From an uncultured delta proteobacterium (GTDB taxonomy: Bacteria; Desulfobacterota; Binatia; Binatales; Binataceae): DNA of 64,000 nt. Positions 1 through 64,000 of this stretch are shown one piece after another. The notes below the pieces were generated by a model. The model was not told where the DNA came from, searched no databases, and saw only the letters and a list, made by a program, of their open reading frames with translations. How positions within the stretch are numbered: the stretch's first letter is position 1; every line of letters begins with the position of its first letter. The position numbers and the translations under genes are program-made. Location of the stretch: the NCBI GenBank assembly GCA_963808235.1, contig CAWEEQ010000004.1:2240001-2304000 (forward strand). Direction: 5' to 3'.

Positions 1-2190
1 ATCCGCGCGTCGGTCAACGACGTGCAGTTCACACTGCTGCTCACGATCTTCCTGGTCGTGATGGTGATCTTCGTATTCCTGCGCAACCTGTCGGCGACGA
101 TCATTCCGAGCCTCGCACTGCCGATGTCGATCGTCGGGACCTTCGCCGTGATGTGGGCGCTCGACTACTCGCTGGACAATCTCTCCCTGATGGCGATTAC
201 GCTCGCAGTCGGATTCGTGGTCGACGACGCGATCGTCATGCTCGAGAACATCGTGCGCCACATGGAGATGGGCAAGGACGTGCTGACCGCGTCGCTCGAC
301 GGCGCGTCTGAAATCGGCTTCACGATTCTCTCCATGACCTTCTCGCTCGCCGCGGTTTTCATCCCGGTTTTGTTCATGGGCGGAATTCTCGGACGGCTGC
401 TGCATGAGTTCGCGGTAACAATCGGCGCCGCGATCCTGGTCTCGGGCTTCGTCTCGTTGACGCTGACTCCGATGCTATGCTCGCGCTTTCTCCGTCCGCC
501 CAAGAGCGAGCGCCACGGCCGTCTCTACGCCGTTACCGAGCGCTACTTCGACCGAGCGCTCGACGCTTACCAGAAGAGCCTGATGTGGGTGATGCGGCAT
601 CGGCTCGGCACCATGTACTTCTCGGGCGTGTTGCTGGTCGCGACGATGTACATGTTCTACGCGATTCCCAAGGGCTTCCTGCCTTCAGAGGACGCCGACC
701 AGTTGATCATCTTCACGCTCGCCGCGCAGGGAATTTCCTACGACTCGATGGTCGAGCATCAGCTCGCCGCCGCGAGCCTGATCAAGGATGACCCGAGCAT
801 CCGCAGCTACTTCATCAGCGTCGGATCCGGCGGTCCGGGCGGCGCCACCAACTCGGGCATCATATTCCTGCATCTGGCGCCAAGATCGGAGCGCAAGCTC
901 AGCGTCGATCAGTTGATCACGAAGTGGCGTCCGATCTTGAACAGCGTGCCGGGCTTGCGTGTCTTTCTGCAGAATCCGCCACCGATCCGAATCGGCGCGC
1001 AATTCACGCGCAGCATGTATCAGATGACTCTGCAGAGCCCCAATACCGCGACGCTCTACAAGTACGCGCCGATGCTCGAATCGAAATTGCGCATGCTGCC
1101 GGATCTGCGCGGTGTCAACAGCGACCTGCAAGTCGAAAATCCGCAGGTCACGGTCGATATCGATCGCGACAAGGCGCACTCGCTCGGCATCTCGGCGCAG
1201 GCCATCGAGGATGCGCTTTACGACGCCTACGGTTCGCGCCAGATCTCGACCATCTACGCGCCCAACGACGAGTTCTGGGTGATCATGGAGGTCCTGCCGC
1301 AGTATCAGGCGGAGCCATCTACGCTCTCGCTCCTCTACGTGCGCTCATCGGGCGGGGATCTCGTTCCGCTCGACACCGTGGTCAAGTTCACCCGCTCGCT
1401 GGGGCCGTTGCAGATCAATCACTCCGGGCAGCTTCCGTCGGCGACCATTTCGTTCGACGTTGCGCCGGGTGTTTCGCTTGGCAAGGCGCTCGCGGAAGTC
1501 AAAAAACTCTCCGCCGCGACCCTGCCCGATTCCATCACCACCGGCTTCCAGGGCACCGCGGAGGCGTTCGAATCTTCACTCGGCGGGCTCGGAATGCTGC
1601 TGGTGATGACCATCCTGGTCATCTATCTGGTCCTCGGCGTGCTCTATGAGAGCTTCGTCCATCCGATCACGATTCTGTCGGGACTTCCGTCGGCGGGATT
1701 CGGCGCGTTGCTCACGTTGTGGGTCTTTGGGATGGAACTCGATCTGTTCGCCTTCGTCGGCGTGATCATGCTGGTCGGCCTGGTCAAGAAAAACGCCATC
1801 ATGATGATCGACTTCGCACTCGATGCGCAGCGCACTGAGGGCAAGTCGCCAAGCGAGGCGATCTTCGAAGGATGTATCGTCCGGTTCCGGCCGATCATGA
1901 TGACCACGATGGCGGCGCTGATGGGCACTCTGCCAATCGCGATCGGCCTCGGCGCCGGCGCAGAGGCTCGCCGCCCGCTCGGAGTGGCGGTCGTCGGCGG
2001 ACTGTTCTTCTCGCAGTTCCTGACCCTCTACATCACGCCCGTCTTCTACACGTACATGGAAGCATTCCTCGAGCGCTTCAACGCCTGGCGCGAAGGCCGC
2101 GAGCTGGTACCCGCAACCGAACCCGTATCCAAGCGCGTCGCATCGGCTCCCACAACCGCCGAGCCCGCAAAGGGCCGCCTCGCATCGTAG
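1..2190 (+). CDS. RND multidrug efflux transporter permease (AcrB/MdtB/MdtC family), 5'-partial
   Basis: GFVVDDAIVMLENI, KKNAIMMIDFA and RFRPIMMTT motifs; frame is open to base 1 of the window. Confidence 0.95.
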   Translation: MRASVNDVQFTLLLTIFLVVMVIFVFLRNLSATIIPSLALPMSIVGTFAVMWALDYSLDNLSLMAITLAVGFVVDDAIVMLENIVRHMEMGKDVLTASLDGASEIGFTILSMTFSLAAVFIPVLFMGGILGRLLHEFAVTIGAAILVSGFVSLTLTPMLCSRFLRPPKSERHGRLYAVTERYFDRALDAYQKSLMWVMRHRLGTMYFSGVLLVATMYMFYAIPKGFLPSEDADQLIIFTLAAQGISYDSMVEHQLAAASLIKDDPSIRSYFISVGSGGPGGATNSGIIFLHLAPRSERKLSVDQLITKWRPILNSVPGLRVFLQNPPPIRIGAQFTRSMYQMTLQSPNTATLYKYAPMLESKLRMLPDLRGVNSDLQVENPQVTVDIDRDKAHSLGISAQAIEDALYDAYGSRQISTIYAPNDEFWVIMEVLPQYQAEPSTLSLLYVRSSGGDLVPLDTVVKFTRSLGPLQINHSGQLPSATISFDVAPGVSLGKALAEVKKLSAATLPDSITTGFQGTAEAFESSLGGLGMLLVMTILVIYLVLGVLYESFVHPITILSGLPSAGFGALLTLWVFGMELDLFAFVGVIMLVGLVKKNAIMMIDFALDAQRTEGKSPSEAIFEGCIVRFRPIMMTTMAALMGTLPIAIGLGAGAEARRPLGVAVVGGLFFSQFLTLYITPVFYTYMEAFLERFNAWREGRELVPATEPVSKRVASAPTTAEPAKGRLAS

Positions 2191-2213
2191 GTTCGCACCG
2201 GGAACCCCAATCG

Positions 2214-2738
2214 ATGTCCAAGCTTGGAACCAAGCTCATCGAAGCGGCCAAGGAAGCTCGAGCTATCGCGCGCGGTGAAATCACCAGTGGCTTCGTTGTG
2301 CACTTGACCTCGTTCAAGGGCAACGACGAAGTGGTGCTTCTGCTGGCTGATCAATCGACGATCGGCTGGCTAGTCGCCCGCCTTGCCGAGTTCGCAGCCG
2401 CTCGCGCTGAGTCGAGGAATTTGGCGTTCGTTATTGGCGATGGAAACCCTGTCGAATCAGATGGAAAGTGCGTCATCACTGTAGAGCTAATGCGTCGAGC
2501 GAACGGAGGTAACTGGGTTCAGGAGTCGTTGAATACCTTTCGTTGGAGCCTGTCCCCGAGCTTGGCAAATCGCTACCGCAAGCGTCTTTTGCCGATGCTG
2601 AAAAGCCAGTCTTCTTGCCATCAGTATCTAGAATTCGGTACCGCCCCAGAACCCGTTGTGATGGTTTCTCTAGGCGAGTATGAGACCGATGCTTTTCGTC
2701 GCCACAAGGCTAACAGGTTGCGGCGCGGCGCTAGCTGA
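2214..2738 (+). CDS. hypothetical protein; N-terminal ~25 aa resemble the N-terminus of HigA-like antitoxins
   Basis: ATG at 2214 inside ORF 1872..2738 (MSKLGTKLIEAAKEARAIARGE...); rest unrecognised. Confidence 0.5.
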   Translation: MSKLGTKLIEAAKEARAIARGEITSGFVVHLTSFKGNDEVVLLLADQSTIGWLVARLAEFAAARAESRNLAFVIGDGNPVESDGKCVITVELMRRANGGNWVQESLNTFRWSLSPSLANRYRKRLLPMLKSQSSCHQYLEFGTAPEPVVMVSLGEYETDAFRRHKANRLRRGAS

Positions 2739-2754
2739 GAGGACACCTTCCACC

Positions 2755-3486
2755 ATGAACATGAACTCCTTCGAGGGCAAGCGGATTCTTGCTCTCATTC
2801 GCGATGGTGACTACGCGCATGCCGGCGAGGAGGAAGCGATCGAGCGCAGCTTTCGCGGGATTCCAAAAAGCGCGCGGAGCTGGATCCTCGACGTTGGATG
2901 CGGTCGCGGCGGGAGCGCTGAGTATGTGCGCCGCCACGGATGGGGCAATCTGGTCGGAATCGATCGCGACGCCGATTCGATCGAGTACGCAAAGGCAAAC
3001 TATCCTGCAATCGAGTTTCACACTTGCGACGTGCTCGACGTCCCCGCGAACGTTAAGCGGGAGTTCGACGTCATCTACATGCTGAACGCGTTCTACGCGT
3101 TCGCCGAACAGCGCGACGCACTCGAGGCGCTGAGAACAGTCGCCAAGCCGGGCGCGCGTCTCGTCATCTTCGACTATGCAGTCGGTGGCCAGCCCGACCT
3201 CTCCGTTCAGGGGCAGGTTTTCATTCCGCATCCAATTCGAATGTCCGAGATTGCCGTGATGCTGCGCGAATCAGGATGGAAGCCAGGCGTGGTCGAGGAT
3301 CTGAGCGCCGACTACACGCGCTGGTACACGACCTTCGTCGAACGGATTGAGCGCAAGCGCGATGAGATAGAAAAGATTGGCGGCGCCGAGTGGTACAGCT
3401 TCGTGCTCTCGATGTACTCGGGCCTTCGCGACGTGATTGCGAGCGGGACGCTCGGTAGCGCACTCGTTCATGCAATCGCGGACTAG
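2755..3486 (+). CDS. class I SAM-dependent methyltransferase
   Basis: ILDVGCGRGG motif I, GID motif II, KPGARLV; GAGG RBS before ATG 2755. Confidence 0.9.
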   Translation: MNMNSFEGKRILALIRDGDYAHAGEEEAIERSFRGIPKSARSWILDVGCGRGGSAEYVRRHGWGNLVGIDRDADSIEYAKANYPAIEFHTCDVLDVPANVKREFDVIYMLNAFYAFAEQRDALEALRTVAKPGARLVIFDYAVGGQPDLSVQGQVFIPHPIRMSEIAVMLRESGWKPGVVEDLSADYTRWYTTFVERIERKRDEIEKIGGAEWYSFVLSMYSGLRDVIASGTLGSALVHAIAD

Positions 3487-4602
3487 CTAGCTGAGCCGGT
3501 AAAAGCGCAGCGCGTTCTGATTCAGGATGTTGTCGCGCGCGCCCTCGGGCAACGCCCCCAGCGCCCGAGTCACTTCGCTAACGACTCCCGGATAGGTGCA
3601 GTCGAAGTGAGGATAGTCCGATCCCCACAACACGTTGCGCTCGACTCCGAGATCGATCATCGCCTTCAACGTGCTCTCGTCGGGGTCCATCGAGATGTAG
3701 CATCGCTCGGCGAAGTACTCACTCGGCTTGCGCTTCAACCATGGCACATAGGTACCCATCTTTTCGTAATGGCTATCCATCCGATCGAGCCAGTAACCGA
3801 GCCATCCGATTCCCGACTCCAGAAAACCGACCGTCAGTTTTGGAAATCGCGCGAGCACTCCGCCGCAGACGATATCCATACAGGCCGCTTGCTGCTCGAA
3901 CGGATGACAGACCATGTGGAAGAAGAACGGATCGCGGTAACGATCGCCACCCATCGTGGGCATCTTCGTTCCGAAGCTGCCGTGCACCGCGACCGGAATG
4001 TCCAGCTCCTCGGCCTCACGCCAGAACGGATCGTATGCCGCGTCGTTGAGACGCCGTCCGTTAAACGGATTGGGCCTGACGAACACCGCCTTGAAGCCAA
4101 GCTCCCGCACCACGCGCCGCATCTCGCGGATCGCCTCATCCACATTTTGAATCGGCATCGGCGCGACACCGAACAGGCGTTTCGGAGAAGCCTTGCAGAA
4201 GTCGGAGAGCCAGTTGTTGTAGGCGCGACATGCCGCCGCCGCGAGTTGCGGATCGGTCAGGTCGCCGTAGAGCAGCCACAACGACGGGTACAGAACCGCA
4301 ACGTCGATGCCCTCTTCATCCATCACCTTGATTCGCGCGTGCGGATCGTAACCGCCCGGCAGGATGTCATCCCACGTGATCTTGCGCGCGCGTTCGAGGT
4401 TTGAAAGCCCCCCCGGCATCATCGACGCCGCCACCGGAAGCGACGGACGGCTGCGATTCTCGCCGTTGATCCACAGCTCATCGGCACCATCGCGATTGCG
4501 CCGAATCTGGATCATCTGCTCGCGAAATTTCGGCTCGGCGTAATTTTCCCAGAGCGCGCGCGGCTCGACGACATGTCCGTCAGCGTCGATTATCCGGGTC
4601 AT
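3487..4602 (-). CDS. amidohydrolase family 2 protein
   Basis: IIDADGHV metal motif, WGSDYPHFD; AAGGAGG RBS before ATG 4602. Confidence 0.92.
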   Translation of the reverse strand: MTRIIDADGHVVEPRALWENYAEPKFREQMIQIRRNRDGADELWINGENRSRPSLPVAASMMPGGLSNLERARKITWDDILPGGYDPHARIKVMDEEGIDVAVLYPSLWLLYGDLTDPQLAAAACRAYNNWLSDFCKASPKRLFGVAPMPIQNVDEAIREMRRVVRELGFKAVFVRPNPFNGRRLNDAAYDPFWREAEELDIPVAVHGSFGTKMPTMGGDRYRDPFFFHMVCHPFEQQAACMDIVCGGVLARFPKLTVGFLESGIGWLGYWLDRMDSHYEKMGTYVPWLKRKPSEYFAERCYISMDPDESTLKAMIDLGVERNVLWGSDYPHFDCTYPGVVSEVTRALGALPEGARDNILNQNALRFYRLS

Positions 4603-4666
4603 GAGCAATCCTCCTTGAAGGAGATTACTCAGATCAACGACGCGGCACGTGCCGCTGTCAAGCAGA

Positions 4667-4933
4667 TCATGGAGAGTTCGAGCCGAATAGGTTGCCGAGC
4701 GCGCGGAACGGCCACGTGAGCGCATCGCCGATCGCACTCATGACTCCGCCGGAATTGCCGGCGTTTGCGCTGGCGGCCGGCGACGGAGCGCTGGCGGGAT
4801 CGCGCGCTTCGTCCGAGATCGAGGCGTACGGCGCAATCGTCTGGCTCGTCTCCTCGGTAGTGCACCCCGCGCCGAGCGCGATCGCGCACACGACTATCGC
4901 AGCCGGCAGAATCAGTTTGCGGCTCTGTGACAA
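4667..4933 (-). CDS. small putative lipoprotein
   Basis: basic N-terminus, hydrophobic stretch, LGAGC lipobox. Confidence 0.55.
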   Translation of the reverse strand: MSQSRKLILPAAIVVCAIALGAGCTTEETSQTIAPYASISDEARDPASAPSPAASANAGNSGGVMSAIGDALTWPFRALGNLFGSNSP

Positions 4934-4964
4934 TGCCGGCAGATGAGCGAACCAGATCCGGGAT

Positions 4965-5135
4965 CTAGAGAAGATTATCTACAGGAGCCACGCTCGCGGT
5001 GACTTGCGAGCCGATCGTCTGATAGCCGGCGTAGGCCACTACCGCGATCGCTCCCAGGATCAGCGCGTACTCGGTCAGCGTCTGTCCGCGATTAGACTCG
5101 TGGATTCTAATATAGAGGCGCCGCAAGAAATCCAT
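4965..5135 (-). CDS. Flp family type IVb pilin
   Basis: RG|QTLTEYALIL prepilin cleavage and Flp (E+5/Y+6) motif; GGGAGG RBS; 56 aa. Confidence 0.85.
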   Translation of the reverse strand: MDFLRRLYIRIHESNRGQTLTEYALILGAIAVVAYAGYQTIGSQVTASVAPVDNLL

Positions 5136-5348
5136 CCGGCACACCCTCCCCGTAAATGTATGATTGCAACCCGCCAGAATCATGACGCTTCGGCGCACTA
5201 AATGCCAACCCTGGAATGGTTTTTTTCTGCGCCAGTATTGCAGAATTATGATCACAAATTGTAGGCGAAAGTTGCTGGTGCCAGCTCAGATCTGCAAGCG
5301 TTCCGACCGCGCGGATGCTATCGTGCGGATGCTCCGTGGAGGGCCAGC

Positions 5349-5792
5349 ATGGACGGCGAGCGTCGATTCAATTTCCGATTAGCGGCATTCGCGTTGGCGA
5401 CCTTGACGGTCGGACTGTCTGCTTCGCAAGCACCGGTAGACGCCGACGAGGTGGTCGGATTGGTGAGTGAGACAACCGGGGTCGCGCGCATTCAGCGCGC
5501 CGGCTCTACGCTCGCCGTGAACCGCGGAACCGCGGTGATGGTTCACGACAAGGTGACCACCGAACCCGACTCGACCGTGATATTGAAATTTCCCGACGGC
5601 AGTTCGCTCTCTCTGGCGGCGGCCTCCAGCGTCGCGATCGATGAAGCCGAGCTCGTCGACGGAAACCCGGTGCCGAGCCGAGTGACTCTGCTCAGTGGCA
5701 ACATCCACGCAAGCGTTCCCGACAAGACAACCGGAGCATCGCGCAAGATGGAAGTGGATACGCCTAACGCCAAGGCAAGCTCGGCGCACTGA
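5349..5792 (+). CDS. FecR-domain secreted protein
   Basis: signal peptide; DKVTTEPDSTVILKFPDGS...EVDTPNA FecR-like pattern. Confidence 0.7.
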   Translation: MDGERRFNFRLAAFALATLTVGLSASQAPVDADEVVGLVSETTGVARIQRAGSTLAVNRGTAVMVHDKVTTEPDSTVILKFPDGSSLSLAAASSVAIDEAELVDGNPVPSRVTLLSGNIHASVPDKTTGASRKMEVDTPNAKASSAH

Positions 5793-5797
5793 TCCCG

Positions 5798-7243
5798 TCA
5801 GCGCGCGCGTAGTTGATCGCCGGGTATCCAGGTCGAGTGAAACCCGGTCGGCACGCGCTGTGGAATCTGCACCCGCGCCAATGGACCCGCCGCGAAGTTC
5901 TTCGCGTCGAGGACGATCACTTCGCCGGCATCGTGCGCGTTCAAGTCCGCGACGAACGTTACCACGTAGCCGTCGTCTTCATCCCTTGCCCCGACCCGAG
6001 GCGCAAACGGCGCTTCGTTCGAAGTGCGTCCGGGACCGAAGAGGTATTTCTCCGAGGTTCCGCGCTCCGTGTCGTACTTTACGAGTCCTTCGTAGTGCGG
6101 CACGCATGAGTTGTACGCGTAGCGCGACTTGCGGCCCATCTTATGACGGTTGATCGTCGGCCACTCGGTTTTCGCATCGTCGAGTTGCTCTTCCTTGACC
6201 GCGCCGGTGACGAGGTTGAAGCGCCATCGGCATAGCTGCGCCTCGAGACGAAGAAACGCGCGCATCCTGGCGAGCTCGCCCTCGCCTTTCTTCGCGCCCG
6301 GCTCCGCCTGAATAACCCGGCACGCGTTCATCACGAACTCGTCGCCATCCTCCCACGCATTGACCACGTGGTAGATGTAACAGGGCGACGCCTCGAACCA
6401 TTTCACGTCGGCGTTGGTTCCGTAGCGCGGCAGGATCCCGAACCGGCTCGGCATCTCGGGATAGTAAGTGACCTTGTGCACCTTTCGTTCGAGCAATTGC
6501 GGATCCCAGAACAGCGGCAAGTCCATCAGCAGCGAGTAGCGCTCGGTGAACGCCATGTCATGCGGCAGCCGCGAGCCGGGAAGTTCGATCGGTTCGTGAT
6601 GAATCAGTTCGCCTCGCGCCGACACTACGTTGTAGGTCATGAACGGCCGCTTGGTCGCATAGTCGAAGAACAATAGCTCTTCGGTAATCGGGTCGACCTT
6701 CGCATGCGCGGAAACTGCGCGCTCGAGCTTGCCGCCAAAGCGCTCGACGCCAACTGTCTCGAGCGTACGGGGATCGACTTTGTATGGCAGCCCGCATTGG
6801 TACCACAGCGCAAGCGCGTAGCCGTTATGAAATACCAGGTCGGTGTTGGCGGAATCCTTGAGCCATCCGTCGGAGCCGGCGCCGTGCGGGACCGCGGGGT
6901 CGGGACGATCCATCAGGCCGGGCCATATCGAGCGCTTACTTTCATTCTCGGCTGAGAATCCGTCGGTGCGAATCCATCGATTGCGGTAGGTCGCTTTGCC
7001 GTCGTGAAACTCGATCGCATGGACCATGCCGTCGCCGTCGAACCAGTGATAGCGGCCGCGGGGCTGAAAGATCGGATTGGGCCCGTTGCGCAGATAGGCG
7101 CCGTCGAGGTCGCGCGGAATCTCGCCGATCACATTCAGATCGTCGGCGGTGATCTCAGTTGAGATCGGCGCGTAGATTCCCTTGAGGAACGGATTCTCGC
7201 CGGGATCGATCTGAATTGGGATTTCGCGCTCGATTTTCACCAT
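5798..7243 (-). CDS. carotenoid oxygenase / lignostilbene dioxygenase (RPE65) family protein
   Basis: YLRNGPNP, HWFDGDGMVH, SAHAK, PHD, YH and GFH iron-His motifs. Confidence 0.93.
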   Translation of the reverse strand: MVKIEREIPIQIDPGENPFLKGIYAPISTEITADDLNVIGEIPRDLDGAYLRNGPNPIFQPRGRYHWFDGDGMVHAIEFHDGKATYRNRWIRTDGFSAENESKRSIWPGLMDRPDPAVPHGAGSDGWLKDSANTDLVFHNGYALALWYQCGLPYKVDPRTLETVGVERFGGKLERAVSAHAKVDPITEELLFFDYATKRPFMTYNVVSARGELIHHEPIELPGSRLPHDMAFTERYSLLMDLPLFWDPQLLERKVHKVTYYPEMPSRFGILPRYGTNADVKWFEASPCYIYHVVNAWEDGDEFVMNACRVIQAEPGAKKGEGELARMRAFLRLEAQLCRWRFNLVTGAVKEEQLDDAKTEWPTINRHKMGRKSRYAYNSCVPHYEGLVKYDTERGTSEKYLFGPGRTSNEAPFAPRVGARDEDDGYVVTFVADLNAHDAGEVIVLDAKNFAAGPLARVQIPQRVPTGFHSTWIPGDQLRAR

Positions 7244-7352
7244 GATTCGCTCCGCCTTGGGCGAGTTCTGTGACCAAGCTATCACGCGCGCGGTCAGCGC
7301 AACAAAGGCCGGCGCAATTGTGGCTCGATTTATATCGTCACGACTTTGGGTT

Positions 7353-8042
7353 TTATCCTGAAGTCGCGATACTAAGAGCGGCGCGAGCCAGGATGCGCGT
7401 CGAGTCCAGGATCGGCAGCGGAGAGTCGGCCGGGTTGATGAGCAACGGAATCTCGGTGCAGGCCAACGCGACCGCGTCGCAGCCGTTGTCCTCAAGCTCA
7501 CCGATTACCTTTTGAAAGTACGCGCGAGACTCCGGGAGGAAACGCGCGTACACCAACTCATCGTAAATGATCCGATTGATACGAGTGCGTTGTTCTATGT
7601 TCGGAATCCGGTAGTCGATACCCACCGGCGCCAGCTTGGACGGATACACATCACCCTCCATCAGGAAGCGCGTTCCGAGAATGGCGAGCCGCTTGACGCC
7701 GCGCCGCCGAGCATCGTCAGCGACCTCTTCGGCTATGTGGATCCACGGCGCGGGTGAACGCTCCCGGACCAGATCGAGCCCCTGGTGAACCGTGTTGTCC
7801 GGACAAATCAGCAATTGCGCTCCGGACCTGACCAGCCGCGCCGCCGACTCGAGCATCATCTCGCCGACCGCGTCCCAGCGGTCATCGTCGATGAAACGCT
7901 GATAGCTGCTTAGCGAGAACCCGTGCAGGGTGATCTCCGGATGGTCATGCGGCCCGAGAATTGCTGCGCCTTCGAGACAAATCGTGCGGTAGCAAAGCGC
8001 GGCGCCTTCGGCGCTGACTGCGACGATGCCGATGTGCTTCAT
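7353..8042 (-). CDS. aspartate/glutamate racemase family protein
   Basis: CPDNTVH and LACTEIPLL two-cysteine motifs. Confidence 0.88.
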   Translation of the reverse strand: MKHIGIVAVSAEGAALCYRTICLEGAAILGPHDHPEITLHGFSLSSYQRFIDDDRWDAVGEMMLESAARLVRSGAQLLICPDNTVHQGLDLVRERSPAPWIHIAEEVADDARRRGVKRLAILGTRFLMEGDVYPSKLAPVGIDYRIPNIEQRTRINRIIYDELVYARFLPESRAYFQKVIGELEDNGCDAVALACTEIPLLINPADSPLPILDSTRILARAALSIATSG

Positions 8043-8128
8043 TGTTCGCTCCGCGTCGGGAGAGTGGTCATTGCACGTCTGCATGTTATTCGCACATGCT
8101 GTTGAATCCGTTTGGAGGAACGCATCGC

Positions 8129-8659
8129 ATGGACGTCAGCAAGATTCCGCCCGGCCGCAATCCGCCTGAGGAGATCAACGTGCTGGTCGAGATTCCGCAA
8201 GGTGGAGTTCCGGTCAAGTACGAACTCGACAAAGCGTCGGGCGCGCTTTTCGTCAATCGCTTTCTGCATACCGCGATGTACTATCCGGCCAACTACGGAT
8301 TCATCCCCAACACGCTCTCCGAAGACGGCGACCCGTGCGACGTAATGGCGCTGTCGCAGGTGCCGGTCGCGCCCGGAGCGGTGATCCGATGCCGTCCGGT
8401 CGGCGCTCTGCTGATGGAAGACGAGAACGGCATCGACGAAAAGATTCTCGCCGTCCCCGTCGATGAGCTAAACCCATACTTCGACGGAATCGCCAACTAC
8501 ACCGACCTGCCGCCGATCATGCTCGACCAGATCGATCACTTCTTTCGCCACTACAAGGATCTCGAGAAAGGCAAATGGGTGAAAGTCGGCGGATGGGTTG
8601 ATCGCGAGGCCGCCGAAAAACTGATCGTCGCCGCGATCGATCGCCTGCACAAAACCTGA
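8129..8659 (+). CDS. ppa: inorganic pyrophosphatase, family I
   Basis: KYELDK, YPANYGFIP, DGDPCD, HFFRHYKDLEKGKW; GGAGG RBS. Confidence 0.96.
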   Translation: MDVSKIPPGRNPPEEINVLVEIPQGGVPVKYELDKASGALFVNRFLHTAMYYPANYGFIPNTLSEDGDPCDVMALSQVPVAPGAVIRCRPVGALLMEDENGIDEKILAVPVDELNPYFDGIANYTDLPPIMLDQIDHFFRHYKDLEKGKWVKVGGWVDREAAEKLIVAAIDRLHKT

Positions 8660-8729
8660 ACCGACCATTGGCCGCAAAATTCAGGGATGAATTGTTCCGC
8701 CTGCCCGCGCCGCGACCAGCCAGCTAATT

Positions 8730-9242
8730 TTACTGGCTCTGGCCCTCGCCTGCCGCGTGAGCGAGCGGCACCAGTTGCGCGATGTCGCACTGGATGAGCG
8801 CCTGGATCTTGTTGTCGATCTGGTAGAAGCGGGTTACTTTGACTTGCGGGATGACGGCGCGGAACTTGGGAACGAAATCGCGCTGCACGTCGAGGCGGGC
8901 CTGCGCGATCGACATCACTTCGTCGAGTTTTTTGCCGGCATCGGCGTCAGTGAGGCTATCGTACTTGGCCGCGTAGGCTTTGAGTTCCTTGACGTGGCGA
9001 TCTTCGATTTTGTCCATTTTGGCTTCGTAGGCGTCATAAACCGGCCAGAACTTCGTCGATTCGTCGGCGGTCAGATTCATGTTGGAGCCGACCGTGGCTT
9101 TGCGCTCCGCGCGGGCGGCGGCCATATCGAGCTGCTTTTGCGAAGGCGCCGGAATCTGTGCCAGGGCGGGCGCGCCGAGGCCGAGTAGGCACGATACGAG
9201 TGACGCTGCGGTGAAAATCGCGAGACGATTGGTGAAAGTCAT
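8730..9242 (-). CDS. secreted helical protein (Spy/CpxP-like)
   Basis: signal peptide ALA|Q; NLTADESTKFWPVYDAY pattern. Confidence 0.65.
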   Translation of the reverse strand: MTFTNRLAIFTAASLVSCLLGLGAPALAQIPAPSQKQLDMAAARAERKATVGSNMNLTADESTKFWPVYDAYEAKMDKIEDRHVKELKAYAAKYDSLTDADAGKKLDEVMSIAQARLDVQRDFVPKFRAVIPQVKVTRFYQIDNKIQALIQCDIAQLVPLAHAAGEGQSQ

Positions 9243-9330
9243 GTACGGTTCCCCTCCGGTTTCGCGTAAGCGAATCCGGCAGGATGCTGCTCGATTGGAG
9301 GGTGATAGTCAAGGAGCGCGGCGACGGCAA

Positions 9331-10713
9331 TCACAGCAGAGGTTGCACGAGTCGGGCGGCGGTCTCGTGGATTCGTTCGAGTAGGCCACGGCGGTTCCAA
9401 TCGTCTAGTTCGATTTGCTTTGAGCTCTCGAGGTCGTTTCGGAACATCAGGTTCATATCCTCGCCGAAGGAATGGCTCAGGATGATCGCGTTGATTTCGT
9501 TATCGCGCGCGATACTCCACCAATCGAGATTCGAAGTGCCGACCGTTGACCATACGCCGTCGACGGTGGTGGTCTTGGCATGGAGCATCTCGCCTTGCCA
9601 CTCGTAGATTTTCACCCCGGCCTCGAGCAAGTCGCTGTAATGAGAGTGCTGCGCCGCGACTAGCATCGGTTCGTCGCTTTGACTCGGCAGCAGCAGGCGG
9701 ACGTCGACGCCGCGCCGCGCGGCATGCTCGAGCGCATGCAAGACCTGGCGGTCGGGCGCGAAGTAAGCATCGGTGACATAGACGTTGGTCTCGGAGCTGA
9801 CGACCGCAGAGATCCAAGTCACATAGATCAAGCTGAACTGTTCCGGCACGCTGTAGATCACCTTCACGATCTCATGGCCCTTGGGTTCGAGCGCTGGAAA
9901 ATAATTGCGCGGACTCAGCGGCGGACCCTTTTGATACTTCCATTCGGCGATGAAAGGTTTTTGGAACTCCGCCACCGCCGGACCTTCGACCTCGATGTCG
10001 GTGTCGCGCCAATATTCCGTCGGACCTTTATTCTCGCTGCTGCTGCTGAGTCCGCTTCCGTAGACCTCGTCTATGTTGATGCCGCCGGTAAACGCGACGC
10101 GGCCATCAATGACCAGCTCTTTACGATGGTTGCGATGGGCGAAGGTCCAAGGAAACTTCGCGGCGAACGGGTTCACCGGCCTGTATTCGAGCACTGCGAC
10201 GCCGCTATCCCGCATTCGATCGAAAAAACTTTTCGACGTGCCGAGTGAACCGAGGCTGTCGTACTCGAGATTCACCTGGACTCCGTGACGCTGCCGCTCG
10301 ATCAGCGCGTCCGCAAACATCTGACCCACGGGGCCGTCGGTAAAGGTGAAGGTTTGCATATTGATGCTGTCGGTGGCGCCGCGAATCGCCGCCAGCATCG
10401 CTCGATAAGTCGCGGCGCCGTTTTCCAGCAGCGTGACTTTGTTGCCGACCACGAAGGGCACATCGCTCATCGCCTGCTCGAAGGCGAGATGGCGATCGAG
10501 AATGTCGCTCGGAGTCCGCTGATGCTCCTTCAGACGGGCGACGACTCGCTCCTCCTGTTCATCGGTCAATTCACCATCAGGCCCGACAATGTCCGGGGGG
10601 TAGGCATGGAATTCCTTCTCATGCAGGAGCGCGTGCATGTCCGGGATAGTGCCGCATCCGCTCGACGCGGAGAGTAAAACGAGGAGCAGGAGGATTGCGC
10701 GCGCGATGGTCAT
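9331..10713 (-). CDS. cls: cardiolipin synthase / phospholipase D family
   Basis: two HKD motifs: HRKELVID and HAKTTTVD. Confidence 0.88.
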   Translation of the reverse strand: MTIARAILLLLVLLSASSGCGTIPDMHALLHEKEFHAYPPDIVGPDGELTDEQEERVVARLKEHQRTPSDILDRHLAFEQAMSDVPFVVGNKVTLLENGAATYRAMLAAIRGATDSINMQTFTFTDGPVGQMFADALIERQRHGVQVNLEYDSLGSLGTSKSFFDRMRDSGVAVLEYRPVNPFAAKFPWTFAHRNHRKELVIDGRVAFTGGINIDEVYGSGLSSSSENKGPTEYWRDTDIEVEGPAVAEFQKPFIAEWKYQKGPPLSPRNYFPALEPKGHEIVKVIYSVPEQFSLIYVTWISAVVSSETNVYVTDAYFAPDRQVLHALEHAARRGVDVRLLLPSQSDEPMLVAAQHSHYSDLLEAGVKIYEWQGEMLHAKTTTVDGVWSTVGTSNLDWWSIARDNEINAIILSHSFGEDMNLMFRNDLESSKQIELDDWNRRGLLERIHETAARLVQPLL

Positions 10714-10874
10714 CGGGCCTGGGATTCGGCGGTGATAGCGAGAGCGATTCTCACCATCATCACTATAACAGGGTCAGCCAGCCTGACACCCGGAGGGCAC
10801 CGGCGCACGAAACCTCTGATCAAATAGCCCCGCTTGTTTCGTGAATGTAAGGTATCGAAAAAGATCTCAAGCGA

Positions 10875-12422
10875 TCATAGTCGCGCCGGGAGGAGGTCGC
10901 GGGCGTCGAGATAGGATGCGAGCGCAGTGGCGTTGGCATCGGGATCTACCAGGCCGATATAGCCGTCGGGGCGGATCAAGTAGACCGCGTTGCGAGTGAG
11001 GCCGGCGCGGGTCATCTCGGAACGCCAGGGGAAGACGTGGATCGGCAATTTTCGCGCGTCGCAGGCGGCGCGGACCTCGGGTGCGGCGTCGCCGTAGACG
11101 TGTACCTGCCAGTCGAGCGAGCTCAGCGGCGCGAAGTTGCCGGCGCTCGTGTCGAGCATCACCCAAGGCAGGCGGTCGCCGCCGTGAACGGTGCCGGCGC
11201 GGCCTTCGCTCAAGCTGCTTCCACGGTAGTTCACCGAGGTCTGTGAGATCGTGCGAAACATCAGGCGGCGCATCGTGGTGAACTTCAACAAGGGCGGGAG
11301 CAGGAGCGGAATGAGACGCATACGGACTAGCTTTGCGATCGCAGTGGGACTGGTCGCGCCGGTGAAAAGGCGATCGGTAGTCGCGACCAGGCGGCGGGCG
11401 AACGCGATTCGTTCGGGCTCGTAGCTCGCGAGGATCGACGCGCTCGCGCGGCCGTGCAAAACCGCGGCGAGCTTCCAGGCAAGATTGATGGCGTCGCCGA
11501 TGCCGGTGTTCATCCCTTGTCCGCCGACTGGGCTGTGGATGTGCGCGGCGTCGCCGACTAAGAACGCGCGGCCGATTCGGAACTGATTGGCGACTCGATG
11601 GTGCACGCGATAGGTCGAGAACCAGTTCACGCGCGCGACGTTGATTTGCATCCAGGCGATCGCGCGCTGGCTTACATCGTTCCACGAGAGGTCGGCACTC
11701 TGGCGTTCGGCATCCTCGCGCACTGTGCCGACGAAGCGCGCGTGCCCGTCGCGTTTCAGCGGGAACAGAGCGAGGAAATCGGTCGGATCGAATCCGACGT
11801 GAATCTCGCCGTTCATGGTGGGGCCGCTGCCTTCGATGTCGGCGACGTAGAAGAGATGATGATAGGCGCCGCCTGGGAAGCCGATCTTGAGCGACTCACG
11901 CACGATCGAATGCGCGCCGTCGCATCCCGCAACGTAGGCAGCCGCGCACGTCTCAGTTGATCCGTCGGAGCGCTTCAAATGCAGGAGAATGTCATCCGAC
12001 GATTCCTGGAAGTCGAGAAGCTCGGTCTGGCGCTCGACCTCGACGCCGGTCGCGGTTAGGCGATCGATAAGCAGGCGCTCGTGCTCGTCCTGTGGAAAGA
12101 TCAGCGCGTAGGGAAACGGGCTCAAGTCAGTACCGAAAGCGCCAAAGGCTCCGTGCGCTTTCTTCTGGCCGGACACCCAGAGATTTACCGCTTCGACTTT
12201 TCGCCCGTTGTCGACAACTGCGTCGGCGAGGCCGGTCTGGAGATATAGCTCGAGGGTGCGCGCCTGCACCGCGAGCGCGCGCGACGTCGTGCCCGGCTCG
12301 GCGGTTTTGTCGACGATCCGCACCCGGACGCCCATCCGCACAAGCCATAGGGCAAGCACCAGGCCGGTCGGTCCCGCGCCGACGATTAGTACGTCAGTAC
12401 CGCGATTCGACGATGTACTCAT
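10875..12422 (-). CDS. FAD-dependent monooxygenase (PheA/TfdB-like)
   Basis: GAGPTG, GCDGAHS, GDAAHIHSPVGGQGMNTG motifs. Confidence 0.93.
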   Translation of the reverse strand: MSTSSNRGTDVLIVGAGPTGLVLALWLVRMGVRVRIVDKTAEPGTTSRALAVQARTLELYLQTGLADAVVDNGRKVEAVNLWVSGQKKAHGAFGAFGTDLSPFPYALIFPQDEHERLLIDRLTATGVEVERQTELLDFQESSDDILLHLKRSDGSTETCAAAYVAGCDGAHSIVRESLKIGFPGGAYHHLFYVADIEGSGPTMNGEIHVGFDPTDFLALFPLKRDGHARFVGTVREDAERQSADLSWNDVSQRAIAWMQINVARVNWFSTYRVHHRVANQFRIGRAFLVGDAAHIHSPVGGQGMNTGIGDAINLAWKLAAVLHGRASASILASYEPERIAFARRLVATTDRLFTGATSPTAIAKLVRMRLIPLLLPPLLKFTTMRRLMFRTISQTSVNYRGSSLSEGRAGTVHGGDRLPWVMLDTSAGNFAPLSSLDWQVHVYGDAAPEVRAACDARKLPIHVFPWRSEMTRAGLTRNAVYLIRPDGYIGLVDPDANATALASYLDARDLLPARL

Positions 12423-12685
12423 TGTCTAAAACAGTTTTCGAATCCGCGACCGATGCTGAAATAGACTAAAGCTACATAAGGTAAAACTACGCATCACCCG
12501 AAACTACACATCATTGTGAGTTAGTATATCAAAAGGCGCCGATGGCGAAGGTTTCGCTGTCCTGAATGTGTTGCAATTTGCCGAGCATATGTGCGAATTT
12601 GCAGGTTCAAACTGGGTAGGCAACTTGGGGTTCTTTCCCGGCGCAGAGTAAACGGTCGGAAAGCCTCAGCAGAACCGGAGGACTT

Positions 12686-13234
12686 ATGAATTCAAGAATA
12701 CGTGGAATGGTAATCACACTAGCGTTGGCGGTGGCTCTGGCGGCGGTTGCGCCGTCGGCACGCGCCCAGAATGGAGCGCCTGCGCCTGCGCCGGCAGCGA
12801 GCGCCGGCGGCGCTGCGGTTCGCGCCGGATACCTTACCTGTCACGTTTCGGCCGGATGGGGTTTCATTTTCGGATCGTCACGCAAGCTGAATTGCGCATA
12901 CGCTCTGCAGCCGGGTTACACTGAGTATTACACGGGGTCGATCACCAAGTTCGGCGCCGACATTGGCTATCTGTCGTCGGGCGTAATCCTGTGGGCGGTG
13001 CTCGCTCCGACCACGAACCTCGGCCAGGGTGCTCTTTCGGGCCACTACGGCGGGGCAACCGCAAGCGCCGCAGTGGGAGTTGGCGCTGGTGCGAACGTTC
13101 TGGTTGGTGGATTCAACAGTTCGATCGCGCTGCAGCCGGTTTCGATCGAAGGGCAGAACGGACTGAACGTAGCGGCAGGCGTTGCCGAGATGACTTTGAA
13201 ATTCAACTCGAACAAGCCGGCCAAGAGCAGCTAG
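12686..13234 (+). CDS. DUF992-like secreted protein
   Basis: signal peptide; GYLTCHV..GWGFIFGSS..LNC and IALQPVSIEGQNGLNVAAG pattern; GGAGG RBS. Confidence 0.75.
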   Translation: MNSRIRGMVITLALAVALAAVAPSARAQNGAPAPAPAASAGGAAVRAGYLTCHVSAGWGFIFGSSRKLNCAYALQPGYTEYYTGSITKFGADIGYLSSGVILWAVLAPTTNLGQGALSGHYGGATASAAVGVGAGANVLVGGFNSSIALQPVSIEGQNGLNVAAGVAEMTLKFNSNKPAKSS

Positions 13235-13287
13235 GAGCAAACACTAGGGTTCCCCTTCGGGAACCGACTTATCCTGTGTGTAGTCAG

Positions 13288-13323
13288 ACGGGAGCGGCAT
13301 GACAGCCGCTCCCGTTTCTTTTT
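13288..13323 (+). terminator. rho-independent terminator
   Basis: ACGGGAGCGGC-atgaca-GCCGCTCCCGT hairpin followed by T-rich tract, between convergent genes. Confidence 0.8.
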
Positions 13324-13344
13324 GTGCGAGCGGCGCCGCCGGGG

Positions 13345-14679
13345 TCAGTCGGCCGCGACCGGGGAGAGTTCTTCGAGCCGCATGCCGCGCGTCTCCGGCG
13401 CGTATCGCCAGACCAGCAGCGCGCCGAGGACCGGACCTATCGATACAACGGCAACTGCGTTGCCGAGACCGCCGAGCGACTTCGACATCGCACCGATGAT
13501 GAATGGCGTCAGCAGCGAGGCAATCTGCCCGAACAGCTGCACGGTCAGGCTGTATGAAGTTGCGCGGATTTCGGTCGGGAACAGCTCGGCGGAATAGGTC
13601 GCAGTCGCGCTTCGCGCGGCCTGAAACGCCGAGACTGTTACCACCATCGCGGCCAGCATCGCGCCATGACTCGAGCTCTGGAACAGAACAAGGATCGCGA
13701 CCGCGCCGACGACATAGCAAAGTGCGGTCGTCAGTTTTCGTCCGACCCGATCGAGCATCCATCCTGCAAAAACAATTCCGAAACTTCCGAGCACGTAGGC
13801 GAGCACGACCGCATGACCGATTTGCGCCGAGGTCCAATGATGGTCGCGCTTGGCGTAGAGGCTGAAAAAGGTCACCGCCGGCGAACCGACCAGTCCCACG
13901 CAATTCCATAGCAGCGCCACCAGCAGCAGCCGTCCGCGATATGGGCCGCGAAACGGCTCGAAGGCGTTGCGCAAGGCCGCGACCGCGCCCATAGTGCTCT
14001 CGCGCCCGCTCGTACCCAGGCGCCGGAACGCTTCGAACCGCAGTGTCTCGCGAATACCGCGGCGCAAGAAGGCGACCAGTAGCAGGGGCAGAATCCCGAT
14101 GAAGTACATCCCGCGCCAGCCGAATCGCGAATCCGCGACGTATCCGTAAAGAAATCCTCCGGCGACCACGCCAAGCAGACCGACCGCATGCAGCATCGCG
14201 ACGCCGCGTCCGCGTGAATTGTCGGGGAACTCTTCGCTGATCATGATTATCGCGACCGCAAATTCCGCCGACAGGAAAATCTGCGCGCAGCTTTGAAAAA
14301 TAGTGAAGCTCCAGAGGCCGCGGGAGAGCGCGGTGAATAATGTGAACAGCGTGTAGAAAAGAACCGTCGCGGAAATCACCGGCTTGCGTCCGACTCGATC
14401 GGAAAGCATCACGACAAAAAACGCGAGCATCCCGCCAAAGCGCACCACCGAGGCCATCAGGCCAACGGAGCGATCGTCAAGATGGAAGCTGCGCGCGATG
14501 TCGGGGGTGCAGAGATGGAAGATCGTGACGTCGTAACCCTCGAAGACCGTCGCCGACATCAGCAGCGCGAAGAGCACCCACAGGTATCGCCCGTCGCGGA
14601 CCATTGCGAGTGGCGATGCGGCGCTGCCGATATTCGCGGCTATAGCAGAGGCGCCTTCTGGTTCGGTTGGCGTTGGCAT
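13345..14679 (-). CDS. MFS transporter
   Basis: SDRVGRK and LDRVGRK MFS motifs, AELFPTEIRAT, PETRG; 12-TM pattern. Confidence 0.93.
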   Translation of the reverse strand: MPTPTEPEGASAIAANIGSAASPLAMVRDGRYLWVLFALLMSATVFEGYDVTIFHLCTPDIARSFHLDDRSVGLMASVVRFGGMLAFFVVMLSDRVGRKPVISATVLFYTLFTLFTALSRGLWSFTIFQSCAQIFLSAEFAVAIIMISEEFPDNSRGRGVAMLHAVGLLGVVAGGFLYGYVADSRFGWRGMYFIGILPLLLVAFLRRGIRETLRFEAFRRLGTSGRESTMGAVAALRNAFEPFRGPYRGRLLLVALLWNCVGLVGSPAVTFFSLYAKRDHHWTSAQIGHAVVLAYVLGSFGIVFAGWMLDRVGRKLTTALCYVVGAVAILVLFQSSSHGAMLAAMVVTVSAFQAARSATATYSAELFPTEIRATSYSLTVQLFGQIASLLTPFIIGAMSKSLGGLGNAVAVVSIGPVLGALLVWRYAPETRGMRLEELSPVAAD

Positions 14680-14716
14680 CCGCGGTGCTCCCCGTGATAT
14701 CGGCGCGATCTTCAAT

Positions 14717-14772
14717 TGCCGGGGGCGAGACTCGAACCCGCACGGAACTTTCGCTCCAGAGGATTTTAAGTC
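14717..14772 (-). repeat. displaced 3' half of tRNA-Leu(UAA) (att-like copy 2)
   Basis: 56 bp from the anticodon stem-loop (GACTTAAAATCC) to the discriminator, nearly identical to 40375-40430; no 5' half or CCA. Confidence 0.92.
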
Positions 14773-15031
14773 GTTTAATTATAACGAAAAACTTTCTTTT
14801 GTTTATTGATTTTATTTCAAACAGATGTAAGAAAGTTTCAGTGTAAGTATTGAAGAAATCTGAACAATATCAGGCATCTTCAGCTCTGGCGTTCTAAAGG
14901 GCCAGGCACTCCACCGCACTTCGGCGTGAACTGACGCGCCGCTCGCAGAGTTCGAGAAGGTGGCTGGGCGGCGCTATCCCGTATTCCGCATCGTCCCGCA
15001 ATGACGCCGGCAACCGCGGTTAAAGTGTCGT

Positions 15032-15457
15032 CTATCGCATCACCGTTCGACGATCCTGGATCGTGTTGAGGTACGCGATTATTTTGCCGATCACTTCGCC
15101 GATCCCGTACTCTCCCCGTTCACCCTGACCTAGCTCGTAAAGCTTCTCTCCCCAAACCGGCATCTCGTGACTCCCATGCGCCCGCGCCGTATCGCGACCG
15201 TCGATCAGCTCGGCGATTCGATGCGCCGGCAGCGGCATCCCGTATTTGTCGCCGAGCTTGCGCAGATTTGCCGGCGGCGTGGCCAGGCTCTTCGCCACCG
15301 GACCGTCGCCGAGAGCGTCCGTGCCATGGCATGACGCGCAATAGCGGACGAAATAGCGATGCCCGTCGGCCACATCATCGCCGGCGGACAGCGCAGGCTG
15401 CGCGACGCTCAGCGCGGCGCCCAGAGCAAAGATCAATCCGAACACTTTCAGTTTCAT
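15032..15457 (-). CDS. mono-heme cytochrome c (class I)
   Basis: signal peptide, CASCH, EMPVWG distal Met. Confidence 0.9.
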   Translation of the reverse strand: MKLKVFGLIFALGAALSVAQPALSAGDDVADGHRYFVRYCASCHGTDALGDGPVAKSLATPPANLRKLGDKYGMPLPAHRIAELIDGRDTARAHGSHEMPVWGEKLYELGQGERGEYGIGEVIGKIIAYLNTIQDRRTVMR

Positions 15458-15481
15458 GGCTTCACCATGGCTTTGAAATTC

Positions 15482-16426
15482 TCAATGCGCAACCGGCGTT
15501 GCGCTCGCGGTCGGTGTAGTTATCGCAGTCGGCGACGGTTGCATCGCCGCAGCTGCCACTTCAGGATCCGGGATGTATTCGGGCGGATACGCAAGCCGCC
15601 GCCAGCTCATCAACAGAAGCGTCAGCGCTCGCGATTGCTCCGGCTCGAAGTTGTAATCGGGCATCTGCGTGGAGGGCGAAACCGCACTCGCCTTCGTCAG
15701 ATGCTGCACGTTCCAGTTGAACATCGTGTGCCCGCCGCTCACGTGCGCGAAATTCAGCAGTTCGGGATTCCGGTCGCCTTCGTAAGTCAGCTCGGGTCCG
15801 GTAGCGCCGCCGCGCCCTTCGACCACATGGCATAGCAGACACTTTTTCTTCTTGAACAACACCTTGGCGAGATTGATCTCGTCCATCCCCGGTGTGGCCG
15901 CATCATGGCGATGACAAAAATTGCATCGCATCTGGATCATCTCGCCCATCGTGAGCCCGTTTCGTCTTGCCAGCGCGCGCGAGAGCATCGGATCGTCCCA
16001 TCCCTGCCCACCTTGATGAGCGCCCCCGACTGTCGTCGCCGCTCCGTCGCCGCCGTGACACGGCGTGCATCCGAACTTCGCGAACTCATGCTTCGCGATC
16101 CAGTCGTTCATCGGATGTGGCTTCAGCGGCTCGACGATCGTGGCGGGAAGCACCGAAGACCATTCGTAGCCGAGATGGCACGTGATGCACCGATCGGTCA
16201 CCCCAATTTTAGGAATCCAGATTTGCTGAATCCCCGGCCGGAAGTCTCGCGCCGCCTCGCCCTTGCCGTAGTGCCCGAGCAGTTGCGGAAACTTCTGCTG
16301 ATAGATTCCGAATTCGGTGCTGTACTCGAGCCAGAAGCAGACCGCGACCAGCGCCAGGAACAGGATGGACATCGCGACCATCCAGCCGAAGTCCTTCGCT
16401 TCGAACGAGTCGCTATTCTCCGCCAT
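15482..16426 (-). CDS. membrane-anchored tetraheme cytochrome c
   Basis: N-terminal TM helix; CITCH, CTPCH, CNFCH, CLLCH. Confidence 0.9.
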   Translation of the reverse strand: MAENSDSFEAKDFGWMVAMSILFLALVAVCFWLEYSTEFGIYQQKFPQLLGHYGKGEAARDFRPGIQQIWIPKIGVTDRCITCHLGYEWSSVLPATIVEPLKPHPMNDWIAKHEFAKFGCTPCHGGDGAATTVGGAHQGGQGWDDPMLSRALARRNGLTMGEMIQMRCNFCHRHDAATPGMDEINLAKVLFKKKKCLLCHVVEGRGGATGPELTYEGDRNPELLNFAHVSGGHTMFNWNVQHLTKASAVSPSTQMPDYNFEPEQSRALTLLLMSWRRLAYPPEYIPDPEVAAAAMQPSPTAITTPTASATPVAH

Positions 16427-16427
16427 T

Positions 16428-17729
16428 TCAGTAAAGCCGCGGAGTCTCGGGGCGCGGCTGGCCGGGCCAATAGATCCTCCAATAGGGACCGCGCAAGTAA
16501 ACGCCAAGTATGATCAGCATGATGATCGCGAGCGTCGCGACGGCGAAGGTTGCGTTCTGCCGCTTGCGCTCGGGCGCGAGCCATCGCCCTTCGGCCCTCG
16601 GCGGCGAGCGATCGAGCCACGGCCACAGCGTCAGCACGCCGAGCAGGAATCCGGGCAGCAGTATTCCGCCCAGCAACGCGCCGCTGATCGTATAGCCGCC
16701 GAAGCGAACCGTGGTTGAAGCGACCAGCTCCTGTAGCCAGACGAAATACCACGGCGCCTTCGCCGGATTCGGAGTGACGGAAGGATTGGCGAGACCCTCG
16801 AGCGGCGCGTTGAAGAGGATCGCGGCCAGCAGCGTGATGTTGAACACGACCAGGAATACCAGCACGATTCGCCGCAACATGTTCGGCGACGAGAAAACCT
16901 GGTCGGACTCTTCGAGTCCGGTCGAGCTCATCACCTGTACCGAGGTGCCCGGCGTAATTCCAAACAGTGAGTAACTCTTGGTCTTCGGAGTCGCCTTCGG
17001 GATCATTACCCGGTCATTGCGGACCCGCTCGATCGCTGCAAGGCCGCCGTCCTTGCGTACGCGCCACATATGATAGGCGAACAGCACCCACACGAAGACC
17101 GGCAGGAAAAAAACGTGCAGCACGTAAAATCGCAGCAAGGTCTGCTGTCCGATTTCATGGCCGCCAAGCAGAATGAACTGAATCGTCGGTCCCACGACCG
17201 GCGCCTGCTTCGCGATGCTGGTGCCGACCGTGATTGCCCAGAACGCGAGCTGATCCCACGGCAGCAGATAGCCGGTGAACGACAGGAACAACGTCGCGAG
17301 AAAGAGCACGACTCCGACGACCCAGTTGATCGCGCGAGTGCCGCGGTAAGCGCCGGTGAAGAACACTCGCGCCATGTGGATATAGACGACCGCGACCATA
17401 CCCTCCGCGGCCCATCGATGCTGGTTTCTGAGCAGGCGGCCGAAGCTGACGGCGTATTGCAGGTCCTTGATGCTCCCGTACGCACGCTCGGTCGACGGCA
17501 CGTAGAAGAACATCAGCATCACGCCCGTGACGGTCAGGATGAGCAGCAGCGATGCCGACGCGGTGCCGAGCCAGAACGAGTAGTTCCAATCCATGCTCGC
17601 GCGCGCGACTTTGGCCGGGAACCAGTGGAGCCAGAAGTTCTTGACGATAGCTTCGGACGATTCGCGCTCGCTCTCAGGCGACCATGCCCACGAAGTTTTG
17701 CGCCACAGCGCTTTGATCTTGTCGCCCAC
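16428..17729 (-). CDS. cytochrome b of a Rieske/cytochrome b complex (b6 + subunit IV fused)
   Basis: RNQHRW...YIH and VLHV...AYH heme-b His pairs, GYLLPWDQ, PNPAKAPWYF Qo-site loop. Confidence 0.93.
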   Translation of the reverse strand: MGDKIKALWRKTSWAWSPESERESSEAIVKNFWLHWFPAKVARASMDWNYSFWLGTASASLLLILTVTGVMLMFFYVPSTERAYGSIKDLQYAVSFGRLLRNQHRWAAEGMVAVVYIHMARVFFTGAYRGTRAINWVVGVVLFLATLFLSFTGYLLPWDQLAFWAITVGTSIAKQAPVVGPTIQFILLGGHEIGQQTLLRFYVLHVFFLPVFVWVLFAYHMWRVRKDGGLAAIERVRNDRVMIPKATPKTKSYSLFGITPGTSVQVMSSTGLEESDQVFSSPNMLRRIVLVFLVVFNITLLAAILFNAPLEGLANPSVTPNPAKAPWYFVWLQELVASTTVRFGGYTISGALLGGILLPGFLLGVLTLWPWLDRSPPRAEGRWLAPERKRQNATFAVATLAIIMLIILGVYLRGPYWRIYWPGQPRPETPRLY

Positions 17730-17732
17730 CGC

Positions 17733-18194
17733 TCAAGCCTTGCCTTTTGCGCCGACAATCAGACGGAAGTCGCGCGCGACGTCCTTTGCGCTATCGACTT
17801 CGAGGAAGCCGTCGGGCGAAACTGACGTGGCAAACCAATCGAGCGGACTGGGCGCAGGTCCCGAGATAACGGTGCCGTCGGGACTAAAGCGGCTGCCGTG
17901 GCATGGGCAGTCGAACTCGGTGTCGCGCCACTGCACGTTGCATCCGAGATGCGTGCAGATGGCGGAGATCACGTGGAACGCGTCCTTCTGACGAATCACG
18001 AACAGGCGATGCGCCTGGTCGAGCGTGTAGCCGTCGGGATAGTCGTCGGGGCGCTTGAGCTTGAAGCGGCTCGGCGGTTCGTAGAGCACGTTCGGGAAGA
18101 ATGCCCTGCCTGCTGCGCCGATCTGTGCGACGAAGGCGGCCAACACGGAGCCCTTGCCGATGAAGCGCAGAATCTTTCGCCGATCGCCGTCCAT
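17733..18194 (-). CDS. Rieske [2Fe-2S] protein
   Basis: Tat-like DRRKIL plus TM segment; CTHLGC and CPCHGS; ATG overlaps the upstream stop. Confidence 0.93.
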   Translation of the reverse strand: MDGDRRKILRFIGKGSVLAAFVAQIGAAGRAFFPNVLYEPPSRFKLKRPDDYPDGYTLDQAHRLFVIRQKDAFHVISAICTHLGCNVQWRDTEFDCPCHGSRFSPDGTVISGPAPSPLDWFATSVSPDGFLEVDSAKDVARDFRLIVGAKGKA

Positions 18195-20113
18195 CAGCCC
18201 GCAGTCTCTTCGAACTGAAAACGCTCCATCGTGATTGCCGAGGTCGGGCACCGCGTCGCACACAGGCCGCATCGGATGCACTTGGCCTCGTCGTAAAGAA
18301 AGGCGCTGCGGGTCTGCGCTTCCGCCATCACGCCGGCCACCCGCTCCTGATCGGCGATTTCTTCCGCGAGCGTGAAGTGCAGGCAATGCTCCGGACAAAT
18401 GTCGACGCATCGATTGCACAGGATGCATTTCGCGCCGTCGTAGATCGGATGGATATGGCAGTAGAGGCATCGCTCGGCCTGCTCGCGCGCGTCGCCCGGC
18501 GTAAACGTGGACTCGACTTCCGTGATACCGGTGCGACGCGAGAGCGGAACCAGCGGAATCTCGCGATGCTTCAGCTCGTAGTTATCGACCATCCGGTAGG
18601 TATCGGTCGGCAGCTCCTCGATCGTGACAAGCATCCGCGGCTGGCCAAGCGGCTTCCCGCGCAGGTACGCATCGATCCCGCGCGCGGCAACCTTGCCATG
18701 CTGCGCGCAAGTGATCAGCAGCGACGGCGGAAAGGCCGCATCGCCACCTGCGAATACACCCGCGATGCCGGTCTCGAGCGTGACCGGATCGATCTTGAGC
18801 GTTCCCGCCGGCGTGATTGTGACCCCATCTTCAGGCGTGACGAATGACAGGTCCGGCGCCTGCCCGATCGCGAGTATGACCGCGTCGGCGTCAACGATAC
18901 GTTTATCGTTCTCGTCGAATTGCGGCCGGAAGCGGCCGGCGTCGTCGAATACCTTGACGCACTTCACCAGTTCGATTCCGGCGGCATGGCCGTCGCGGAC
19001 AACGATTCGCTTCGGTCCCCAGCCCGGGAGAAAAGTGACGCCTTCGTCGCGGGCGATATCGAGTTCCTCGCGCCCCTGCGCCGATTTCATCGCCGGCATT
19101 TCGGCCCCCGACTCGAGACTCGCGACCGTAACCTCCAGCGCACCGCGCCGCGCCGCCTCGCGCGCCACGTCCAGCGCCACGCGCATCGTGCCGGCCGCGA
19201 CAGTTTGCTCTTCCTCCTGGGACATCACGAGGCCGGGCAGGAGCGCGCGAACCGCGGTCCGAGCCGCATCGATCGCGACCAGGCCGCCGCCTATTACGAC
19301 CACCTTGCCGCCCAGCGCAACGCGATAGCCGCGATTTATGTTGAGCAGATAGTCGATCGCCTTGATCACGCCGTCGGCATCGGTGCCTTCGATCGGAACT
19401 GCGCGGCCGCGCGACGCGCCAACGGCCAGGAAAATTGCTTCGTAACCCTGCTGCTTCAGCTCCCGAACTCCAAAGCCGGGTTTAAGCGGTGCCGAGTAGC
19501 GAAACTCGACGCCGAGCGCTTCGATCTCGCGGACCTGGCAGTCGATCACCTCGCGCGGCAAGCGGTAGGCCGGAATTCCGTATCGAAGCATCCCGCCCGC
19601 GTGCTCCATCGCTTCGAACACCGTCACGCTGTAGCCCATCAGCGCCAGATCGTTTGCGCACGCGAGCCCGGCCGGCCCTGCGCCGACGACCGCGACCTTG
19701 CGCTTCGACCCACCGACGTGAGGCTGCGCGCCGGGTATGTCGATATGACCGGGAGTAACGCTGCCGCCGCCCGTCGGACCCGCGATCATCTCGCGCACTC
19801 CCTTGGAGGAGAGCGCCTCGGGGCCGAATTGCTCGGTGAGAAAACGCTTGAGTGCGCGAATCGTCACAGGCGCGTCGATTTTGCCACGGCGGCATGCGTC
19901 TTCGCATGGAGCGCCGCAAGCGCGTCCGCATATCGAGGCGATCGGATTGGGTGAGCGCGCGACGCGGTATGCCTCCGCGAGGCGTCCTTCCGCGATCAGC
20001 TGAACGTAGCGGCCCGCATCCGTCTTGACCGGACATGCATCGAGGCACGGCACATTTTTGCGGAACCACCACAAGTCGCGCGGCGTCGCGTCGATCGAAT
20101 TTCCATCGCTCAT
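18194..20113 (-). CDS. FAD/NAD(P)-dependent oxidoreductase, GltD/NfnB/DsrL-like, with C-terminal 2x[4Fe-4S]
   Basis: CLDACP..CGRACGAPCEDAC Fe-S domain, GAGPAG, GGGLVAID, CILCNRCVDICP, CIRCGLCATRCP; no signal peptide. Confidence 0.9.
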   Translation of the reverse strand: MSDGNSIDATPRDLWWFRKNVPCLDACPVKTDAGRYVQLIAEGRLAEAYRVARSPNPIASICGRACGAPCEDACRRGKIDAPVTIRALKRFLTEQFGPEALSSKGVREMIAGPTGGGSVTPGHIDIPGAQPHVGGSKRKVAVVGAGPAGLACANDLALMGYSVTVFEAMEHAGGMLRYGIPAYRLPREVIDCQVREIEALGVEFRYSAPLKPGFGVRELKQQGYEAIFLAVGASRGRAVPIEGTDADGVIKAIDYLLNINRGYRVALGGKVVVIGGGLVAIDAARTAVRALLPGLVMSQEEEQTVAAGTMRVALDVAREAARRGALEVTVASLESGAEMPAMKSAQGREELDIARDEGVTFLPGWGPKRIVVRDGHAAGIELVKCVKVFDDAGRFRPQFDENDKRIVDADAVILAIGQAPDLSFVTPEDGVTITPAGTLKIDPVTLETGIAGVFAGGDAAFPPSLLITCAQHGKVAARGIDAYLRGKPLGQPRMLVTIEELPTDTYRMVDNYELKHREIPLVPLSRRTGITEVESTFTPGDAREQAERCLYCHIHPIYDGAKCILCNRCVDICPEHCLHFTLAEEIADQERVAGVMAEAQTRSAFLYDEAKCIRCGLCATRCPTSAITMERFQFEETAG

Positions 20114-20117
20114 CGCG

Positions 20118-20474
20118 CTACTTCTTGCAGAAGGTCCTGATGTACGCGACGAGGTCGTGCATCTCGCCATCCTCGAAGCCTGAGCTCCACGCCTGCATGT
20201 CTTTACTGAGACCGGCGGCCGCGCCGCCGTTCTTGATCACATTGAACATCGTATCGTCGGAAATCTTGCCCATCGCGGCACAGTCAGTGAAATTGCGCGG
20301 GCTGGTGGACAGTGTGGCCGCGGCGGGACCATCGCCCTTGCCGCCGGGGCCGTGACATTTCACGCAAAATGTATCGTAGTTGGTCTTGGCGGTGGCCATG
20401 TCGCCGGCGCGCGCGGGCACAAACGCCAGTGCGATGATTGTGCACGCAGCAAGGATTGAGATGATTCGATTCAC
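20118..20474 (-). CDS. mono-heme cytochrome c
   Basis: GTG start with GGAGG RBS, signal peptide, CVKCH, DMQAW. Confidence 0.88.
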   Translation of the reverse strand: MNRIISILAACTIIALAFVPARAGDMATAKTNYDTFCVKCHGPGGKGDGPAAATLSTSPRNFTDCAAMGKISDDTMFNVIKNGGAAAGLSKDMQAWSSGFEDGEMHDLVAYIRTFCKK

Positions 20475-20512
20475 GTCGTCCTCCGTCTCATTGTTGCGCA
20501 ACTCAAGCCGAT

Positions 20513-20803
20513 TCAACGAGCCTTGAGGTATTCGAGTATCGCCTTGGCGTCTTCCGGCGGAAAATTTCCGAGCGTACGCATATGCATCATGATCTGGTCC
20601 CACTCGTAGGGCGCCTTCTCGGAGCCCGGGCGCGCGTTGTGACAGGTGTTGCAGTAGACCGGCCACAGTTTAGCACCCTCCCGGAAGAGTCGCTTGTGCT
20701 CAGCCGGAGACATATCTTCTTGCGCCTGGGCCCGGACGGAAGTCCGTGCCGTCCCGATCAGGAGCATTGCAAATGCAATTGCCACGAATATTTTCTTCAT
20801 CAT
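20513..20803 (-). CDS. small mono-heme cytochrome c
   Basis: signal peptide, CNTCH, WDQIMMHM. Confidence 0.85.
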   Translation of the reverse strand: MMKKIFVAIAFAMLLIGTARTSVRAQAQEDMSPAEHKRLFREGAKLWPVYCNTCHNARPGSEKAPYEWDQIMMHMRTLGNFPPEDAKAILEYLKAR

Positions 20804-20814
20804 CGTGACTCCGC

Positions 20815-22377
20815 TCAGAACCCAACCGTGATCTGGCTCAGGAACGCGTGATCGTTCGGGATTGAGCGCGCCGATGTCTCGACGCCCTTGGAGTTAACGA
20901 ACAGCCCTCCGTCGCGCGGCAGTTCGATATCGAATTCGTTTTGCCAGACGATCGACGGTGCGATCCAATAGTCCAGACCCAACGCCACTTCGCGAGCATG
21001 CGGCGCGTACGTCGCAGGCGACCCGTTGATGCCGAAATCGGGGACCAATCCCACCTGCGTGCCGCCCAGCCCGACGCCGGTCGCGCCCTGGATGTCGGCG
21101 ATCGAAACGCCGCGCTGGTTTACGCCCGAATAACGCACCAGCGGCTCGAATCGACGGAGGTAATTGTCGATCACCTCGGGAACGCCGGGGACTTTAACCC
21201 CGCTCAGGAAGTAGCCGGCCTGCAGGTACCATCCCTGTCGATTGTCGGACGCCTGCCCCATCGGCATCTGGCGATACGATGACAGCCACTCGCCCCGGGT
21301 CTGCAGGTTGCCGACGAAGTAATTGAAATCCACGCCCCACGAGTTGAACCAATCTCCGTTGTTCCACTTGCCGTTGTAGGTGGAGGCGCCGAGCTCGAGC
21401 CTGCCCCACTTCGTATCCACCGGCAGGGGGTAGATTCGAAAGCGCCCGCCGATGGACTTGCCGTTGGTCTGGCTGAAGGCGACTGCGGTCGGACTCGACA
21501 TCGCCGCGCCGAGGACGTTCGAGCTGAAATTCGGTCCGTTGCCACCCCAGACCGTCCAATCGAAATCCTGTCCGAGCGCGCCAAATTGCATTCCGCCGCG
21601 AAGCTGGATTCCAAGCTCGCCCGGTGGAACCACGGGCTCGACTCCGAACGGCAGTGGCGCAGTGACGAACCGGTTTACCCACATCGGACTCTGCGCTTCA
21701 TACCAATCGCCGAACGGTTGATCGAAAAGCCCGGCGACGACCGTCATGTACTTGTTTAGAAAAATCTGAAAATCCGCAGTGGACAGATCGGTTCCTGTCC
21801 CGGTCGCTCCAAACCCCGCGCTGAATACGCCCTGAAAGAGTATCCAGTCCGTCGGGCGATACAGGATCATCGGTTCCCAATCGAAGAAGAACGAGTTCTG
21901 CGACGCGTGATGCAGGCCGTCGAGCGCTCCGCTCTGCTGGTCGTAGATGAATTGGCCGCCGGCCGCCCCGGTCACCGTGAACGAATGCGATCCGAGGTAT
22001 TGCTCGACCGCAGTGCCAAACTGCGACGACGCGATCGGCGCTTCGACCTTCGTCTGCAAGGTCTTCACCTGGGCGTTGGTCTGCTGAAGCTCGAGCGTGG
22101 TCTCCTTCAGCTTCTGATCGGTGCTCTGCAGTTGGCGCGTGGTGGTCTCGACGCTTGAATCTTTCGTCTCGAGCTGCTGAACCTTGACCTCGAGTGAGCG
22201 AATAACTTCGCGGTCGCGCTTGCGCTCCTCTCGCATCTGACGCATCTCGGCTCTGATTTCCTTGAGCGCGGCGGCGGCGGTAGCGTCACTGTCTGCCGCG
22301 CGTGCCGGCCCCGCCATTGATAACGCCGCGACTGCGATTGCGAACAGAAATGTCGAGAAAATTCGTCCGGCTCGCAT
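20815..22377 (-). CDS. outer-membrane beta-barrel (porin-like) with N-terminal coiled coil
   Basis: signal peptide ARA|A, heptad coiled coil, amphipathic beta-strands, C-terminal SQITVGF; GGAG RBS. Confidence 0.8.
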   Translation of the reverse strand: MRAGRIFSTFLFAIAVAALSMAGPARAADSDATAAAALKEIRAEMRQMREERKRDREVIRSLEVKVQQLETKDSSVETTTRQLQSTDQKLKETTLELQQTNAQVKTLQTKVEAPIASSQFGTAVEQYLGSHSFTVTGAAGGQFIYDQQSGALDGLHHASQNSFFFDWEPMILYRPTDWILFQGVFSAGFGATGTGTDLSTADFQIFLNKYMTVVAGLFDQPFGDWYEAQSPMWVNRFVTAPLPFGVEPVVPPGELGIQLRGGMQFGALGQDFDWTVWGGNGPNFSSNVLGAAMSSPTAVAFSQTNGKSIGGRFRIYPLPVDTKWGRLELGASTYNGKWNNGDWFNSWGVDFNYFVGNLQTRGEWLSSYRQMPMGQASDNRQGWYLQAGYFLSGVKVPGVPEVIDNYLRRFEPLVRYSGVNQRGVSIADIQGATGVGLGGTQVGLVPDFGINGSPATYAPHAREVALGLDYWIAPSIVWQNEFDIELPRDGGLFVNSKGVETSARSIPNDHAFLSQITVGF

Positions 22378-22422
22378 AGTCTCCCCCGATCTGCGCCGAC
22401 TCACTCGGCGCTTCCGTCTGAG

Positions 22423-22438
22423 AGCAACAGTTGTGCCC
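22423..22438 (-). promoter_or_regulatory. putative sigma54 (-24/-12) promoter of the porin-cytochrome operon
   Basis: minus strand gGGCAC-AACTG-TTGCT, ~45 nt upstream of the porin ATG. Confidence 0.65.
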
Positions 22439-22855
22439 CAGATACCCATATTTGCGTTCACCTAGCGCCGAGACGCGTCGCAGCTACGTCTACATGATCA
22501 CCCGCCGCTGAGTCCCCGAGCATTGGACCGAGCTCGTCCGCAAACTTTCTCGCAAAACAATCAGACTTTCGAAAGAATCGACCTAATCGGCCGTCTCATG
22601 ATCGAACATAAATGTCCCCTGAAGCACCAAACTAGGGTGCGGACTCCTCTTAAGGATCGGGATCGCCGTCATTCGACCCTTGGCTATGACGCCTGTCGCC
22701 AACGGTGGCAGCGCCTGTATCCGAACGATACAAGATTCGGGTTGGCGCCCGAATTTCGTCGGATAGCCGACACTCAATTGCCGCAATCATTCGGCACGAA
22801 CAATGAAAAGGAATGCTGGAGTTGGCTATCAGCGATCCGGGATTAGGAGAGGAAA

Positions 22856-23083
22856 ATGCAATTTCAGATCAATTCATCTGAATCGGCGATGACTGAAGCG
22901 GTCGAGACGCAAATCCTCGCGCACGTCAAAGCGCTCGAAGACTACGTTCCCCCGACGTTCGAGTCACCACTATCTTTCCGCCTGACGGCTATGGCGTGCT
23001 GGAAACTCGTGACGGGCGGGAAATCTATTTTCGTAGCGACCCTGCCGAGGCTCGCGCCGGAGCTTGAACCGTCGCAACGGTGA
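22856..23083 (+). CDS. small hypothetical protein (N-terminus weakly HPF/RaiA-like)
   Basis: strong AGGAGAGGA RBS; MQFQINSSESAMTEAVETQILAHVKALE. Confidence 0.4.
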   Translation: MQFQINSSESAMTEAVETQILAHVKALEDYVPPTFESPLSFRLTAMACWKLVTGGKSIFVATLPRLAPELEPSQR

Positions 23084-23087
23084 GTCT

Positions 23088-23606
23088 ATGAAAGCGAATA
23101 TGAGCGCTGCCAAGAAGCCGTCCGCAAAGCGAGCCAAGAAGCTCAACGACACCCGCAAGATACGAAACCTAACCGAAGAGCTGAGCCGCGAAGAATACCT
23201 GCTCGGGATGCCGCTGCTGGACGCGGCGGTCGCCGGGGTGATTCTCGGCTTCAAGCCGTCGGATCGCGAGATGCGCACGCAGGCGCAGCGATGCTGGGAA
23301 CTTCTGAAGCCGCGACTCAATCAGCATCTGCTCAGCGAAGATGAAACCCTGCTGCCATGGGCTGAAGGTGAAGGCGGCATCTCTGCCGGGGTCATGGATC
23401 GAATCAAAAAGAACCACCGCGAGATCCGCGCTCTGATCGGCAGGCTAATCGGAGTGTCATTCGAAGAGGATCCAGACAAGGTCGTCTCGGTGGCCGGCAA
23501 AGCGCTGTGCGCACTTGCGATCAAGCTCGATGACCTCATCGACAGTGAAGAGATGCGACTGCTGCCAACGCTCAGAAGGATGCTGTTCGCCCAGCTCAGC
23601 GATTAG
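23088..23606 (+). CDS. hemerythrin-like domain protein (degenerate ligands)
   Basis: HLLSEDETLLP, KNHREI, DSEEMRLLP repeats of the HHE pattern. Confidence 0.65.
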   Translation: MKANMSAAKKPSAKRAKKLNDTRKIRNLTEELSREEYLLGMPLLDAAVAGVILGFKPSDREMRTQAQRCWELLKPRLNQHLLSEDETLLPWAEGEGGISAGVMDRIKKNHREIRALIGRLIGVSFEEDPDKVVSVAGKALCALAIKLDDLIDSEEMRLLPTLRRMLFAQLSD

Positions 23607-23633
23607 ACGGTCACATAGTGGGAAGGCCGCAAG

Positions 23634-23786
23634 ATGAGTGAGTATCAAGGATATCTAATCGAGAAAGATCCTGAGACTGGACGGTGGCATATTCCCTGGA
23701 AGGGGAAGAAACAGGCTGTCGAGTTTGACAAGGAGTCGCAGGCCGAAGAGTGGATCGACGAGCAATTTCCGTCGCATCGATTCTAA
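23634..23786 (+). CDS. 50-aa hypothetical protein
   Basis: below the ORF-track cutoff; translated by hand: MSEYQGYLIEKDPETGRWHISWKGKKQAVEFDKESQAEEWIDEQFPSHRF*. Confidence 0.55.
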   Translation: MSEYQGYLIEKDPETGRWHIPWKGKKQAVEFDKESQAEEWIDEQFPSHRF

Positions 23787-23791
23787 GACCG

Positions 23792-23870
23792 TTACTCTAC
23801 AGACCGTCCTTTTTCGATCTTCGCGTAGAGCTTCTTGCGGGAGATTCGAAGCATAGCAGCTAGAGCGATG
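23792..23870 (-). pseudogene. remnant Fis-type HTH (C-terminus of a sigma54 activator)
   Basis: minus-strand frame reads ALAAMLRISRKKLYAKIEKGRSVE*. Confidence 0.5.
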
Positions 23871-23934
23871 CTAATCGTCGATGGCTGTCAATCTGCGGCA
23901 TTCACGGAATGAACCTCGCTCCGTCAGAATACAG

Positions 23935-23990
23935 TGCCGGGGGCGGGACTCGAACCCGCACAGAGCTTTCGCTCCAGAGGATTTTAAGTC
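23935..23990 (-). repeat. displaced 3' half of tRNA-Leu(UAA) (att-like copy 1)
   Basis: 56 bp with the same endpoints as copy 2; nearly identical to 40375-40430. Confidence 0.92.
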
Positions 23991-24319
23991 GTCTAGGTTT
24001 GACTATAACTACTTGAAAACATTGGTTTTCTTCCTTCGCTCATGTGAGACTGTGTAACTTTATGTGTAAGTTTTCAAGAATATCCGACTGGTTTTAAAGG
24101 CCTGTCGGGCCGATTTGCGGGCTCCTGGGAGCGGGGTGGCCATCCATGTCAGTGGCCCCCTCGGCATGGCCGCAGGCGGTCGCTTTGACGTACGTAAATT
24201 CCTTTCCAATGCTGTTCATGCCGCGGACAGTGGGAAGTCAGCCTGCGAGTTTTGCTGCACACGGGGCACGGTAAAGGCTTAAGTTTCAGCAAATCGCGAA
24301 AGGCCTGCGAGGCTTCGGA

Positions 24320-25330
24320 TCACTCGGCGACGGGGGCGCGAAGTTTGATCGAACTGAGCCGCGAATGAGCTTCGTCTATAGCCTGTTTGCGTAGACCAAA
24401 ATACAACGCGATCGCCCGATCCGCCTCGAACAGGCGATAGGACGAGATATCGTCGGGGTCATTGCGCTGCTGGCTCGCGAGCATCCGCATGTCCTGATGC
24501 GTGAACACCAACTCGAGGTCGAATTTCGCCGCGAGCCGTGCGACGGCTCGGCCGCCCAGCCATCCCGGAATGTAGGCCTGCTGGTATCGCGCCCACAGCC
24601 AGGTATGGTCGCGATCGATCGGCGTTGCGCTGGCGATGAACTGCACCCCTCTTGCGACCGCAATCGTCGCGAGGGTGGGTAGTCGAATGGCGTAAGTGAA
24701 GTTGTAATTGGGACGCATCCAGCCTGATCGTTCGTGATGCAGCGACACTTTCATTCGAATGACATCGCCGTCGAGCCGCGCCTCCTGCGCCTCGACCCGA
24801 GTGCCCGCGCCAGGAATCGTAGCTCGATGAACGAAGGGCACGTGATGGATGTCACCGAGGTTCTCCATCACGAGCAGATATGAAACAGGATAATCGCGCT
24901 GCACGAAGCTGGTTCGCGAACCGGGTTCCGGCGCTTCGGGAAACCACGGGATTTCCGTGGCGGGGTCGGAATCACCGTACCAATACCAGACGAGGCCGTG
25001 CGCCTCGCGGACCTGTCGCGTCGGTAAATCGAAGCCGCGCGGCACCGGCTGCCCCTCGCCATTGGCGGGAATCAGCACGCATCGGCCGGCGGAATCGAAC
25101 CGCAGTCCGTGAAATGGACACACAAGGCAGTCGTCGCGGACCCATCCCAGGCTGAGTTGCGCGGCGCGATGAGGGCAGCGGTCGGTCATGCACACGGCGG
25201 CGCCGCCGTTGTCGCGCCACAACACCAGCCGCTCGCCCAGGCGCGTGATGCCGACCGGCTTGCGCGGTTTCAATTTCGAGCTGTCGAAGATCGGGTACCA
25301 CTGATTCGGAATAAAATCGTCGAGAGCCAT
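24320..25330 (-). CDS. Rieske non-heme iron oxygenase alpha subunit (VanA/KshA-like)
   Basis: CPHR...CPFHG Rieske motif; ENLGDIHHVPFVH and QD mononuclear Fe motif. Confidence 0.9.
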   Translation of the reverse strand: MALDDFIPNQWYPIFDSSKLKPRKPVGITRLGERLVLWRDNGGAAVCMTDRCPHRAAQLSLGWVRDDCLVCPFHGLRFDSAGRCVLIPANGEGQPVPRGFDLPTRQVREAHGLVWYWYGDSDPATEIPWFPEAPEPGSRTSFVQRDYPVSYLLVMENLGDIHHVPFVHRATIPGAGTRVEAQEARLDGDVIRMKVSLHHERSGWMRPNYNFTYAIRLPTLATIAVARGVQFIASATPIDRDHTWLWARYQQAYIPGWLGGRAVARLAAKFDLELVFTHQDMRMLASQQRNDPDDISSYRLFEADRAIALYFGLRKQAIDEAHSRLSSIKLRAPVAE

Positions 25331-25364
25331 GGCTCCTCCTTTGAGATCGGATTGCGGCCTCAGG

Positions 25365-25730
25365 CTACGCGGTGACGATCCATTTCCGGGCCTCTGATAT
25401 CTGGGCGGTAGTGAAGACTCGCAGTTCTCCGGGCATCAGAAAGCGAAAAGCGCCGACCAGATGCCTGATCCAGGCGACGTCGGTCACGACGGCCGCCCGT
25501 TCCCAACGGGAAAGATGCTCAATTCCGAGTTTGAAATCTTCCCATTCGGCGCCGAAATCGATTCCGGTGAATTGGGAACCCAGATCGTAGTAAAGCCGCA
25601 GCTTGGCATTTCGCTTCAGCGCCTTGTCTATTGCCGGTATCACCACCTCCAGGTAGTCCTTTCTCGTCACTTCGCCCTTGGCCAGAATTCCCACTACGTT
25701 GTCGGGAAAGCCTTCGATAATCTCGATCAT
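25365..25730 (-). CDS. SpoIIAA-like (STAS/SEC14) domain protein
   Basis: GEVTRKDY..WERAAVVTDVAWI..EARKWI pattern. Confidence 0.85.
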   Translation of the reverse strand: MIEIIEGFPDNVVGILAKGEVTRKDYLEVVIPAIDKALKRNAKLRLYYDLGSQFTGIDFGAEWEDFKLGIEHLSRWERAAVVTDVAWIRHLVGAFRFLMPGELRVFTTAQISEARKWIVTA

Positions 25731-26401
25731 AGTCCGGCACCTCCGGTGATAGTTGAGATTGGTTGGGCCCGGGGGAACAATCCGCGCATGGCGATCGCAG
25801 TGCCGCGGCGAATTTCGTTGCGCACCATCTCGGCGCTGATCGCGTCGTTCATCAAGTAAGCGGTCATCCAGGTGAAGCAGACGCCGTAAAGGACGGTCGC
25901 CGCGGGCATGGGTTCTAGGTCGGATCCGAGAATCCCGTCTGTCCGGTATCGTTCAAGCAGCGCGGCGAGCTGCGTCACCAGTTGCGTGTCGCCGTCGAAC
26001 AGGCGCCGCCCGACTGTGGTCGGCTCGGCGATCGCAGCGCCGAAAAGTTCACGCCACAGCCGTCGGTCGTCACGCGTGAAGTCCTCGAGAAAAATTTCTG
26101 TGAACGCGCACGCGGCCGCCACCGGGTCGCGCGGCGGGTCGTCAAGGATCTTTCGCCCTCGCGCAAGCAGCGATTCCGTTTCACGCCTGACGATTGCCAG
26201 TAGCAGCGCCGATTTCGACGGGAAATAGTTGTAGATTGTTCCAACTGCGAGGCCTGCGCGGGCCGCTACATCTTCCATTGCGACTTCGGCGTAGCCCTTC
26301 CTGGCGAACAATTTCTCGGCCGCCTTAACGATACGACGCTCGCGCTCCAGTTTCTGCCGGTCGCGAAGTCCGACTGGCCGTATGTCCAAAGATGAATCCA
26401 T
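25727..26401 (-). CDS. TetR/AcrR family transcriptional regulator
   Basis: LFARKGYAEVAMEDVAARAGLAVGTIYNYFPSK HTH. Confidence 0.93.
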   Translation of the reverse strand: MDSSLDIRPVGLRDRQKLERERRIVKAAEKLFARKGYAEVAMEDVAARAGLAVGTIYNYFPSKSALLLAIVRRETESLLARGRKILDDPPRDPVAAACAFTEIFLEDFTRDDRRLWRELFGAAIAEPTTVGRRLFDGDTQLVTQLAALLERYRTDGILGSDLEPMPAATVLYGVCFTWMTAYLMNDAISAEMVRNEIRRGTAIAMRGLFPRAQPISTITGGAGL

Positions 26402-26464
26402 TCATCATTCATAAGGCCGATCAACGCTGTTGTCAAGGAAACCTGAATGGATTCATCTTTGGAC
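26384..26464 (-). promoter_or_regulatory. tetR promoter flanked by a perfect 21-bp inverted repeat (likely two operators)
   Basis: GTCCAAAGATGAATCCATTCA (26384-26404) / TGAATGGATTCATCTTTGGAC (26444-26464); between them, minus-strand TTGACA-17-TATGAA. Confidence 0.7.
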
Positions 26465-26900
26465 GAGAAGATGCACGAGCGTAGGGTCAAATTCGATAGC
26501 TGATCGACGATCCCATGTTAGCTCTAGATGCGCACAAATGGCACCAGCATCGCGGTCTTTGCGTGCATAGGCGTCTTAACAATTTCGCGCGTGACATGAG
26601 GTGGGAGAAGTGACCTCACAAACGTGTCGGTCCTACAGGTCTGGCGCTTGAGGGCACGAGGGGTTTATCTTCAGTTGTCGCCCGAAAACCTGACCAAACT
26701 TCCTAACACTCTGAATTTACGTTCAAGCAGATGATCGATGGCGCGGTGTCGAAGGGGGTTCAGCGCAAAGACATTGGCCCAAAAACTGGTCGCACGAAAG
26801 AGATGCTTCACACCGCATGGAATGCCCCCTGGATTCGCTGTGTTGCCGCGACTCAATTCCAACAACGCGGCGGAGTTTTGGCAGTGAGGAGAAATCAAAA

Positions 26901-27344
26901 ATGATGAAGCTCGAAAGAATTTTGGTGCCGATCGATTTTTCCGAACCCTCTCTGAAAGCGCTCGACGAGGCCGTCGAATTCAGTCGGCCATACGGTGCTG
27001 AACTCATATTGATGTCTGCCGTCGAACGCAGCTACTACGAGTCGCCAATATTGGTCCCCGATTCCGGAGCGCTTCTCGAACAACAGGCGCGCGCAGCTGA
27101 AGAGAAGCTCGAGGAAATCTGCAGAGGCATGGGCAAGCGCGGCGTCAACTGCCGCACGCTCGTAGAGTTCGGTGTCCCATACCAGGCGATCGTTGACGCG
27201 GCAAAAAAGGTCAACGCAAGTTTGATCGTCATGTCGACGCACGGGCGGACGGGATTGGCGCATGTTCTCATTGGCAGCGTCGCCGAAAGAGTCGTGCAGC
27301 ACGCCGGTTGTCCCGTTTTGTTGCTTCGCGGCCTGCCATCGTAA
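26901..27344 (+). CDS. universal stress protein
   Basis: RILVPIDFSEPS..IVMSTHGRTGLAHVLIGSVAERVV; GAGGAG RBS. Confidence 0.93.
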   Translation: MMKLERILVPIDFSEPSLKALDEAVEFSRPYGAELILMSAVERSYYESPILVPDSGALLEQQARAAEEKLEEICRGMGKRGVNCRTLVEFGVPYQAIVDAAKKVNASLIVMSTHGRTGLAHVLIGSVAERVVQHAGCPVLLLRGLPS

Positions 27345-27832
27345 AATCGGCGAGTTGCAGGGATGGCTCAGCGTTCCTGGAACTGCGCAATTCATTCTGA
27401 ACGGCACTCCACGGAGGTGGCATTTGGACCTCTCAAATTGCAACTACGGCTCAACAAACGATTTCCTCAAAGCTGAAGCGATACCGGACTCGGGTTCCAT
27501 CGAAGGCGTGGTCCTCAACAAAGCCCAATAAATTCATCTGTGAGTGAAAGAACCTGGGCTTCCGGCCGACAGGAAATCACGGTCAAGTAAAGCGGTTGGT
27601 TATCAAAAGAACAGATGATGCCAATCGCCGGCTCAGCCAAATCCTAAATCTGCTAAAGTAGCTGCGAACGGCGGTTTAGTATGAGCACCGAGAATTTCCG
27701 GTTCAGGTTAATCCACGCCGGGCAGGTACGCTGACACACGATTCGGATTCCAGGTCGGACGGTCGGAGTTCGACGATGTCATTTGAAATCTGCGAGTGAA
27801 GTTTTTGCAACCGGCAATCGCACAGGTGCCGA

Positions 27833-29167
27833 ATGGCTAACGCAGAAGATGCGGTTGCAAAAGTAAGTCGCATGACAGGCAAACCGGTCGCGGACGCTGA
27901 GCTGGAAAGACTTCAGCGCAAATCGTTCAGCTACTTTCTGCATGAGACGAATCCGGACAACGGGCTGGTGATCGATAAGACCGCGCCGGAATGGCCTGCG
28001 AGTATAGCAGCTACCGGCTTCGCGTTGGCGGCTTACCCGGTGGCCGTCGAGCGCGGATTTATGTCGCGTGCCGCTGCGGTAGAACGAACGCTAACGACGC
28101 TGCGTTTCTTCTGGAACAGCCCACAAGGCCCCGAGCCCGAGGCGACCGGGTACCAGGGACTGTACTATCACTTTCTCGACATGCGAACCGGCCGGCGCGC
28201 CTGGCAATGTGAACTATCAACAGTAGATAGCGCTTTTTTGCTCGCGGGTGCTTTGACCGCGGGAGTTTACTTCGACGCGGATACCGCCGACGAGCATGAA
28301 ATCCGCACCTTCGCTGACCGGCTCTATCGACGCGCGGATTGGCAATGGGCGCAAAACGGTGGCGCAACGCTTACCCACGGCTGGAAGCCCGAGAGCGGGT
28401 TCCTCAAGTACCGTTGGGAAGGTTACGACGAAGCGATGCTGCTGTACGTCCTGGGGATGGGCTCGCCTACTCGTCCGCTGCCCGAGAGCTCCTACACGGG
28501 GTGGATTTCGACTTATCGGTGGGAACACCGTTACGGATATGAATACCTTTACGCCGGGCCGTTGTTCACACATCAGCTCTCGCATATCTGGATTGACTTT
28601 CGCGGCATTCAGGATGCGTTCATGCGCGTCAAGGGCATCGACTATTTCGAGAACAGCCGTCGAGCGACCTATGTCCAACAACAGTACGCTATAGACAATC
28701 CGCTCAAGTTCGCCGGCTATGGCCGCCATTGCTGGGGAATCACCGCGAGCGACGGCCCTGGCGCCGAGACAATCAAGGTGGGCGGCATCGAGCGCCAATT
28801 CTTCGATTACCTGGGACGGGGCGTCCCGTATGGCCCCGACGACGGCAGCATCGCGCCGTGGGCGGCAGTGACATCGCTGCCGTTCGCGCCGGAGATCGTG
28901 CTGCCTACGATCGACTACTTCATTAATCAGGTTAAATTAACCGCGCACAACCCTTTCGGATTCAAAGCGACTTTCAACCCGACCTATCCGGTAGAATCGA
29001 GCACTTCCTGTGGATGGGTATCACCATGGCATTACGGAATTAATCAAGGTCCGATCATCTTAATGATCGAAAACTATCGTACCGGCTTGTCGTGGCGGTT
29101 GATGCGACACTGCCCTTACATCGAAAGCGGCTTGCATCGCGCGGGGTTTCGCGGGGGGTGGCTGTGA
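27833..29167 (+). CDS. glucoamylase-like (GH144 / beta-1,2-glucanase-type) protein
   Basis: SIAATG, ELSTVDSA, WEGYDEA, GPLFTHQLSH, WGITASDGP, GINQGP. Confidence 0.75.
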   Translation: MANAEDAVAKVSRMTGKPVADAELERLQRKSFSYFLHETNPDNGLVIDKTAPEWPASIAATGFALAAYPVAVERGFMSRAAAVERTLTTLRFFWNSPQGPEPEATGYQGLYYHFLDMRTGRRAWQCELSTVDSAFLLAGALTAGVYFDADTADEHEIRTFADRLYRRADWQWAQNGGATLTHGWKPESGFLKYRWEGYDEAMLLYVLGMGSPTRPLPESSYTGWISTYRWEHRYGYEYLYAGPLFTHQLSHIWIDFRGIQDAFMRVKGIDYFENSRRATYVQQQYAIDNPLKFAGYGRHCWGITASDGPGAETIKVGGIERQFFDYLGRGVPYGPDDGSIAPWAAVTSLPFAPEIVLPTIDYFINQVKLTAHNPFGFKATFNPTYPVESSTSCGWVSPWHYGINQGPIILMIENYRTGLSWRLMRHCPYIESGLHRAGFRGGWL

Positions 29168-29251
29168 AAAGGCGATGAAGAAAGCGGCACTGCACTTCTG
29201 CGTGCGCGAAACCGGGTTCGTTCGGATTGCATACCGGCGAAGGACTTAATC

Positions 29252-30436
29252 ACGAAGCCGGCTAGCTCAAAGATTCTGACGATCAACGGCGGCTCGTCGA
29301 GCATTAAATTCGCGTTGTTTGAAGCTGGCGAGCCGCTACGCCGTTCGTTGGACGGAAGTACCGACCGGATCGGCCTGCCCGACGCCAGGTTCGCAATCAA
29401 AGGCTCGGAGAAATTTTCGCGAGCGTTGGCTGTGCCGAACCACACGGTCGCTGTGAAGGTCTTGATGGATTGGCTGGAGCAACGCATGGATCGCGACGCT
29501 TTGACAGCGGTCGGGCATCGCGTGGTGCATGGCGGGCCGAAGTATAGCAGCGCGCAGCGAATCACCCCGGCAATGATCGAGGAGTTGCACCGGCTGAGCG
29601 CATTCGATCCCGAGCATATGCCCGAGGAGATTCTGTTGACCGGTGCGTTTCATCACCGGTTTCCGGATGTGCCGCAAGTCGCGTGTTTCGACACAGCTTT
29701 TCACCAAGACCTGCCGCGAGTCGCCCGGTTGTTGCCCATCCCTCGTCGCTACGAGGCGCAAGGTGTGCGGCGGTACGGATTCCACGGGTTGTCGTATGCG
29801 TTTTTAGTGGGAGAACTCGCCCGCGTGGCGGGAATGGAAGCGGCACAAGGCCGGGTCATCCTCGCGCATCTCGGCAACGGCGCGAGCCTGGCGGCGGTGC
29901 GTCACGGCAAATCGATTGACACGAGCATGAGCTTCACTCCGACGGCCGGAGTGCCGATGAGCACCCGCTCGGGCGATCTCGATCCCGGACTGGTTTGGTA
30001 TCTGACGCGCTCGGAAAAAATGAGCGCGAAGGAATTCAACGAGATGGTCAATTTCCAGTCGGGGCTGCTCGGGATGTCCGAGACCAGTTCCGACATGCAC
30101 GACCTGCTCGAACTTGAAGCGCATGACGTGCGGGCGGCCGAAGCGGTCGCGGTGTTTTGTTACCAGGTCAAGAAGTGGATCGGCGCATTCGCGGCGTCGC
30201 TGGGCGGACTGGACACGCTGGTGTTCGCCGGCGGCATCGGCGAAAACGCCCCCGTGGTCCGGTCCCGCATTTGCGACGGCCTGGGATTCCTCGGCATTGA
30301 ACTCGAAGAGAAGCGAAACGCGGCGAATGAAGGCGTGATTTCCGCGGCGGCCGGCCGGGTCACGGTCCGCGTCATTCGTACGGATGAAGACCTCATGATC
30401 GCCAGGACGGTTTGCAGCGTTCTTGGCCTTGGCTGA
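29252..30436 (+). CDS. ackA: acetate/propionate kinase with apparent non-canonical (ACG) start
   Basis: [13 protein letters not shown] upstream of the track start; [35 protein letters not shown]. Confidence 0.88.
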
Positions 30437-30453
30437 AAAAGGAGAATCGAACC

Positions 30454-32877
30454 ATGAACGCAGAGACTCTCTCCGCGGAACTGCTTCACAAGATGGACGC
30501 CTACTGGCGCGCCGCCAATTACATCTCGGTCGGCCAGATTTATCTCTACAACAATCCCCTGCTAAACGAGCCGCTCAAATTGTCGGACGTGAAACCGCTG
30601 GTAGTCGGACACTGGGGCACGACGCCGGGCCAGAACTTCATCTATGTGCATTTGAACCGGGTCATCAAGGAATACGACCTGGATATGTTCTACATTGCCG
30701 GTCCCGGTCATGGCGGTCCGGCGCTGGTGGGCAACACTTATCTCGAAGGCACCTATAGTGAGATTTATCCGAACATCAGCCAGGACGAAGCGGGACTGAA
30801 GAAGTTGTTCAAGCAATTTTCATTTCCCGGGGGGATATCCAGCCACGTTGCACCGACGACGCCGGGCTCGATCCACGAAGGTGGCGAGCTGGGCTACTCG
30901 TTAAGCCACGCCTTCGGAGCCGCGTTCGACAATCCCGATCTTATCGTGTCCTGCGTCATCGGCGACGGTGAGGCGGAAACCGGGCCGCTCGCGACCGCAT
31001 GGCAGTCCAACAAGCTGCTGAATCCAATTTCCGACGGAGCCGTGCTACCGATCCTGCACCTCAATGGCTACAAGATAAGCAACCCGACCTTGCTGGCTCG
31101 CATTGAGCATGACGAACTGGAGCAATTCCTGCGAGGCTGCGGATGGACACCTTACTTTGTCGAAGGTGACGAGCCGGAAAAGATGCATCAACTCATGGCG
31201 GGTACTTTGGAAAAGGTCATCGAGGACATCCGACAAATCCAAAGCAATGCACGGAAGAATAACGACACCACTCGGCCACGCTGGCCAATGATCGTACTGA
31301 GATCACCCAAGGGTTGGACGGGACCGAAAGTCGTTGACGGCTTGCAAATCGAGGGCACCTTCCGATCGCACCAAGTGCCGCTTCTCGTTGATCCCGAACA
31401 TCCCGACCACGTCAAGCTGCTTGAAAGCTGGATGAAGAGCTACAAGGCCGAGGAGTTGTTCGATGAGCACGGCCGTCTCATGCCGGAATTGGCCGAGCTG
31501 GCGCCCAAGGGTGAACGGCGGATGGGCGCCAACCCGCATAGCAACGGCGGAATTCTGCTGCGCGACCTGCGGATGCCAGACTTCCGCGAGCACGCTGTAG
31601 AGGTCCCATCACCCGGCGCCGTCGAGGCCCAGGATACTCTCGTGCTGGGCAAGTTCCTGCGTGATGTGGCCAAACTGAATCAGGAGCAGCGTAACTTTCG
31701 CGTCTTCGGCCCCGATGAGACGCTCTCGAATCTTCTGGGCGCGGTTTTTGAAGTCACTAACCGTCAGTGGGACGCGCGCGAGGCCAAGAATGATGAATTC
31801 CTCGCGCCCGCCGGACGGGTGCTGGACTCGATGCTCAGCGAGCACCAGTGCCAAGGTTGGCTCGAGGGTTATCTGCTCACCGGCCGGCACGGGCTGTTCA
31901 ACAGCTATGAGGCATTCATTCGCATCGTCGACTCGATGTTCAGCCAGCATGCCAAGTGGCTGAAGGTGACGCTGGAACTACCCTGGCGCCGGAAGATCGC
32001 GTCGCTGAACTATCTGCTCGCCTCCCACGTCTGGCAGCAGGATCACAACGGCTTCACGCACCAGGACCCTGGCTTCCTCGACCACGTTATCAACAAGAAG
32101 GCTGGTATCGTGCGCGTGTACCTGCCGCCCGACGCCAACTGTCTGCTATCGGTTTTTGATCACTGTCTGCGCAGCAGGCACTACGTCAACGTCGTGGTAG
32201 CAGGCAAACACGCACTGCCCCAATGGCTCACCATGGAAGAGGCGGTGGTGCATTGCACGGAAGGAATTGGAATCTGGCAATGGGCCAGCAACGATCAGGG
32301 CGCCGAGCCCGACGTGGTAATGGCCTGTTGCGGAGACACGCCCACGCTGGAGATCCTCGCTGCCGTTTCCATTCTTCGCAACTTTTTGCCCGATTTGAAA
32401 ATCCGGGTGATCAATGTCGTCGATCTCATGAAGCTCCAGTCTGCCAGTGAGCATCCGCACGGGCTAAGTGAGACGGATTACGATTCGCTCTTCACCAGGA
32501 ACAAGCAAATTATATTTGGCTTCCATGGATACCCAACGCTAGTCCACCGCCTGACCTACCGCCGTACCAACCAAAACCTGCACGTTCGCGGCTACAAGGA
32601 AGAGGGGACTATCACGACGGCCTTCGACATGAGGGTGCAGAACGATCTGGATCGATTTCACCTGGTGCAAAACGTCGTGGATCGTCTGCCGCATTTAGGT
32701 GCCAAGGGCGCGTATCTGAAGCAGATGGTTCAGGACAAGCTCATCGAGCACAAGCAGTACATCGATAGACACGGCCAGGACTTGCCGGAAATCCGCAACT
32801 GGGAATGGAAGGCGTCGGGCAGTAACGGCGCCAAGGTCGCCGCGGGTGTACCGCGGCGAGCAGGCGACGACTCATGA
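30454..32877 (+). CDS. xfp: xylulose-5-P/fructose-6-P phosphoketolase
   Basis: [46 protein letters not shown]; AAGGAG RBS. Confidence 0.96.
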
Positions 32878-33101
32878 GTAAGACAAAGCACAGTCACCAC
32901 GGTAACGAAGGTTCAGACGGCGACGGTGTCAACCATGGCTTCCATCGTCCTTACTGGAAGCATGCACATCATGACTGGCGCTTGTGGGTCGCCGTGACTT
33001 TGATGCTTGCAGCCTTGGCTACTTATGTGATGACCGATGATCTGGCGTGGCGCCCTCGCAGCCAGACGCAGCAGCCGCTTTCAGGCGCTGGCGCAAAATA
33101 G
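32874..33101 (+). CDS. small His-rich single-TM membrane protein
   Basis: ATGA overlap with xfp; [16 protein letters not shown] + TM helix. Confidence 0.65.
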
Positions 33102-33128
33102 CAGGGCTCGCGAGCTTTCGGGCAGGAG

Positions 33129-35909
33129 TTGAAAATGGCTGTCGAGCGAGATTGCGGAGAAGTAGCGAAGACCTTCGATCCAAAAGACTCCGGGCAAAAC
33201 GGAGGCAAGACAGGTGCTGAACAATCCAATGGATTGAAGTCCAGGGTAGGCGAGATTCGCAAGCGCGCCTACGAAATATTCGAGGCGCGCCAGGGCGGAC
33301 CCGGAAATGAGATCAGCGACTGGCAAAAGGCTGAGGCTTCAGTTTCCGCAGATGCGACCAAGGTCGATGCCTCCCAGGCCGATGCTCCCAAGACAAATGG
33401 GGCCAAGCCCGATGAACCAAAGGGTGTGCAAACGCCCAATGATACCGGAACGATCCAGGAGGCGCTGACCAAGTTCCATTCGAGCGTCGAGCATGGACTG
33501 ACTCAGGAAGAAGCGGCGACCCGGCTCAAGAAGGACGGCCCTAATGCCATCGAAGAAAAGCACATCAGCCCACTCAAGCGATTCCTGACGTTTCTGTGGG
33601 GGCCTATCCCATGGATGATCGAAATCGCTGCGGTGCTCTCCGCGGTCGTTCGACATTGGGAAGACTTCGTCATCATCTTTTTCATGCTGGCGCTCAATGC
33701 CGTTGTCGGTTTCTGGGAGGAATTCAAAGCGGATAACGAAATCGAGGCGCTGAAGAAGCATCTCGCGCTGCATTCGCGAGTGTTGCGCGACTGCAAATGG
33801 AGTGACGTTGAGGCAAAGACCCTGGTGAGCGGAGATATTGTCATGGTCAAGCTCGGCAATGTAATCCCCGCCGACTTGAAGCTGGTCGATGGCGACTACC
33901 TCAGCATCGATCAGTCGGCGCTGACGGGCGAATCGCTGCCGGTCGACAAGAAGAAAAATGACGTAGCGTATTCGGGATCGATCGTGCGCATGGGCCAGAT
34001 GAATGGGTTAGTCACCGCGACCGGAATGAACACACTCTTCGGCCGCACCGCACGACTGGTCGAGACTGTACAGACGGTCTCTCACTTTCAGAAAGCGGTG
34101 ATCAAGATCGGCAATTTCCTCATTCTGATCACGCTCGGCCTGGTCGCATTGATCCTGACGGTCGCGCTATATCGCGGCGACCCTTTGGTTGAGACTCTTC
34201 TGTTTGCACTGATTCTCACGGTAGCTGCGATCCCGGTCGCGTTGCCCGCCGTACTGTCCGTCACGATGGCCGTCGGCGCATCTGTGCTCGCCAGAATGAA
34301 AGCTATCGTATCCCGCCTCGTCGCGATCGAAGAGATGGCGGGCATGGACATTCTGTGCGCGGACAAAACTGGCACGCTCACCAAGAACGAGCTCAAGTTA
34401 GGCAGTCCCGTGATTTTCAAGGCGGGCAACGCGCAGGATTTGATCCTTGGCGCTGCGCTGGCGTCGCGAACGGAGGGAGGCGATAGCATTGACGAGGCCG
34501 TCATCCAAGGTCTCGGCGACAACTCCGTGTTAAAGACTTACCAAATCACTCACTTCACACCCTTCGACCCGGTCAGCAAGCGAACCGAGGCCGAGGTCAA
34601 ACACGATAACGTCACCTTCAAAGTTTCGAAGGGAGCGCCGCAGGTAATCCTCGACCTTGTGCATCCCGACGCGGACGCGCGCAAAAAAGCTCAAGACCAG
34701 GTTAACGATCTGGCGAGCAAAGGCTATCGCACACTAGGCGTCGCGCGTACCGATGCGCAGGGAAAGTGGGAATTCCTTGGCCTGCTGTCGCTGTCGGATC
34801 CTCCGCGTGACGATTCGGCCTCGACCATCATGACCGCGCGAAAAATGGGACTGCAGGTTCGCATGGTAACCGGCGACAACCTTGCAATCGCCCGCGAGGT
34901 ATCGCTCGAACTCAAGCTCGGACCAAACATCGCGGTTGCCGGCGATCTCTTTCCTGACGGTAAGGCTGACGACAGTGACAAGATAGATGTGGCCGACGGC
35001 TACGCGCAGGTTTTCCCCGAGCACAAGTTCAAGATCGTCAAGGCGCTGCAGGCTGGTGGGCATATTGTTGGCATGACCGGCGACGGCGTCAACGACGCCC
35101 CCGCGCTCAAGCAGGCAGATTGCGGGATCGCGGTAAGCGGCGCGACGGACGCGGCTCGTGCGGCTTCGGACCTGGTGCTCACCGCGACAGGTCTCTCCGT
35201 GATCACCGCTGCGATCGCGGAAGCGCGCAAGATATTCGAGCGCATGAACAGTTACGCAATCTACAGGATTTCCGAAACGATCCGCGTACTGCTCTTCATG
35301 ACCCTCGCGATCGTGGTGTTTAACTTCTACCCGGTAACCGCAGTCATGATCGTGCTCATCGCGGTGCTCAATGACTTCCCGATCATGATGATCGCCTACG
35401 ACAACACCATTGCAGCTCCACGCCCGGTCCGCTGGGACATGGAACGCGTGCTGACCGTGAGCTCGGTTCTCGGCGTGATGGGCGTAATCTCAGCTTTCGG
35501 CCTTTTCTGGATCGCAGAGAAGTATTTTCATCTACCGCGGCCCGTTGTTCAGAGCCTGATGTTCCTCAAGCTCCTGGTCGCCGGGCACCTCACGATCTAC
35601 ATCACGCGAAGCGTTGGAACGTTCTGGCAGCGCCCGTGGCCCAATTGGCGCCTGGTCGTTGCCACCGAAACAACCCAGGTCATCGGAACCCTCGCCGCGG
35701 TCTATGGATGGGGCATGACGCCGCTGGGATGGAAGTACGCGCTGTTACTGTGGGGCTATGCGCTCGTGTGGTTTTTCATCAACGACATGGTGAAGGTTGA
35801 GGTTTACCGCCTGATGCATCTTGGGACTGCGAACCATCAGCGCCATTTGGCAAGAATCAATGCCAGCCTTCATCCGGCTCCAGTCATCAAGGCAGCGAAC
35901 CAATCTTGA
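33129..35909 (+). CDS. P-type IIIA plasma-membrane H+-ATPase with N-terminal DUF2934-like domain
   Basis: TGES, IPVALP, DKTGTLT, DPPR, GDGVNDAPAL, M6 IAVLND. Confidence 0.9.
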   Translation: MKMAVERDCGEVAKTFDPKDSGQNGGKTGAEQSNGLKSRVGEIRKRAYEIFEARQGGPGNEISDWQKAEASVSADATKVDASQADAPKTNGAKPDEPKGVQTPNDTGTIQEALTKFHSSVEHGLTQEEAATRLKKDGPNAIEEKHISPLKRFLTFLWGPIPWMIEIAAVLSAVVRHWEDFVIIFFMLALNAVVGFWEEFKADNEIEALKKHLALHSRVLRDCKWSDVEAKTLVSGDIVMVKLGNVIPADLKLVDGDYLSIDQSALTGESLPVDKKKNDVAYSGSIVRMGQMNGLVTATGMNTLFGRTARLVETVQTVSHFQKAVIKIGNFLILITLGLVALILTVALYRGDPLVETLLFALILTVAAIPVALPAVLSVTMAVGASVLARMKAIVSRLVAIEEMAGMDILCADKTGTLTKNELKLGSPVIFKAGNAQDLILGAALASRTEGGDSIDEAVIQGLGDNSVLKTYQITHFTPFDPVSKRTEAEVKHDNVTFKVSKGAPQVILDLVHPDADARKKAQDQVNDLASKGYRTLGVARTDAQGKWEFLGLLSLSDPPRDDSASTIMTARKMGLQVRMVTGDNLAIAREVSLELKLGPNIAVAGDLFPDGKADDSDKIDVADGYAQVFPEHKFKIVKALQAGGHIVGMTGDGVNDAPALKQADCGIAVSGATDAARAASDLVLTATGLSVITAAIAEARKIFERMNSYAIYRISETIRVLLFMTLAIVVFNFYPVTAVMIVLIAVLNDFPIMMIAYDNTIAAPRPVRWDMERVLTVSSVLGVMGVISAFGLFWIAEKYFHLPRPVVQSLMFLKLLVAGHLTIYITRSVGTFWQRPWPNWRLVVATETTQVIGTLAAVYGWGMTPLGWKYALLLWGYALVWFFINDMVKVEVYRLMHLGTANHQRHLARINASLHPAPVIKAANQS

Positions 35910-38305
35910 ATCCTGCTTCACCGAGCGAGTGCAAACCCGCGACCGCGCCACCTGCCGCAGCCGGTGCATCTGACAAGTCCGACGGCACGGCCAACGATGA
36001 CTCGCTGGGCGGCCTTACGAGCGAAGAGGCCGCTACCCGGCTCAAGAAGTTCGGCCCCAATGCGATGCCCGACGCGACGGTGCACCCGTTGCGTTCAGCC
36101 TTGAGCAAATTCTGGACCCCGGTTCCGTGGATGCTCGAGGCGGCGATCGTGCTGGAGGTGGTACTCGGCAAGTACATCGAGGCGGCGGTCATCGCGGCCC
36201 TGCTGGTGTTCAACGCGGCGCTCGGGTTTTTTCAGGAGTCGCGCGCACAGGCGACTCTCGCCGCGCTGAAGTCGCGGCTGGCCCTGAACGCGTCAGTCAA
36301 GCGCGACGGTGTATGGAAGACTGTGCCGGCGGTCGGCTTGGTGCCGGGCGATGTTGTGAAGCTGTCGCTGGGTGCCGTGGTGGCGGCCGATGTACACATT
36401 GTCGAGGGCTCAGTCCTTCTCGATCAGTCCATGCTTACCGGCGAATCCATACCCATCGAAGGTGGCAGCGGCGTGCAGACGTATGCCGGCGCGCTGGTGC
36501 GGCGGGGAGAGGCGGTCGCAGAGGTCACAGCGACTGGCACGCGCACCAAATTCGGACGCACCGCGGAGTTGGTCCGCACGGCGCATGTCACAAGTTCGGA
36601 GCAGAAGGCGGTGCTCCGCGTCGTGCGCAATCTGGCGATCTTCAACAGCGTCATCATTGTCATGCTGGTGGCCTATGCCTATCGGCTCGCGATGCCGCTG
36701 GCTGAAATCATACCGCTGGTGCTGACCGCCATCCTCGCATCTATCCCGGTGGCCCTGCCAGCAACCTTTACCGTTGCGGCGGCCTTGGGCGCACGCGCAC
36801 TGGCACGCCTGGGCGTGCTTCCGACGCGCCTCTCGGCAGTGGACGAAGCGGCAAGCATCGACGTCTTGTGCGCCGATAAGACCGGCACGCTAACCCTCAA
36901 CGCATTGACTGTGACCGCAGTCCATCCCGCGCCGAACTTCGACGAGGCCGGCTTGCTGGGACTAGCGGCGGTCGCGAGTGCGGACGGCGGGCAGGATCCT
37001 GTCGATGCTGCCATTCGCTCCGCAGCCTCGAGCAAGGGCGCCAAGCTGCCGAAGCTGATTAAGTTCATCCCCTTCGATCCCGCAAAGAAGACATCCGAGG
37101 CGACTGCCACGGATCCAAACGGCGCCGGCACCATGCGAGTTGTAAAGGGTGCCTATGCCGCAGTGATCCGTATCGCGTCACCAGTGCTGGAGTTGTCCGC
37201 GGCGGCTACCGATCTGGAGGCGAAGGGCTTTCGGCTGCTCGCGGTCGCGACTGGTACCGCCGCGGCGATGCGCCTGGCGGGGCTGATCGCGCTTAGCGAT
37301 CCGCCGCGAGCAGATTCGTCGGCGTTGATCGCGGAGATGCACACTCTGGGCGTGCGCACTGTGATGGTGACTGGCGACGCGCCCGCGACGGCTGCAATCG
37401 TGGCTCGCGCGGTTGGCCTCGATGGAGCAGTGAGTCCGCCGGGGCCGATCAGCGACTCTGTGAAGCCCGAGCAATTCGCGGTCTTTGCCGGCGTCCTTCC
37501 GGAGGACAAATACAAACTCGTGAAGGCGTTCCAGAAGGGCGGCCACAGTGTTGCGATGTGCGGCGACGGCGCCAACGACGCGCCTGCATTGCGTCAGGCG
37601 CAAATGGGAATCGCGGTGTCGACCGCGACCGACGTTGCCAAGTCGGCCGCCGGCATTGTACTGACCAAGCCGGGACTCGGCGGCATCGTGGCCTCGGTTA
37701 AAGAAGGCCGCATAACCTTTCAGCGCATTCTGACCTATACGCTTAGCTCGGTTACCAAAAAGATTGTACAGGTGCTTTTCCTGGTGGTTGGTCTGATCAT
37801 TACCGGACACGCAGTCCTTACTCCCATGCTGATGGTCCTCATCATGCTCACCGGCGACTTCCTGGGCATGTCGTTGACGACCGACAACGTGATTCCCTCG
37901 CCGCTGCCAAATTCCTGGCGAATCGGCAATTTGACGATGGTCGGGATCTTTATGGGAGTCTGCGAGTTAGCATTTTGCACGGCAGTTTTTGCTATCGGCA
38001 AATTCCGGCTGGGGCTTGAAATCGAGGCGCTGCAAACTCTGGCCTTTCTCGCCGTTGTGTTCGGCAATGAAGCATCGCTCTACGCCATCCGCGCACGCCA
38101 ACGCCTGTGGTCCACGCCCAGCCGCTGGCTCGTTCTGTCGTCCGTAGCGGATGTCTTGATCGCCTCGACGTTGGCTATCTGCGGAATCGTAATGACGGCT
38201 CTGCCGGTCATTCTCGTGGGCGGCATACTGGGCGCGGCAGTAGTCTTCGCATTCGTCGCGGATGTCGCGAAGTTCCCTGTATTGAGCCGTCTCAAGATAG
38301 CTTAG
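35906..38305 (+). CDS. second P-type IIIA H+-ATPase-like protein
   Basis: TGES, IPVALP, DKTGTLT, DPPR, GDGANDAPAL, M6 TGDF. Confidence 0.88.
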   Translation: MNPASPSECKPATAPPAAAGASDKSDGTANDDSLGGLTSEEAATRLKKFGPNAMPDATVHPLRSALSKFWTPVPWMLEAAIVLEVVLGKYIEAAVIAALLVFNAALGFFQESRAQATLAALKSRLALNASVKRDGVWKTVPAVGLVPGDVVKLSLGAVVAADVHIVEGSVLLDQSMLTGESIPIEGGSGVQTYAGALVRRGEAVAEVTATGTRTKFGRTAELVRTAHVTSSEQKAVLRVVRNLAIFNSVIIVMLVAYAYRLAMPLAEIIPLVLTAILASIPVALPATFTVAAALGARALARLGVLPTRLSAVDEAASIDVLCADKTGTLTLNALTVTAVHPAPNFDEAGLLGLAAVASADGGQDPVDAAIRSAASSKGAKLPKLIKFIPFDPAKKTSEATATDPNGAGTMRVVKGAYAAVIRIASPVLELSAAATDLEAKGFRLLAVATGTAAAMRLAGLIALSDPPRADSSALIAEMHTLGVRTVMVTGDAPATAAIVARAVGLDGAVSPPGPISDSVKPEQFAVFAGVLPEDKYKLVKAFQKGGHSVAMCGDGANDAPALRQAQMGIAVSTATDVAKSAAGIVLTKPGLGGIVASVKEGRITFQRILTYTLSSVTKKIVQVLFLVVGLIITGHAVLTPMLMVLIMLTGDFLGMSLTTDNVIPSPLPNSWRIGNLTMVGIFMGVCELAFCTAVFAIGKFRLGLEIEALQTLAFLAVVFGNEASLYAIRARQRLWSTPSRWLVLSSVADVLIASTLAICGIVMTALPVILVGGILGAAVVFAFVADVAKFPVLSRLKIA

Positions 38306-38377
38306 AGGAGTGACTAAGCATCGGCAGTACCTGGGAGTGCGTGCGTCGGTAGCCAAGTCATCGGAGAACCAGCGACA

Positions 38378-38495
38378 ATGAACTACCGCAAGAGATTCGT
38401 CGTCGAGCCCGGCGCAAAGGTCCGAGGTGGACATTGCGCAAATTCGTCACAAGTATCACGTGGCGGCGGTGCGGCAGGCGCAGCGAGGCGGATAA
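38378..38495 (+). pseudogene. internally deleted PPK2-family polyphosphate kinase remnant
   Basis: MNYRKRFVVEPGAKVR (N-terminus-like) joined out of frame to VDIAQIRHKYHVAA...* (C-terminus-like). Confidence 0.5.
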
Positions 38496-38593
38496 GCCGC
38501 CGAAGGTGTCACACAAGAAGTAAGTATGCCTCTACTCCAATGTTCTCCAACATCACGTCGGCTAGCCATCGTGAACCAGCAAGGAGGTCTTGC

Positions 38594-38950
38594 ATGATCA
38601 AGACAGAGATTATCTCCCCCAACGCGCTGAAGATCGTGGTGCCGGATAAATTGAAGGCGGACGATTTCCGCCAAATTGCGCCGCAAATCGATCCTCTCAT
38701 CAGTCAGCATGGCAAAATCAGATTGCTGATCGATGCTTCCGGTTTCAACGGGTGGGAGAATATCGCGGCTTTCGAAAAGCATGCCGGCTTCGTGAAAAAC
38801 CACCAACAGAAGATAGAGCGCATCGCGGTCATTGCCGCTCATGAGTGGCAGCATTGGCTGATTGGCGCAATCCGGATCTTCGTCCATCCGGAGGTAAGAG
38901 CCTACGATCAGAGCCACGCAAGCGAGGCGCTGCGCTGGATCGTCGGATAA
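38594..38950 (+). CDS. SpoIIAA-like (STAS/SEC14) domain protein
   Basis: AAGGAGG RBS; GKIRLLIDASGFNGW..IERIAVI..EALRWI. Confidence 0.85.
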   Translation: MIKTEIISPNALKIVVPDKLKADDFRQIAPQIDPLISQHGKIRLLIDASGFNGWENIAAFEKHAGFVKNHQQKIERIAVIAAHEWQHWLIGAIRIFVHPEVRAYDQSHASEALRWIVG

Positions 38951-39109
38951 GCACGAGACGTCTGAAGACGGGTGGAACGACAGTGGTTTCCGCCAGCGGA
39001 GGTGGACTATTGGGGAGCTTCGTCGCAAATAACACAGCGCGGCGGCGCGGCTATTAGCCGCCGAAGATGTCGCGCAAGAGGTAAGACGCCTCAACTTATC
39101 GAGTTGGTG

Positions 39110-39622
39110 AACGTGACATACGGAAAACTTCGGCAGAGCGAGCGGTGGCCCGGCTCTTCGGCGGCATCCGGCCCGTTCACCCGTGCTGGCGCGGTGCGCG
39201 ACGCGCTGGCTGGCATCACTCTCGCTGCGATGAATGTGCCGCAGGCGCTCGGCTACGCGCGAATCGCTGGCATGCCGGTCGTCAGCGGGCTCTACACTCT
39301 ACTGCTACTGCTGGTAGCCTTCGCAGCGCTCGGCTCTTCGCGTTACTTGGTGGTGGCGACGGATTCAGCCACGGCCGCCATCCTCGCGGGCAGACTGTCA
39401 CAGCTCGCGCCTATCGCCAGCGCTCATTATGTAGCGCTGGCTGGGTTGGTAGCACTGTTGACGGCCGGATGCTTGCTGCTGGCGCGGTTGTTCAAACTCG
39501 GCTTCCTGGCTGATTTCCTTTCGCAGACGCTGCTGGTGGGCTTTCCTACCGGTGTCGGCTTCCAAGTCGGCATTGCGATGCTTGGCGAGATGCTGGGCCT
39601 GCAGCATTCTGTTGAGAAGTGA
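39110..39622 (+). pseudogene. truncated SulP (SLC26) anion transporter
   Basis: RDALAGITLAAMNVPQALGYA..GLY, DFLSQTLLVGF; stops after ~170 aa. Confidence 0.75.
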
Positions 39623-39652
39623 CGTATTCTGCGGGTCGTTACAGCGGAACGC

Positions 39653-40304
39653 GTGCTGACCGTCGATCAGACCCGAGCGTTTTACGATCGCATGGGGGCG
39701 TGGCAGGACTGGCAGCGGTTTTACGAAGATCCTCCGCTCCAGAGGCTGCTTCAGGCGGCTAAGTTTCAGGCCGCTCACTCCACCATAGAGTTTGGATGCG
39801 GTACCGTTCGATTCGCGCTACAGATATTGTCCGAAATCACGCCGGCGAATTGCCGCTACCTAGGAGTCGATCTCAGCTCGACGATGGCAGCACTCGCCCC
39901 GAGCGCGCCTTTGCAGCTATTTCGACCGAGCCGAAGTGCGCCTGTCCGATGGAAAGGTAACTGTCGGCGAGCCGGATGGTCGCTTCGATCGTTACGTTTC
40001 GAATTACATGCTTGATCTACTCAGCCGCGAATCTACCGGGCAACTGCTGTCCGAAGCGCATCACCTTCTCAAACCCGGCGGATTGCTATGCCTGGTCAGT
40101 CTCACCTAAGGGAGTTCAGCGTTTCAGAAGGCGGTCTCCGGCGTTTGAAGCCGCATTCACGCCGCCCGGCCGGCGCTGGTTGGCGGATGCCGACCGGTAG
40201 AATTGCTGGATTTCGTCTCGTCACCGGACTGGCGAGTCGAGTTCCGCGACGTAGTTTCCTCCTTCGGCCTGAGTTCCGAGGTGCTGGTGGCTGCGCGCGT
40301 CTAA
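39653..40304 (+). pseudogene. frameshifted class I SAM methyltransferase
   Basis: IEFGCGT, YLGVDLS, then in other frames FDRYVSNYMLDLL..LKPGGLLCLVSLT*..VGGCRP with internal stops. Confidence 0.7.
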
Positions 40305-40371
40305 TCGCGACTCAACCGCTGCTGATCGTCGATGGCAGTTCAGCCGGGTAAAGCTAGCCACGCCAAAATAG

Positions 40372-40459
40372 TGGTGCCGGGGGCGGGACTCGAACCCGCA
40401 CGGAGTCTTCACTCCAGAGGATTTTAAGTCCTCTGCGTCTGCCATTTCGCCACCCCGGC
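40372..40459 (-). tRNA. tRNA-Leu (anticodon UAA), CCA encoded
   Basis: GCCGGGG/CCCCGGC acceptor stem, GAGGA-CTTAAAA-TCCTC anticodon arm, long variable arm, GGTTCGAGTCC T-loop, ACCA. Confidence 0.97.
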
Positions 40460-40616
40460 TCGAACGCTCGCTAGATCTTTAAATCACAAAGGCGCCAGCG
40501 CGCGAAGATGGCTCACATCGGAGGACCGGCGATGGGTTTGCCGATTTCTCATTCTGTCCCGGCGTCGGCGGTTATATGATTGCCTTGCTTCATCGGAATA
40601 CCGGAGGCGAATCTTT

Positions 40617-41111
40617 TTGCTGCGAAGACGATTACTCCTGGTGCTCCTCACGACGCTGGTCGCGGGCTGCTCGGTATATCGCGATTACGAAGCCTCGAAA
40701 CCCGAAGCCATTCGACAAACGGAGGCGAAGCTCTCCGACGCGGGCTTTCACACGGTTCGGATAGATACCTCCGAACAAGTCGGGCTCGCCGCAAATCTGC
40801 CGCCGTATGAACTTCGCACCTATGCGGCGAGCTCCGGGGCCGTCTTTTGGTACTATGATCCGAAAGTCTGCACATGCGTTTACGAAGGGCATCAAGGCGA
40901 CTTCGACCGCTACCAGATGGCGCTCCGGCAGGAGAGCGACACGACCGAGTACGCGGCCGAATCGGAGCAGGAAGAAGTCGCATCATTGAACGCCTTGAAC
41001 GGAGGGTTCTTTCCTCCGCCAATCTTAATCGGCGGATTTGTCGGCGGACATTTTGTCGGTGGCGGCCATGGTAATGGACATGGCTTTGGCCATGGGCACG
41101 GTCACCGCTAG
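40617..41111 (+). CDS. putative lipoprotein with Gly/His-rich tail
   Basis: RRR + hydrophobic stretch + VAGC lipobox; C-terminal GHGNGHGFGHGHGHR. Confidence 0.7.
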   Translation: MLRRRLLLVLLTTLVAGCSVYRDYEASKPEAIRQTEAKLSDAGFHTVRIDTSEQVGLAANLPPYELRTYAASSGAVFWYYDPKVCTCVYEGHQGDFDRYQMALRQESDTTEYAAESEQEEVASLNALNGGFFPPPILIGGFVGGHFVGGGHGNGHGFGHGHGHR

Positions 41112-41225
41112 TGGCCGGCGATTGTGCTGATTGAAACCTACGAGCACTTCGCCACGTCTATAGTCGCGGGGCTGGCGGAGATACACTAATTTTGCGTCAT
41201 TATCCTTGAATATGAGCTGACGTCG

Positions 41226-41969
41226 GTGCGAAACATGAAATATCCAGGGGCAAAAGATCTCGCCAAAGACGTCGATCGCCGCGTTGCGAGCCGGTTCCGA
41301 GTCGCCGCGATTGCGACCGCGGTTGCAATTTCGGGATGCGCCGTCGCACCGGCGCCGATCGCGCATACGCCTAACGTGGTCGCGACTCCGCAACAAGGCC
41401 AACTGGCCGTCAGTGTCGCCGCCGCGCCTACCGTCGGCGAGGTCACTCCGGTCTATGTATCGGTCGCCAACGGCTCCGATGCGCCACGTTCGGTCGTGCC
41501 AAGCCAGGTGTTTGCACTCAACGACGCCGGGGAGCGGGTCGCACCTCTTCCACCGGGTGAAGCGGCCCGCCAGGCCGGCAGCGCCAACGAGCTGCGCGGA
41601 GCGATACAAAGTGCCGCGGTGAGCGGGGTCGGAGGCGCCGCAGTGGGCGCGGCCGCGGGGGCCGTCGCAGGAGCTGCGGGCAGAGCAGGCAATTGGGGCT
41701 TCGGATCTCCGGGCGCCGGGGCCTTGGTCGGTACCGCATTCGGAGGTGGATGGGGCATTTTCAGCGGCGCCGAAAAAGGCCAATCGAAAGCCGACCAGCA
41801 GGCCAATCAGCAGCTTGAGTCGCTCGCGCTCAAGCCTGAAGAAGTCCGGAAGAACTTTACCGTGAGCGGTTACGTATTCTTCCCCAAGGGGCAGTATAAC
41901 CAGGTCGAGATGCTGCTGGTCGATCGCGAGACCGGCGACACCGAGATCGTCCGCGAGCCGTGGCGTTGA
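41226..41969 (+). CDS. putative lipoprotein with glycine-zipper region
   Basis: ISGC lipobox; GAAVGAAAGAVAG glycine zipper. Confidence 0.7.
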   Translation: MRNMKYPGAKDLAKDVDRRVASRFRVAAIATAVAISGCAVAPAPIAHTPNVVATPQQGQLAVSVAAAPTVGEVTPVYVSVANGSDAPRSVVPSQVFALNDAGERVAPLPPGEAARQAGSANELRGAIQSAAVSGVGGAAVGAAAGAVAGAAGRAGNWGFGSPGAGALVGTAFGGGWGIFSGAEKGQSKADQQANQQLESLALKPEEVRKNFTVSGYVFFPKGQYNQVEMLLVDRETGDTEIVREPWR

Positions 41970-41987
41970 GAGAAGTCGCGAGCTTGG

Positions 41988-43034
41988 CTAAAGCAGCGAC
42001 GAGATAATAACGATCGCGCCCTGCCCCTTGCCCTTCTCGGCTGGATCGCAAATCACCGCCTTGCTGCCGATGAACTTCATATCGGTCGGATCCATGAGGC
42101 CCGCGGCGAACGGACGGGCGATTCCTTTTTCGACCCGATAAACCGTGCCGTCGCGTTCGTTGTTATTCTCGGAAGCGAATTTGCCGGTGTCCGCGATCAT
42201 CAACTCGTCACCATATGAGCCGAAGCTCGTCGGCGACCACCCGAACCCCGAGGGCCGGATAAATCCGACCAGGTAAACGTCGTCCTTCATCTTGCCGTCG
42301 GCGCCAACCATGCTGATGCGGCCTACCTTCGACGCTCCGCCCATTTTCGCGCGCATCCCGACCAGCATCAGGTTTGCCGCCTTCGAATCGGAAGCGGGGG
42401 CAAATTTTATCGTGGTCAGCTCGAACGGGACCGGTTTGTTGTAGGTGCCAAATGCGCTCGCTTTGCCCGACGAATCGATCGAGTAGATTGTCGCGTTGGC
42501 GCTGGTCGCCGCGTAGAGCTTGCCTGCGAAGGGAGTCCCGGCAGGACCGAATTCCAGATCGCGGCACCCGGTCGCGTCGGCGTCGGGCAGTTTTGCAAAG
42601 GTGCTGACAGCGCCCGACTTGTCGATTCGTTCGACCTCGCATGGCGCCTTGATATCTCCTGCCGCGGCGAGCACGAAGACATTGTCGGCGTAGGATCCGA
42701 ATCCCGCCGGAGCAATCGCGACTCCCGCGGGATTTTTGATCTTCGCCTTGCCCGCCAGTTCCGTCACCTTGCCACCGAAGGTGACCGAGTAGACGCCGCC
42801 GGCCTGGTCCGACACCAGAATCGCGCCATGGTTATCCTGCAGGAAGTAAGGCGCGACGAGACCGGGCGCCTTGAGCGCTTTGATCTCGAATGGGACTTCC
42901 ACGTCGAGACCCGCACCTGCCGCCCGCGCGATCGAGTTGGTCATGCTCGGGAGCGCCGCAACAATCAGGGCCGCGAGACTGAACGCGGCGGCGAGAACTG
43001 AAAAATTACTTTTTCTTTTCGAGAAGTTCATCAA
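41988..43034 (-). CDS. secreted beta-propeller (NHL-like) protein
   Basis: signal peptide; repeated NPAGVA / RPSGFG / DPTDM blade motifs. Confidence 0.65.
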   Translation of the reverse strand: MMNFSKRKSNFSVLAAAFSLAALIVAALPSMTNSIARAAGAGLDVEVPFEIKALKAPGLVAPYFLQDNHGAILVSDQAGGVYSVTFGGKVTELAGKAKIKNPAGVAIAPAGFGSYADNVFVLAAAGDIKAPCEVERIDKSGAVSTFAKLPDADATGCRDLEFGPAGTPFAGKLYAATSANATIYSIDSSGKASAFGTYNKPVPFELTTIKFAPASDSKAANLMLVGMRAKMGGASKVGRISMVGADGKMKDDVYLVGFIRPSGFGWSPTSFGSYGDELMIADTGKFASENNNERDGTVYRVEKGIARPFAAGLMDPTDMKFIGSKAVICDPAEKGKGQGAIVIISSLL

Positions 43035-43221
43035 GTGCCTCGTTGACTAAGTATTTTTCGTTGGGATCCCGATCGTCGAGTTCGGACTTGCGCCGTGAAA
43101 CCCATTCCGCGAGTCCGATCGTCGCGGCTTCCGCGGGATTCGAAACCCCCATCGCTTGCGCGACTCGCATGAGCTGTTCGAAGAGTTCTTCGGGGAGATC
43201 GATCTCAATATGCTTACTCAT
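43006..43221 (-). CDS. small ribbon-helix-helix-like protein
   Basis: IEIDLPEELFEQL beta-alpha pattern; 29-nt overlap with the downstream gene. Confidence 0.45.
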   Translation of the reverse strand: MSKHIEIDLPEELFEQLMRVAQAMGVSNPAEAATIGLAEWVSRRKSELDDRDPNEKYLVNEALDELLEKKK

Positions 43222-43293
43222 ACGCTTGCTCAGTTCGGTTTTCCGGCGAATGTTCGCCCTTCCATATAGTCTTAGCCCGATGCGCCCGTCAAA

Positions 43294-45291
43294 ATGAATT
43301 CTGACGTGTCATCGCCAACCAAATACACCGGCACAATTGTCGAATATCTCGATCAGGGGCGGCTGAAAGCGGCGCTGGTCACGCGCGAGCAGGAACATCA
43401 TCTCGCGGTGATGGATTCCACCGGGCACGAGCGGATGGTTCCGCGCGATCTGGTCCTTATGCGACATCCGGATCGACACGCCGATCGCGAGACCGTGGCG
43501 GCGGCGCTGGCGGAGTTGGATCGCGAACGCACCGCGCTCAGCGCGGAACTGGATCTCGAACTGCTATGGGAGGTTGCCCAGGAGCAGAACCGCAGCTTCT
43601 CCGCCGCCGAGCTGGCCGAGCTGTTTTTCGGCCGGCGCTCCAATGCCGCCGCGTCGGTGATGCTCGAAGCGCTGCTCGGCGATCGGATTTACTTTGTCCG
43701 CCGGCACATGGATTTCGTCGCGCGCACGCCCGAACAGGTCGAGCGGCTCCGGATGCAGAACGATCGGATTCGTGCGCGGAGCGACGACTATCGAAAGATC
43801 CAGAAGCAGATGCGCGATGTCGTCAACGGGGCCGACGCTCCTTCGGCCGACGACGCCGCTGCGCTCGTCGATCAGCTATCGAGCTATCTGAAAAATCCGT
43901 TCACGCGGAGCCGCGAGCTAACGCAGATGCTCACGCAGGCGGCGCCCGAAGTCGATCCACCTGAAGCCGCGTACGAAATTCTGGAGCGGCTGGGAGCGCG
44001 TCCGCGGGTGCCGCGTTTCGCTTTTATCGCGGGCCTGAAAGACGAATTCAGCGAAGCGGTGATGCGCGAAGCTCTAATGAACGACACGGCCGATGCGACG
44101 CCGGGTCCGCACGCGCTCAGCGACGGCGGTTTTGCGATTACGATCGACGACGACGACACGCTCGAGGTGGACGACGCACTCAGTTGCGAGGCTCTCTCTG
44201 ACGGCGGAACGCGCGTGCGAGTACATATAGCGCTGGTCGCCGATTTCGTCAAAAAGGGCGGCGCGATGGACCTCGAGGCGGCCGCGCGCGCGACCACGGT
44301 CTATCTGCCGGAAGCCACCATCAGGATGCTCCCCGACCCGATTTCATGTGGCGCCGCGAGTCTCGTCGCGGGTGCGGAGCGGCCGGTGCTGACCACCGAC
44401 GTGAGATTGTCCGCCGACGGCGAGCTGATCGAGGCGACGATCTATCCATCGCGAATTCCGATCATGCAGCGGCTCGACTACGAGCAGGTAGATCGGATGC
44501 TCGACTCGGGAGCTTCCATCGACGAGGCCGCCGCGACCGTCGCAAGATTGGATTCAGCGGCGCGGATGCTCCGCGAACGGAGACGAACCGCGGGCGCAGT
44601 GCTGATCCAGCGTCGCGAAGCGAAAGTCCGCGTGCACGATGATGATATCGAAGTTACGGTGCTCGACAATTCGTCGCCCGGGCGGACCCTGGTCGCGGAA
44701 TTCATGGTGCTCAGCAACTTCGTCGCGGCTCGGTACGCGGCGACCAACCGAATTCCGATTATCTATCGCGTTCAGCCGCAGGTCGCCGGAGATTTTGCGT
44801 CTCAGCGCCCGCGACTCTCTCTATATCCCGAGTATCACGCGGGAATCGGCGTGGATTTCTACGCACAGCTCAGCTCGCCGATCCGCCGCTACGCCGATCT
44901 GGTTCTGCAGCGCCAATTGCTCGGCGCGCTTTCCGACCACGCGGCGCCGGTCTACAGCGTCGATGAGCTTCTCGAAGTTCTGGCCGGAGCCGAGAACGCG
45001 GAGGCCTCGGGCCGCGAGCTCGAGCGGCGCGCCAAGCGCTACTGGATTCTCCGCTACCTCGAGCGGCACGCGATGGACAGTCCGATCCTTGCTTACGCCG
45101 TGCGCGACGGGCAAAGCGCGGAACTGGCGGACTTCGCGGTGCGCGGTACGTTGCATGGCGCGCCCAATCTCCCGACCCAGATGCCGATCATGGTGCAGGT
45201 GAGTCGCGTGGATCCGTTGCGCGGATGGCTTGGGTTCGATTTTGTTCGCGTGGCCGACGAACCTTCCGCCGGGACGATCAGAAGTGTCTGA
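43294..45291 (+). CDS. RNB-domain exoribonuclease (RNase II/R family)
   Basis: TIDDDDTLEVDDA, RATTVYLP, VAEFM, YAQLSSPIRRYADL. Confidence 0.92.
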   Translation: MNSDVSSPTKYTGTIVEYLDQGRLKAALVTREQEHHLAVMDSTGHERMVPRDLVLMRHPDRHADRETVAAALAELDRERTALSAELDLELLWEVAQEQNRSFSAAELAELFFGRRSNAAASVMLEALLGDRIYFVRRHMDFVARTPEQVERLRMQNDRIRARSDDYRKIQKQMRDVVNGADAPSADDAAALVDQLSSYLKNPFTRSRELTQMLTQAAPEVDPPEAAYEILERLGARPRVPRFAFIAGLKDEFSEAVMREALMNDTADATPGPHALSDGGFAITIDDDDTLEVDDALSCEALSDGGTRVRVHIALVADFVKKGGAMDLEAAARATTVYLPEATIRMLPDPISCGAASLVAGAERPVLTTDVRLSADGELIEATIYPSRIPIMQRLDYEQVDRMLDSGASIDEAAATVARLDSAARMLRERRRTAGAVLIQRREAKVRVHDDDIEVTVLDNSSPGRTLVAEFMVLSNFVAARYAATNRIPIIYRVQPQVAGDFASQRPRLSLYPEYHAGIGVDFYAQLSSPIRRYADLVLQRQLLGALSDHAAPVYSVDELLEVLAGAENAEASGRELERRAKRYWILRYLERHAMDSPILAYAVRDGQSAELADFAVRGTLHGAPNLPTQMPIMVQVSRVDPLRGWLGFDFVRVADEPSAGTIRSV

Positions 45292-45329
45292 GTTGCGCAG
45301 CCGTCGATGGTCTAGACGTTCGTTTGCGG

Positions 45330-45536
45330 TTAGACGGTTGGGCGATTGTGCAGATCTATGAATCTCGTTCTCGTTGACAGCGACAAGACTTGAGCGCGAT
45401 GGACCTCGGGGCTGCTCACATGGGTTGGTCGGATATTCGCGGTGTGAGCTGCGGCCGCGCGGGCGCGTGCACCGAGTGTCGATTGGATCGCCAGCGACAA
45501 GCCCACAATGAGTCCTGCAATGATAGTCAAGCGCAT
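45330..45536 (-). CDS. small protein with signal-peptide-like N-terminus
   Basis: AAGGA RBS; MRLTIIAGLIVGLSLAIQ...ARA. Confidence 0.4.
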   Translation of the reverse strand: MRLTIIAGLIVGLSLAIQSTLGARARAAAAHTANIRPTHVSSPEVHRAQVLSLSTRTRFIDLHNRPTV

Positions 45537-45604
45537 CGAGGTTTTCCTTTTGCTTTCAATAGAGTACCGGCGCGTTTCATCGCTTCAGTGTTATTGAGGC
45601 GTGA

Positions 45605-45765
45605 GAAAAGGCCGCACAAAGAGCGACCGGAGTCCGAGACAGCGCCACGCCGGGCGCCCTTTCGGGCGCCCCTCGAGCGTGACTCCCCTCTTTCCCCCAA
45701 CCCCGCAGGCGGCCAGGCCGTCTGAACCGACCTTGATGGTTGTCTCTTTAGCACCCCACCCCGAG
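45605..45765 (-). ncRNA. candidate structured RNA (unassigned family)
   Basis: nested stems AAAGAG/CUCUUU, AGACGGC/GCUGUCU, CACGC/GCGUG, GGGCGCCC-GAAA-GGGCGCCC; ends in CCUUUU. Confidence 0.4.
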
Positions 45766-45816
45766 TTACATCGGTTTGAATGTCTCTGTTCTTGTTCCGC
45801 GGTGCGCCGCCGTCGG

Positions 45817-46011
45817 CTACAGCGGTTTGAACGTGTCCTGCTCCAGACGCCAGCGATCGATTGATTCAATGTTGAAACGCCAGTCACTGCCGACTTTGAA
45901 GGCCGGGAGCCGTCCGCGCTTGAGCTGCCTGTAGATGGTGCTTGGATGAACCTTGAGGTAGTCGGAAAGTTCCTTGACCGTCAAAACGTGGCTGCTGTCG
46001 TTTGTAAGCAT
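45817..46011 (-). CDS. HTH_17 / excisionase-family (BldC-like) DNA-binding protein
   Basis: LTVKELSDYLKVHPSTIYRQLKRGRLPAFKVGSDWRF; AAGGGG RBS. Confidence 0.9.
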   Translation of the reverse strand: MLTNDSSHVLTVKELSDYLKVHPSTIYRQLKRGRLPAFKVGSDWRFNIESIDRWRLEQDTFKPL

Positions 46012-46136
46012 CGCTTGAGTCCCCTTTGTGGTTCCGATTCTCTTTGCCGATTGTCTCGCAGATTTTCCTGCTGATTCTCTTGCATCGCCCGACCCTTGGT
46101 CCCGTGACGGTCGCAGCGACTATTGAGAGCCCTTAA

Positions 46137-46152
46137 CGCAAGCTGCGTGCCG
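46137..46152 (-). promoter_or_regulatory. sigma54 promoter of the HTH_17 gene
   Basis: minus strand cGGCACG-CAGC-TTGCg, near-consensus -24/-12. Confidence 0.75.
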
Positions 46153-46418
46153 AAGCGTCACGGGCGAAAATATCACGCAATTAAAGCGGCTTGCGGGCGC
46201 GATTGACCGCCGCTAGCGATAGGATTTTGGCGGATTAGACCGAAAATTGGCGTCGCAAGTCTAAGCGACAGCGACGCTAAACAGGCGCGTCGTCGCGCAC
46301 GCACTCTCAATCTGAGACTCGGCGAACCCCTTGATGCTCTGAATTGACTGCCAGTTCACCCGCGGTTCAGGCTTTGCCGGATGGCCTGCTATTGTTGGCC
46401 AATCCAACCCTCGGCAAT

Positions 46419-47261
46419 CTATACTTGGCCAATCAGCTCGCGGCCGGTTTCGCGCACCTGATCGACGATTGCCGCTTCGTCGACGCCGCGATTCAGCAGG
46501 ATCAGTCGGCTCACGCCCAAATCAGCGAATTGCTTCGCCGTCGAACGATCGATCTTGACCCGCGGTGTCACGCTGATTTCGAGGTCTTCAAATTTCCGCC
46601 CCGCGCTCTTGCATGCAGCCCGCAATCCCTCGATGCACTTCGCAGTCGCGTTCAGGTCGAGCGCAAACCCGTACCATCCTTTGGCCAGCCGCGCGGCCCG
46701 GCTGAACGCCTCGGCCGAGTGGCCGCCGAAGACAATTTCGGGATGCGGCTGCTGAATCGGCCGGGGCATCGCATTGACGCCCTTGAACTTGACCCATTTG
46801 CCGGCGAACTCAGGTTTGGGCATCGACCACAAAGCGATCATCGCCGCCAGGTATTCTTCGGCCCGCGCGCCCTTGTGATCGAACGGGGCTCCGATCGCGT
46901 CGAACTCGGGCTTCAGATATCCGACGCCGATTCCGAAAATCAGCCGGCCATTCGAGAGGACGTCGGTCGAGGCCAGTTCCTTTGCGAGCACGACCGGATT
47001 TCGCTGCGGCAGTATGATGATGCCGGTGCCGAGGCGAATCTTGGCGGTATGCGCAGCGACGAATGCCAGCGACACATTCGGATCGATCATGGGGTAGTCG
47101 GCCGCCACCGGCGAAGGCGGCGCTTGCGGGTCGGGCAGTATCACGTGCTCGCCGGTCCACAGGCTTTCGAAGCCGGCGTCTTCCGCGGCCTTGGCGACTG
47201 CGGCGGCGCATTTGGGAAACGCGCAGGGTCCGTTGTTGATTCCGAATAATCCGAATTTCAT
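46419..47261 (-). CDS. LLM-class (probably F420-dependent) oxidoreductase
   Basis: GFESLWTGEHV, IRLGTGI, SNGRLIFGIGVG, PRPIQQPHP..GG. Confidence 0.9.
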   Translation of the reverse strand: MKFGLFGINNGPCAFPKCAAAVAKAAEDAGFESLWTGEHVILPDPQAPPSPVAADYPMIDPNVSLAFVAAHTAKIRLGTGIIILPQRNPVVLAKELASTDVLSNGRLIFGIGVGYLKPEFDAIGAPFDHKGARAEEYLAAMIALWSMPKPEFAGKWVKFKGVNAMPRPIQQPHPEIVFGGHSAEAFSRAARLAKGWYGFALDLNATAKCIEGLRAACKSAGRKFEDLEISVTPRVKIDRSTAKQFADLGVSRLILLNRGVDEAAIVDQVRETGRELIGQV

Positions 47262-47425
47262 GAGCGACTCATTACCACGAAGCCGCGCGCCCCGGCCAGT
47301 TCATGCTTGTGCGCTATTTTGATTTTGTTTCGGCACGATCAATTGACCAGACGCGCCGCGCTTCATCATAATCCGAATCGCAGGGCGCAGGTGCCCGCGG
47401 CGGCGGAAGAGGTAGCGGCGGCGCG

Positions 47426-47977
47426 ATGAGATGTCCACAGTGCGGAAACGACACCGAGCAGGGCGCCGCATTTTGTTCGCGATGCGGCACGCGGATGTTT
47501 GCGCCGAAGCCGGCCGCGGTGCGCGAGTATGCGCTCGCAATATTCCGTCCGTCGCTCTGGTACTACGCCAACGGCTTGGTCGTCGCCGGAGTGCTGATCG
47601 CATTCGGCGCACGCTTGCTCTACGGCAAGTTCCAACAGGTACAGGTACCCGTCCAGGCAGGCTTCGCCATAGTCGGCGTCGGCGTGTTGATCATCATCGT
47701 CACCATGATCCGCGCGCGAACCGTCAACTGGAGCCTTACCTCCGATCGCTTGATCGAAAAGCGCGGACTGCTTGCGTCGCGGCGGCGCGAAATGGAGCTG
47801 GCGGATATTCGTTCGGTCGAGGTATCGAAGCGAGTCTTTCAGCGAATGATCGGGCTCGGCGACGTGACGATCGCATCGGCCGCGAGCGCCGACTATGCGA
47901 TCCGTCTGAACGACATCTTCGATCCCGACCATGCGGCCGAGACGATTCGCAAGGCGCGGCTCAAGAGGCTCGCGTGA
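47426..47977 (+). CDS. zinc-ribbon + bacterial PH-domain membrane protein
   Basis: CPQC..CSRC, two TM helices, LTSDRLIEKRGLL..QRMIGLGDV. Confidence 0.8.
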   Translation: MRCPQCGNDTEQGAAFCSRCGTRMFAPKPAAVREYALAIFRPSLWYYANGLVVAGVLIAFGARLLYGKFQQVQVPVQAGFAIVGVGVLIIIVTMIRARTVNWSLTSDRLIEKRGLLASRRREMELADIRSVEVSKRVFQRMIGLGDVTIASAASADYAIRLNDIFDPDHAAETIRKARLKRLA

Positions 47978-48603
47978 TGAGCAAGCGGCCCGACCTGCGC
48001 TACGAACGACGGCTCTGGAAAACGGGCATCGAGGCCGTCGCCGGCGTGGACGAGGCCGGGGTCGGTCCGATGGCGGGTCCGGTGGTCGCGGCGGCGGTAA
48101 TCTTTTCGCCCGAGACTTTTATCAAGGGCGTGCACGATTCCAAGCAGCTCACTCCCGAGCAGCGCGAGGAATTATTCATCCCGATTCGCGAACGCGCGAT
48201 CGCTGTCGGCATCGGCATGGCAAGCGTGCTCGAAATCGATCGCCTCAACATCTATTGGGCCACGATGCAGGCGAGCAAGCGCGCGCTCGAAGCGCTCGCG
48301 CTCGCGCCGCGCCACGTGCTGGTGGACGGGCGGTTGATACCGGGGCTCGAGCTGCCGCAAACGCGAATCGTCGGCGGCGATCGCAAGAGCTTCTGCATCG
48401 CGGCCGCGTCGATCATCGCAAAGGTGACGCGCGATCGCATGATGGTTGCGTACGACGCTGAGTACCCCGGCTACGGCTTCGCGCAACACAAGGGCTATTG
48501 CACCAACGATCACATGGCGCTGCTGCGCGAGCTCGGTCCCTCGCCGATACATCGCCGATCGTTCTGGCCGGTCGCCGCCTCCGCCCAGCGCCTGCTCTTC
48601 TAG
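47977..48603 (+). CDS. rnhB: ribonuclease HII
   Basis: AGVDEAGVGPMAGPV, DSK, IAAASIIAKVTRD, HKGY, HRRSF. Confidence 0.95.
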   Translation: MSKRPDLRYERRLWKTGIEAVAGVDEAGVGPMAGPVVAAAVIFSPETFIKGVHDSKQLTPEQREELFIPIRERAIAVGIGMASVLEIDRLNIYWATMQASKRALEALALAPRHVLVDGRLIPGLELPQTRIVGGDRKSFCIAAASIIAKVTRDRMMVAYDAEYPGYGFAQHKGYCTNDHMALLRELGPSPIHRRSFWPVAASAQRLLF

Positions 48604-48707
48604 CACCCGCGTCGTTCCCGCGTTTACCTGCAATAGCCTTCGGGTTACAGTTTGATCAGGCGCATCGCACCAGCCACTACCGGTCGGCATGCGCAGGTAT
48701 ATTCCCG

Positions 48708-49718
48708 ATGGCGCTGGAACGCGACAAACACACAGCTCAGCACGCGCTGCTGACTCTTCACGAGAGCCAGCTACTCGACCTTTATCGGCGGATGACCCTT
48801 ATCCGGCGCTTCGAGGAAAAGACCGCGGAGATGTACAGCCGCGGTAAAATCACCGGCTTCTGTCATCTCTATGCCGGCGAAGAGGCGGTCGCAGTCGGCG
48901 CGATTACCGCGCTCACCGACAAGGACTACGTCGTCTCGACTTATCGCGAGCACGGACATTGTCTCGCCAAGGGTGCCGAGCCGCGAGTCGTGATGGCGGA
49001 GCTGTTCGGCAAGTCGACTGGTATCTCGCACGGGCACGGCGGCTCGATGCACCTTTTCGATCAGGATCTGCGCTTCATGGGCGGCTATGCGATCGTCGGC
49101 GGTGGATTGCCGATCGCATGCGGACTCGCGCTGTCGGTTCAATACAACGAAGGGCCCGAGGTGGTCTGCTGCTTTTTCGGCGACGGCGCGCTGCCGCAGG
49201 GCGCATTTCACGAGACGCTCAACATGGCGTCGCTGTGGAAGCTGCCGCTGGTTTTCATCTGCGAAAATAATTTCTACGGGATGGGCACGCTGGTCCAGAA
49301 CGCGATCAGCCAGGAAGAGCTCTACCGCTTCGCCGAGCCGTACAAACTGCCGGGAGTGCGCGTGGACGGGATGGACGTGCTCGAGGTCTATCAAGCGACG
49401 ATGGAAGCGGTGGCGCGTGCTCGCGAGGGCGACGGCCCGTCGCTAATCGAAGCAGTCACTTACAGATTTCGCGGGCATTCGATGTCCGATCCGGCTGAGT
49501 ACCGCTCCAAACGCGAGGAGCGAATCTGGCAGGAGCGCGACCCGATAAAGAATTTGCACCGCCGCCTGCTGCATGAACATCGCGCCACGGAGGAGAAGCT
49601 CGCAGAGGTCGAGGCGCAAGTCGCCGCGACGATTGACGACGCGGTCAAGTTCGCCGATGAAAGCCCGGAGCCGTCACTCGATACGCTCGGCAAGGGCGTC
49701 TACGCCTCGGAGAAGTGA
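48708..49718 (+). CDS. pdhA: pyruvate dehydrogenase E1 alpha
   Basis: GFCHLY, GGSMH, GDGA..ENN TPP motif, YRFRGHSMSDP. Confidence 0.93.
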   Translation: MALERDKHTAQHALLTLHESQLLDLYRRMTLIRRFEEKTAEMYSRGKITGFCHLYAGEEAVAVGAITALTDKDYVVSTYREHGHCLAKGAEPRVVMAELFGKSTGISHGHGGSMHLFDQDLRFMGGYAIVGGGLPIACGLALSVQYNEGPEVVCCFFGDGALPQGAFHETLNMASLWKLPLVFICENNFYGMGTLVQNAISQEELYRFAEPYKLPGVRVDGMDVLEVYQATMEAVARAREGDGPSLIEAVTYRFRGHSMSDPAEYRSKREERIWQERDPIKNLHRRLLHEHRATEEKLAEVEAQVAATIDDAVKFADESPEPSLDTLGKGVYASEK

Positions 49719-49735
49719 GCGGGGCGAAATCTCCA

Positions 49736-50710
49736 ATGGCGCAAATCTCTTATCGCGAAGCATTGAACCAGGCGCTGCGTGAGGAACTCGATCGCGACGA
49801 GCGGGTCTTCATCATGGGCGAGGAGGTCGGCTACTTCGGCGGCGCATTCAAGGTGACCGACGGTCTGCTCGCGGTGTACGGGGAGAAGCGTGTGCGCGAT
49901 ACTCCTATTTCGGAACTGACTATTGTCGGCGCGGGCATCGGCGCCGCGATGGGCGGGCTGAAACCAGTAGTCGAGTTGATGACCATAAACTTCGCTCTGC
50001 TGGCGATGGATCAAATAGTCAATAGTGCGGCCAAGATACACTATATGTTCGGCGGAAAGGCCAATGTGCCTATAGTCATTCGCGCGCCGCAAGGCGGAGG
50101 CCATCAGCTCGGCGCGCAGCACAGCCAGAGCCTCGAAGCTTACTTTCTCCATGCCCCCGGCTTGCGGGTGGTAATCCCGGCCACGCCCGCGGACGCCAAG
50201 GGACTGCTCAAGACCGCGATTCGCCAGGTCGATCCGGTGATATTTCTCGAACACGAGTCGCTATACGGCGTAAAGGGCGAAGTGCCCGACGATCAAGACT
50301 TCATGGTGCCATTTGGCAAGGCGAGTGTAATACGCGAAGGAAAGGATGTGACGATTGTCACATACTCAAAGTGCGTATACGACGCGATCGCAGCCGCTGA
50401 GGGACTGGAGAACTCGGGTATAGACGCCGAGGTAATCGATCTGCGTACCTTGAATCCGCTGGACATCGCGACGGTGATCGCGTCGGTGAAGAAGACCGGG
50501 CGCGCGATAGTCGCCTACGAAGGATGGCGCACCGGCGGCGCAGGCGCGGAAATCGCCGCGCAAATTCACGAAGCGGCCTTCGACTCACTCGATGCGCCGG
50601 TCGCTCGGGTCGCGGCGCTCGACACTCCGATGCCGTACAACAAGCATCTGGAACATGCGTCGCTGCCGAGCGCGGGCGACATTATCAAGGCGGCGGAGCA
50701 GTTGATGTAG
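49736..50710 (+). CDS. pdhB: pyruvate dehydrogenase E1 beta
   Basis: MGEEV, DTPISE, AQHSQ, IDLRTLNPLD. Confidence 0.93.
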   Translation: MAQISYREALNQALREELDRDERVFIMGEEVGYFGGAFKVTDGLLAVYGEKRVRDTPISELTIVGAGIGAAMGGLKPVVELMTINFALLAMDQIVNSAAKIHYMFGGKANVPIVIRAPQGGGHQLGAQHSQSLEAYFLHAPGLRVVIPATPADAKGLLKTAIRQVDPVIFLEHESLYGVKGEVPDDQDFMVPFGKASVIREGKDVTIVTYSKCVYDAIAAAEGLENSGIDAEVIDLRTLNPLDIATVIASVKKTGRAIVAYEGWRTGGAGAEIAAQIHEAAFDSLDAPVARVAALDTPMPYNKHLEHASLPSAGDIIKAAEQLM

Positions 50711-50714
50711 TCAA

Positions 50715-52151
50715 ATGAGCAACGAAATCACGATGCCCAAGCTTTCCGACACCATGGAGGAAGGCAAGATCCTCCGCTGGCTCAAGCATCCGGGCGACAA
50801 AATCGCGCCGGGCGATGCTATTGCCGAGGTCGAGACCGACAAGGCGGACATGGTGCTGGAGGCATTCGAAGCGGGCGTCCTCGCCGAAATTAAATTGAAC
50901 GAAGGTGAGAGTGCTCCGGTCGGAGCGGTGATCGCGATGATGAAATCAGGAGACTCAAAAGACGCCAAGTCCGATCCGAAGGCCCGTCCGAAAGAGGCAA
51001 TAGAAAATCCAGCCGCTTCAGAGGACTTTTCGGAAACGCAGAAACCGATCGAAATAAAGCCGAAAGCATCCGACAGGAAAGAAACTTCCGCAGCGCCTGC
51101 GGCGAAACCTTCTGAGCCGCGAAAAAAGCCGATCGCACCTGCCGCGGTCGTTGCCGATGGCTCTGCAAGCGACTACCAGGTCCATCCGGCGATGTCCGCA
51201 CATCAGTCGGCGGCTCCCACCGCGATCGCCGCGCCGCCGCCGCGAGTCGAGGCGCCTGCGCCCTCGCCTTCCGACGACGACGCCGACGGGCACAAGCTGC
51301 GCGCATCTCCACTCGCCCGACGCGCGGCGGAAGAGGCTGGTGTGGATCTCGCGCAAGTGCGCGGCTCGGGGCCTGAAGGGCGCGTGACCAAGCGCGACAT
51401 CGACAACTTTCTGCGCGAGCAGCAGCTCTTCAAATTCCGCCGCCTGGTCTCGCCGCGCGAAGGCGCGCCCGGCTCACGCGAAGAGCTGTCGAGCATGCGC
51501 AAAACGATCGCGAAGCGGATGGCGTTGTCGAAGCGCGAGATTCCGCATTTTTACGTTACCGTCGAAGTCGATATGGAAGACGTCGTTCGCCTGAAGGCTT
51601 CGCTCGAAGCGACCGAAGTGTTCGAGGAGACCGTCACCTACAACGACATTATCGTGAAGGCATGCGCGCTCGCGCTCGGGCGCTATCCGCGGATGAATGC
51701 GAGCTACGTCGACGAGGGAATCGTCATCCATCCGAATATTAATATCGGCGTGGCGGTCGCAGTCGAGGACGGATTGATCCTGCCGGTGATTCATGGATGC
51801 GAGCGCCTGTCCCTACTCGAGATCTCGCGCCAGGCGCATCAACTGGTCGCGAAGGCGAGTCGTGGCGGTTTCACTTCAGACGAATTATCGGGCGCAACGT
51901 TTTCGATTTCCAACATGGGGATGCTCGGTATTGAACATTTCGCCGCCGTAATCGTTCCGCCCCAGGCCGCGATACTGGCGGTGAGCGCGATCAAGGATCG
52001 TCCGGTCGTGCGCGCAGGCCAGCTCGCAGTCGGCAAGACGATGATGATGACGGTCTCGTGCGATCATCGAATAGTCGACGGCGTGGTGGCGGGCCGATTC
52101 CTGCAGGAGCTGAAACGCTTCCTGGAAAACCCCCCGAGCCTCCTCCTGTGA
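50715..52151 (+). CDS. pdhC: dihydrolipoamide acetyltransferase E2
   Basis: ETDKA lipoyl site, ASPLARR..GSGPEGRV, DHRIVDG. Confidence 0.93.
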   Translation: MSNEITMPKLSDTMEEGKILRWLKHPGDKIAPGDAIAEVETDKADMVLEAFEAGVLAEIKLNEGESAPVGAVIAMMKSGDSKDAKSDPKARPKEAIENPAASEDFSETQKPIEIKPKASDRKETSAAPAAKPSEPRKKPIAPAAVVADGSASDYQVHPAMSAHQSAAPTAIAAPPPRVEAPAPSPSDDDADGHKLRASPLARRAAEEAGVDLAQVRGSGPEGRVTKRDIDNFLREQQLFKFRRLVSPREGAPGSREELSSMRKTIAKRMALSKREIPHFYVTVEVDMEDVVRLKASLEATEVFEETVTYNDIIVKACALALGRYPRMNASYVDEGIVIHPNINIGVAVAVEDGLILPVIHGCERLSLLEISRQAHQLVAKASRGGFTSDELSGATFSISNMGMLGIEHFAAVIVPPQAAILAVSAIKDRPVVRAGQLAVGKTMMMTVSCDHRIVDGVVAGRFLQELKRFLENPPSLLL

Positions 52152-52167
52152 GAGAAAGGACTTCATC

Positions 52168-53580
52168 TTGGCTAAGCCACGTTACGATCTGGTTGTGATT
52201 GGTTCCGGCCCGGGCGGATATGTTGCCGCGATTCGCGCTGCTCAGCTCAAGATGAGCGTCGCGGTTGTCGAACGCGATCGGCCGGGCGGCGTTTGCCTTA
52301 ACTGGGGATGTATCCCGTCGAAGGCGCTGCTCAACTCGGCGAGCGCGATGGACACGATTCGCGGCGCGTCGAAGGAGCATGGAATCGAAGTCGGCGAGAT
52401 ACGCTTCGACTTCAAGAAAGTGATCGCGCGCTCACGCGCCGCTGCCGACAAGCTCGCCAAGGGCGTGCGTTTTCTGCTCAAAAAAAACAAGGTAGATTTT
52501 TTCGAGGCCGACGCGAGTGTCGCCGGACCGCATTCGATTGCACTCAAACAAGCACCCGACAAGCCCGCACCTGAAGTTGCGGCGCTCGAGAGCGAGCGAA
52601 TTCTCATTGCGGCGGGCTCAGGCGAACGTCTGTTCCCCGGAATGACCGTCGGCGATGGCGTGATCACGAGCAAGGAGGCGCTGCTGCTCGACACGATGCC
52701 GGCGAGCGTCGCTGTGATCGGCGCGGGCGCAATCGGACTCGAGTTCGGCTACTTCTACAGCGCGTTCGGCGCCAAGGTGACGATCGTCGAATTGGAAAAG
52801 CAGATGCTCCCCGGCATCGACGCCGAAATCGCCGAGGAACTCCGCCGCGCGTTCGTCAAGCGCGGTGTGACCGTGATGCTTGGGCATGGTTACAAGTCGA
52901 TGGCGCGCAACGGCGATCTGTGGAAGGTCGTTGTCAGCGCCGATGGCGCCGACAAATCCGTCGAGGCCGAGACGGTGCTGGTCGCAGTCGGGCGCGCCCC
53001 GCTCAGTCAGAATATCGGACTCGAGAAGCTCGGGGTCGAACTCGAACGCGGCGGCTTTATCAAGATAAACGATTCGTTCCAGACCACCGTCCCGAGCATC
53101 TACTCGATCGGCGACGTCGTGCGGCCGCCGCTGCTCGCTCATAAGGCCAGCGCAGAGGGAATCGCAGCAGTCGAAATCATGGCAGGCGTTCGCGAGCCGG
53201 GATTCGATCTACTCAATATTCCCGGATGCATCTACTGCGAGCCGGAGGTCGCGACCGTGGGTCTCAGCGAGGCGGACGCGAAAGCGCGCGGCATCGAGGT
53301 CAAGGTCGGCAAGTTCCCGTTTCGCGCTCTCGGCAGAGCGGTCGCGATCGGCGAGCCCGAGGGTTTCGTGAAAATTGTCGCGACCAAGCAGTACGGTGAA
53401 GTGATTGGATGCCAGATTATCGGCCACGACGCGACTGATATAATTTCAGAAGTAGTGCTGGGCAAGACGCTCGAGACCACGACTGCCGAAATCGGCAAGA
53501 CCGCGCATCCGCATCCCACGATGTCCGAGGCGATTATGCAAGCAGCGCTGGCGGCCGACGGCGAAGCGATCGACATTTGA
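52168..53580 (+). CDS. lpdA: dihydrolipoamide dehydrogenase
   Basis: GSGPGG, GGVCLNWGCIPSK, HPHPTMSE. Confidence 0.95.
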   Translation: MAKPRYDLVVIGSGPGGYVAAIRAAQLKMSVAVVERDRPGGVCLNWGCIPSKALLNSASAMDTIRGASKEHGIEVGEIRFDFKKVIARSRAAADKLAKGVRFLLKKNKVDFFEADASVAGPHSIALKQAPDKPAPEVAALESERILIAAGSGERLFPGMTVGDGVITSKEALLLDTMPASVAVIGAGAIGLEFGYFYSAFGAKVTIVELEKQMLPGIDAEIAEELRRAFVKRGVTVMLGHGYKSMARNGDLWKVVVSADGADKSVEAETVLVAVGRAPLSQNIGLEKLGVELERGGFIKINDSFQTTVPSIYSIGDVVRPPLLAHKASAEGIAAVEIMAGVREPGFDLLNIPGCIYCEPEVATVGLSEADAKARGIEVKVGKFPFRALGRAVAIGEPEGFVKIVATKQYGEVIGCQIIGHDATDIISEVVLGKTLETTTAEIGKTAHPHPTMSEAIMQAALAADGEAIDI

Positions 53581-53582
53581 CG

Positions 53583-54266
53583 ATGGAGCCCCGCGCAACA
53601 CTGGCCGTGGCAGATTTGGGCGTGGTCGACTATTCGGCGGCGCTCGAACTGCAGGCCGCGATGGTAGCGGCGCGGCTCGAGGGCAGAATCGGCGACACGC
53701 TGCTGCTGATGGAGCATCCGCACGTGATCACGCTCGGGCGCGGCGCCGACGAGCGCTTCATTGTCGAAAATCCAGGTGACGTGCCGACCTATCGCGTATC
53801 ACGCGGCGGACAGGTGACTTATCATGGACCGGGTCAGTCGATCGGCTATCCGATTATCAAGCTCGAAGGCAAAGCCCGCGACGTGACCCGATACTTGAGA
53901 AACCTCGAACAGGCGATGATCGACGCGCTCCGCGAATTCGGCCTCGACGCCGATCGTCGCGCCGGACTGACTGGAATCTGGATCGGCGCGCGCAAGATAG
54001 CCTCGATCGGAGTCGGTATCCGGCGCTGGGTCACCTATCATGGCTTCGCGCTCAACGTATCCACTGATCTGAGCTTCTTCGATTCGATCGTCCCGTGCGG
54101 AATCGAGGGATGCCGCATGACTTCGATCGATGAGAGCATCGGAGTCGGGCGAGTTTCCGTGCGCGAGTTCAGCTCGTCGATGCGCACTCACTTTGCCAAC
54201 GTCTTCGGCTATGACACCTTCGTCGCATCGAGCGACGTCGCAAATCTGGGCGCTAGTGATGGCTGA
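53583..54266 (+). CDS. lipB: lipoyl(octanoyl) transferase
   Basis: EHPHVITLG, RGGQVTYHGPGQ, KIASIG, IVPCG. Confidence 0.95.
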   Translation: MEPRATLAVADLGVVDYSAALELQAAMVAARLEGRIGDTLLLMEHPHVITLGRGADERFIVENPGDVPTYRVSRGGQVTYHGPGQSIGYPIIKLEGKARDVTRYLRNLEQAMIDALREFGLDADRRAGLTGIWIGARKIASIGVGIRRWVTYHGFALNVSTDLSFFDSIVPCGIEGCRMTSIDESIGVGRVSVREFSSSMRTHFANVFGYDTFVASSDVANLGASDG

Positions 54267-55122
54267 GCGGAAACATCCGGATTGGATCAAGGTGCGAGCG
54301 CCGGTCTCGCCTGAGTACTTTCGCACCAAGGCGATTCTTGGCGAGCTGAAGCTGCACTCGGTCTGCCAGGAGGCGTGCTGCCCGAATATCGGCGAATGCT
54401 TTTCGCATCGCACCGCGACCTTCATGTTGATGGGCGACGTATGCACGCGTAATTGCCCGTACTGCGCAGTCGCGCACGGCAGAGTTCGTCCTCTCGACGC
54501 CGACGAGCCCCGTAGAATCGCGCAGGCGGTGGCGCGACTCGGCTTGCAGCACGTGGTGGTTACCTCAGTCGATCGCGACGATCTGCGCGACGGCGGCGCG
54601 GCGCATTTCGCGGCCACTGCGCACGCGATCAAGGCGAATCCCGAGCCGGCGCGGGTCGAAGTGTTGGTACCGGATTTCCAGGGATCGTTCGAGAGCGTTG
54701 AGACGGTGGTGCGATCGCCGGTCGATATTTACAACCACAATATCGAGACTGTGCCGAGTCTATATAGAAACGTGCGTCCCGGTGGAAACTACGATCGATC
54801 GCTCGCGGTGATTCGTCATGCGAGGGACGCCGCGCGCGAAGTCGGCAAGCACATGTTCACCAAGGCCGGGGTGATGCTTGGGCTCGGCGAGACGAACGAC
54901 CAATTGCTCGCCGTGATCCGCGACTTGCGCGGGGTCGGATGCGATATCCTGACGATGGGGCAGTATCTGCGGCCGTCGAAGGAGCATATACCGGTCGCGA
55001 GATATGTGCCGCCGGACGAATTCGCGGAACTCAAGAATGCAGCGCTCGCGATGGGTTTTCATCACGTCGAATCCGGCCCGCTGGTGCGCAGCTCATACCA
55101 CGCCTGGGAACACGTCAACTGA
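54259..55122 (+). CDS. lipA: lipoyl synthase
   Basis: CQEACCPNIGEC, CTRNCPYC, VRSSYHA. Confidence 0.96.
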   Translation: MAERKHPDWIKVRAPVSPEYFRTKAILGELKLHSVCQEACCPNIGECFSHRTATFMLMGDVCTRNCPYCAVAHGRVRPLDADEPRRIAQAVARLGLQHVVVTSVDRDDLRDGGAAHFAATAHAIKANPEPARVEVLVPDFQGSFESVETVVRSPVDIYNHNIETVPSLYRNVRPGGNYDRSLAVIRHARDAAREVGKHMFTKAGVMLGLGETNDQLLAVIRDLRGVGCDILTMGQYLRPSKEHIPVARYVPPDEFAELKNAALAMGFHHVESGPLVRSSYHAWEHVN

Positions 55123-55133
55123 CGCCAAAATGA

Positions 55134-55165
55134 AGCGCGCCGCGGAGTCAGCTCCGCGGCGCGCT
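55134..55165. terminator. GC-rich hairpin between convergent lipA and mlaA (probable bidirectional terminator)
   Basis: AGCGCGCCGCGGAG-tcag-CTCCGCGGCGCGCT perfect 14-bp stem. Confidence 0.65.
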
Positions 55166-55192
55166 AGTCTTCAGATCTTCAGATTAGTCAGC

Positions 55193-56014
55193 TTACCAAT
55201 TTTCCTCGTGGAGCTGCTTTACCTCATGCACGCGCGTCTGCAGGTACGCGTCCTGGACCGCGCCGTAGAGATCGATCGCGTAACGATCAGCCTCTTCGAA
55301 CTGGTTCAGATGAAGCGAACGATAGTTTACCGCCTCGACTACGCGCCGTCCGCTCGCCACTGAAATCGCGACCCACCATGGAACGAAATAGCTGATCGGA
55401 TCCATCGCACCGTCGGCAACCAGGCCCACGGTATCGCCGATCGTCGAAGGTCCGAAGAACGGGAGCATCACGTATGGACCGGTCGGAATGTCGTAGTAGC
55501 GAATCGTCAGGCCGAAATCGTTGTCATGTTCCTTGAGCCCAAACCATTTGTCGGCGGGATCGAACAAGCCGACAATACCGACCGTGGTGTTAATTCCAAA
55601 GCGGGCGACTTCGGTCCCGGCCTCCGCGAGCTTCAGCTGAAACAGATTATTGGCGAAGCGCGGTATGACCCGAGTGTTGTTCAGGAAGTTGCCTACGCTC
55701 ACGCGCGCCGGCTCCGGCAGAACCGTCGCGTATCCGCTTGCTACCGGGCGCAGCACCCAATCGTCGAGCTTCAGGTTGAAGGTGAACATCGCCTCGTTGA
55801 AGCCGGACAGCGGGTCCGCGTAGCCAGCCTGTTGATTGTTGTCACCCGGCTGCGGATTTGTCGCAGCCGCCGATTGCGCGGCTGGATTTTGCGAGAGCGG
55901 GGCCGCGTCCTGGCACAGCGCCGGGGTTGTGTAGGCAAGGGCCGCGACCATCGATGCGGCCAGCATCAGGCGCAGTCCGCCTGTCTTTTCGGCTGGTTTC
56001 GGACAAGATCTCAT
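55193..56014 (-). CDS. mlaA: MlaA/VacJ family protein
   Basis: DPLSGFNEAMFTFN, RFGINTTVGIVGLFDPA, GPYVMLPFFGPS; start uncertain. Confidence 0.88.
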   Translation of the reverse strand: MRSCPKPAEKTGGLRLMLAASMVAALAYTTPALCQDAAPLSQNPAAQSAAATNPQPGDNNQQAGYADPLSGFNEAMFTFNLKLDDWVLRPVASGYATVLPEPARVSVGNFLNNTRVIPRFANNLFQLKLAEAGTEVARFGINTTVGIVGLFDPADKWFGLKEHDNDFGLTIRYYDIPTGPYVMLPFFGPSTIGDTVGLVADGAMDPISYFVPWWVAISVASGRRVVEAVNYRSLHLNQFEEADRYAIDLYGAVQDAYLQTRVHEVKQLHEENW

Positions 56015-56103
56015 ATGCGCGTCTCCATCAGGATTGCGATAATTCTGGCGCCTCTTTCCCACAATTACAGGTTATCTGCGTATAGATGGCGAATCCATAC
56101 CCG

Positions 56104-56769
56104 TTAGTGATTCGCGAGCGAAGCCGCAAGGGCAGCCTGCTTGCTCTTCAGATCGCTTATCAGCGTGTCATAGCCCTTATTGTTCATGACCCGATTAAAC
56201 TGGTTGCGGTAGTTTGCGATGATGCTAATTGCGTCCACGGTAACGTCGTAGATCTTCCACGCGCCGTCTTTTTGCAAAAGGCGATAGTTCACATGAATCG
56301 GGTCTTTGCCCTGCTGCACGATATCGGTATTTATCTGGGCTTCCTGGGGACTCTCCGCGGTTGCTTTCAAAAAGGTGACCTGCTGTCCCTTGTAGTCGTT
56401 GATCTTGCTCAGGTACGAATCCTCGATAAACGAAATAAAGACGTTGGTGAACTCCTGCTGCTGGTCCGGAGTGATTTGCTTCCAATGGTAGCCGAGCGCC
56501 GATTTCGCCATCTCGGTGAAATCAAAGGTGGAAGACACGATCTGACGGAGCTTGTCCTGGCGCTGGGCCAGAGGAGCGCTCTTGTCGCTTAGGACGCTCA
56601 GCGCCTGATTCACGGTTTGCTGCACGACCGCCATCGGCGTGGTCGTATCCTGAGCGCGGGCGATACCTACGACGCTCGATTGAAAAAGGAACACGGCGAT
56701 CGCCGTCGTTATCGTGAGCAATCGGGGCAAGGTGAAGCGTCGGAGCGATGAAGTTGTCATAGTCGTCAT
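56104..56769 (-). CDS. mlaC: MlaC/Ttg2D phospholipid-binding protein
   Basis: FDFTEMAKSALG..W, WKIYDV..ISIIANYRNQF. Confidence 0.9.
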   Translation of the reverse strand: MTTMTTSSLRRFTLPRLLTITTAIAVFLFQSSVVGIARAQDTTTPMAVVQQTVNQALSVLSDKSAPLAQRQDKLRQIVSSTFDFTEMAKSALGYHWKQITPDQQQEFTNVFISFIEDSYLSKINDYKGQQVTFLKATAESPQEAQINTDIVQQGKDPIHVNYRLLQKDGAWKIYDVTVDAISIIANYRNQFNRVMNNKGYDTLISDLKSKQAALAASLANH

Positions 56770-56773
56770 AATA

Positions 56774-57337
56774 TCACTTCTTGATATTGTCTCCCGGTTT
56801 CCCTGCTTCCGGCTTTGAGTCCTTACATGGACAGGGGTTTGTGGTCGCGGATTTCGAACTCTTTTCGGAATCTCCATTGCCATTTCCATTGCTGCTTCCA
56901 GAGCCGTTGATTAGCTGTCCGATTGCGTCCTCGAGCACGAATGCCGACTGCGTCTGCCGGATCGTACTGCCGTCTCTGAGGATCCGGTCGCTCGGCCCGA
57001 GCTGGATCGAAACGTACTTGTCGCCAATTATCCCACTGGTTTTGATTGCCGCAATCGCATCCGCATCGATCTGAACGCCCTCGTTCAGGCGCAACGCAAT
57101 TCGCGCCCGCTCATTGTTCAGCATGATACCGGCGACCTTGCCGATTTGCACACCTGCGAGTTGGACCTGGTCGCCAGTCTTCAATCCTGAAATGTTATCG
57201 AAACTCGCGTAGAGCGTGTAGCCCGGCGTTGGCAGAATCGAGATTTTGCCGAGTGATATCGACAGAATCGCGAGCGCGACGATCCCCAGAAGCGCAAAAA
57301 TCCCGACGATGAACTGCGTGGTTCGACTTGCGTACAT
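56774..57337 (-). CDS. mlaD: MlaD MCE-domain protein
   Basis: TM anchor, FDNISGLKTG..AGVQIGKV, TSGIIGDKYV. Confidence 0.92.
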   Translation of the reverse strand: MYASRTTQFIVGIFALLGIVALAILSISLGKISILPTPGYTLYASFDNISGLKTGDQVQLAGVQIGKVAGIMLNNERARIALRLNEGVQIDADAIAAIKTSGIIGDKYVSIQLGPSDRILRDGSTIRQTQSAFVLEDAIGQLINGSGSSNGNGNGDSEKSSKSATTNPCPCKDSKPEAGKPGDNIKK

Positions 57338-57349
57338 AGTCTGCTTGTT

Positions 57350-58162
57350 TCAGCCCGCCAGGGCCGTTTCATTCTCCTCGCCGGATGCTTTCCCGGCCAG
57401 AAACCGCTTAAAGACCTCGTCGTTCGCCGCCGTCACCTCTGCAACGGTGCCGTTCAGATGGGTCTTGCCATTGTGAAGAAAGGCGATCCGATCGGAAACC
57501 TCGAAGACCGCCGGCACGTCATGACTGACCATCACCGCGGTCAAGTCGAAGTTCTTCTGAGTTCGCCGGATAAGCTCATGGATCGCGCCGGTCCGCGACG
57601 GATCGAGGCCGGTGGTCGGCTCGTCGAGCATCAGGATTTTCGGCCGATGCACCAAGGCTCGCGCGAGCGCTGCGCGTTTCTGCATCCCGCCGCTCATCTG
57701 CGACGGAAATTTTTGCTCCATACCTTCGAGCCCGACCGCCTTCAAGGTTTCATGCACGCGATCGGCGATCTCGCTCCGGCTCAATTTGGATTTCTCGACC
57801 AGCGGGAACGCGACGTTGTCGAATATCGGCATCGAATCGAACAACGCACCCGCCTGAAAGAGCATCCCGAATTTTTCCCGGATCGCGTCGATTCCGCGCG
57901 CGCCAAGTTTGGTCACTTCAATGCGATCGATCATGATCGTGCCCGAGTCGGGTCTCAGCAACAGGTTCAGATGCTTCAACAAGACCGTCTTGCCCGAGCC
58001 GCTCGGCCCCACGATCGTCGTGATCTGACCGGCCGGGAAATCGAGGGTAACCCCGTCGAGCACCTGTTGATGGCCGAAGCGGCGGCGAAGATCGCGCACT
58101 TCGATCGCATTGCCGTTCTTGGCGCCGTTTCCAGCCGTGGCAGTGTTTGCAGCTTCGCTCAT
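57350..58162 (-). CDS. mlaF: MlaF ABC ATPase
   Basis: GPSGSGKT, FQAGALFDS, SGGMQKR, DEPTTGLDP. Confidence 0.92.
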   Translation of the reverse strand: MSEAANTATAGNGAKNGNAIEVRDLRRRFGHQQVLDGVTLDFPAGQITTIVGPSGSGKTVLLKHLNLLLRPDSGTIMIDRIEVTKLGARGIDAIREKFGMLFQAGALFDSMPIFDNVAFPLVEKSKLSRSEIADRVHETLKAVGLEGMEQKFPSQMSGGMQKRAALARALVHRPKILMLDEPTTGLDPSRTGAIHELIRRTQKNFDLTAVMVSHDVPAVFEVSDRIAFLHNGKTHLNGTVAEVTAANDEVFKRFLAGKASGEENETALAG

Positions 58163-58184
58163 GACTCCAGCTCGCGAAAATTCG

Positions 58185-58961
58185 TCACAAAAGTATAGAC
58201 GTAAGGAAGTAATCCCATGCAAGAATCAGCACGCTCGAAAGCACCACCGCCTCGGTGGTGGCGCGGCTAACCCCGGTCGCCATCCGTTCTGCGTGGTATC
58301 CCTTGTAGCAACAGACCCACATTACAACCACGCCGAAGACCAGCGCCTTGTAGAGACCGGTCATGATGTCGTGGCCGCTCATGTTCGCCGCGATGCCATT
58401 GAAGTACGCCCCCGATGGCGCTCCCATCAGGCCGACCCCGACCGCATAGCCGCCCCAGATTCCGATCACGTCGAAGATGGCGGTCAAGAGCGGAAAACTT
58501 ATGATGCCCGCCAGCATGCGCGGCGAGATCAAGTATTGAACCGGGTTGATCGCCATCACGGTCAGCGCATCGATTTGCTCGGTCGATTGCATCGAGCCGA
58601 GCTCCGCCGCCATCGCGGAGCCGGCGCGCGCCGCGATCATGAGCGCGGCGAGCACGGGACCAAGCTCACGCACCAGGACCAGGGCGACCACGGTGCCGAG
58701 CGCTCCGTCAGAGCCAAAGCGCCGGAGCGTGTTGTAGCCCTGTAAGCCCAGCACCATTCCAGTGAAAGCGCCGATCAGGATGATCAGGAACAGCGAATCG
58801 GCGCCGATGATCCTGATTTGACGGATCCACAAGCGCGGCTTGAACGGCGGGACAAATGTATAAAAGACCGCGCCGAGCAGAAAAATTACAAAATTGCCGA
58901 GCTGGACAACGCCGTCCAGGACCCGAGCCCCAAGCTGCTCAATCATTTCCACGATCGACAT
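58185..58961 (-). CDS. mlaE: MlaE ABC permease
   Basis: RELGPVL, GSAMAAELGSM..TEQIDAL, GVSRATTEAVV. Confidence 0.93.
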   Translation of the reverse strand: MSIVEMIEQLGARVLDGVVQLGNFVIFLLGAVFYTFVPPFKPRLWIRQIRIIGADSLFLIILIGAFTGMVLGLQGYNTLRRFGSDGALGTVVALVLVRELGPVLAALMIAARAGSAMAAELGSMQSTEQIDALTVMAINPVQYLISPRMLAGIISFPLLTAIFDVIGIWGGYAVGVGLMGAPSGAYFNGIAANMSGHDIMTGLYKALVFGVVVMWVCCYKGYHAERMATGVSRATTEAVVLSSVLILAWDYFLTSILL

Positions 58962-58973
58962 CGGTCTGGTTTT

Positions 58974-59624
58974 TTAATGATGAGCAATCCCGAGCCGGGC
59001 CAGCTGATTGTGAGTATGCGTGTGCGATCCTGCACGCTCGAATTCGGCGAGATCCGCGACGACGTCAAGGTCAAGCGCCGGTCGTGCAAGTCGCAGCACT
59101 GTAGCGGGAACATCGGTCGTTCGGCAATCGTCCAGATGCCGCACCAGGCTCATCCGTCCGAACCGCGTCGCGACCGCGTCGGCCGGCGCCCGGCAGATCA
59201 CGTTGGTGCCGGAGAAATCGCGCGACGGGACCAGCACCACGCCGCGGTCGGACCTGGACGGCATCGCGGCGAACACGGCGTCGATATCCTCTGCGGTAAT
59301 GAGCGGGATGTCGGATAGCACGGTGCAAACGATGGAGGCGCCCTGGTCGATCAGCGCGGAGGTCGCAAGCGCGACGGCGGCGTTGAGCCCGCGCGGAAAT
59401 TCCTCGTCGATGGTCAGCGCTTGCGCCGAGCGCGCCAGCTCGAGCAGCGCCGCATCGGAGGTCACCACGGCAACGTGATCGGCGGCGCGGGCGGATGACG
59501 ATGCGGCCAGTACGTCACGGAACATTGCCTCGGCTAGCGCACGACGCTCAGTCGGCGCAAATGCGCCCGCGAGCCTCGTCTTGGCAAATTCGAGCTGCTT
59601 GGCAGCGATAAGGATGACCCGCAC
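58974..59624 (-). CDS. cofC: 2-phospho-L-lactate/PEP guanylyltransferase (F420 biosynthesis)
   Basis: K..AKTRL, AMFRDV, GLNAA, DIP, GTN, LDLDVVADL. Confidence 0.85.
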   Translation of the reverse strand: MRVILIAAKQLEFAKTRLAGAFAPTERRALAEAMFRDVLAASSSARAADHVAVVTSDAALLELARSAQALTIDEEFPRGLNAAVALATSALIDQGASIVCTVLSDIPLITAEDIDAVFAAMPSRSDRGVVLVPSRDFSGTNVICRAPADAVATRFGRMSLVRHLDDCRTTDVPATVLRLARPALDLDVVADLAEFERAGSHTHTHNQLARLGIAHH

Positions 59625-59880
59625 GGCGTATGTTTATAACCTATCGCGCCCGCTTCTATCCAACGACGGAAGCCTGCATTGATCTTGCCTGCTTCGTCCT
59701 TCATTGGTACATGCCACAGGCCACGCGACCGGCGCAAAACCATGGAGTCAGGTGCAGACTTGACAGTGTTTCCGTGTACGTCTCAACATAAAAGCTGGAG
59801 CCGTTATCGCTAGCGTCGTTTGTGCTCGTCGCCGGCCGCTATTGAGCGAAGACCCGATTTCCCGGAGGGGACTATACCTG

Positions 59881-60783
59881 ATGAACAAGAAGCCCTATTT
59901 CGAGAGCCGGAAAACAAGTGTGTGGTCGTGGGCCGGAGCCCTGCTTGCGGCCGGCGCGATAAGCCTGATCGTTGCCGGATGCCATCGCAAGACCGCCGAT
60001 GACTATCTGGCCGAAGGCGACGCCGACATGCAGGCGACGAAACTCCCCGACGCGGAGAAAGCGTACCAGGAGGCGGTCAAGCTGGCGCCGACCGATCCGC
60101 GAACACATATCGCGTTAGGCAACCTTTACGTTTTTGAACATAAGCCCGCCGACGCGCAGATCGAGTTCATGACCGTGCTCGAGTCCGATCCGAAAAACGC
60201 CGCGACTCACGTGGCGCTCGGCAACCTGTACGGCGATCAGAACCAGCTCGGGCTGGCGGAAAATCAATTCCGCGCGGCGGTCGCGCTGGAACCCGATCGT
60301 CCGAACTACCATCTCGATCTCGGCGAAGCGCTGCGCAAAGAGGGCAAGACGTTGCCCGCGGAAGATCAAATCCGCACCGCAATCGGACTCAATCCAAAAG
60401 ACGCGCAGGCGCATCTGGCGCTGGCAAATCTGCTCGCGAGCGCTCCAGGCCGCTCGGCTGAGGCCAACGCCGAGTTCGACCAGGTGCGAGCGCTCGACGC
60501 GAAGCTGGCACCCGCGCCAGTTAGTACCGCTTCGGCAGCGCCGGAGGCAGGCGCCACTGCCGCGACGGCGCCGGCTGGTCCGCCTCAAGTCAAGCCGCTC
60601 AACAAGCTCTTCGTGCTGACAAAGAATTCTCCGGTCTACCAGAATCCCGACGAGACCAGTTCCACGATCGGAGAAGTGCGCCGCAAGAAATATGTTCACG
60701 TGACCGGAATCGCAGGCAACTTTCTGCAAATCAAACTGAAAAACGGCACCATCGGTTTCATACCGGTGGCCGCAGCGGAGTAG
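59881..60783 (+). CDS. TPR-repeat lipoprotein with C-terminal SH3b-like domain
   Basis: VAGC lipobox, several TPRs (HIALGNLY), C-terminal VYQNPDETSS..GTIGFI. Confidence 0.8.
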   Translation: MNKKPYFESRKTSVWSWAGALLAAGAISLIVAGCHRKTADDYLAEGDADMQATKLPDAEKAYQEAVKLAPTDPRTHIALGNLYVFEHKPADAQIEFMTVLESDPKNAATHVALGNLYGDQNQLGLAENQFRAAVALEPDRPNYHLDLGEALRKEGKTLPAEDQIRTAIGLNPKDAQAHLALANLLASAPGRSAEANAEFDQVRALDAKLAPAPVSTASAAPEAGATAATAPAGPPQVKPLNKLFVLTKNSPVYQNPDETSSTIGEVRRKKYVHVTGIAGNFLQIKLKNGTIGFIPVAAAE

Positions 60784-60828
60784 CGCTCGCGGACTGGTCC
60801 TGAATTTTAATTTTCGAGGTGGACAGCG

Positions 60829-61538
60829 ATGGCGAATGAAGACGTCGTCAGCCGTGAAGTGACCTATCCTGGCCGCGCGTGCGCCATGAAAGCATTTGTG
60901 GTCGAGCCCGCCAAAACGACGGCGCGCGTCCGGCGGTAATCGTGGTCCAGGAATGGTGGGGACTGAATGAACATATCCGCGACGTCGCGCGGCGCCTGGC
61001 GCGCGAAGGATATTTTACGATCGCGCCGGACCTGTACTCGCGCCAGGGGCACAAGGTTGCGACCGAGCCGAACCTCGCTGCGCAGCTCATGGGCGGGCTC
61101 AAGAAGGAAAACGGTATCGCGGATCTGCAGACCACGATCGAATGGCTGCGCGCACAGAAACAAGCCCAATCGGCGCGAATCGGCATCACCGGATTCTGCA
61201 TGGGCGGCAGCTACGCGACGCTGCTGCCGTGCGAGAGCCGCGAAATTTCTGCGGCAGCGCCGTTTTACGGCGAAATTCCTTCCGATGACAAACTTCAGAA
61301 TCTCGGCTGCCCGATCTTTTATGCCTACGGAGAGAACGACGGCTGGATTCAGCGGATAGACGTCGATCGATTGGCGGGCGCGCTGAAGGAGTTCGACAAG
61401 CGCGGCGAGGTCAAAGTCTACAAGGGATGCTCGCATGGATTCTTCAACGACACTCGCCCTGACGTCTATCGTGCCGCCGAGGCAAAGGATGCGTGGGCGC
61501 ACACGCTCAAGCTGTTCGCCGAAAATTTGAAGGCGTAA
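60829..61538 (+). pseudogene. dienelactone hydrolase family gene with a frameshift near 60913-60916
   Basis: GAGGTGG RBS + MANEDVVSREVTYPG..MKAFV in one frame; PAVIVVQEWWG, GFCMGG, HGFFND in another. Confidence 0.75.
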
Positions 61539-61574
61539 TCCGCTGCACACCTTGCTGGCGCGCTAACTTCTTTG

Positions 61575-61645
61575 TGTCATTCTGAGCGCAGCGAAGAAAC
61601 CCGAATCTTTCTCGGCGCAGAACACTTCGACTCACTGAGGGCATG
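61575..61645. repeat. degenerate REP-like palindromic element
   Basis: TGTCATTCTGAGCGCAGCGAAGAA left arm with decayed partner CTTCGACTCACTGAGGGCAT, between convergent genes. Confidence 0.4.
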
Positions 61646-61666
61646 CGAAGCCGAGTTGCTCCGAAT

Positions 61667-63556
61667 TCAATCGATTCCCAGCAGCGCCGGATCGAGGTCC
61701 GGAGCGCTCAGATAGACGAGTCGCCCCTCGTCGGACGGGCGCTCCCGGAGCCATCGTGCGACGATGCTCATAGCCTCCAGCTCTCCGCGCTCGACGGGCT
61801 TCAGGTTGAATCGCTCGTAGTTGTTCGCGACGAACGCCGCGACTTCTTGCGCCGCGCCCGCGCCGTCCAACTTCCGCGTCATCGCGAGTCGCCCAGCCAG
61901 CACCACGTGCGCCGCGCGATCGCCATTCTCACCGGTGACTATCGCCAGGTTGTTTTCCGTGACCACCTGGCTAAGACGAGTCGCGCGATGAGCGAGCGTG
62001 GTCAGCGCTTCGAGATCGCGGCGGAACCGCCCCGCCTCCTCGAAGCGCATCGCGGCGGCCGCATGGTCGCGTGCTCTCGCCATCTCGCCGAGGAGCGGGC
62101 CAGCGCGCCCGCGCAGAAATCCGACCGCGCGCCGTACTCTCTCGCCATACGCGTCGACGCCGATGCTCACATTGCACGGCGCCGTGCAGTGACCCATCTG
62201 CCCATAGATGCACGGTGAAAAGTCTTCATGCGGTTTGAGCCTTCCCGAGCAAGTACGAAGCCCGAGGATTCGCGACAGCGCGCGAACAGAGTGATCGAGG
62301 CTCCGCCGTCCGATGAACGGCCCAAGATGCATCACGCCGCGCCGCGTGGTCATCTTGGTCGAGGTCGTCACGCGCGGAAACTCGTCCATCATGTCGAGCT
62401 TGATAAAATACGCCGGCGCCGCCGACTTGAGCTGCCGGTTGAACGGCGGCTTGAGCTCGCGGATGAGCCGCGCTTCGTCGAGCGCCGCCTCGAGCGCCGA
62501 GCGCGTCGTCCGCGTCTCGATCTTGTACACGTGCGAGATTAGGTCGGCCGTCTTGGCGCTCACCGACGCTGAGAAGTACGACCCCACCCGCTCCCTGAGC
62601 CGTCGCGCCTTCCCGATATAGAGTAGGTCGCCGCGCTCATTGCGCATCAGGTACACGCCGGGCGCGAGCGGAAGTGCCACCACCTCCTCTGGCGTGACGT
62701 GACGCTCGATTCGCCGGCCCGCGATTCCGCGATGATGGTCGTCGAGCAGCCGATCGAGCCGCGTGATTCCCATCTTCTCCGCGATGTCGATAAAAATCGA
62801 AAGTATCTCCGCCGCCATCCGCGCGTCGCCGAGTCCGCGATGCCGCCCGTCGAGCGACAGCCCGAAGTGACCCGCGAGCAAGTCGAGGCGCCGGCGCTTG
62901 AGGGACGGCATGTAGCGCCGCGACATCCGGAGCGTGCACAGAACCGGATTGGCGAGGCCGATTCCGAAGATGCGCCGGAATTCGAAGTTGAGAAAGCCGA
63001 AGTCGAACGCTGCGTTGTGCGCGACCATCACGCGGTCGCCCATGAAGTCGCGAAACGCGGGCAACACCTCTTCAATAGGTGGCGCCTCGCGAACCATCTC
63101 GGTGGTGATCGACGTGAGCCCCGTGATAAATCGCGGCACCACTCCGCCCTGCGGACGCACTAGGGTCTGGAATGATTCGGTCAGCCTCCGTCCGACCATC
63201 CGGTATGCGCCGATCTCGATAATGTTGCCGGGACCAGCGCGTCCGCCGGTGGTTTCCAGGTCAACGACGGTGAACTCTGCCTCGCTCAGCGGGACGCGCA
63301 GCCGATCGCTCTGCCGCAGCCGCCACTGTGCGTTCTCGGAATCGAAAGCGAAATTAGGATCGCCGGCCAGGATTTGCGCAACGATCCGCGCGCCCAACTC
63401 GGGATCCGAGCCCGCGCCGCTAAAGAGAAGATCGACCAATTCTCCGGCGTCGGCGCCCGCCGGCCGCGAGCACAGAAACTGGTAGAGCTTCTGCTTCGTC
63501 GAAACCCCAAAATCGCGATGATTCCCGCCCGGAACTATCCCTTCTTCCACCGCCAA
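61667..63556 (-). CDS. DEDDh exonuclease fused to GIY-YIG/UVR (UvrC N-terminal, Cho-like) domains
   Basis: VDLETTG, HNAAFD, HRGLGDA; GVYLM..LYIGKA; Cys cluster; MRFEEAGRFR UVR motif. Confidence 0.88.
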   Translation of the reverse strand: MAVEEGIVPGGNHRDFGVSTKQKLYQFLCSRPAGADAGELVDLLFSGAGSDPELGARIVAQILAGDPNFAFDSENAQWRLRQSDRLRVPLSEAEFTVVDLETTGGRAGPGNIIEIGAYRMVGRRLTESFQTLVRPQGGVVPRFITGLTSITTEMVREAPPIEEVLPAFRDFMGDRVMVAHNAAFDFGFLNFEFRRIFGIGLANPVLCTLRMSRRYMPSLKRRRLDLLAGHFGLSLDGRHRGLGDARMAAEILSIFIDIAEKMGITRLDRLLDDHHRGIAGRRIERHVTPEEVVALPLAPGVYLMRNERGDLLYIGKARRLRERVGSYFSASVSAKTADLISHVYKIETRTTRSALEAALDEARLIRELKPPFNRQLKSAAPAYFIKLDMMDEFPRVTTSTKMTTRRGVMHLGPFIGRRSLDHSVRALSRILGLRTCSGRLKPHEDFSPCIYGQMGHCTAPCNVSIGVDAYGERVRRAVGFLRGRAGPLLGEMARARDHAAAAMRFEEAGRFRRDLEALTTLAHRATRLSQVVTENNLAIVTGENGDRAAHVVLAGRLAMTRKLDGAGAAQEVAAFVANNYERFNLKPVERGELEAMSIVARWLRERPSDEGRLVYLSAPDLDPALLGID

Positions 63557-63657
63557 CTCCCCTTCGTCCTTTGTTCGCTTTAGCAGGGACTGCGCGTCTC
63601 GGCAATGTCTTTCGGCAACGTCCGCCGCATCGCGAATCGTGTATAAGTGACGATTCG

Positions 63658-64000
63658 ATGCGTACCGATAGCGACGAACTCGCCCGTTACGTCACGGCGG
63701 AACTTCGCCGTCTTGCCGATCCCGCGAAAGCGCCGGCGATGGCGGCCTACATGAAAACCGCGCAAGCGTTCTACGGCGTGCAGACTCCAGCTCGCGCCAT
63801 CATCATGCGCGAGACTCGCGATCGATTCGTGCCGAACGCCGATAAATCGTACCAACGCAATGTACTCGCACTATGGAAGCTGCCCCATCGCGAGGAGCAA
63901 TACTGCGCGATCGCGTATGCGCGGCAGCATCCGCGATTTACCACGCCGGCCGCACTCCCGCTCTACGAGCGCATGATCCGCGAAGGAGCGTGGTGGGACT
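63658..64000 (+). CDS. DNA alkylation repair protein (AlkD-like), 3'-partial
   Basis: hand translation MRTDSDELARYVTAELRRLADPAKAPAMAAYMKTAQAFYGVQTP...HREEQYCA...AWWD. Confidence 0.8.
   Translation, partial: MRTDSDELARYVTAELRRLADPAKAPAMAAYMKTAQAFYGVQTPARAIIMRETRDRFVPNADKSYQRNVLALWKLPHREEQYCAIAYARQHPRFTTPAALPLYERMIREGAWWD

Follow-up and report, generated by a model that had tools for sequence, protein, structure and literature searches.

What could an operon that joins an outer-membrane porin and small cytochromes c to a Rieske/cytochrome b complex and a cytoplasmic flavoprotein do for a soil bacterium? The question is raised by a locus in the window, i.e., the whole stretch of 64,000 nucleotides that was analyzed, from a Candidatus Binatus MAG with a completeness of 93%. 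Its features are listed in Table 1. The first-pass annotation described an island-borne unit of eight co-oriented, tightly packed or overlapping genes with seven CXXCH motifs behind a sigma54-like promoter. All eight ORFs were indeed read in the window on the minus strand, with families borne out by Pfam and NCBIfam profile searches and with neighboring genes that either overlap or are separated by 1 to about 38 nt. The operon cytochromes contain exactly seven CXXCH motifs, split 1+1+4+1. An eighth string, CLYCH, was rejected as a haem motif, as it lies in the cytoplasmic flavoprotein in the context of an Fe-S motif. Inside the operon, no sigma-70 or terminator sites exceeded the shuffle expectation. 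The island-borne setting is not supported: no tRNA or recognisable mobility gene was found near the operon and no G+C anomaly was seen there.

Table 1. Features of the operon and its surroundings, in positions of the window.
Feature	Position	Strand	Basis
Divergent hemerythrin-HHE protein	23064..23606	+	Pfam PF01814, E 6.4e-7
Sigma-54-type -24/-12 element, GGGCAC-N5-TTGC	22424..22438	-	Sequence read and genome regex
5'-leader inverted repeat GCGCCGA...TCGGCGC, between promoter and ribosome-binding site	22393..22411	-	Conserved in genus alignment
Outer-membrane porin, 520 aa	20815..22377	-	Fold model, Foldseek, Pfam sub-threshold
cytcA, exported monohaem cytochrome c, 95 aa	20513..20800	-	CNTCH; invariant His73-Met74
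cytcB, exported monohaem class-I cytochrome c (CVKCH)	20118..20474	-	Pfam Cytochrome_CBB3, Cytochrom_C
NfnB/GltD-like FAD/NAD(P) Fe-S flavoprotein, cytoplasmic	18194..20113	-	Pfam, NCBIfam and PDB matches
Rieske [2Fe-2S] subunit, RRKIL Tat-type anchor	17733..18194	-	Pfam and PDB matches
Fused cytochrome b6 and subunit-IV-like protein, 433 aa	16428..17729	-	Pfam, NCBIfam, alignment
Tetrahaem cytochrome c, membrane-anchored	15482..16426	-	CITCH, CTPCH, CNFCH, CLLCH
cytcC, exported monohaem cytochrome c (CASCH)	15032..15457	-	ORF and Pfam

The sigma54-like promoter was found as a -24/-12 element that precedes the porin ATG by 45 nt; among the 18 genus loci whose upstream regions were aligned, 16 keep it, and rpoN is encoded in the host genome. 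Porin, cytcA, cytcB, flavoprotein, Rieske, cytochrome b and tetrahaem c follow one another in this order in 18/18 loci of the genus, i.e., those holding enough DNA. The trailing cytcC varies in relatives: it is adjacent, about 2 kb off or not found within the range fetched. Upstream, the divergent hemerythrin-HHE gene is a conserved neighbor in most loci of the genus, and its product is possibly a sensor of O2, NO or iron. The porin was found in 19 of 24 genus genomes; the five without a porin match also have no flavoprotein orthologue, only partial GltD paralogues of 36-38% identity. Porin and core are thus either present together or not found together, although such locus and genome counts overstate the support, because kin genomes are not independent. 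Altogether, the operon would be an accessory unit of the genus under sigma-54 control.

The inner-membrane core, consisting of Rieske subunit, cytochrome b, tetrahaem cytochrome c and NfnB-like flavoprotein, is on sequence grounds a relative of the anammox Rieske/cytochrome b complexes, a known kind. The flavoprotein has no signal peptide and is composed, according to Pfam, of an N-terminal Fer4_20 domain, Pyr_redox_2 and two C-terminal Fer4 domains (2x[4Fe-4S]), giving it domains for four [4Fe-4S] clusters. It scores 405 bits on NCBIfam PRK12771, below the cut-off, and its PDB relatives are 9bov (7e-77), NfnA (9n5u), the StnC-type 8oh5_C and NfnB (4ylf_B, 3e-60). The Rieske and flavoprotein genes share 1 nt, where the start of the former meets the stop of the latter, and from the coordinates the two genes are translationally coupled. 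The best solved relatives of the Rieske subunit are the anammox proteins 9rk3 (1e-21) and 9rk4 (2e-21), followed by b6f Rieske proteins (8e-16 and 1e-13). It keeps the CPCHGS serine, and its Tyr position is taken by Phe, which one of these two anammox proteins also has there. Anammox Rieske proteins sharing this serine lie at +303/+335 mV (PMC12954380), and the Binatus subunit appears to be of the same anammox type, the high-potential kind. Cytochrome b combines Cytochrome_B (1.3e-41) and Cytochrom_B_C (6.5e-6) in one protein and keeps the four haem-b ligand histidines in the alignment. Its cysteine count is 0, with Trp where the canonical b6 of the host has Cys, and this means that it has no covalent haem cN. 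The tetrahaem cytochrome c, whose ORF could alternatively start at 16507, follows cytochrome b in all 18 loci of the genus. In profile searches of the host genome, MenA was found above the cut-off, while UbiA_proteo gave no match above it; by its gene content, the host is of the menaquinone type. The proposed likeness to anammox Rieske/cytochrome b complexes with an NAD(P) oxidoreductase is supported by the closeness of the Rieske subunit to 9rk3/9rk4 and by the presence of NfnB among the PDB matches of the flavoprotein.

Two such complexes of Kuenenia stuttgartiensis, Kuste4569-4574 and Kustd1480-1485, were reportedly described by Kartal in 2013. The same complexes are treated by Hauser et al. 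(2025; PMC12954380), and the available part of that paper states that the bifurcation scheme has never been demonstrated, even in anammox bacteria. The Binatus core resembles the Kuenenia complexes in that its cytochrome b is of the b6 type and includes a subunit-IV part, its Rieske subunit is nearest to exactly these two anammox proteins, cluster-side serine included, a multihaem cytochrome c replaces cytochrome c1/f, and a cytoplasmic FAD/NAD(P) Fe-S flavoprotein with domains for four [4Fe-4S] clusters is present in a menaquinone background. However, it has four haems c where the Kuenenia complexes have 6 or 8, and its cysteine-free cytochrome b differs from the published anammox AlphaFold3 models, which contain covalent haem cN (PMC12954380). 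Moreover, b6 and subunit IV are fused into a single protein in Binatus, which does not belong to the anammox bacteria, and its operon lacks an HAO-like octahaem partner and begins with an outer-membrane porin-cytochrome.

The ext cluster of Geobacter sulfurreducens, which we take to comprise the outer-membrane porin-like ExtI, cytochromes and the Rieske/cytochrome b genes ExtO/P/Q, is interpreted as a system for outward electron conduction and oxyanion reduction. The Binatus cytochrome b is like its counterparts in this cluster, reaching 251.5 bits on ExtP (NF040969, cut-off 290) and 73.7 bits on ExtQ (NF040970, cut-off 150), both under the NCBIfam cut-offs, and the porin matches no NCBIfam Ext model.

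It is the head of the operon that we read as its new part, porin and cytcA forming a two-piece analogue of Cyc2. The porin consists of a signal peptide, an N-terminal coiled coil (about residues 32-128) and a 16-strand barrel with the C-terminal ...TVGF. It contains no cysteines; the haem motif is instead located on the separate gene cytcA. The AlphaFold2 model of the porin (mean pLDDT 73.7) has 16 main strands, and Foldseek ranks OprP (2o4v, E 9e-13) first and OprO (4rjw) fourth. A 16-strand barrel behind a coiled-coil stalk is also seen in OmpM1 (8bym, rank 5) and DcaP (6eus, rank 42), but these trimeric proteins are solute or tethering porins without a cytochrome partner, and the SLH domain of OmpM1 was not seen in the Binatus porin by Pfam. 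Porin_O_P (PF07396) scores 16.5 bits, under the gathering cut-off of 20.9; it is precomputed on 6 among the 120 porin relatives listed and on 14% of the members of the nearest Atlas cluster. In the protein collection, the porin relatives amount to 621 cluster representatives, all without a name.

In the loci with the porin, cytcA directly follows it in 77 out of 79 cases, the other two ending at a contig edge, and both genes are single-copy in the host genome. Mature cytcA has 72 residues, and its haem ligation is probably His/Met, judging from the invariant His73-Met74. The contact between porin and cytochrome c that the first-pass annotation wished to see modelled was recovered for cytcA. 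The complex reached an ipSAE of 0.90 in 3/3 runs, against 0.00 for the best of three controls, a mark that is also reached by 58/80 solved complexes and 2/110 mismatched pairs. The runs have at least 88% of contacts in common, with a partner pLDDT of at least 85. In the model, cytcA sits in the periplasmic mouth of the barrel, touching strands 1-10 and 14 at their periplasmic ends as well as the conserved loop 227-234, which contacts Cys53/His54 of cytcA. Conserved residues make up 22 of the 41 porin positions at the interface vs. 116 of 351 in the rest of the barrel (one-sided Fisher p 0.008). From this modelling, cytcA is predicted to be a plug of the periplasmic mouth of the porin. The next cytochrome, cytcB, which is the third gene in most loci and whose start is presumably the GTG at 20474, probably acts as a soluble electron shuttle; it weakly matches NCBIfam cytochrome 579 (37 bits, cut-off 280).

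Ten sister operons, with flavoproteins of 48-66% identity, have a different distribution of heads: Cyc2-type in six, porin plus cytcA in three. The Cyc2-type heads are single fused proteins with AxPxFARQT, CxxCH and a PxL motif, and the Cyc2 motifs were seen in the heads of L129, L130, L131 and L133. On the flavoprotein tree the head types interleave: L129 (Cyc2) and L127 (porin) form a sister pair at 100/99, and the tree requires no fewer than 4 and 3 changes of label. The head has been exchanged repeatedly with true Cyc2, the fused cytochrome-porin. Aligned with hhalign, a 53-row porin profile and a 4-row Cyc2-like profile gave a probability of 0.3% (E 0.23), and tblastn with Cyc2-like queries had no match in the host genome or in 99 porin loci (79 + 20).

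The pair shares several characteristics with Cyc2 and Cyt572. In the available part of Keffer et al. [quoted passage not shown] Both occupy the same, repeatedly exchanged slot in orthologous operons, and both are followed by a small periplasmic cytochrome, in Binatus one with a weak likeness to cytochrome 579 (for Cyc2/Cyt572, see the review PMC13741234). In contrast, Cyc2 is one polypeptide in which barrel and N-terminal CXXCH domain are fused, with AxPxFAR[Q/K][T/Y] upstream and PxL downstream of CXXCH (PMC8406198). Porin and cytcA are two polypeptides. Moreover, cytcA is without these motifs, reading ...LWPVYCNTCHNARPGS... in the alignment, and has probable His/Met ligation; the Binatus barrel has no detectable homology to Cyc2 and bears an N-terminal coiled-coil stalk. 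Fe(II) oxidation by the Binatus pair is putative. A separate cytochrome in a separate outer-membrane barrel, with adjacent genes, is also found in MtrAB, MtoAB and PioAB; those, however, have 26-strand barrels and membrane-spanning decahaem cytochromes, compared to the 16 strands and one haem modelled here (PMC8406198; PMC13741234). As the single haem of cytcA cannot span the barrel, its substrate must enter the pore.

Acidithiobacillus ferrooxidans possesses the operons rus and petI. By analogy with the proposed Binatus chain, an outer-membrane monohaem oxidase feeds periplasmic cytochromes both there and in the Cyt572-Cyt579 system of Leptospirillum, from where electrons branch downhill to an oxidase and uphill to a bc complex that serves NAD(P)H formation (PMC13741234). 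The uphill branch of these iron oxidisers runs over reversed bc1 and reversed complex I on the proton-motive force, whereas in Binatus a flavoprotein would be built onto the Rieske/cytochrome b complex (PMC13741234 for the former).

The porin-cytcA module also occurs in other settings. NirK adjoins it in 10/79 loci (13 counting either strand) and a cupredoxin in seven. In L036 the module stands with a CoxB-cytochrome c and NirK beside prk-fba-rbcL, and in one Binatus genome, G017, a module linked to CoxB, NirK and the Calvin cycle occurs together with a Rieske/cytochrome b-linked one. Among the genomes searched, porin-cytcA is present only in Binatia, but it is common in soil and peat metagenomes. 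Neither RuBisCO nor NirK was found in the host genome at its 93% completeness, so lithoautotrophy is not indicated in the host.

We tentatively propose, with confidence that stops somewhat short of even, that the operon encodes one three-layer electron-transfer chain with a two-piece porin-cytochrome head and an anammox-type Rieske/cytochrome b complex bearing an NfnB-like flavoprotein. The claim of one unit from outer membrane to cytoplasmic NAD(P) has, island apart, partial computational support from synteny (18/18), co-absence (5/24), the ipSAE of the pair and the occurrence of Cyc2 in the place of the porin. In the outer-membrane layer, mature cytcA would plug the periplasmic mouth of a 16-strand barrel of the trimer type, which carries a coiled-coil stalk in the periplasm, and the pair would act like the fused Cyc2 without kinship to it. 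The periplasmic layer would comprise soluble cytcB and cytcC, and the inner-membrane layer the Rieske subunit, fused b6/subunit IV and tetrahaem c, with the flavoprotein on the cytoplasmic face. The cytcA haem would be reduced by a small, pore-entering reductant, most plausibly Fe(II), and its electrons would pass via cytcB to terminal oxidases whose genes lie outside the operon or, in relatives, to NirK. Menaquinol would be oxidised by the Rieske/cytochrome b complex according to the Kartal/Hauser bifurcation scheme, one electron going downhill through the high-potential Rieske center and tetrahaem c to join the same pool of cytochrome c, and the second through the b haems, four [4Fe-4S] clusters and FAD to NAD(P)+. 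Binding in vivo, direction of flow, substrate and bifurcation are what we infer.

The pair could also be an outlet, which is unlikely: a menaquinol electron would leave via Rieske, tetrahaem c, cytcB and cytcA and cross the pore to reduce something outside the cell, e.g., complexed Fe(III), Mn(III/IV) or humic quinones, thereby paying for NAD(P)+ reduction. On the positive side, the Kartal/Hauser scheme calls for a sink of high potential (PMC12954380), the putatively high-potential Rieske subunit occurs in a menaquinone organism, the operon encodes no terminal reductase and the modelled contact is neutral as to direction. Yet elsewhere the module stands directly before terminal sinks, NirK in 10 loci and CoxB-cytochrome c in L036, making an outlet redundant there; insoluble acceptors outside the cell are beyond the reach of one haem at the periplasmic mouth, and Fe(II) oxidation is the activity shown for Cyc2 (PMC8406198), the protein that takes the place of the module in sister operons.

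That the porin is an ordinary anion channel, e.g., for nitrite, with cytcA and cytcB as carriers for enzymes like NirK, the plug an artefact and the Rieske/cytochrome b complex merely feeding the cytochrome c pool, seems distinctly improbable to us. Many invariant arginines line the porin strands in the alignment, such as R312/R314 at alternate strand positions, and, with the anion-specific OprP and OprO as the nearest solved folds, fit an anion channel more readily than a route for Fe2+; the weak Porin_O_P match, the PF07396 records on some relatives and the NirK-type reductase after the module in 10/79 loci point the same way. The porin does group with solute-specific porins by fold, but this does not refute a cytochrome-porin, because the same fold was reported for Cyc2. 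Furthermore, the host keeps the module yet has no NirK, and a channel gives no reason why one 95-aa cytochrome adjoins it so constantly while genes three and four vary, nor does it agree with the complex score relative to the controls, the conserved residues enriched at the interface, or a bona fide cytochrome-porin repeatedly replacing the pair. Very unlikely, finally, is a reverse confurcation, in which Fe(II) electrons from the cytochrome c pool and NAD(P)H electrons from the flavoprotein meet at the quinol-oxidation site and reduce menaquinone, low-grade electrons thus entering the quinone pool without a Qi site. Bifurcating enzymes are in principle reversible, the membrane potential, by our own reasoning, favours an electron path from the cytoplasmic to the periplasmic side, and a cytochrome b without haem cN fits an altered negative-side site. 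However, this would use up the NAD(P)H that a lithotroph needs, the available text of the cited literature holds no published precedent, and no evidence here separates it from the forward scheme.

Within the proposed three-layer chain, the most specific reading is possible though doubtful: porin and cytcA would be a hitherto unrecognised, independently evolved two-piece counterpart of Cyc2, an outer-membrane oxidase family for Fe(II) or another small reductant, and Binatus species would be cryptic iron oxidisers making NAD(P)H by menaquinol bifurcation. If this is true, Binatus couples the pair to O2 or nitrite reduction and obtains NAD(P)H from a menaquinol-bifurcating Rieske/cytochrome b-flavoprotein complex instead of reversed complex I. 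The long-unexplained anammox-type complexes would then acquire a physiological role that can be tested in an organism outside the anammox bacteria, and the operon may represent a new route for electrons between the cell surface and metabolism.

The genes of the operon (see the table) overlap or are separated by gaps of 1 to ~38 nt; the stop codon of the flavoprotein gene, for example, is overlapped by the ATG of the Rieske gene. A scan for sigma-70 promoters and terminators within the unit gave none exceeding shuffle expectation. The operon's cytochromes contain exactly seven CXXCH motifs, and neither the porin nor cytochrome b contains any cysteine. A -24/-12 element precedes the operon, with the porin ATG 45 nt further; rpoN is present in the genome. 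Among 18 upstream regions aligned from the genus (alignment A4, one row of which comes from the unpublished genome G018), 16 have kept the element, and a leader inverted repeat is conserved as well. The eight-gene operon with seven haem motifs and a sigma54-like promoter, as proposed in the first-pass annotation, is thus borne out. Some 110 nt upstream is another conserved sequence, the near-palindrome TTTTGCGAGAA, a possible activator site. A genome-wide regex search yielded 49 candidate -24/-12 sites. None of the 24 strand-wise genome matches to the palindrome adjoins another candidate sigma-54 promoter, and no regulon could be delineated.

Features of the operon, its surroundings and related loci (window positions unless a contig or locus is named)
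Feature	Position	Strand	Description
Operon	22438-15032	minus	eight closely spaced ORFs
Porin		minus	520 aa, exported; coiled-coil N-terminus, C-terminal ...TVGF; Pfam Porin_O_P 16.5 bits, under cut-off
cytcA and cytcB		minus	two small monohaem cytochromes c, 3' of porin (Pfam/NCBIfam)
Flavoprotein		minus	639 aa, after cytcB; Fer4_20, Pyr_redox_2, two C-terminal Fer4 domains
Rieske protein, then cytochrome b		minus	3' of flavoprotein; cytochrome b a 433-aa fused cytochrome b6/subunit IV (Pfam/NCBIfam)
Tetrahaem cytochrome c, then cytcC		minus	3' of cytochrome b; tetrahaem protein membrane-anchored, cytcC last and monohaem (Pfam/NCBIfam)
-24/-12 element	22438-22424		GGGCAC-N5-TTGC
Leader inverted repeat	22393-22411		GCGCCGA...TCGGCGC, between -24/-12 element and ribosome site; conserved
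Near-palindrome	22547-22557		putative activator site
Small ORFs	22523-23083		no Pfam match
Acetate kinase and phosphoketolase genes, then two tandem P-type cation ATPases	29315-38305		first ATPase with N-terminal DUF2934 extension
Second Rieske paralogue	G000:C4:2326713-2327120		window's own genome, ~23 kb past window end; 44% identical to the operon's
Canonical split b6/subunit IV locus	C4:2483145-2484726		own multihaem cytochrome, 29% identical to tetrahaem c
Coiled-coil/BamE proteins	L130 8077-8553; L131 10418-10894; L133 5760-6440		158-226 aa, exported; between Cyc2 and cytcB
Second module copies	L026 (G014) 13864-16210; L029 (G019) 8316-9458		directly upstream of main operon
Porin-paralogue row	G017 L036 (C1:692500-706500), 296-11908		headed by porin paralogue and cytcA'

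Of the 24 genomes of the genus, 19 gave a porin match (17 of 22 once the unpublished G018 and G023 are set aside). Besides this count, these two genomes enter alignments A1 and A4, with a single row in each, and locus L034; no conclusion depends on them. Twenty genus loci were fetched. The order porin, cytcA, cytcB, flavoprotein, Rieske protein, cytochrome b, tetrahaem cytochrome c is kept (58-95% identity) in all 18 that hold the porin and enough DNA; the other two are L034 (G018), which ends at a contig edge after cytcB, and L036, a diverged paralogue. cytcC is adjacent, ~2 kb off, or not found in the fetched range. In the five genomes without a porin match, the flavoprotein query matches only partial GltD paralogues (36-38% identical), so that the outer-membrane head (porin and cytcA) and the core (flavoprotein to tetrahaem cytochrome) are either co-present or both not found. 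The gene neighbourhood therefore agrees with the earlier proposal of one unit. The sole conserved flank among the fetched genus loci is a divergent hemerythrin-HHE gene, and none of the 20 loci showed the MFS transporter or Rieske oxygenase genes that border the window's operon. There is no tRNA within 18 kb of the operon, nearby ORFs tested gave no integrase or transposase domains, and the G+C content of the operon is 0.59-0.65 versus 0.55-0.64 elsewhere in the window. With no such sign of an island (tRNA, mobility gene or aberrant G+C), the label 'island-borne' is not supported: the operon is accessory and its surroundings vary, but it cannot be shown to be an island.

Rieske/cytochrome b complexes that incorporate an NAD(P) oxidoreductase have been puzzling ever since their first proposal for anammox bacteria. 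The closest solved relatives of the operon's Rieske protein are 9rk3 (1e-21) and 9rk4 (2e-21), with b6f Rieske proteins at 8e-16 and 1e-13. Their descriptions, together with the Ser/Tyr pattern treated in PMC12954380, identify 9rk3 and 9rk4 as Kustd1480 and Kuste4569, both from anammox bacteria. The operon's protein retains the cluster-side serine (CPCHGS). The flavoprotein is NfnB/GltD-like (4ylf_B, 3e-60), its top matches being the larger NfnB-type fusions 9bov, 9n5u and 8oh5_C. With its C-terminal ferredoxin domain it would have room for four [4Fe-4S] clusters, the number also placed in the anammox subunit by the AlphaFold3 models of Hauser et al. (PMC12954380). In the window's genome, MenA lies above its cut-off, Mqn genes were not found and UbiA_proteo gave no match up to its cut-off, which points to an organism that probably uses menaquinone, like Kuenenia. 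In that case the published energetic argument, given in PMC12954380 as ~+300 mV for the Rieske protein, ~-70 mV for menaquinone and -320 mV for NAD(P), would transfer to the operon. The suggested likeness to anammox complexes thus holds, given the 9rk3/9rk4 matches and the NfnB-like flavoprotein; on sequence grounds, the core belongs to the already known Rieske/cytochrome b plus NAD(P)-flavoprotein kind, whose function remains putative. One of the three cytochrome b loci in the genome is a canonical b6. Unlike this protein, which has Cys, the operon's cytochrome b cannot bind a haem cN covalently. The N-terminal His of cytochrome b was rejected as a marker for the proposed extra haem b, since the canonical b6 has it too.

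A porin-profile scan of one genome per species gave 101 relatives, and 79 loci were retained, mostly from Binatus, Binataceae or Binatia and otherwise from delta proteobacterium, Proteobacteria, Thermodesulfobacteriota and Acidiferrales entries. A protein collection holds 621 cluster representatives of the porin; among those listed, none has a function-specific name, nearly all being called 'hypothetical protein' and two carrying generic labels. NCBIfam gave no names for the porin, the distant porins or the Cyc2-like heads of related operons, and the Protein Atlas returned only generic porin clusters for the porin. The AlphaFold2 model of the porin (53-row alignment; mean pLDDT 73.7, barrel mostly >80) has 16 main strands and a long coiled coil at the N-terminus. 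In Foldseek, OprP (2o4v) ranked first (E 9e-13) and OprO (4rjw) fourth, and the coiled-coil porins OmpM1 and DcaP were also among the matches.

Both porin and cytcA are single-copy in the window's genome, and cytcA lies directly 3' of the porin in 77 of the 79 loci, the remaining two stopping at a contig edge. Complex prediction with mature porin, mature cytcA and haem gave an ipSAE of 0.90 in three of three runs, versus 0.00 for the best of three controls. Of 80 solved complexes, 58 attained the same mark, as did 2 of 110 mismatched pairs; this calibration is rough for an input with its own alignments and a riding haem. The runs have at least 88% of contacts in common, with a partner pLDDT of at least 85. 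Confident contacts in the model involve strands 1-10 and 14 at their periplasmic ends, as well as porin residues 227-234, within the family's most conserved stretch FDQPFGDWYEAQSPMW, which touch Cys53/His54 of cytcA. These contacts, combined with the strand order of the model, place cytcA as a predicted plug in the periplasmic mouth of the barrel. Conserved residues account for 22 of 41 positions in the interface versus 116 of 351 in the remaining barrel (one-sided Fisher p 0.008). A porin-cytochrome interface, on which the first-pass annotation had made its proposal depend, is thus predicted with conserved contacts.

The module of porin and cytcA is followed by the flavoprotein-Rieske/cytochrome b set in 45 of the 79 loci, by a NirK-type copper nitrite reductase in 10 (13 on either strand; TIGR02376 6e-44, sub-cut-off; AniA 1kbv 1e-43), and by a cupredoxin and a TIGR03118 protein in 7; in the other 17, either a different gene follows or the DNA is too short. 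Loci L095, L098, L104, L107, L108 and L111 have a plastocyanin/azurin-type cupredoxin in the place of cytcB, then the TIGR03118 protein (369 bits), which belongs to a family without known function; loci of this type sometimes also have an SGL/NHL beta-propeller protein. In two genus genomes (G014, L026; G019, L029; see also L045 and L046) a second module copy, consisting of porin (cut by the contig end in L029), cytcA, a diverged cytcB and a NirK-type gene, makes NirK and the Rieske/cytochrome b-flavoprotein set neighbours. In L036, from one Binatus species, a porin paralogue (42% identical) and its own cytcA' head a different row, with a UbiA-type prenyltransferase, rpe, a CarboxypepD_reg protein, CoxB fused to cytochrome c, and NirK. 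This row is divergent from prk-fba-rbcL (phosphoribulokinase, class-II aldolase and RuBisCO large chain), which hints at lithoautotrophy in part of the genus.

Beyond the genus, the core has other partners. A full-length flavoprotein homologue was found in 41 of 201 sampled Binatia genomes and, within Binataceae, in 8 of 9 genomes of the genus versus 0 of 16 of other genera. From the class, 20 loci were fetched, the ten closest at 48-66% flavoprotein identity (tblastn) and the ten distant ones at 37-41%. Among the ten closest, six have a 462-490-aa barrel protein, or its tblastn match, in head position (one divergent), three combine a cytcA homologue with a porin that shares 26-33% identity with that of the window, and one has neither head. 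The barrel heads of L129, L130, L131 and L133 carry one CXXCH within A[VL]P[ST][FY]ARQT...CxxCH...PxL, and a motif of the type AxPxFARQT/CxxCH/PxL is described as diagnostic of Cyc2, the fused cytochrome-porin of iron oxidisers, by Keffer et al. (PMC8406198). An outer-membrane head is absent from the ten distant loci (L135-L144, from other Binatia families); 7-10-haem cytochromes c and large proteins of 900-1280 aa lie 3' of the core instead, and the three large proteins tested were all molybdopterin oxidoreductases. From gene content, the core looks like an adaptor of general use, to which various periplasmic redox modules connect.

A maximum-likelihood analysis of 32 flavoproteins, for which the 20 class loci were all taken but, to save time, only 3 of the genus loci and 8 of the 79 porin loci, sets an outer-membrane-linked clade (22 rows, 100/100) apart from a molybdoenzyme-linked clade. 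Both head types interleave inside the former, L129 (Cyc2) and L127 (porin and cytcA) being sisters at 100/99, and the head labels require at least 4 and 3 changes. The porin was rejected as a Cyc2 homologue (hhalign probability of 0.3% between its profile and a Cyc2-like profile), and no Cyc2-like sequence was found in the window's genome or in 99 porin loci. Because the profiles do not match and cytcA lacks the Cyc2 motifs, we read porin plus cytcA as a Cyc2 analogue rather than a member of that family. Fold class, operon slot, and the number (one) and predicted position of the haem would be common to the pair and Cyc2, but the pair consists of two unrelated pieces. In the Cyc2 operons L130, L131 and L133, a separate protein has a coiled coil and a BamE domain; in the window, a coiled coil is part of the porin. 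No description of a Binatia Rieske/cytochrome b operon was found in the literature searched, and a term search of the available text of a 2026 review (PMC13741234) gave no 16-strand porin with a separate monohaem cytochrome. Within this literature, as far as its text was available, neither a two-piece porin-cytochrome nor its repeated replacement by Cyc2 and vice versa is described.

An architecture of outer-membrane porin-cytochrome, soluble cytochromes and Rieske/cytochrome b-flavoprotein is reasonably supported, and conserved gene order and the predicted complex speak for the earlier idea of one unit reaching from the outer membrane to the quinone pool and NAD(P). We infer, and favour, electron uptake from a pore-accessible reductant, e.g., Fe(II), because electron sinks (NirK, CoxB, cupredoxin) repeatedly come straight after the module, because the module once adjoins Calvin-cycle genes, and because Cyc2, which replaces it, has demonstrated Fe(II) oxidation according to the available text of PMC8406198. 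Weighed against these points, electron export through the module to an external oxidant is unlikely. The arrangement recalls the downhill and uphill branches of acidophilic iron oxidisers (PMC13741234), and cytcB is faintly like cytochrome 579 (37 bits; cut-off 280).

For the inner membrane, the Rieske/cytochrome b complex would run forward, splitting menaquinol electrons between the cytochrome c pool and NAD(P)+, with the three haem-copper oxidase loci found elsewhere in the genome keeping that pool oxidised. Kartal and Hauser reportedly proposed such forward bifurcation; to our knowledge it is a proposal everywhere so far, which counts against the forward reading, and reverse confurcation, the opposite operation, is very improbable. 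Neither NirK (only a 25-bit cupredoxin match) nor RuBisCO was found in the window's genome (93% completeness). This counts against uptake and forward operation, and nitrite-porin and autotrophy explanations were rejected for this genome. The OprP-like fold of the porin and its invariant arginines would be in keeping with an anion channel and also count against uptake; a plain channel with unrelated carriers, set beside the pairing with cytcA across the loci and the predicted plug, nevertheless has a low probability.

Cyc2 is the main genetic marker for calling iron oxidisers in metagenomes. If electron uptake through porin and cytcA is true, a non-homologous, two-piece equivalent would be invisible to Cyc2-based screens, and an abundant soil and peat lineage would join the iron cycle. 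Depending on the relative, this core occurs with a porin-cytochrome, with Cyc2, or with molybdoenzymes and multihaem cytochromes; such variety speaks for a module of general use that connects the quinone pool and NAD(P) with a periplasmic redox couple. With four haems and no anammoxosome, the Binatus core offers simpler proteins for tests, and the repeated exchange of Cyc2 and porin plus cytcA in one slot would be a natural experiment on porin-cytochrome construction.
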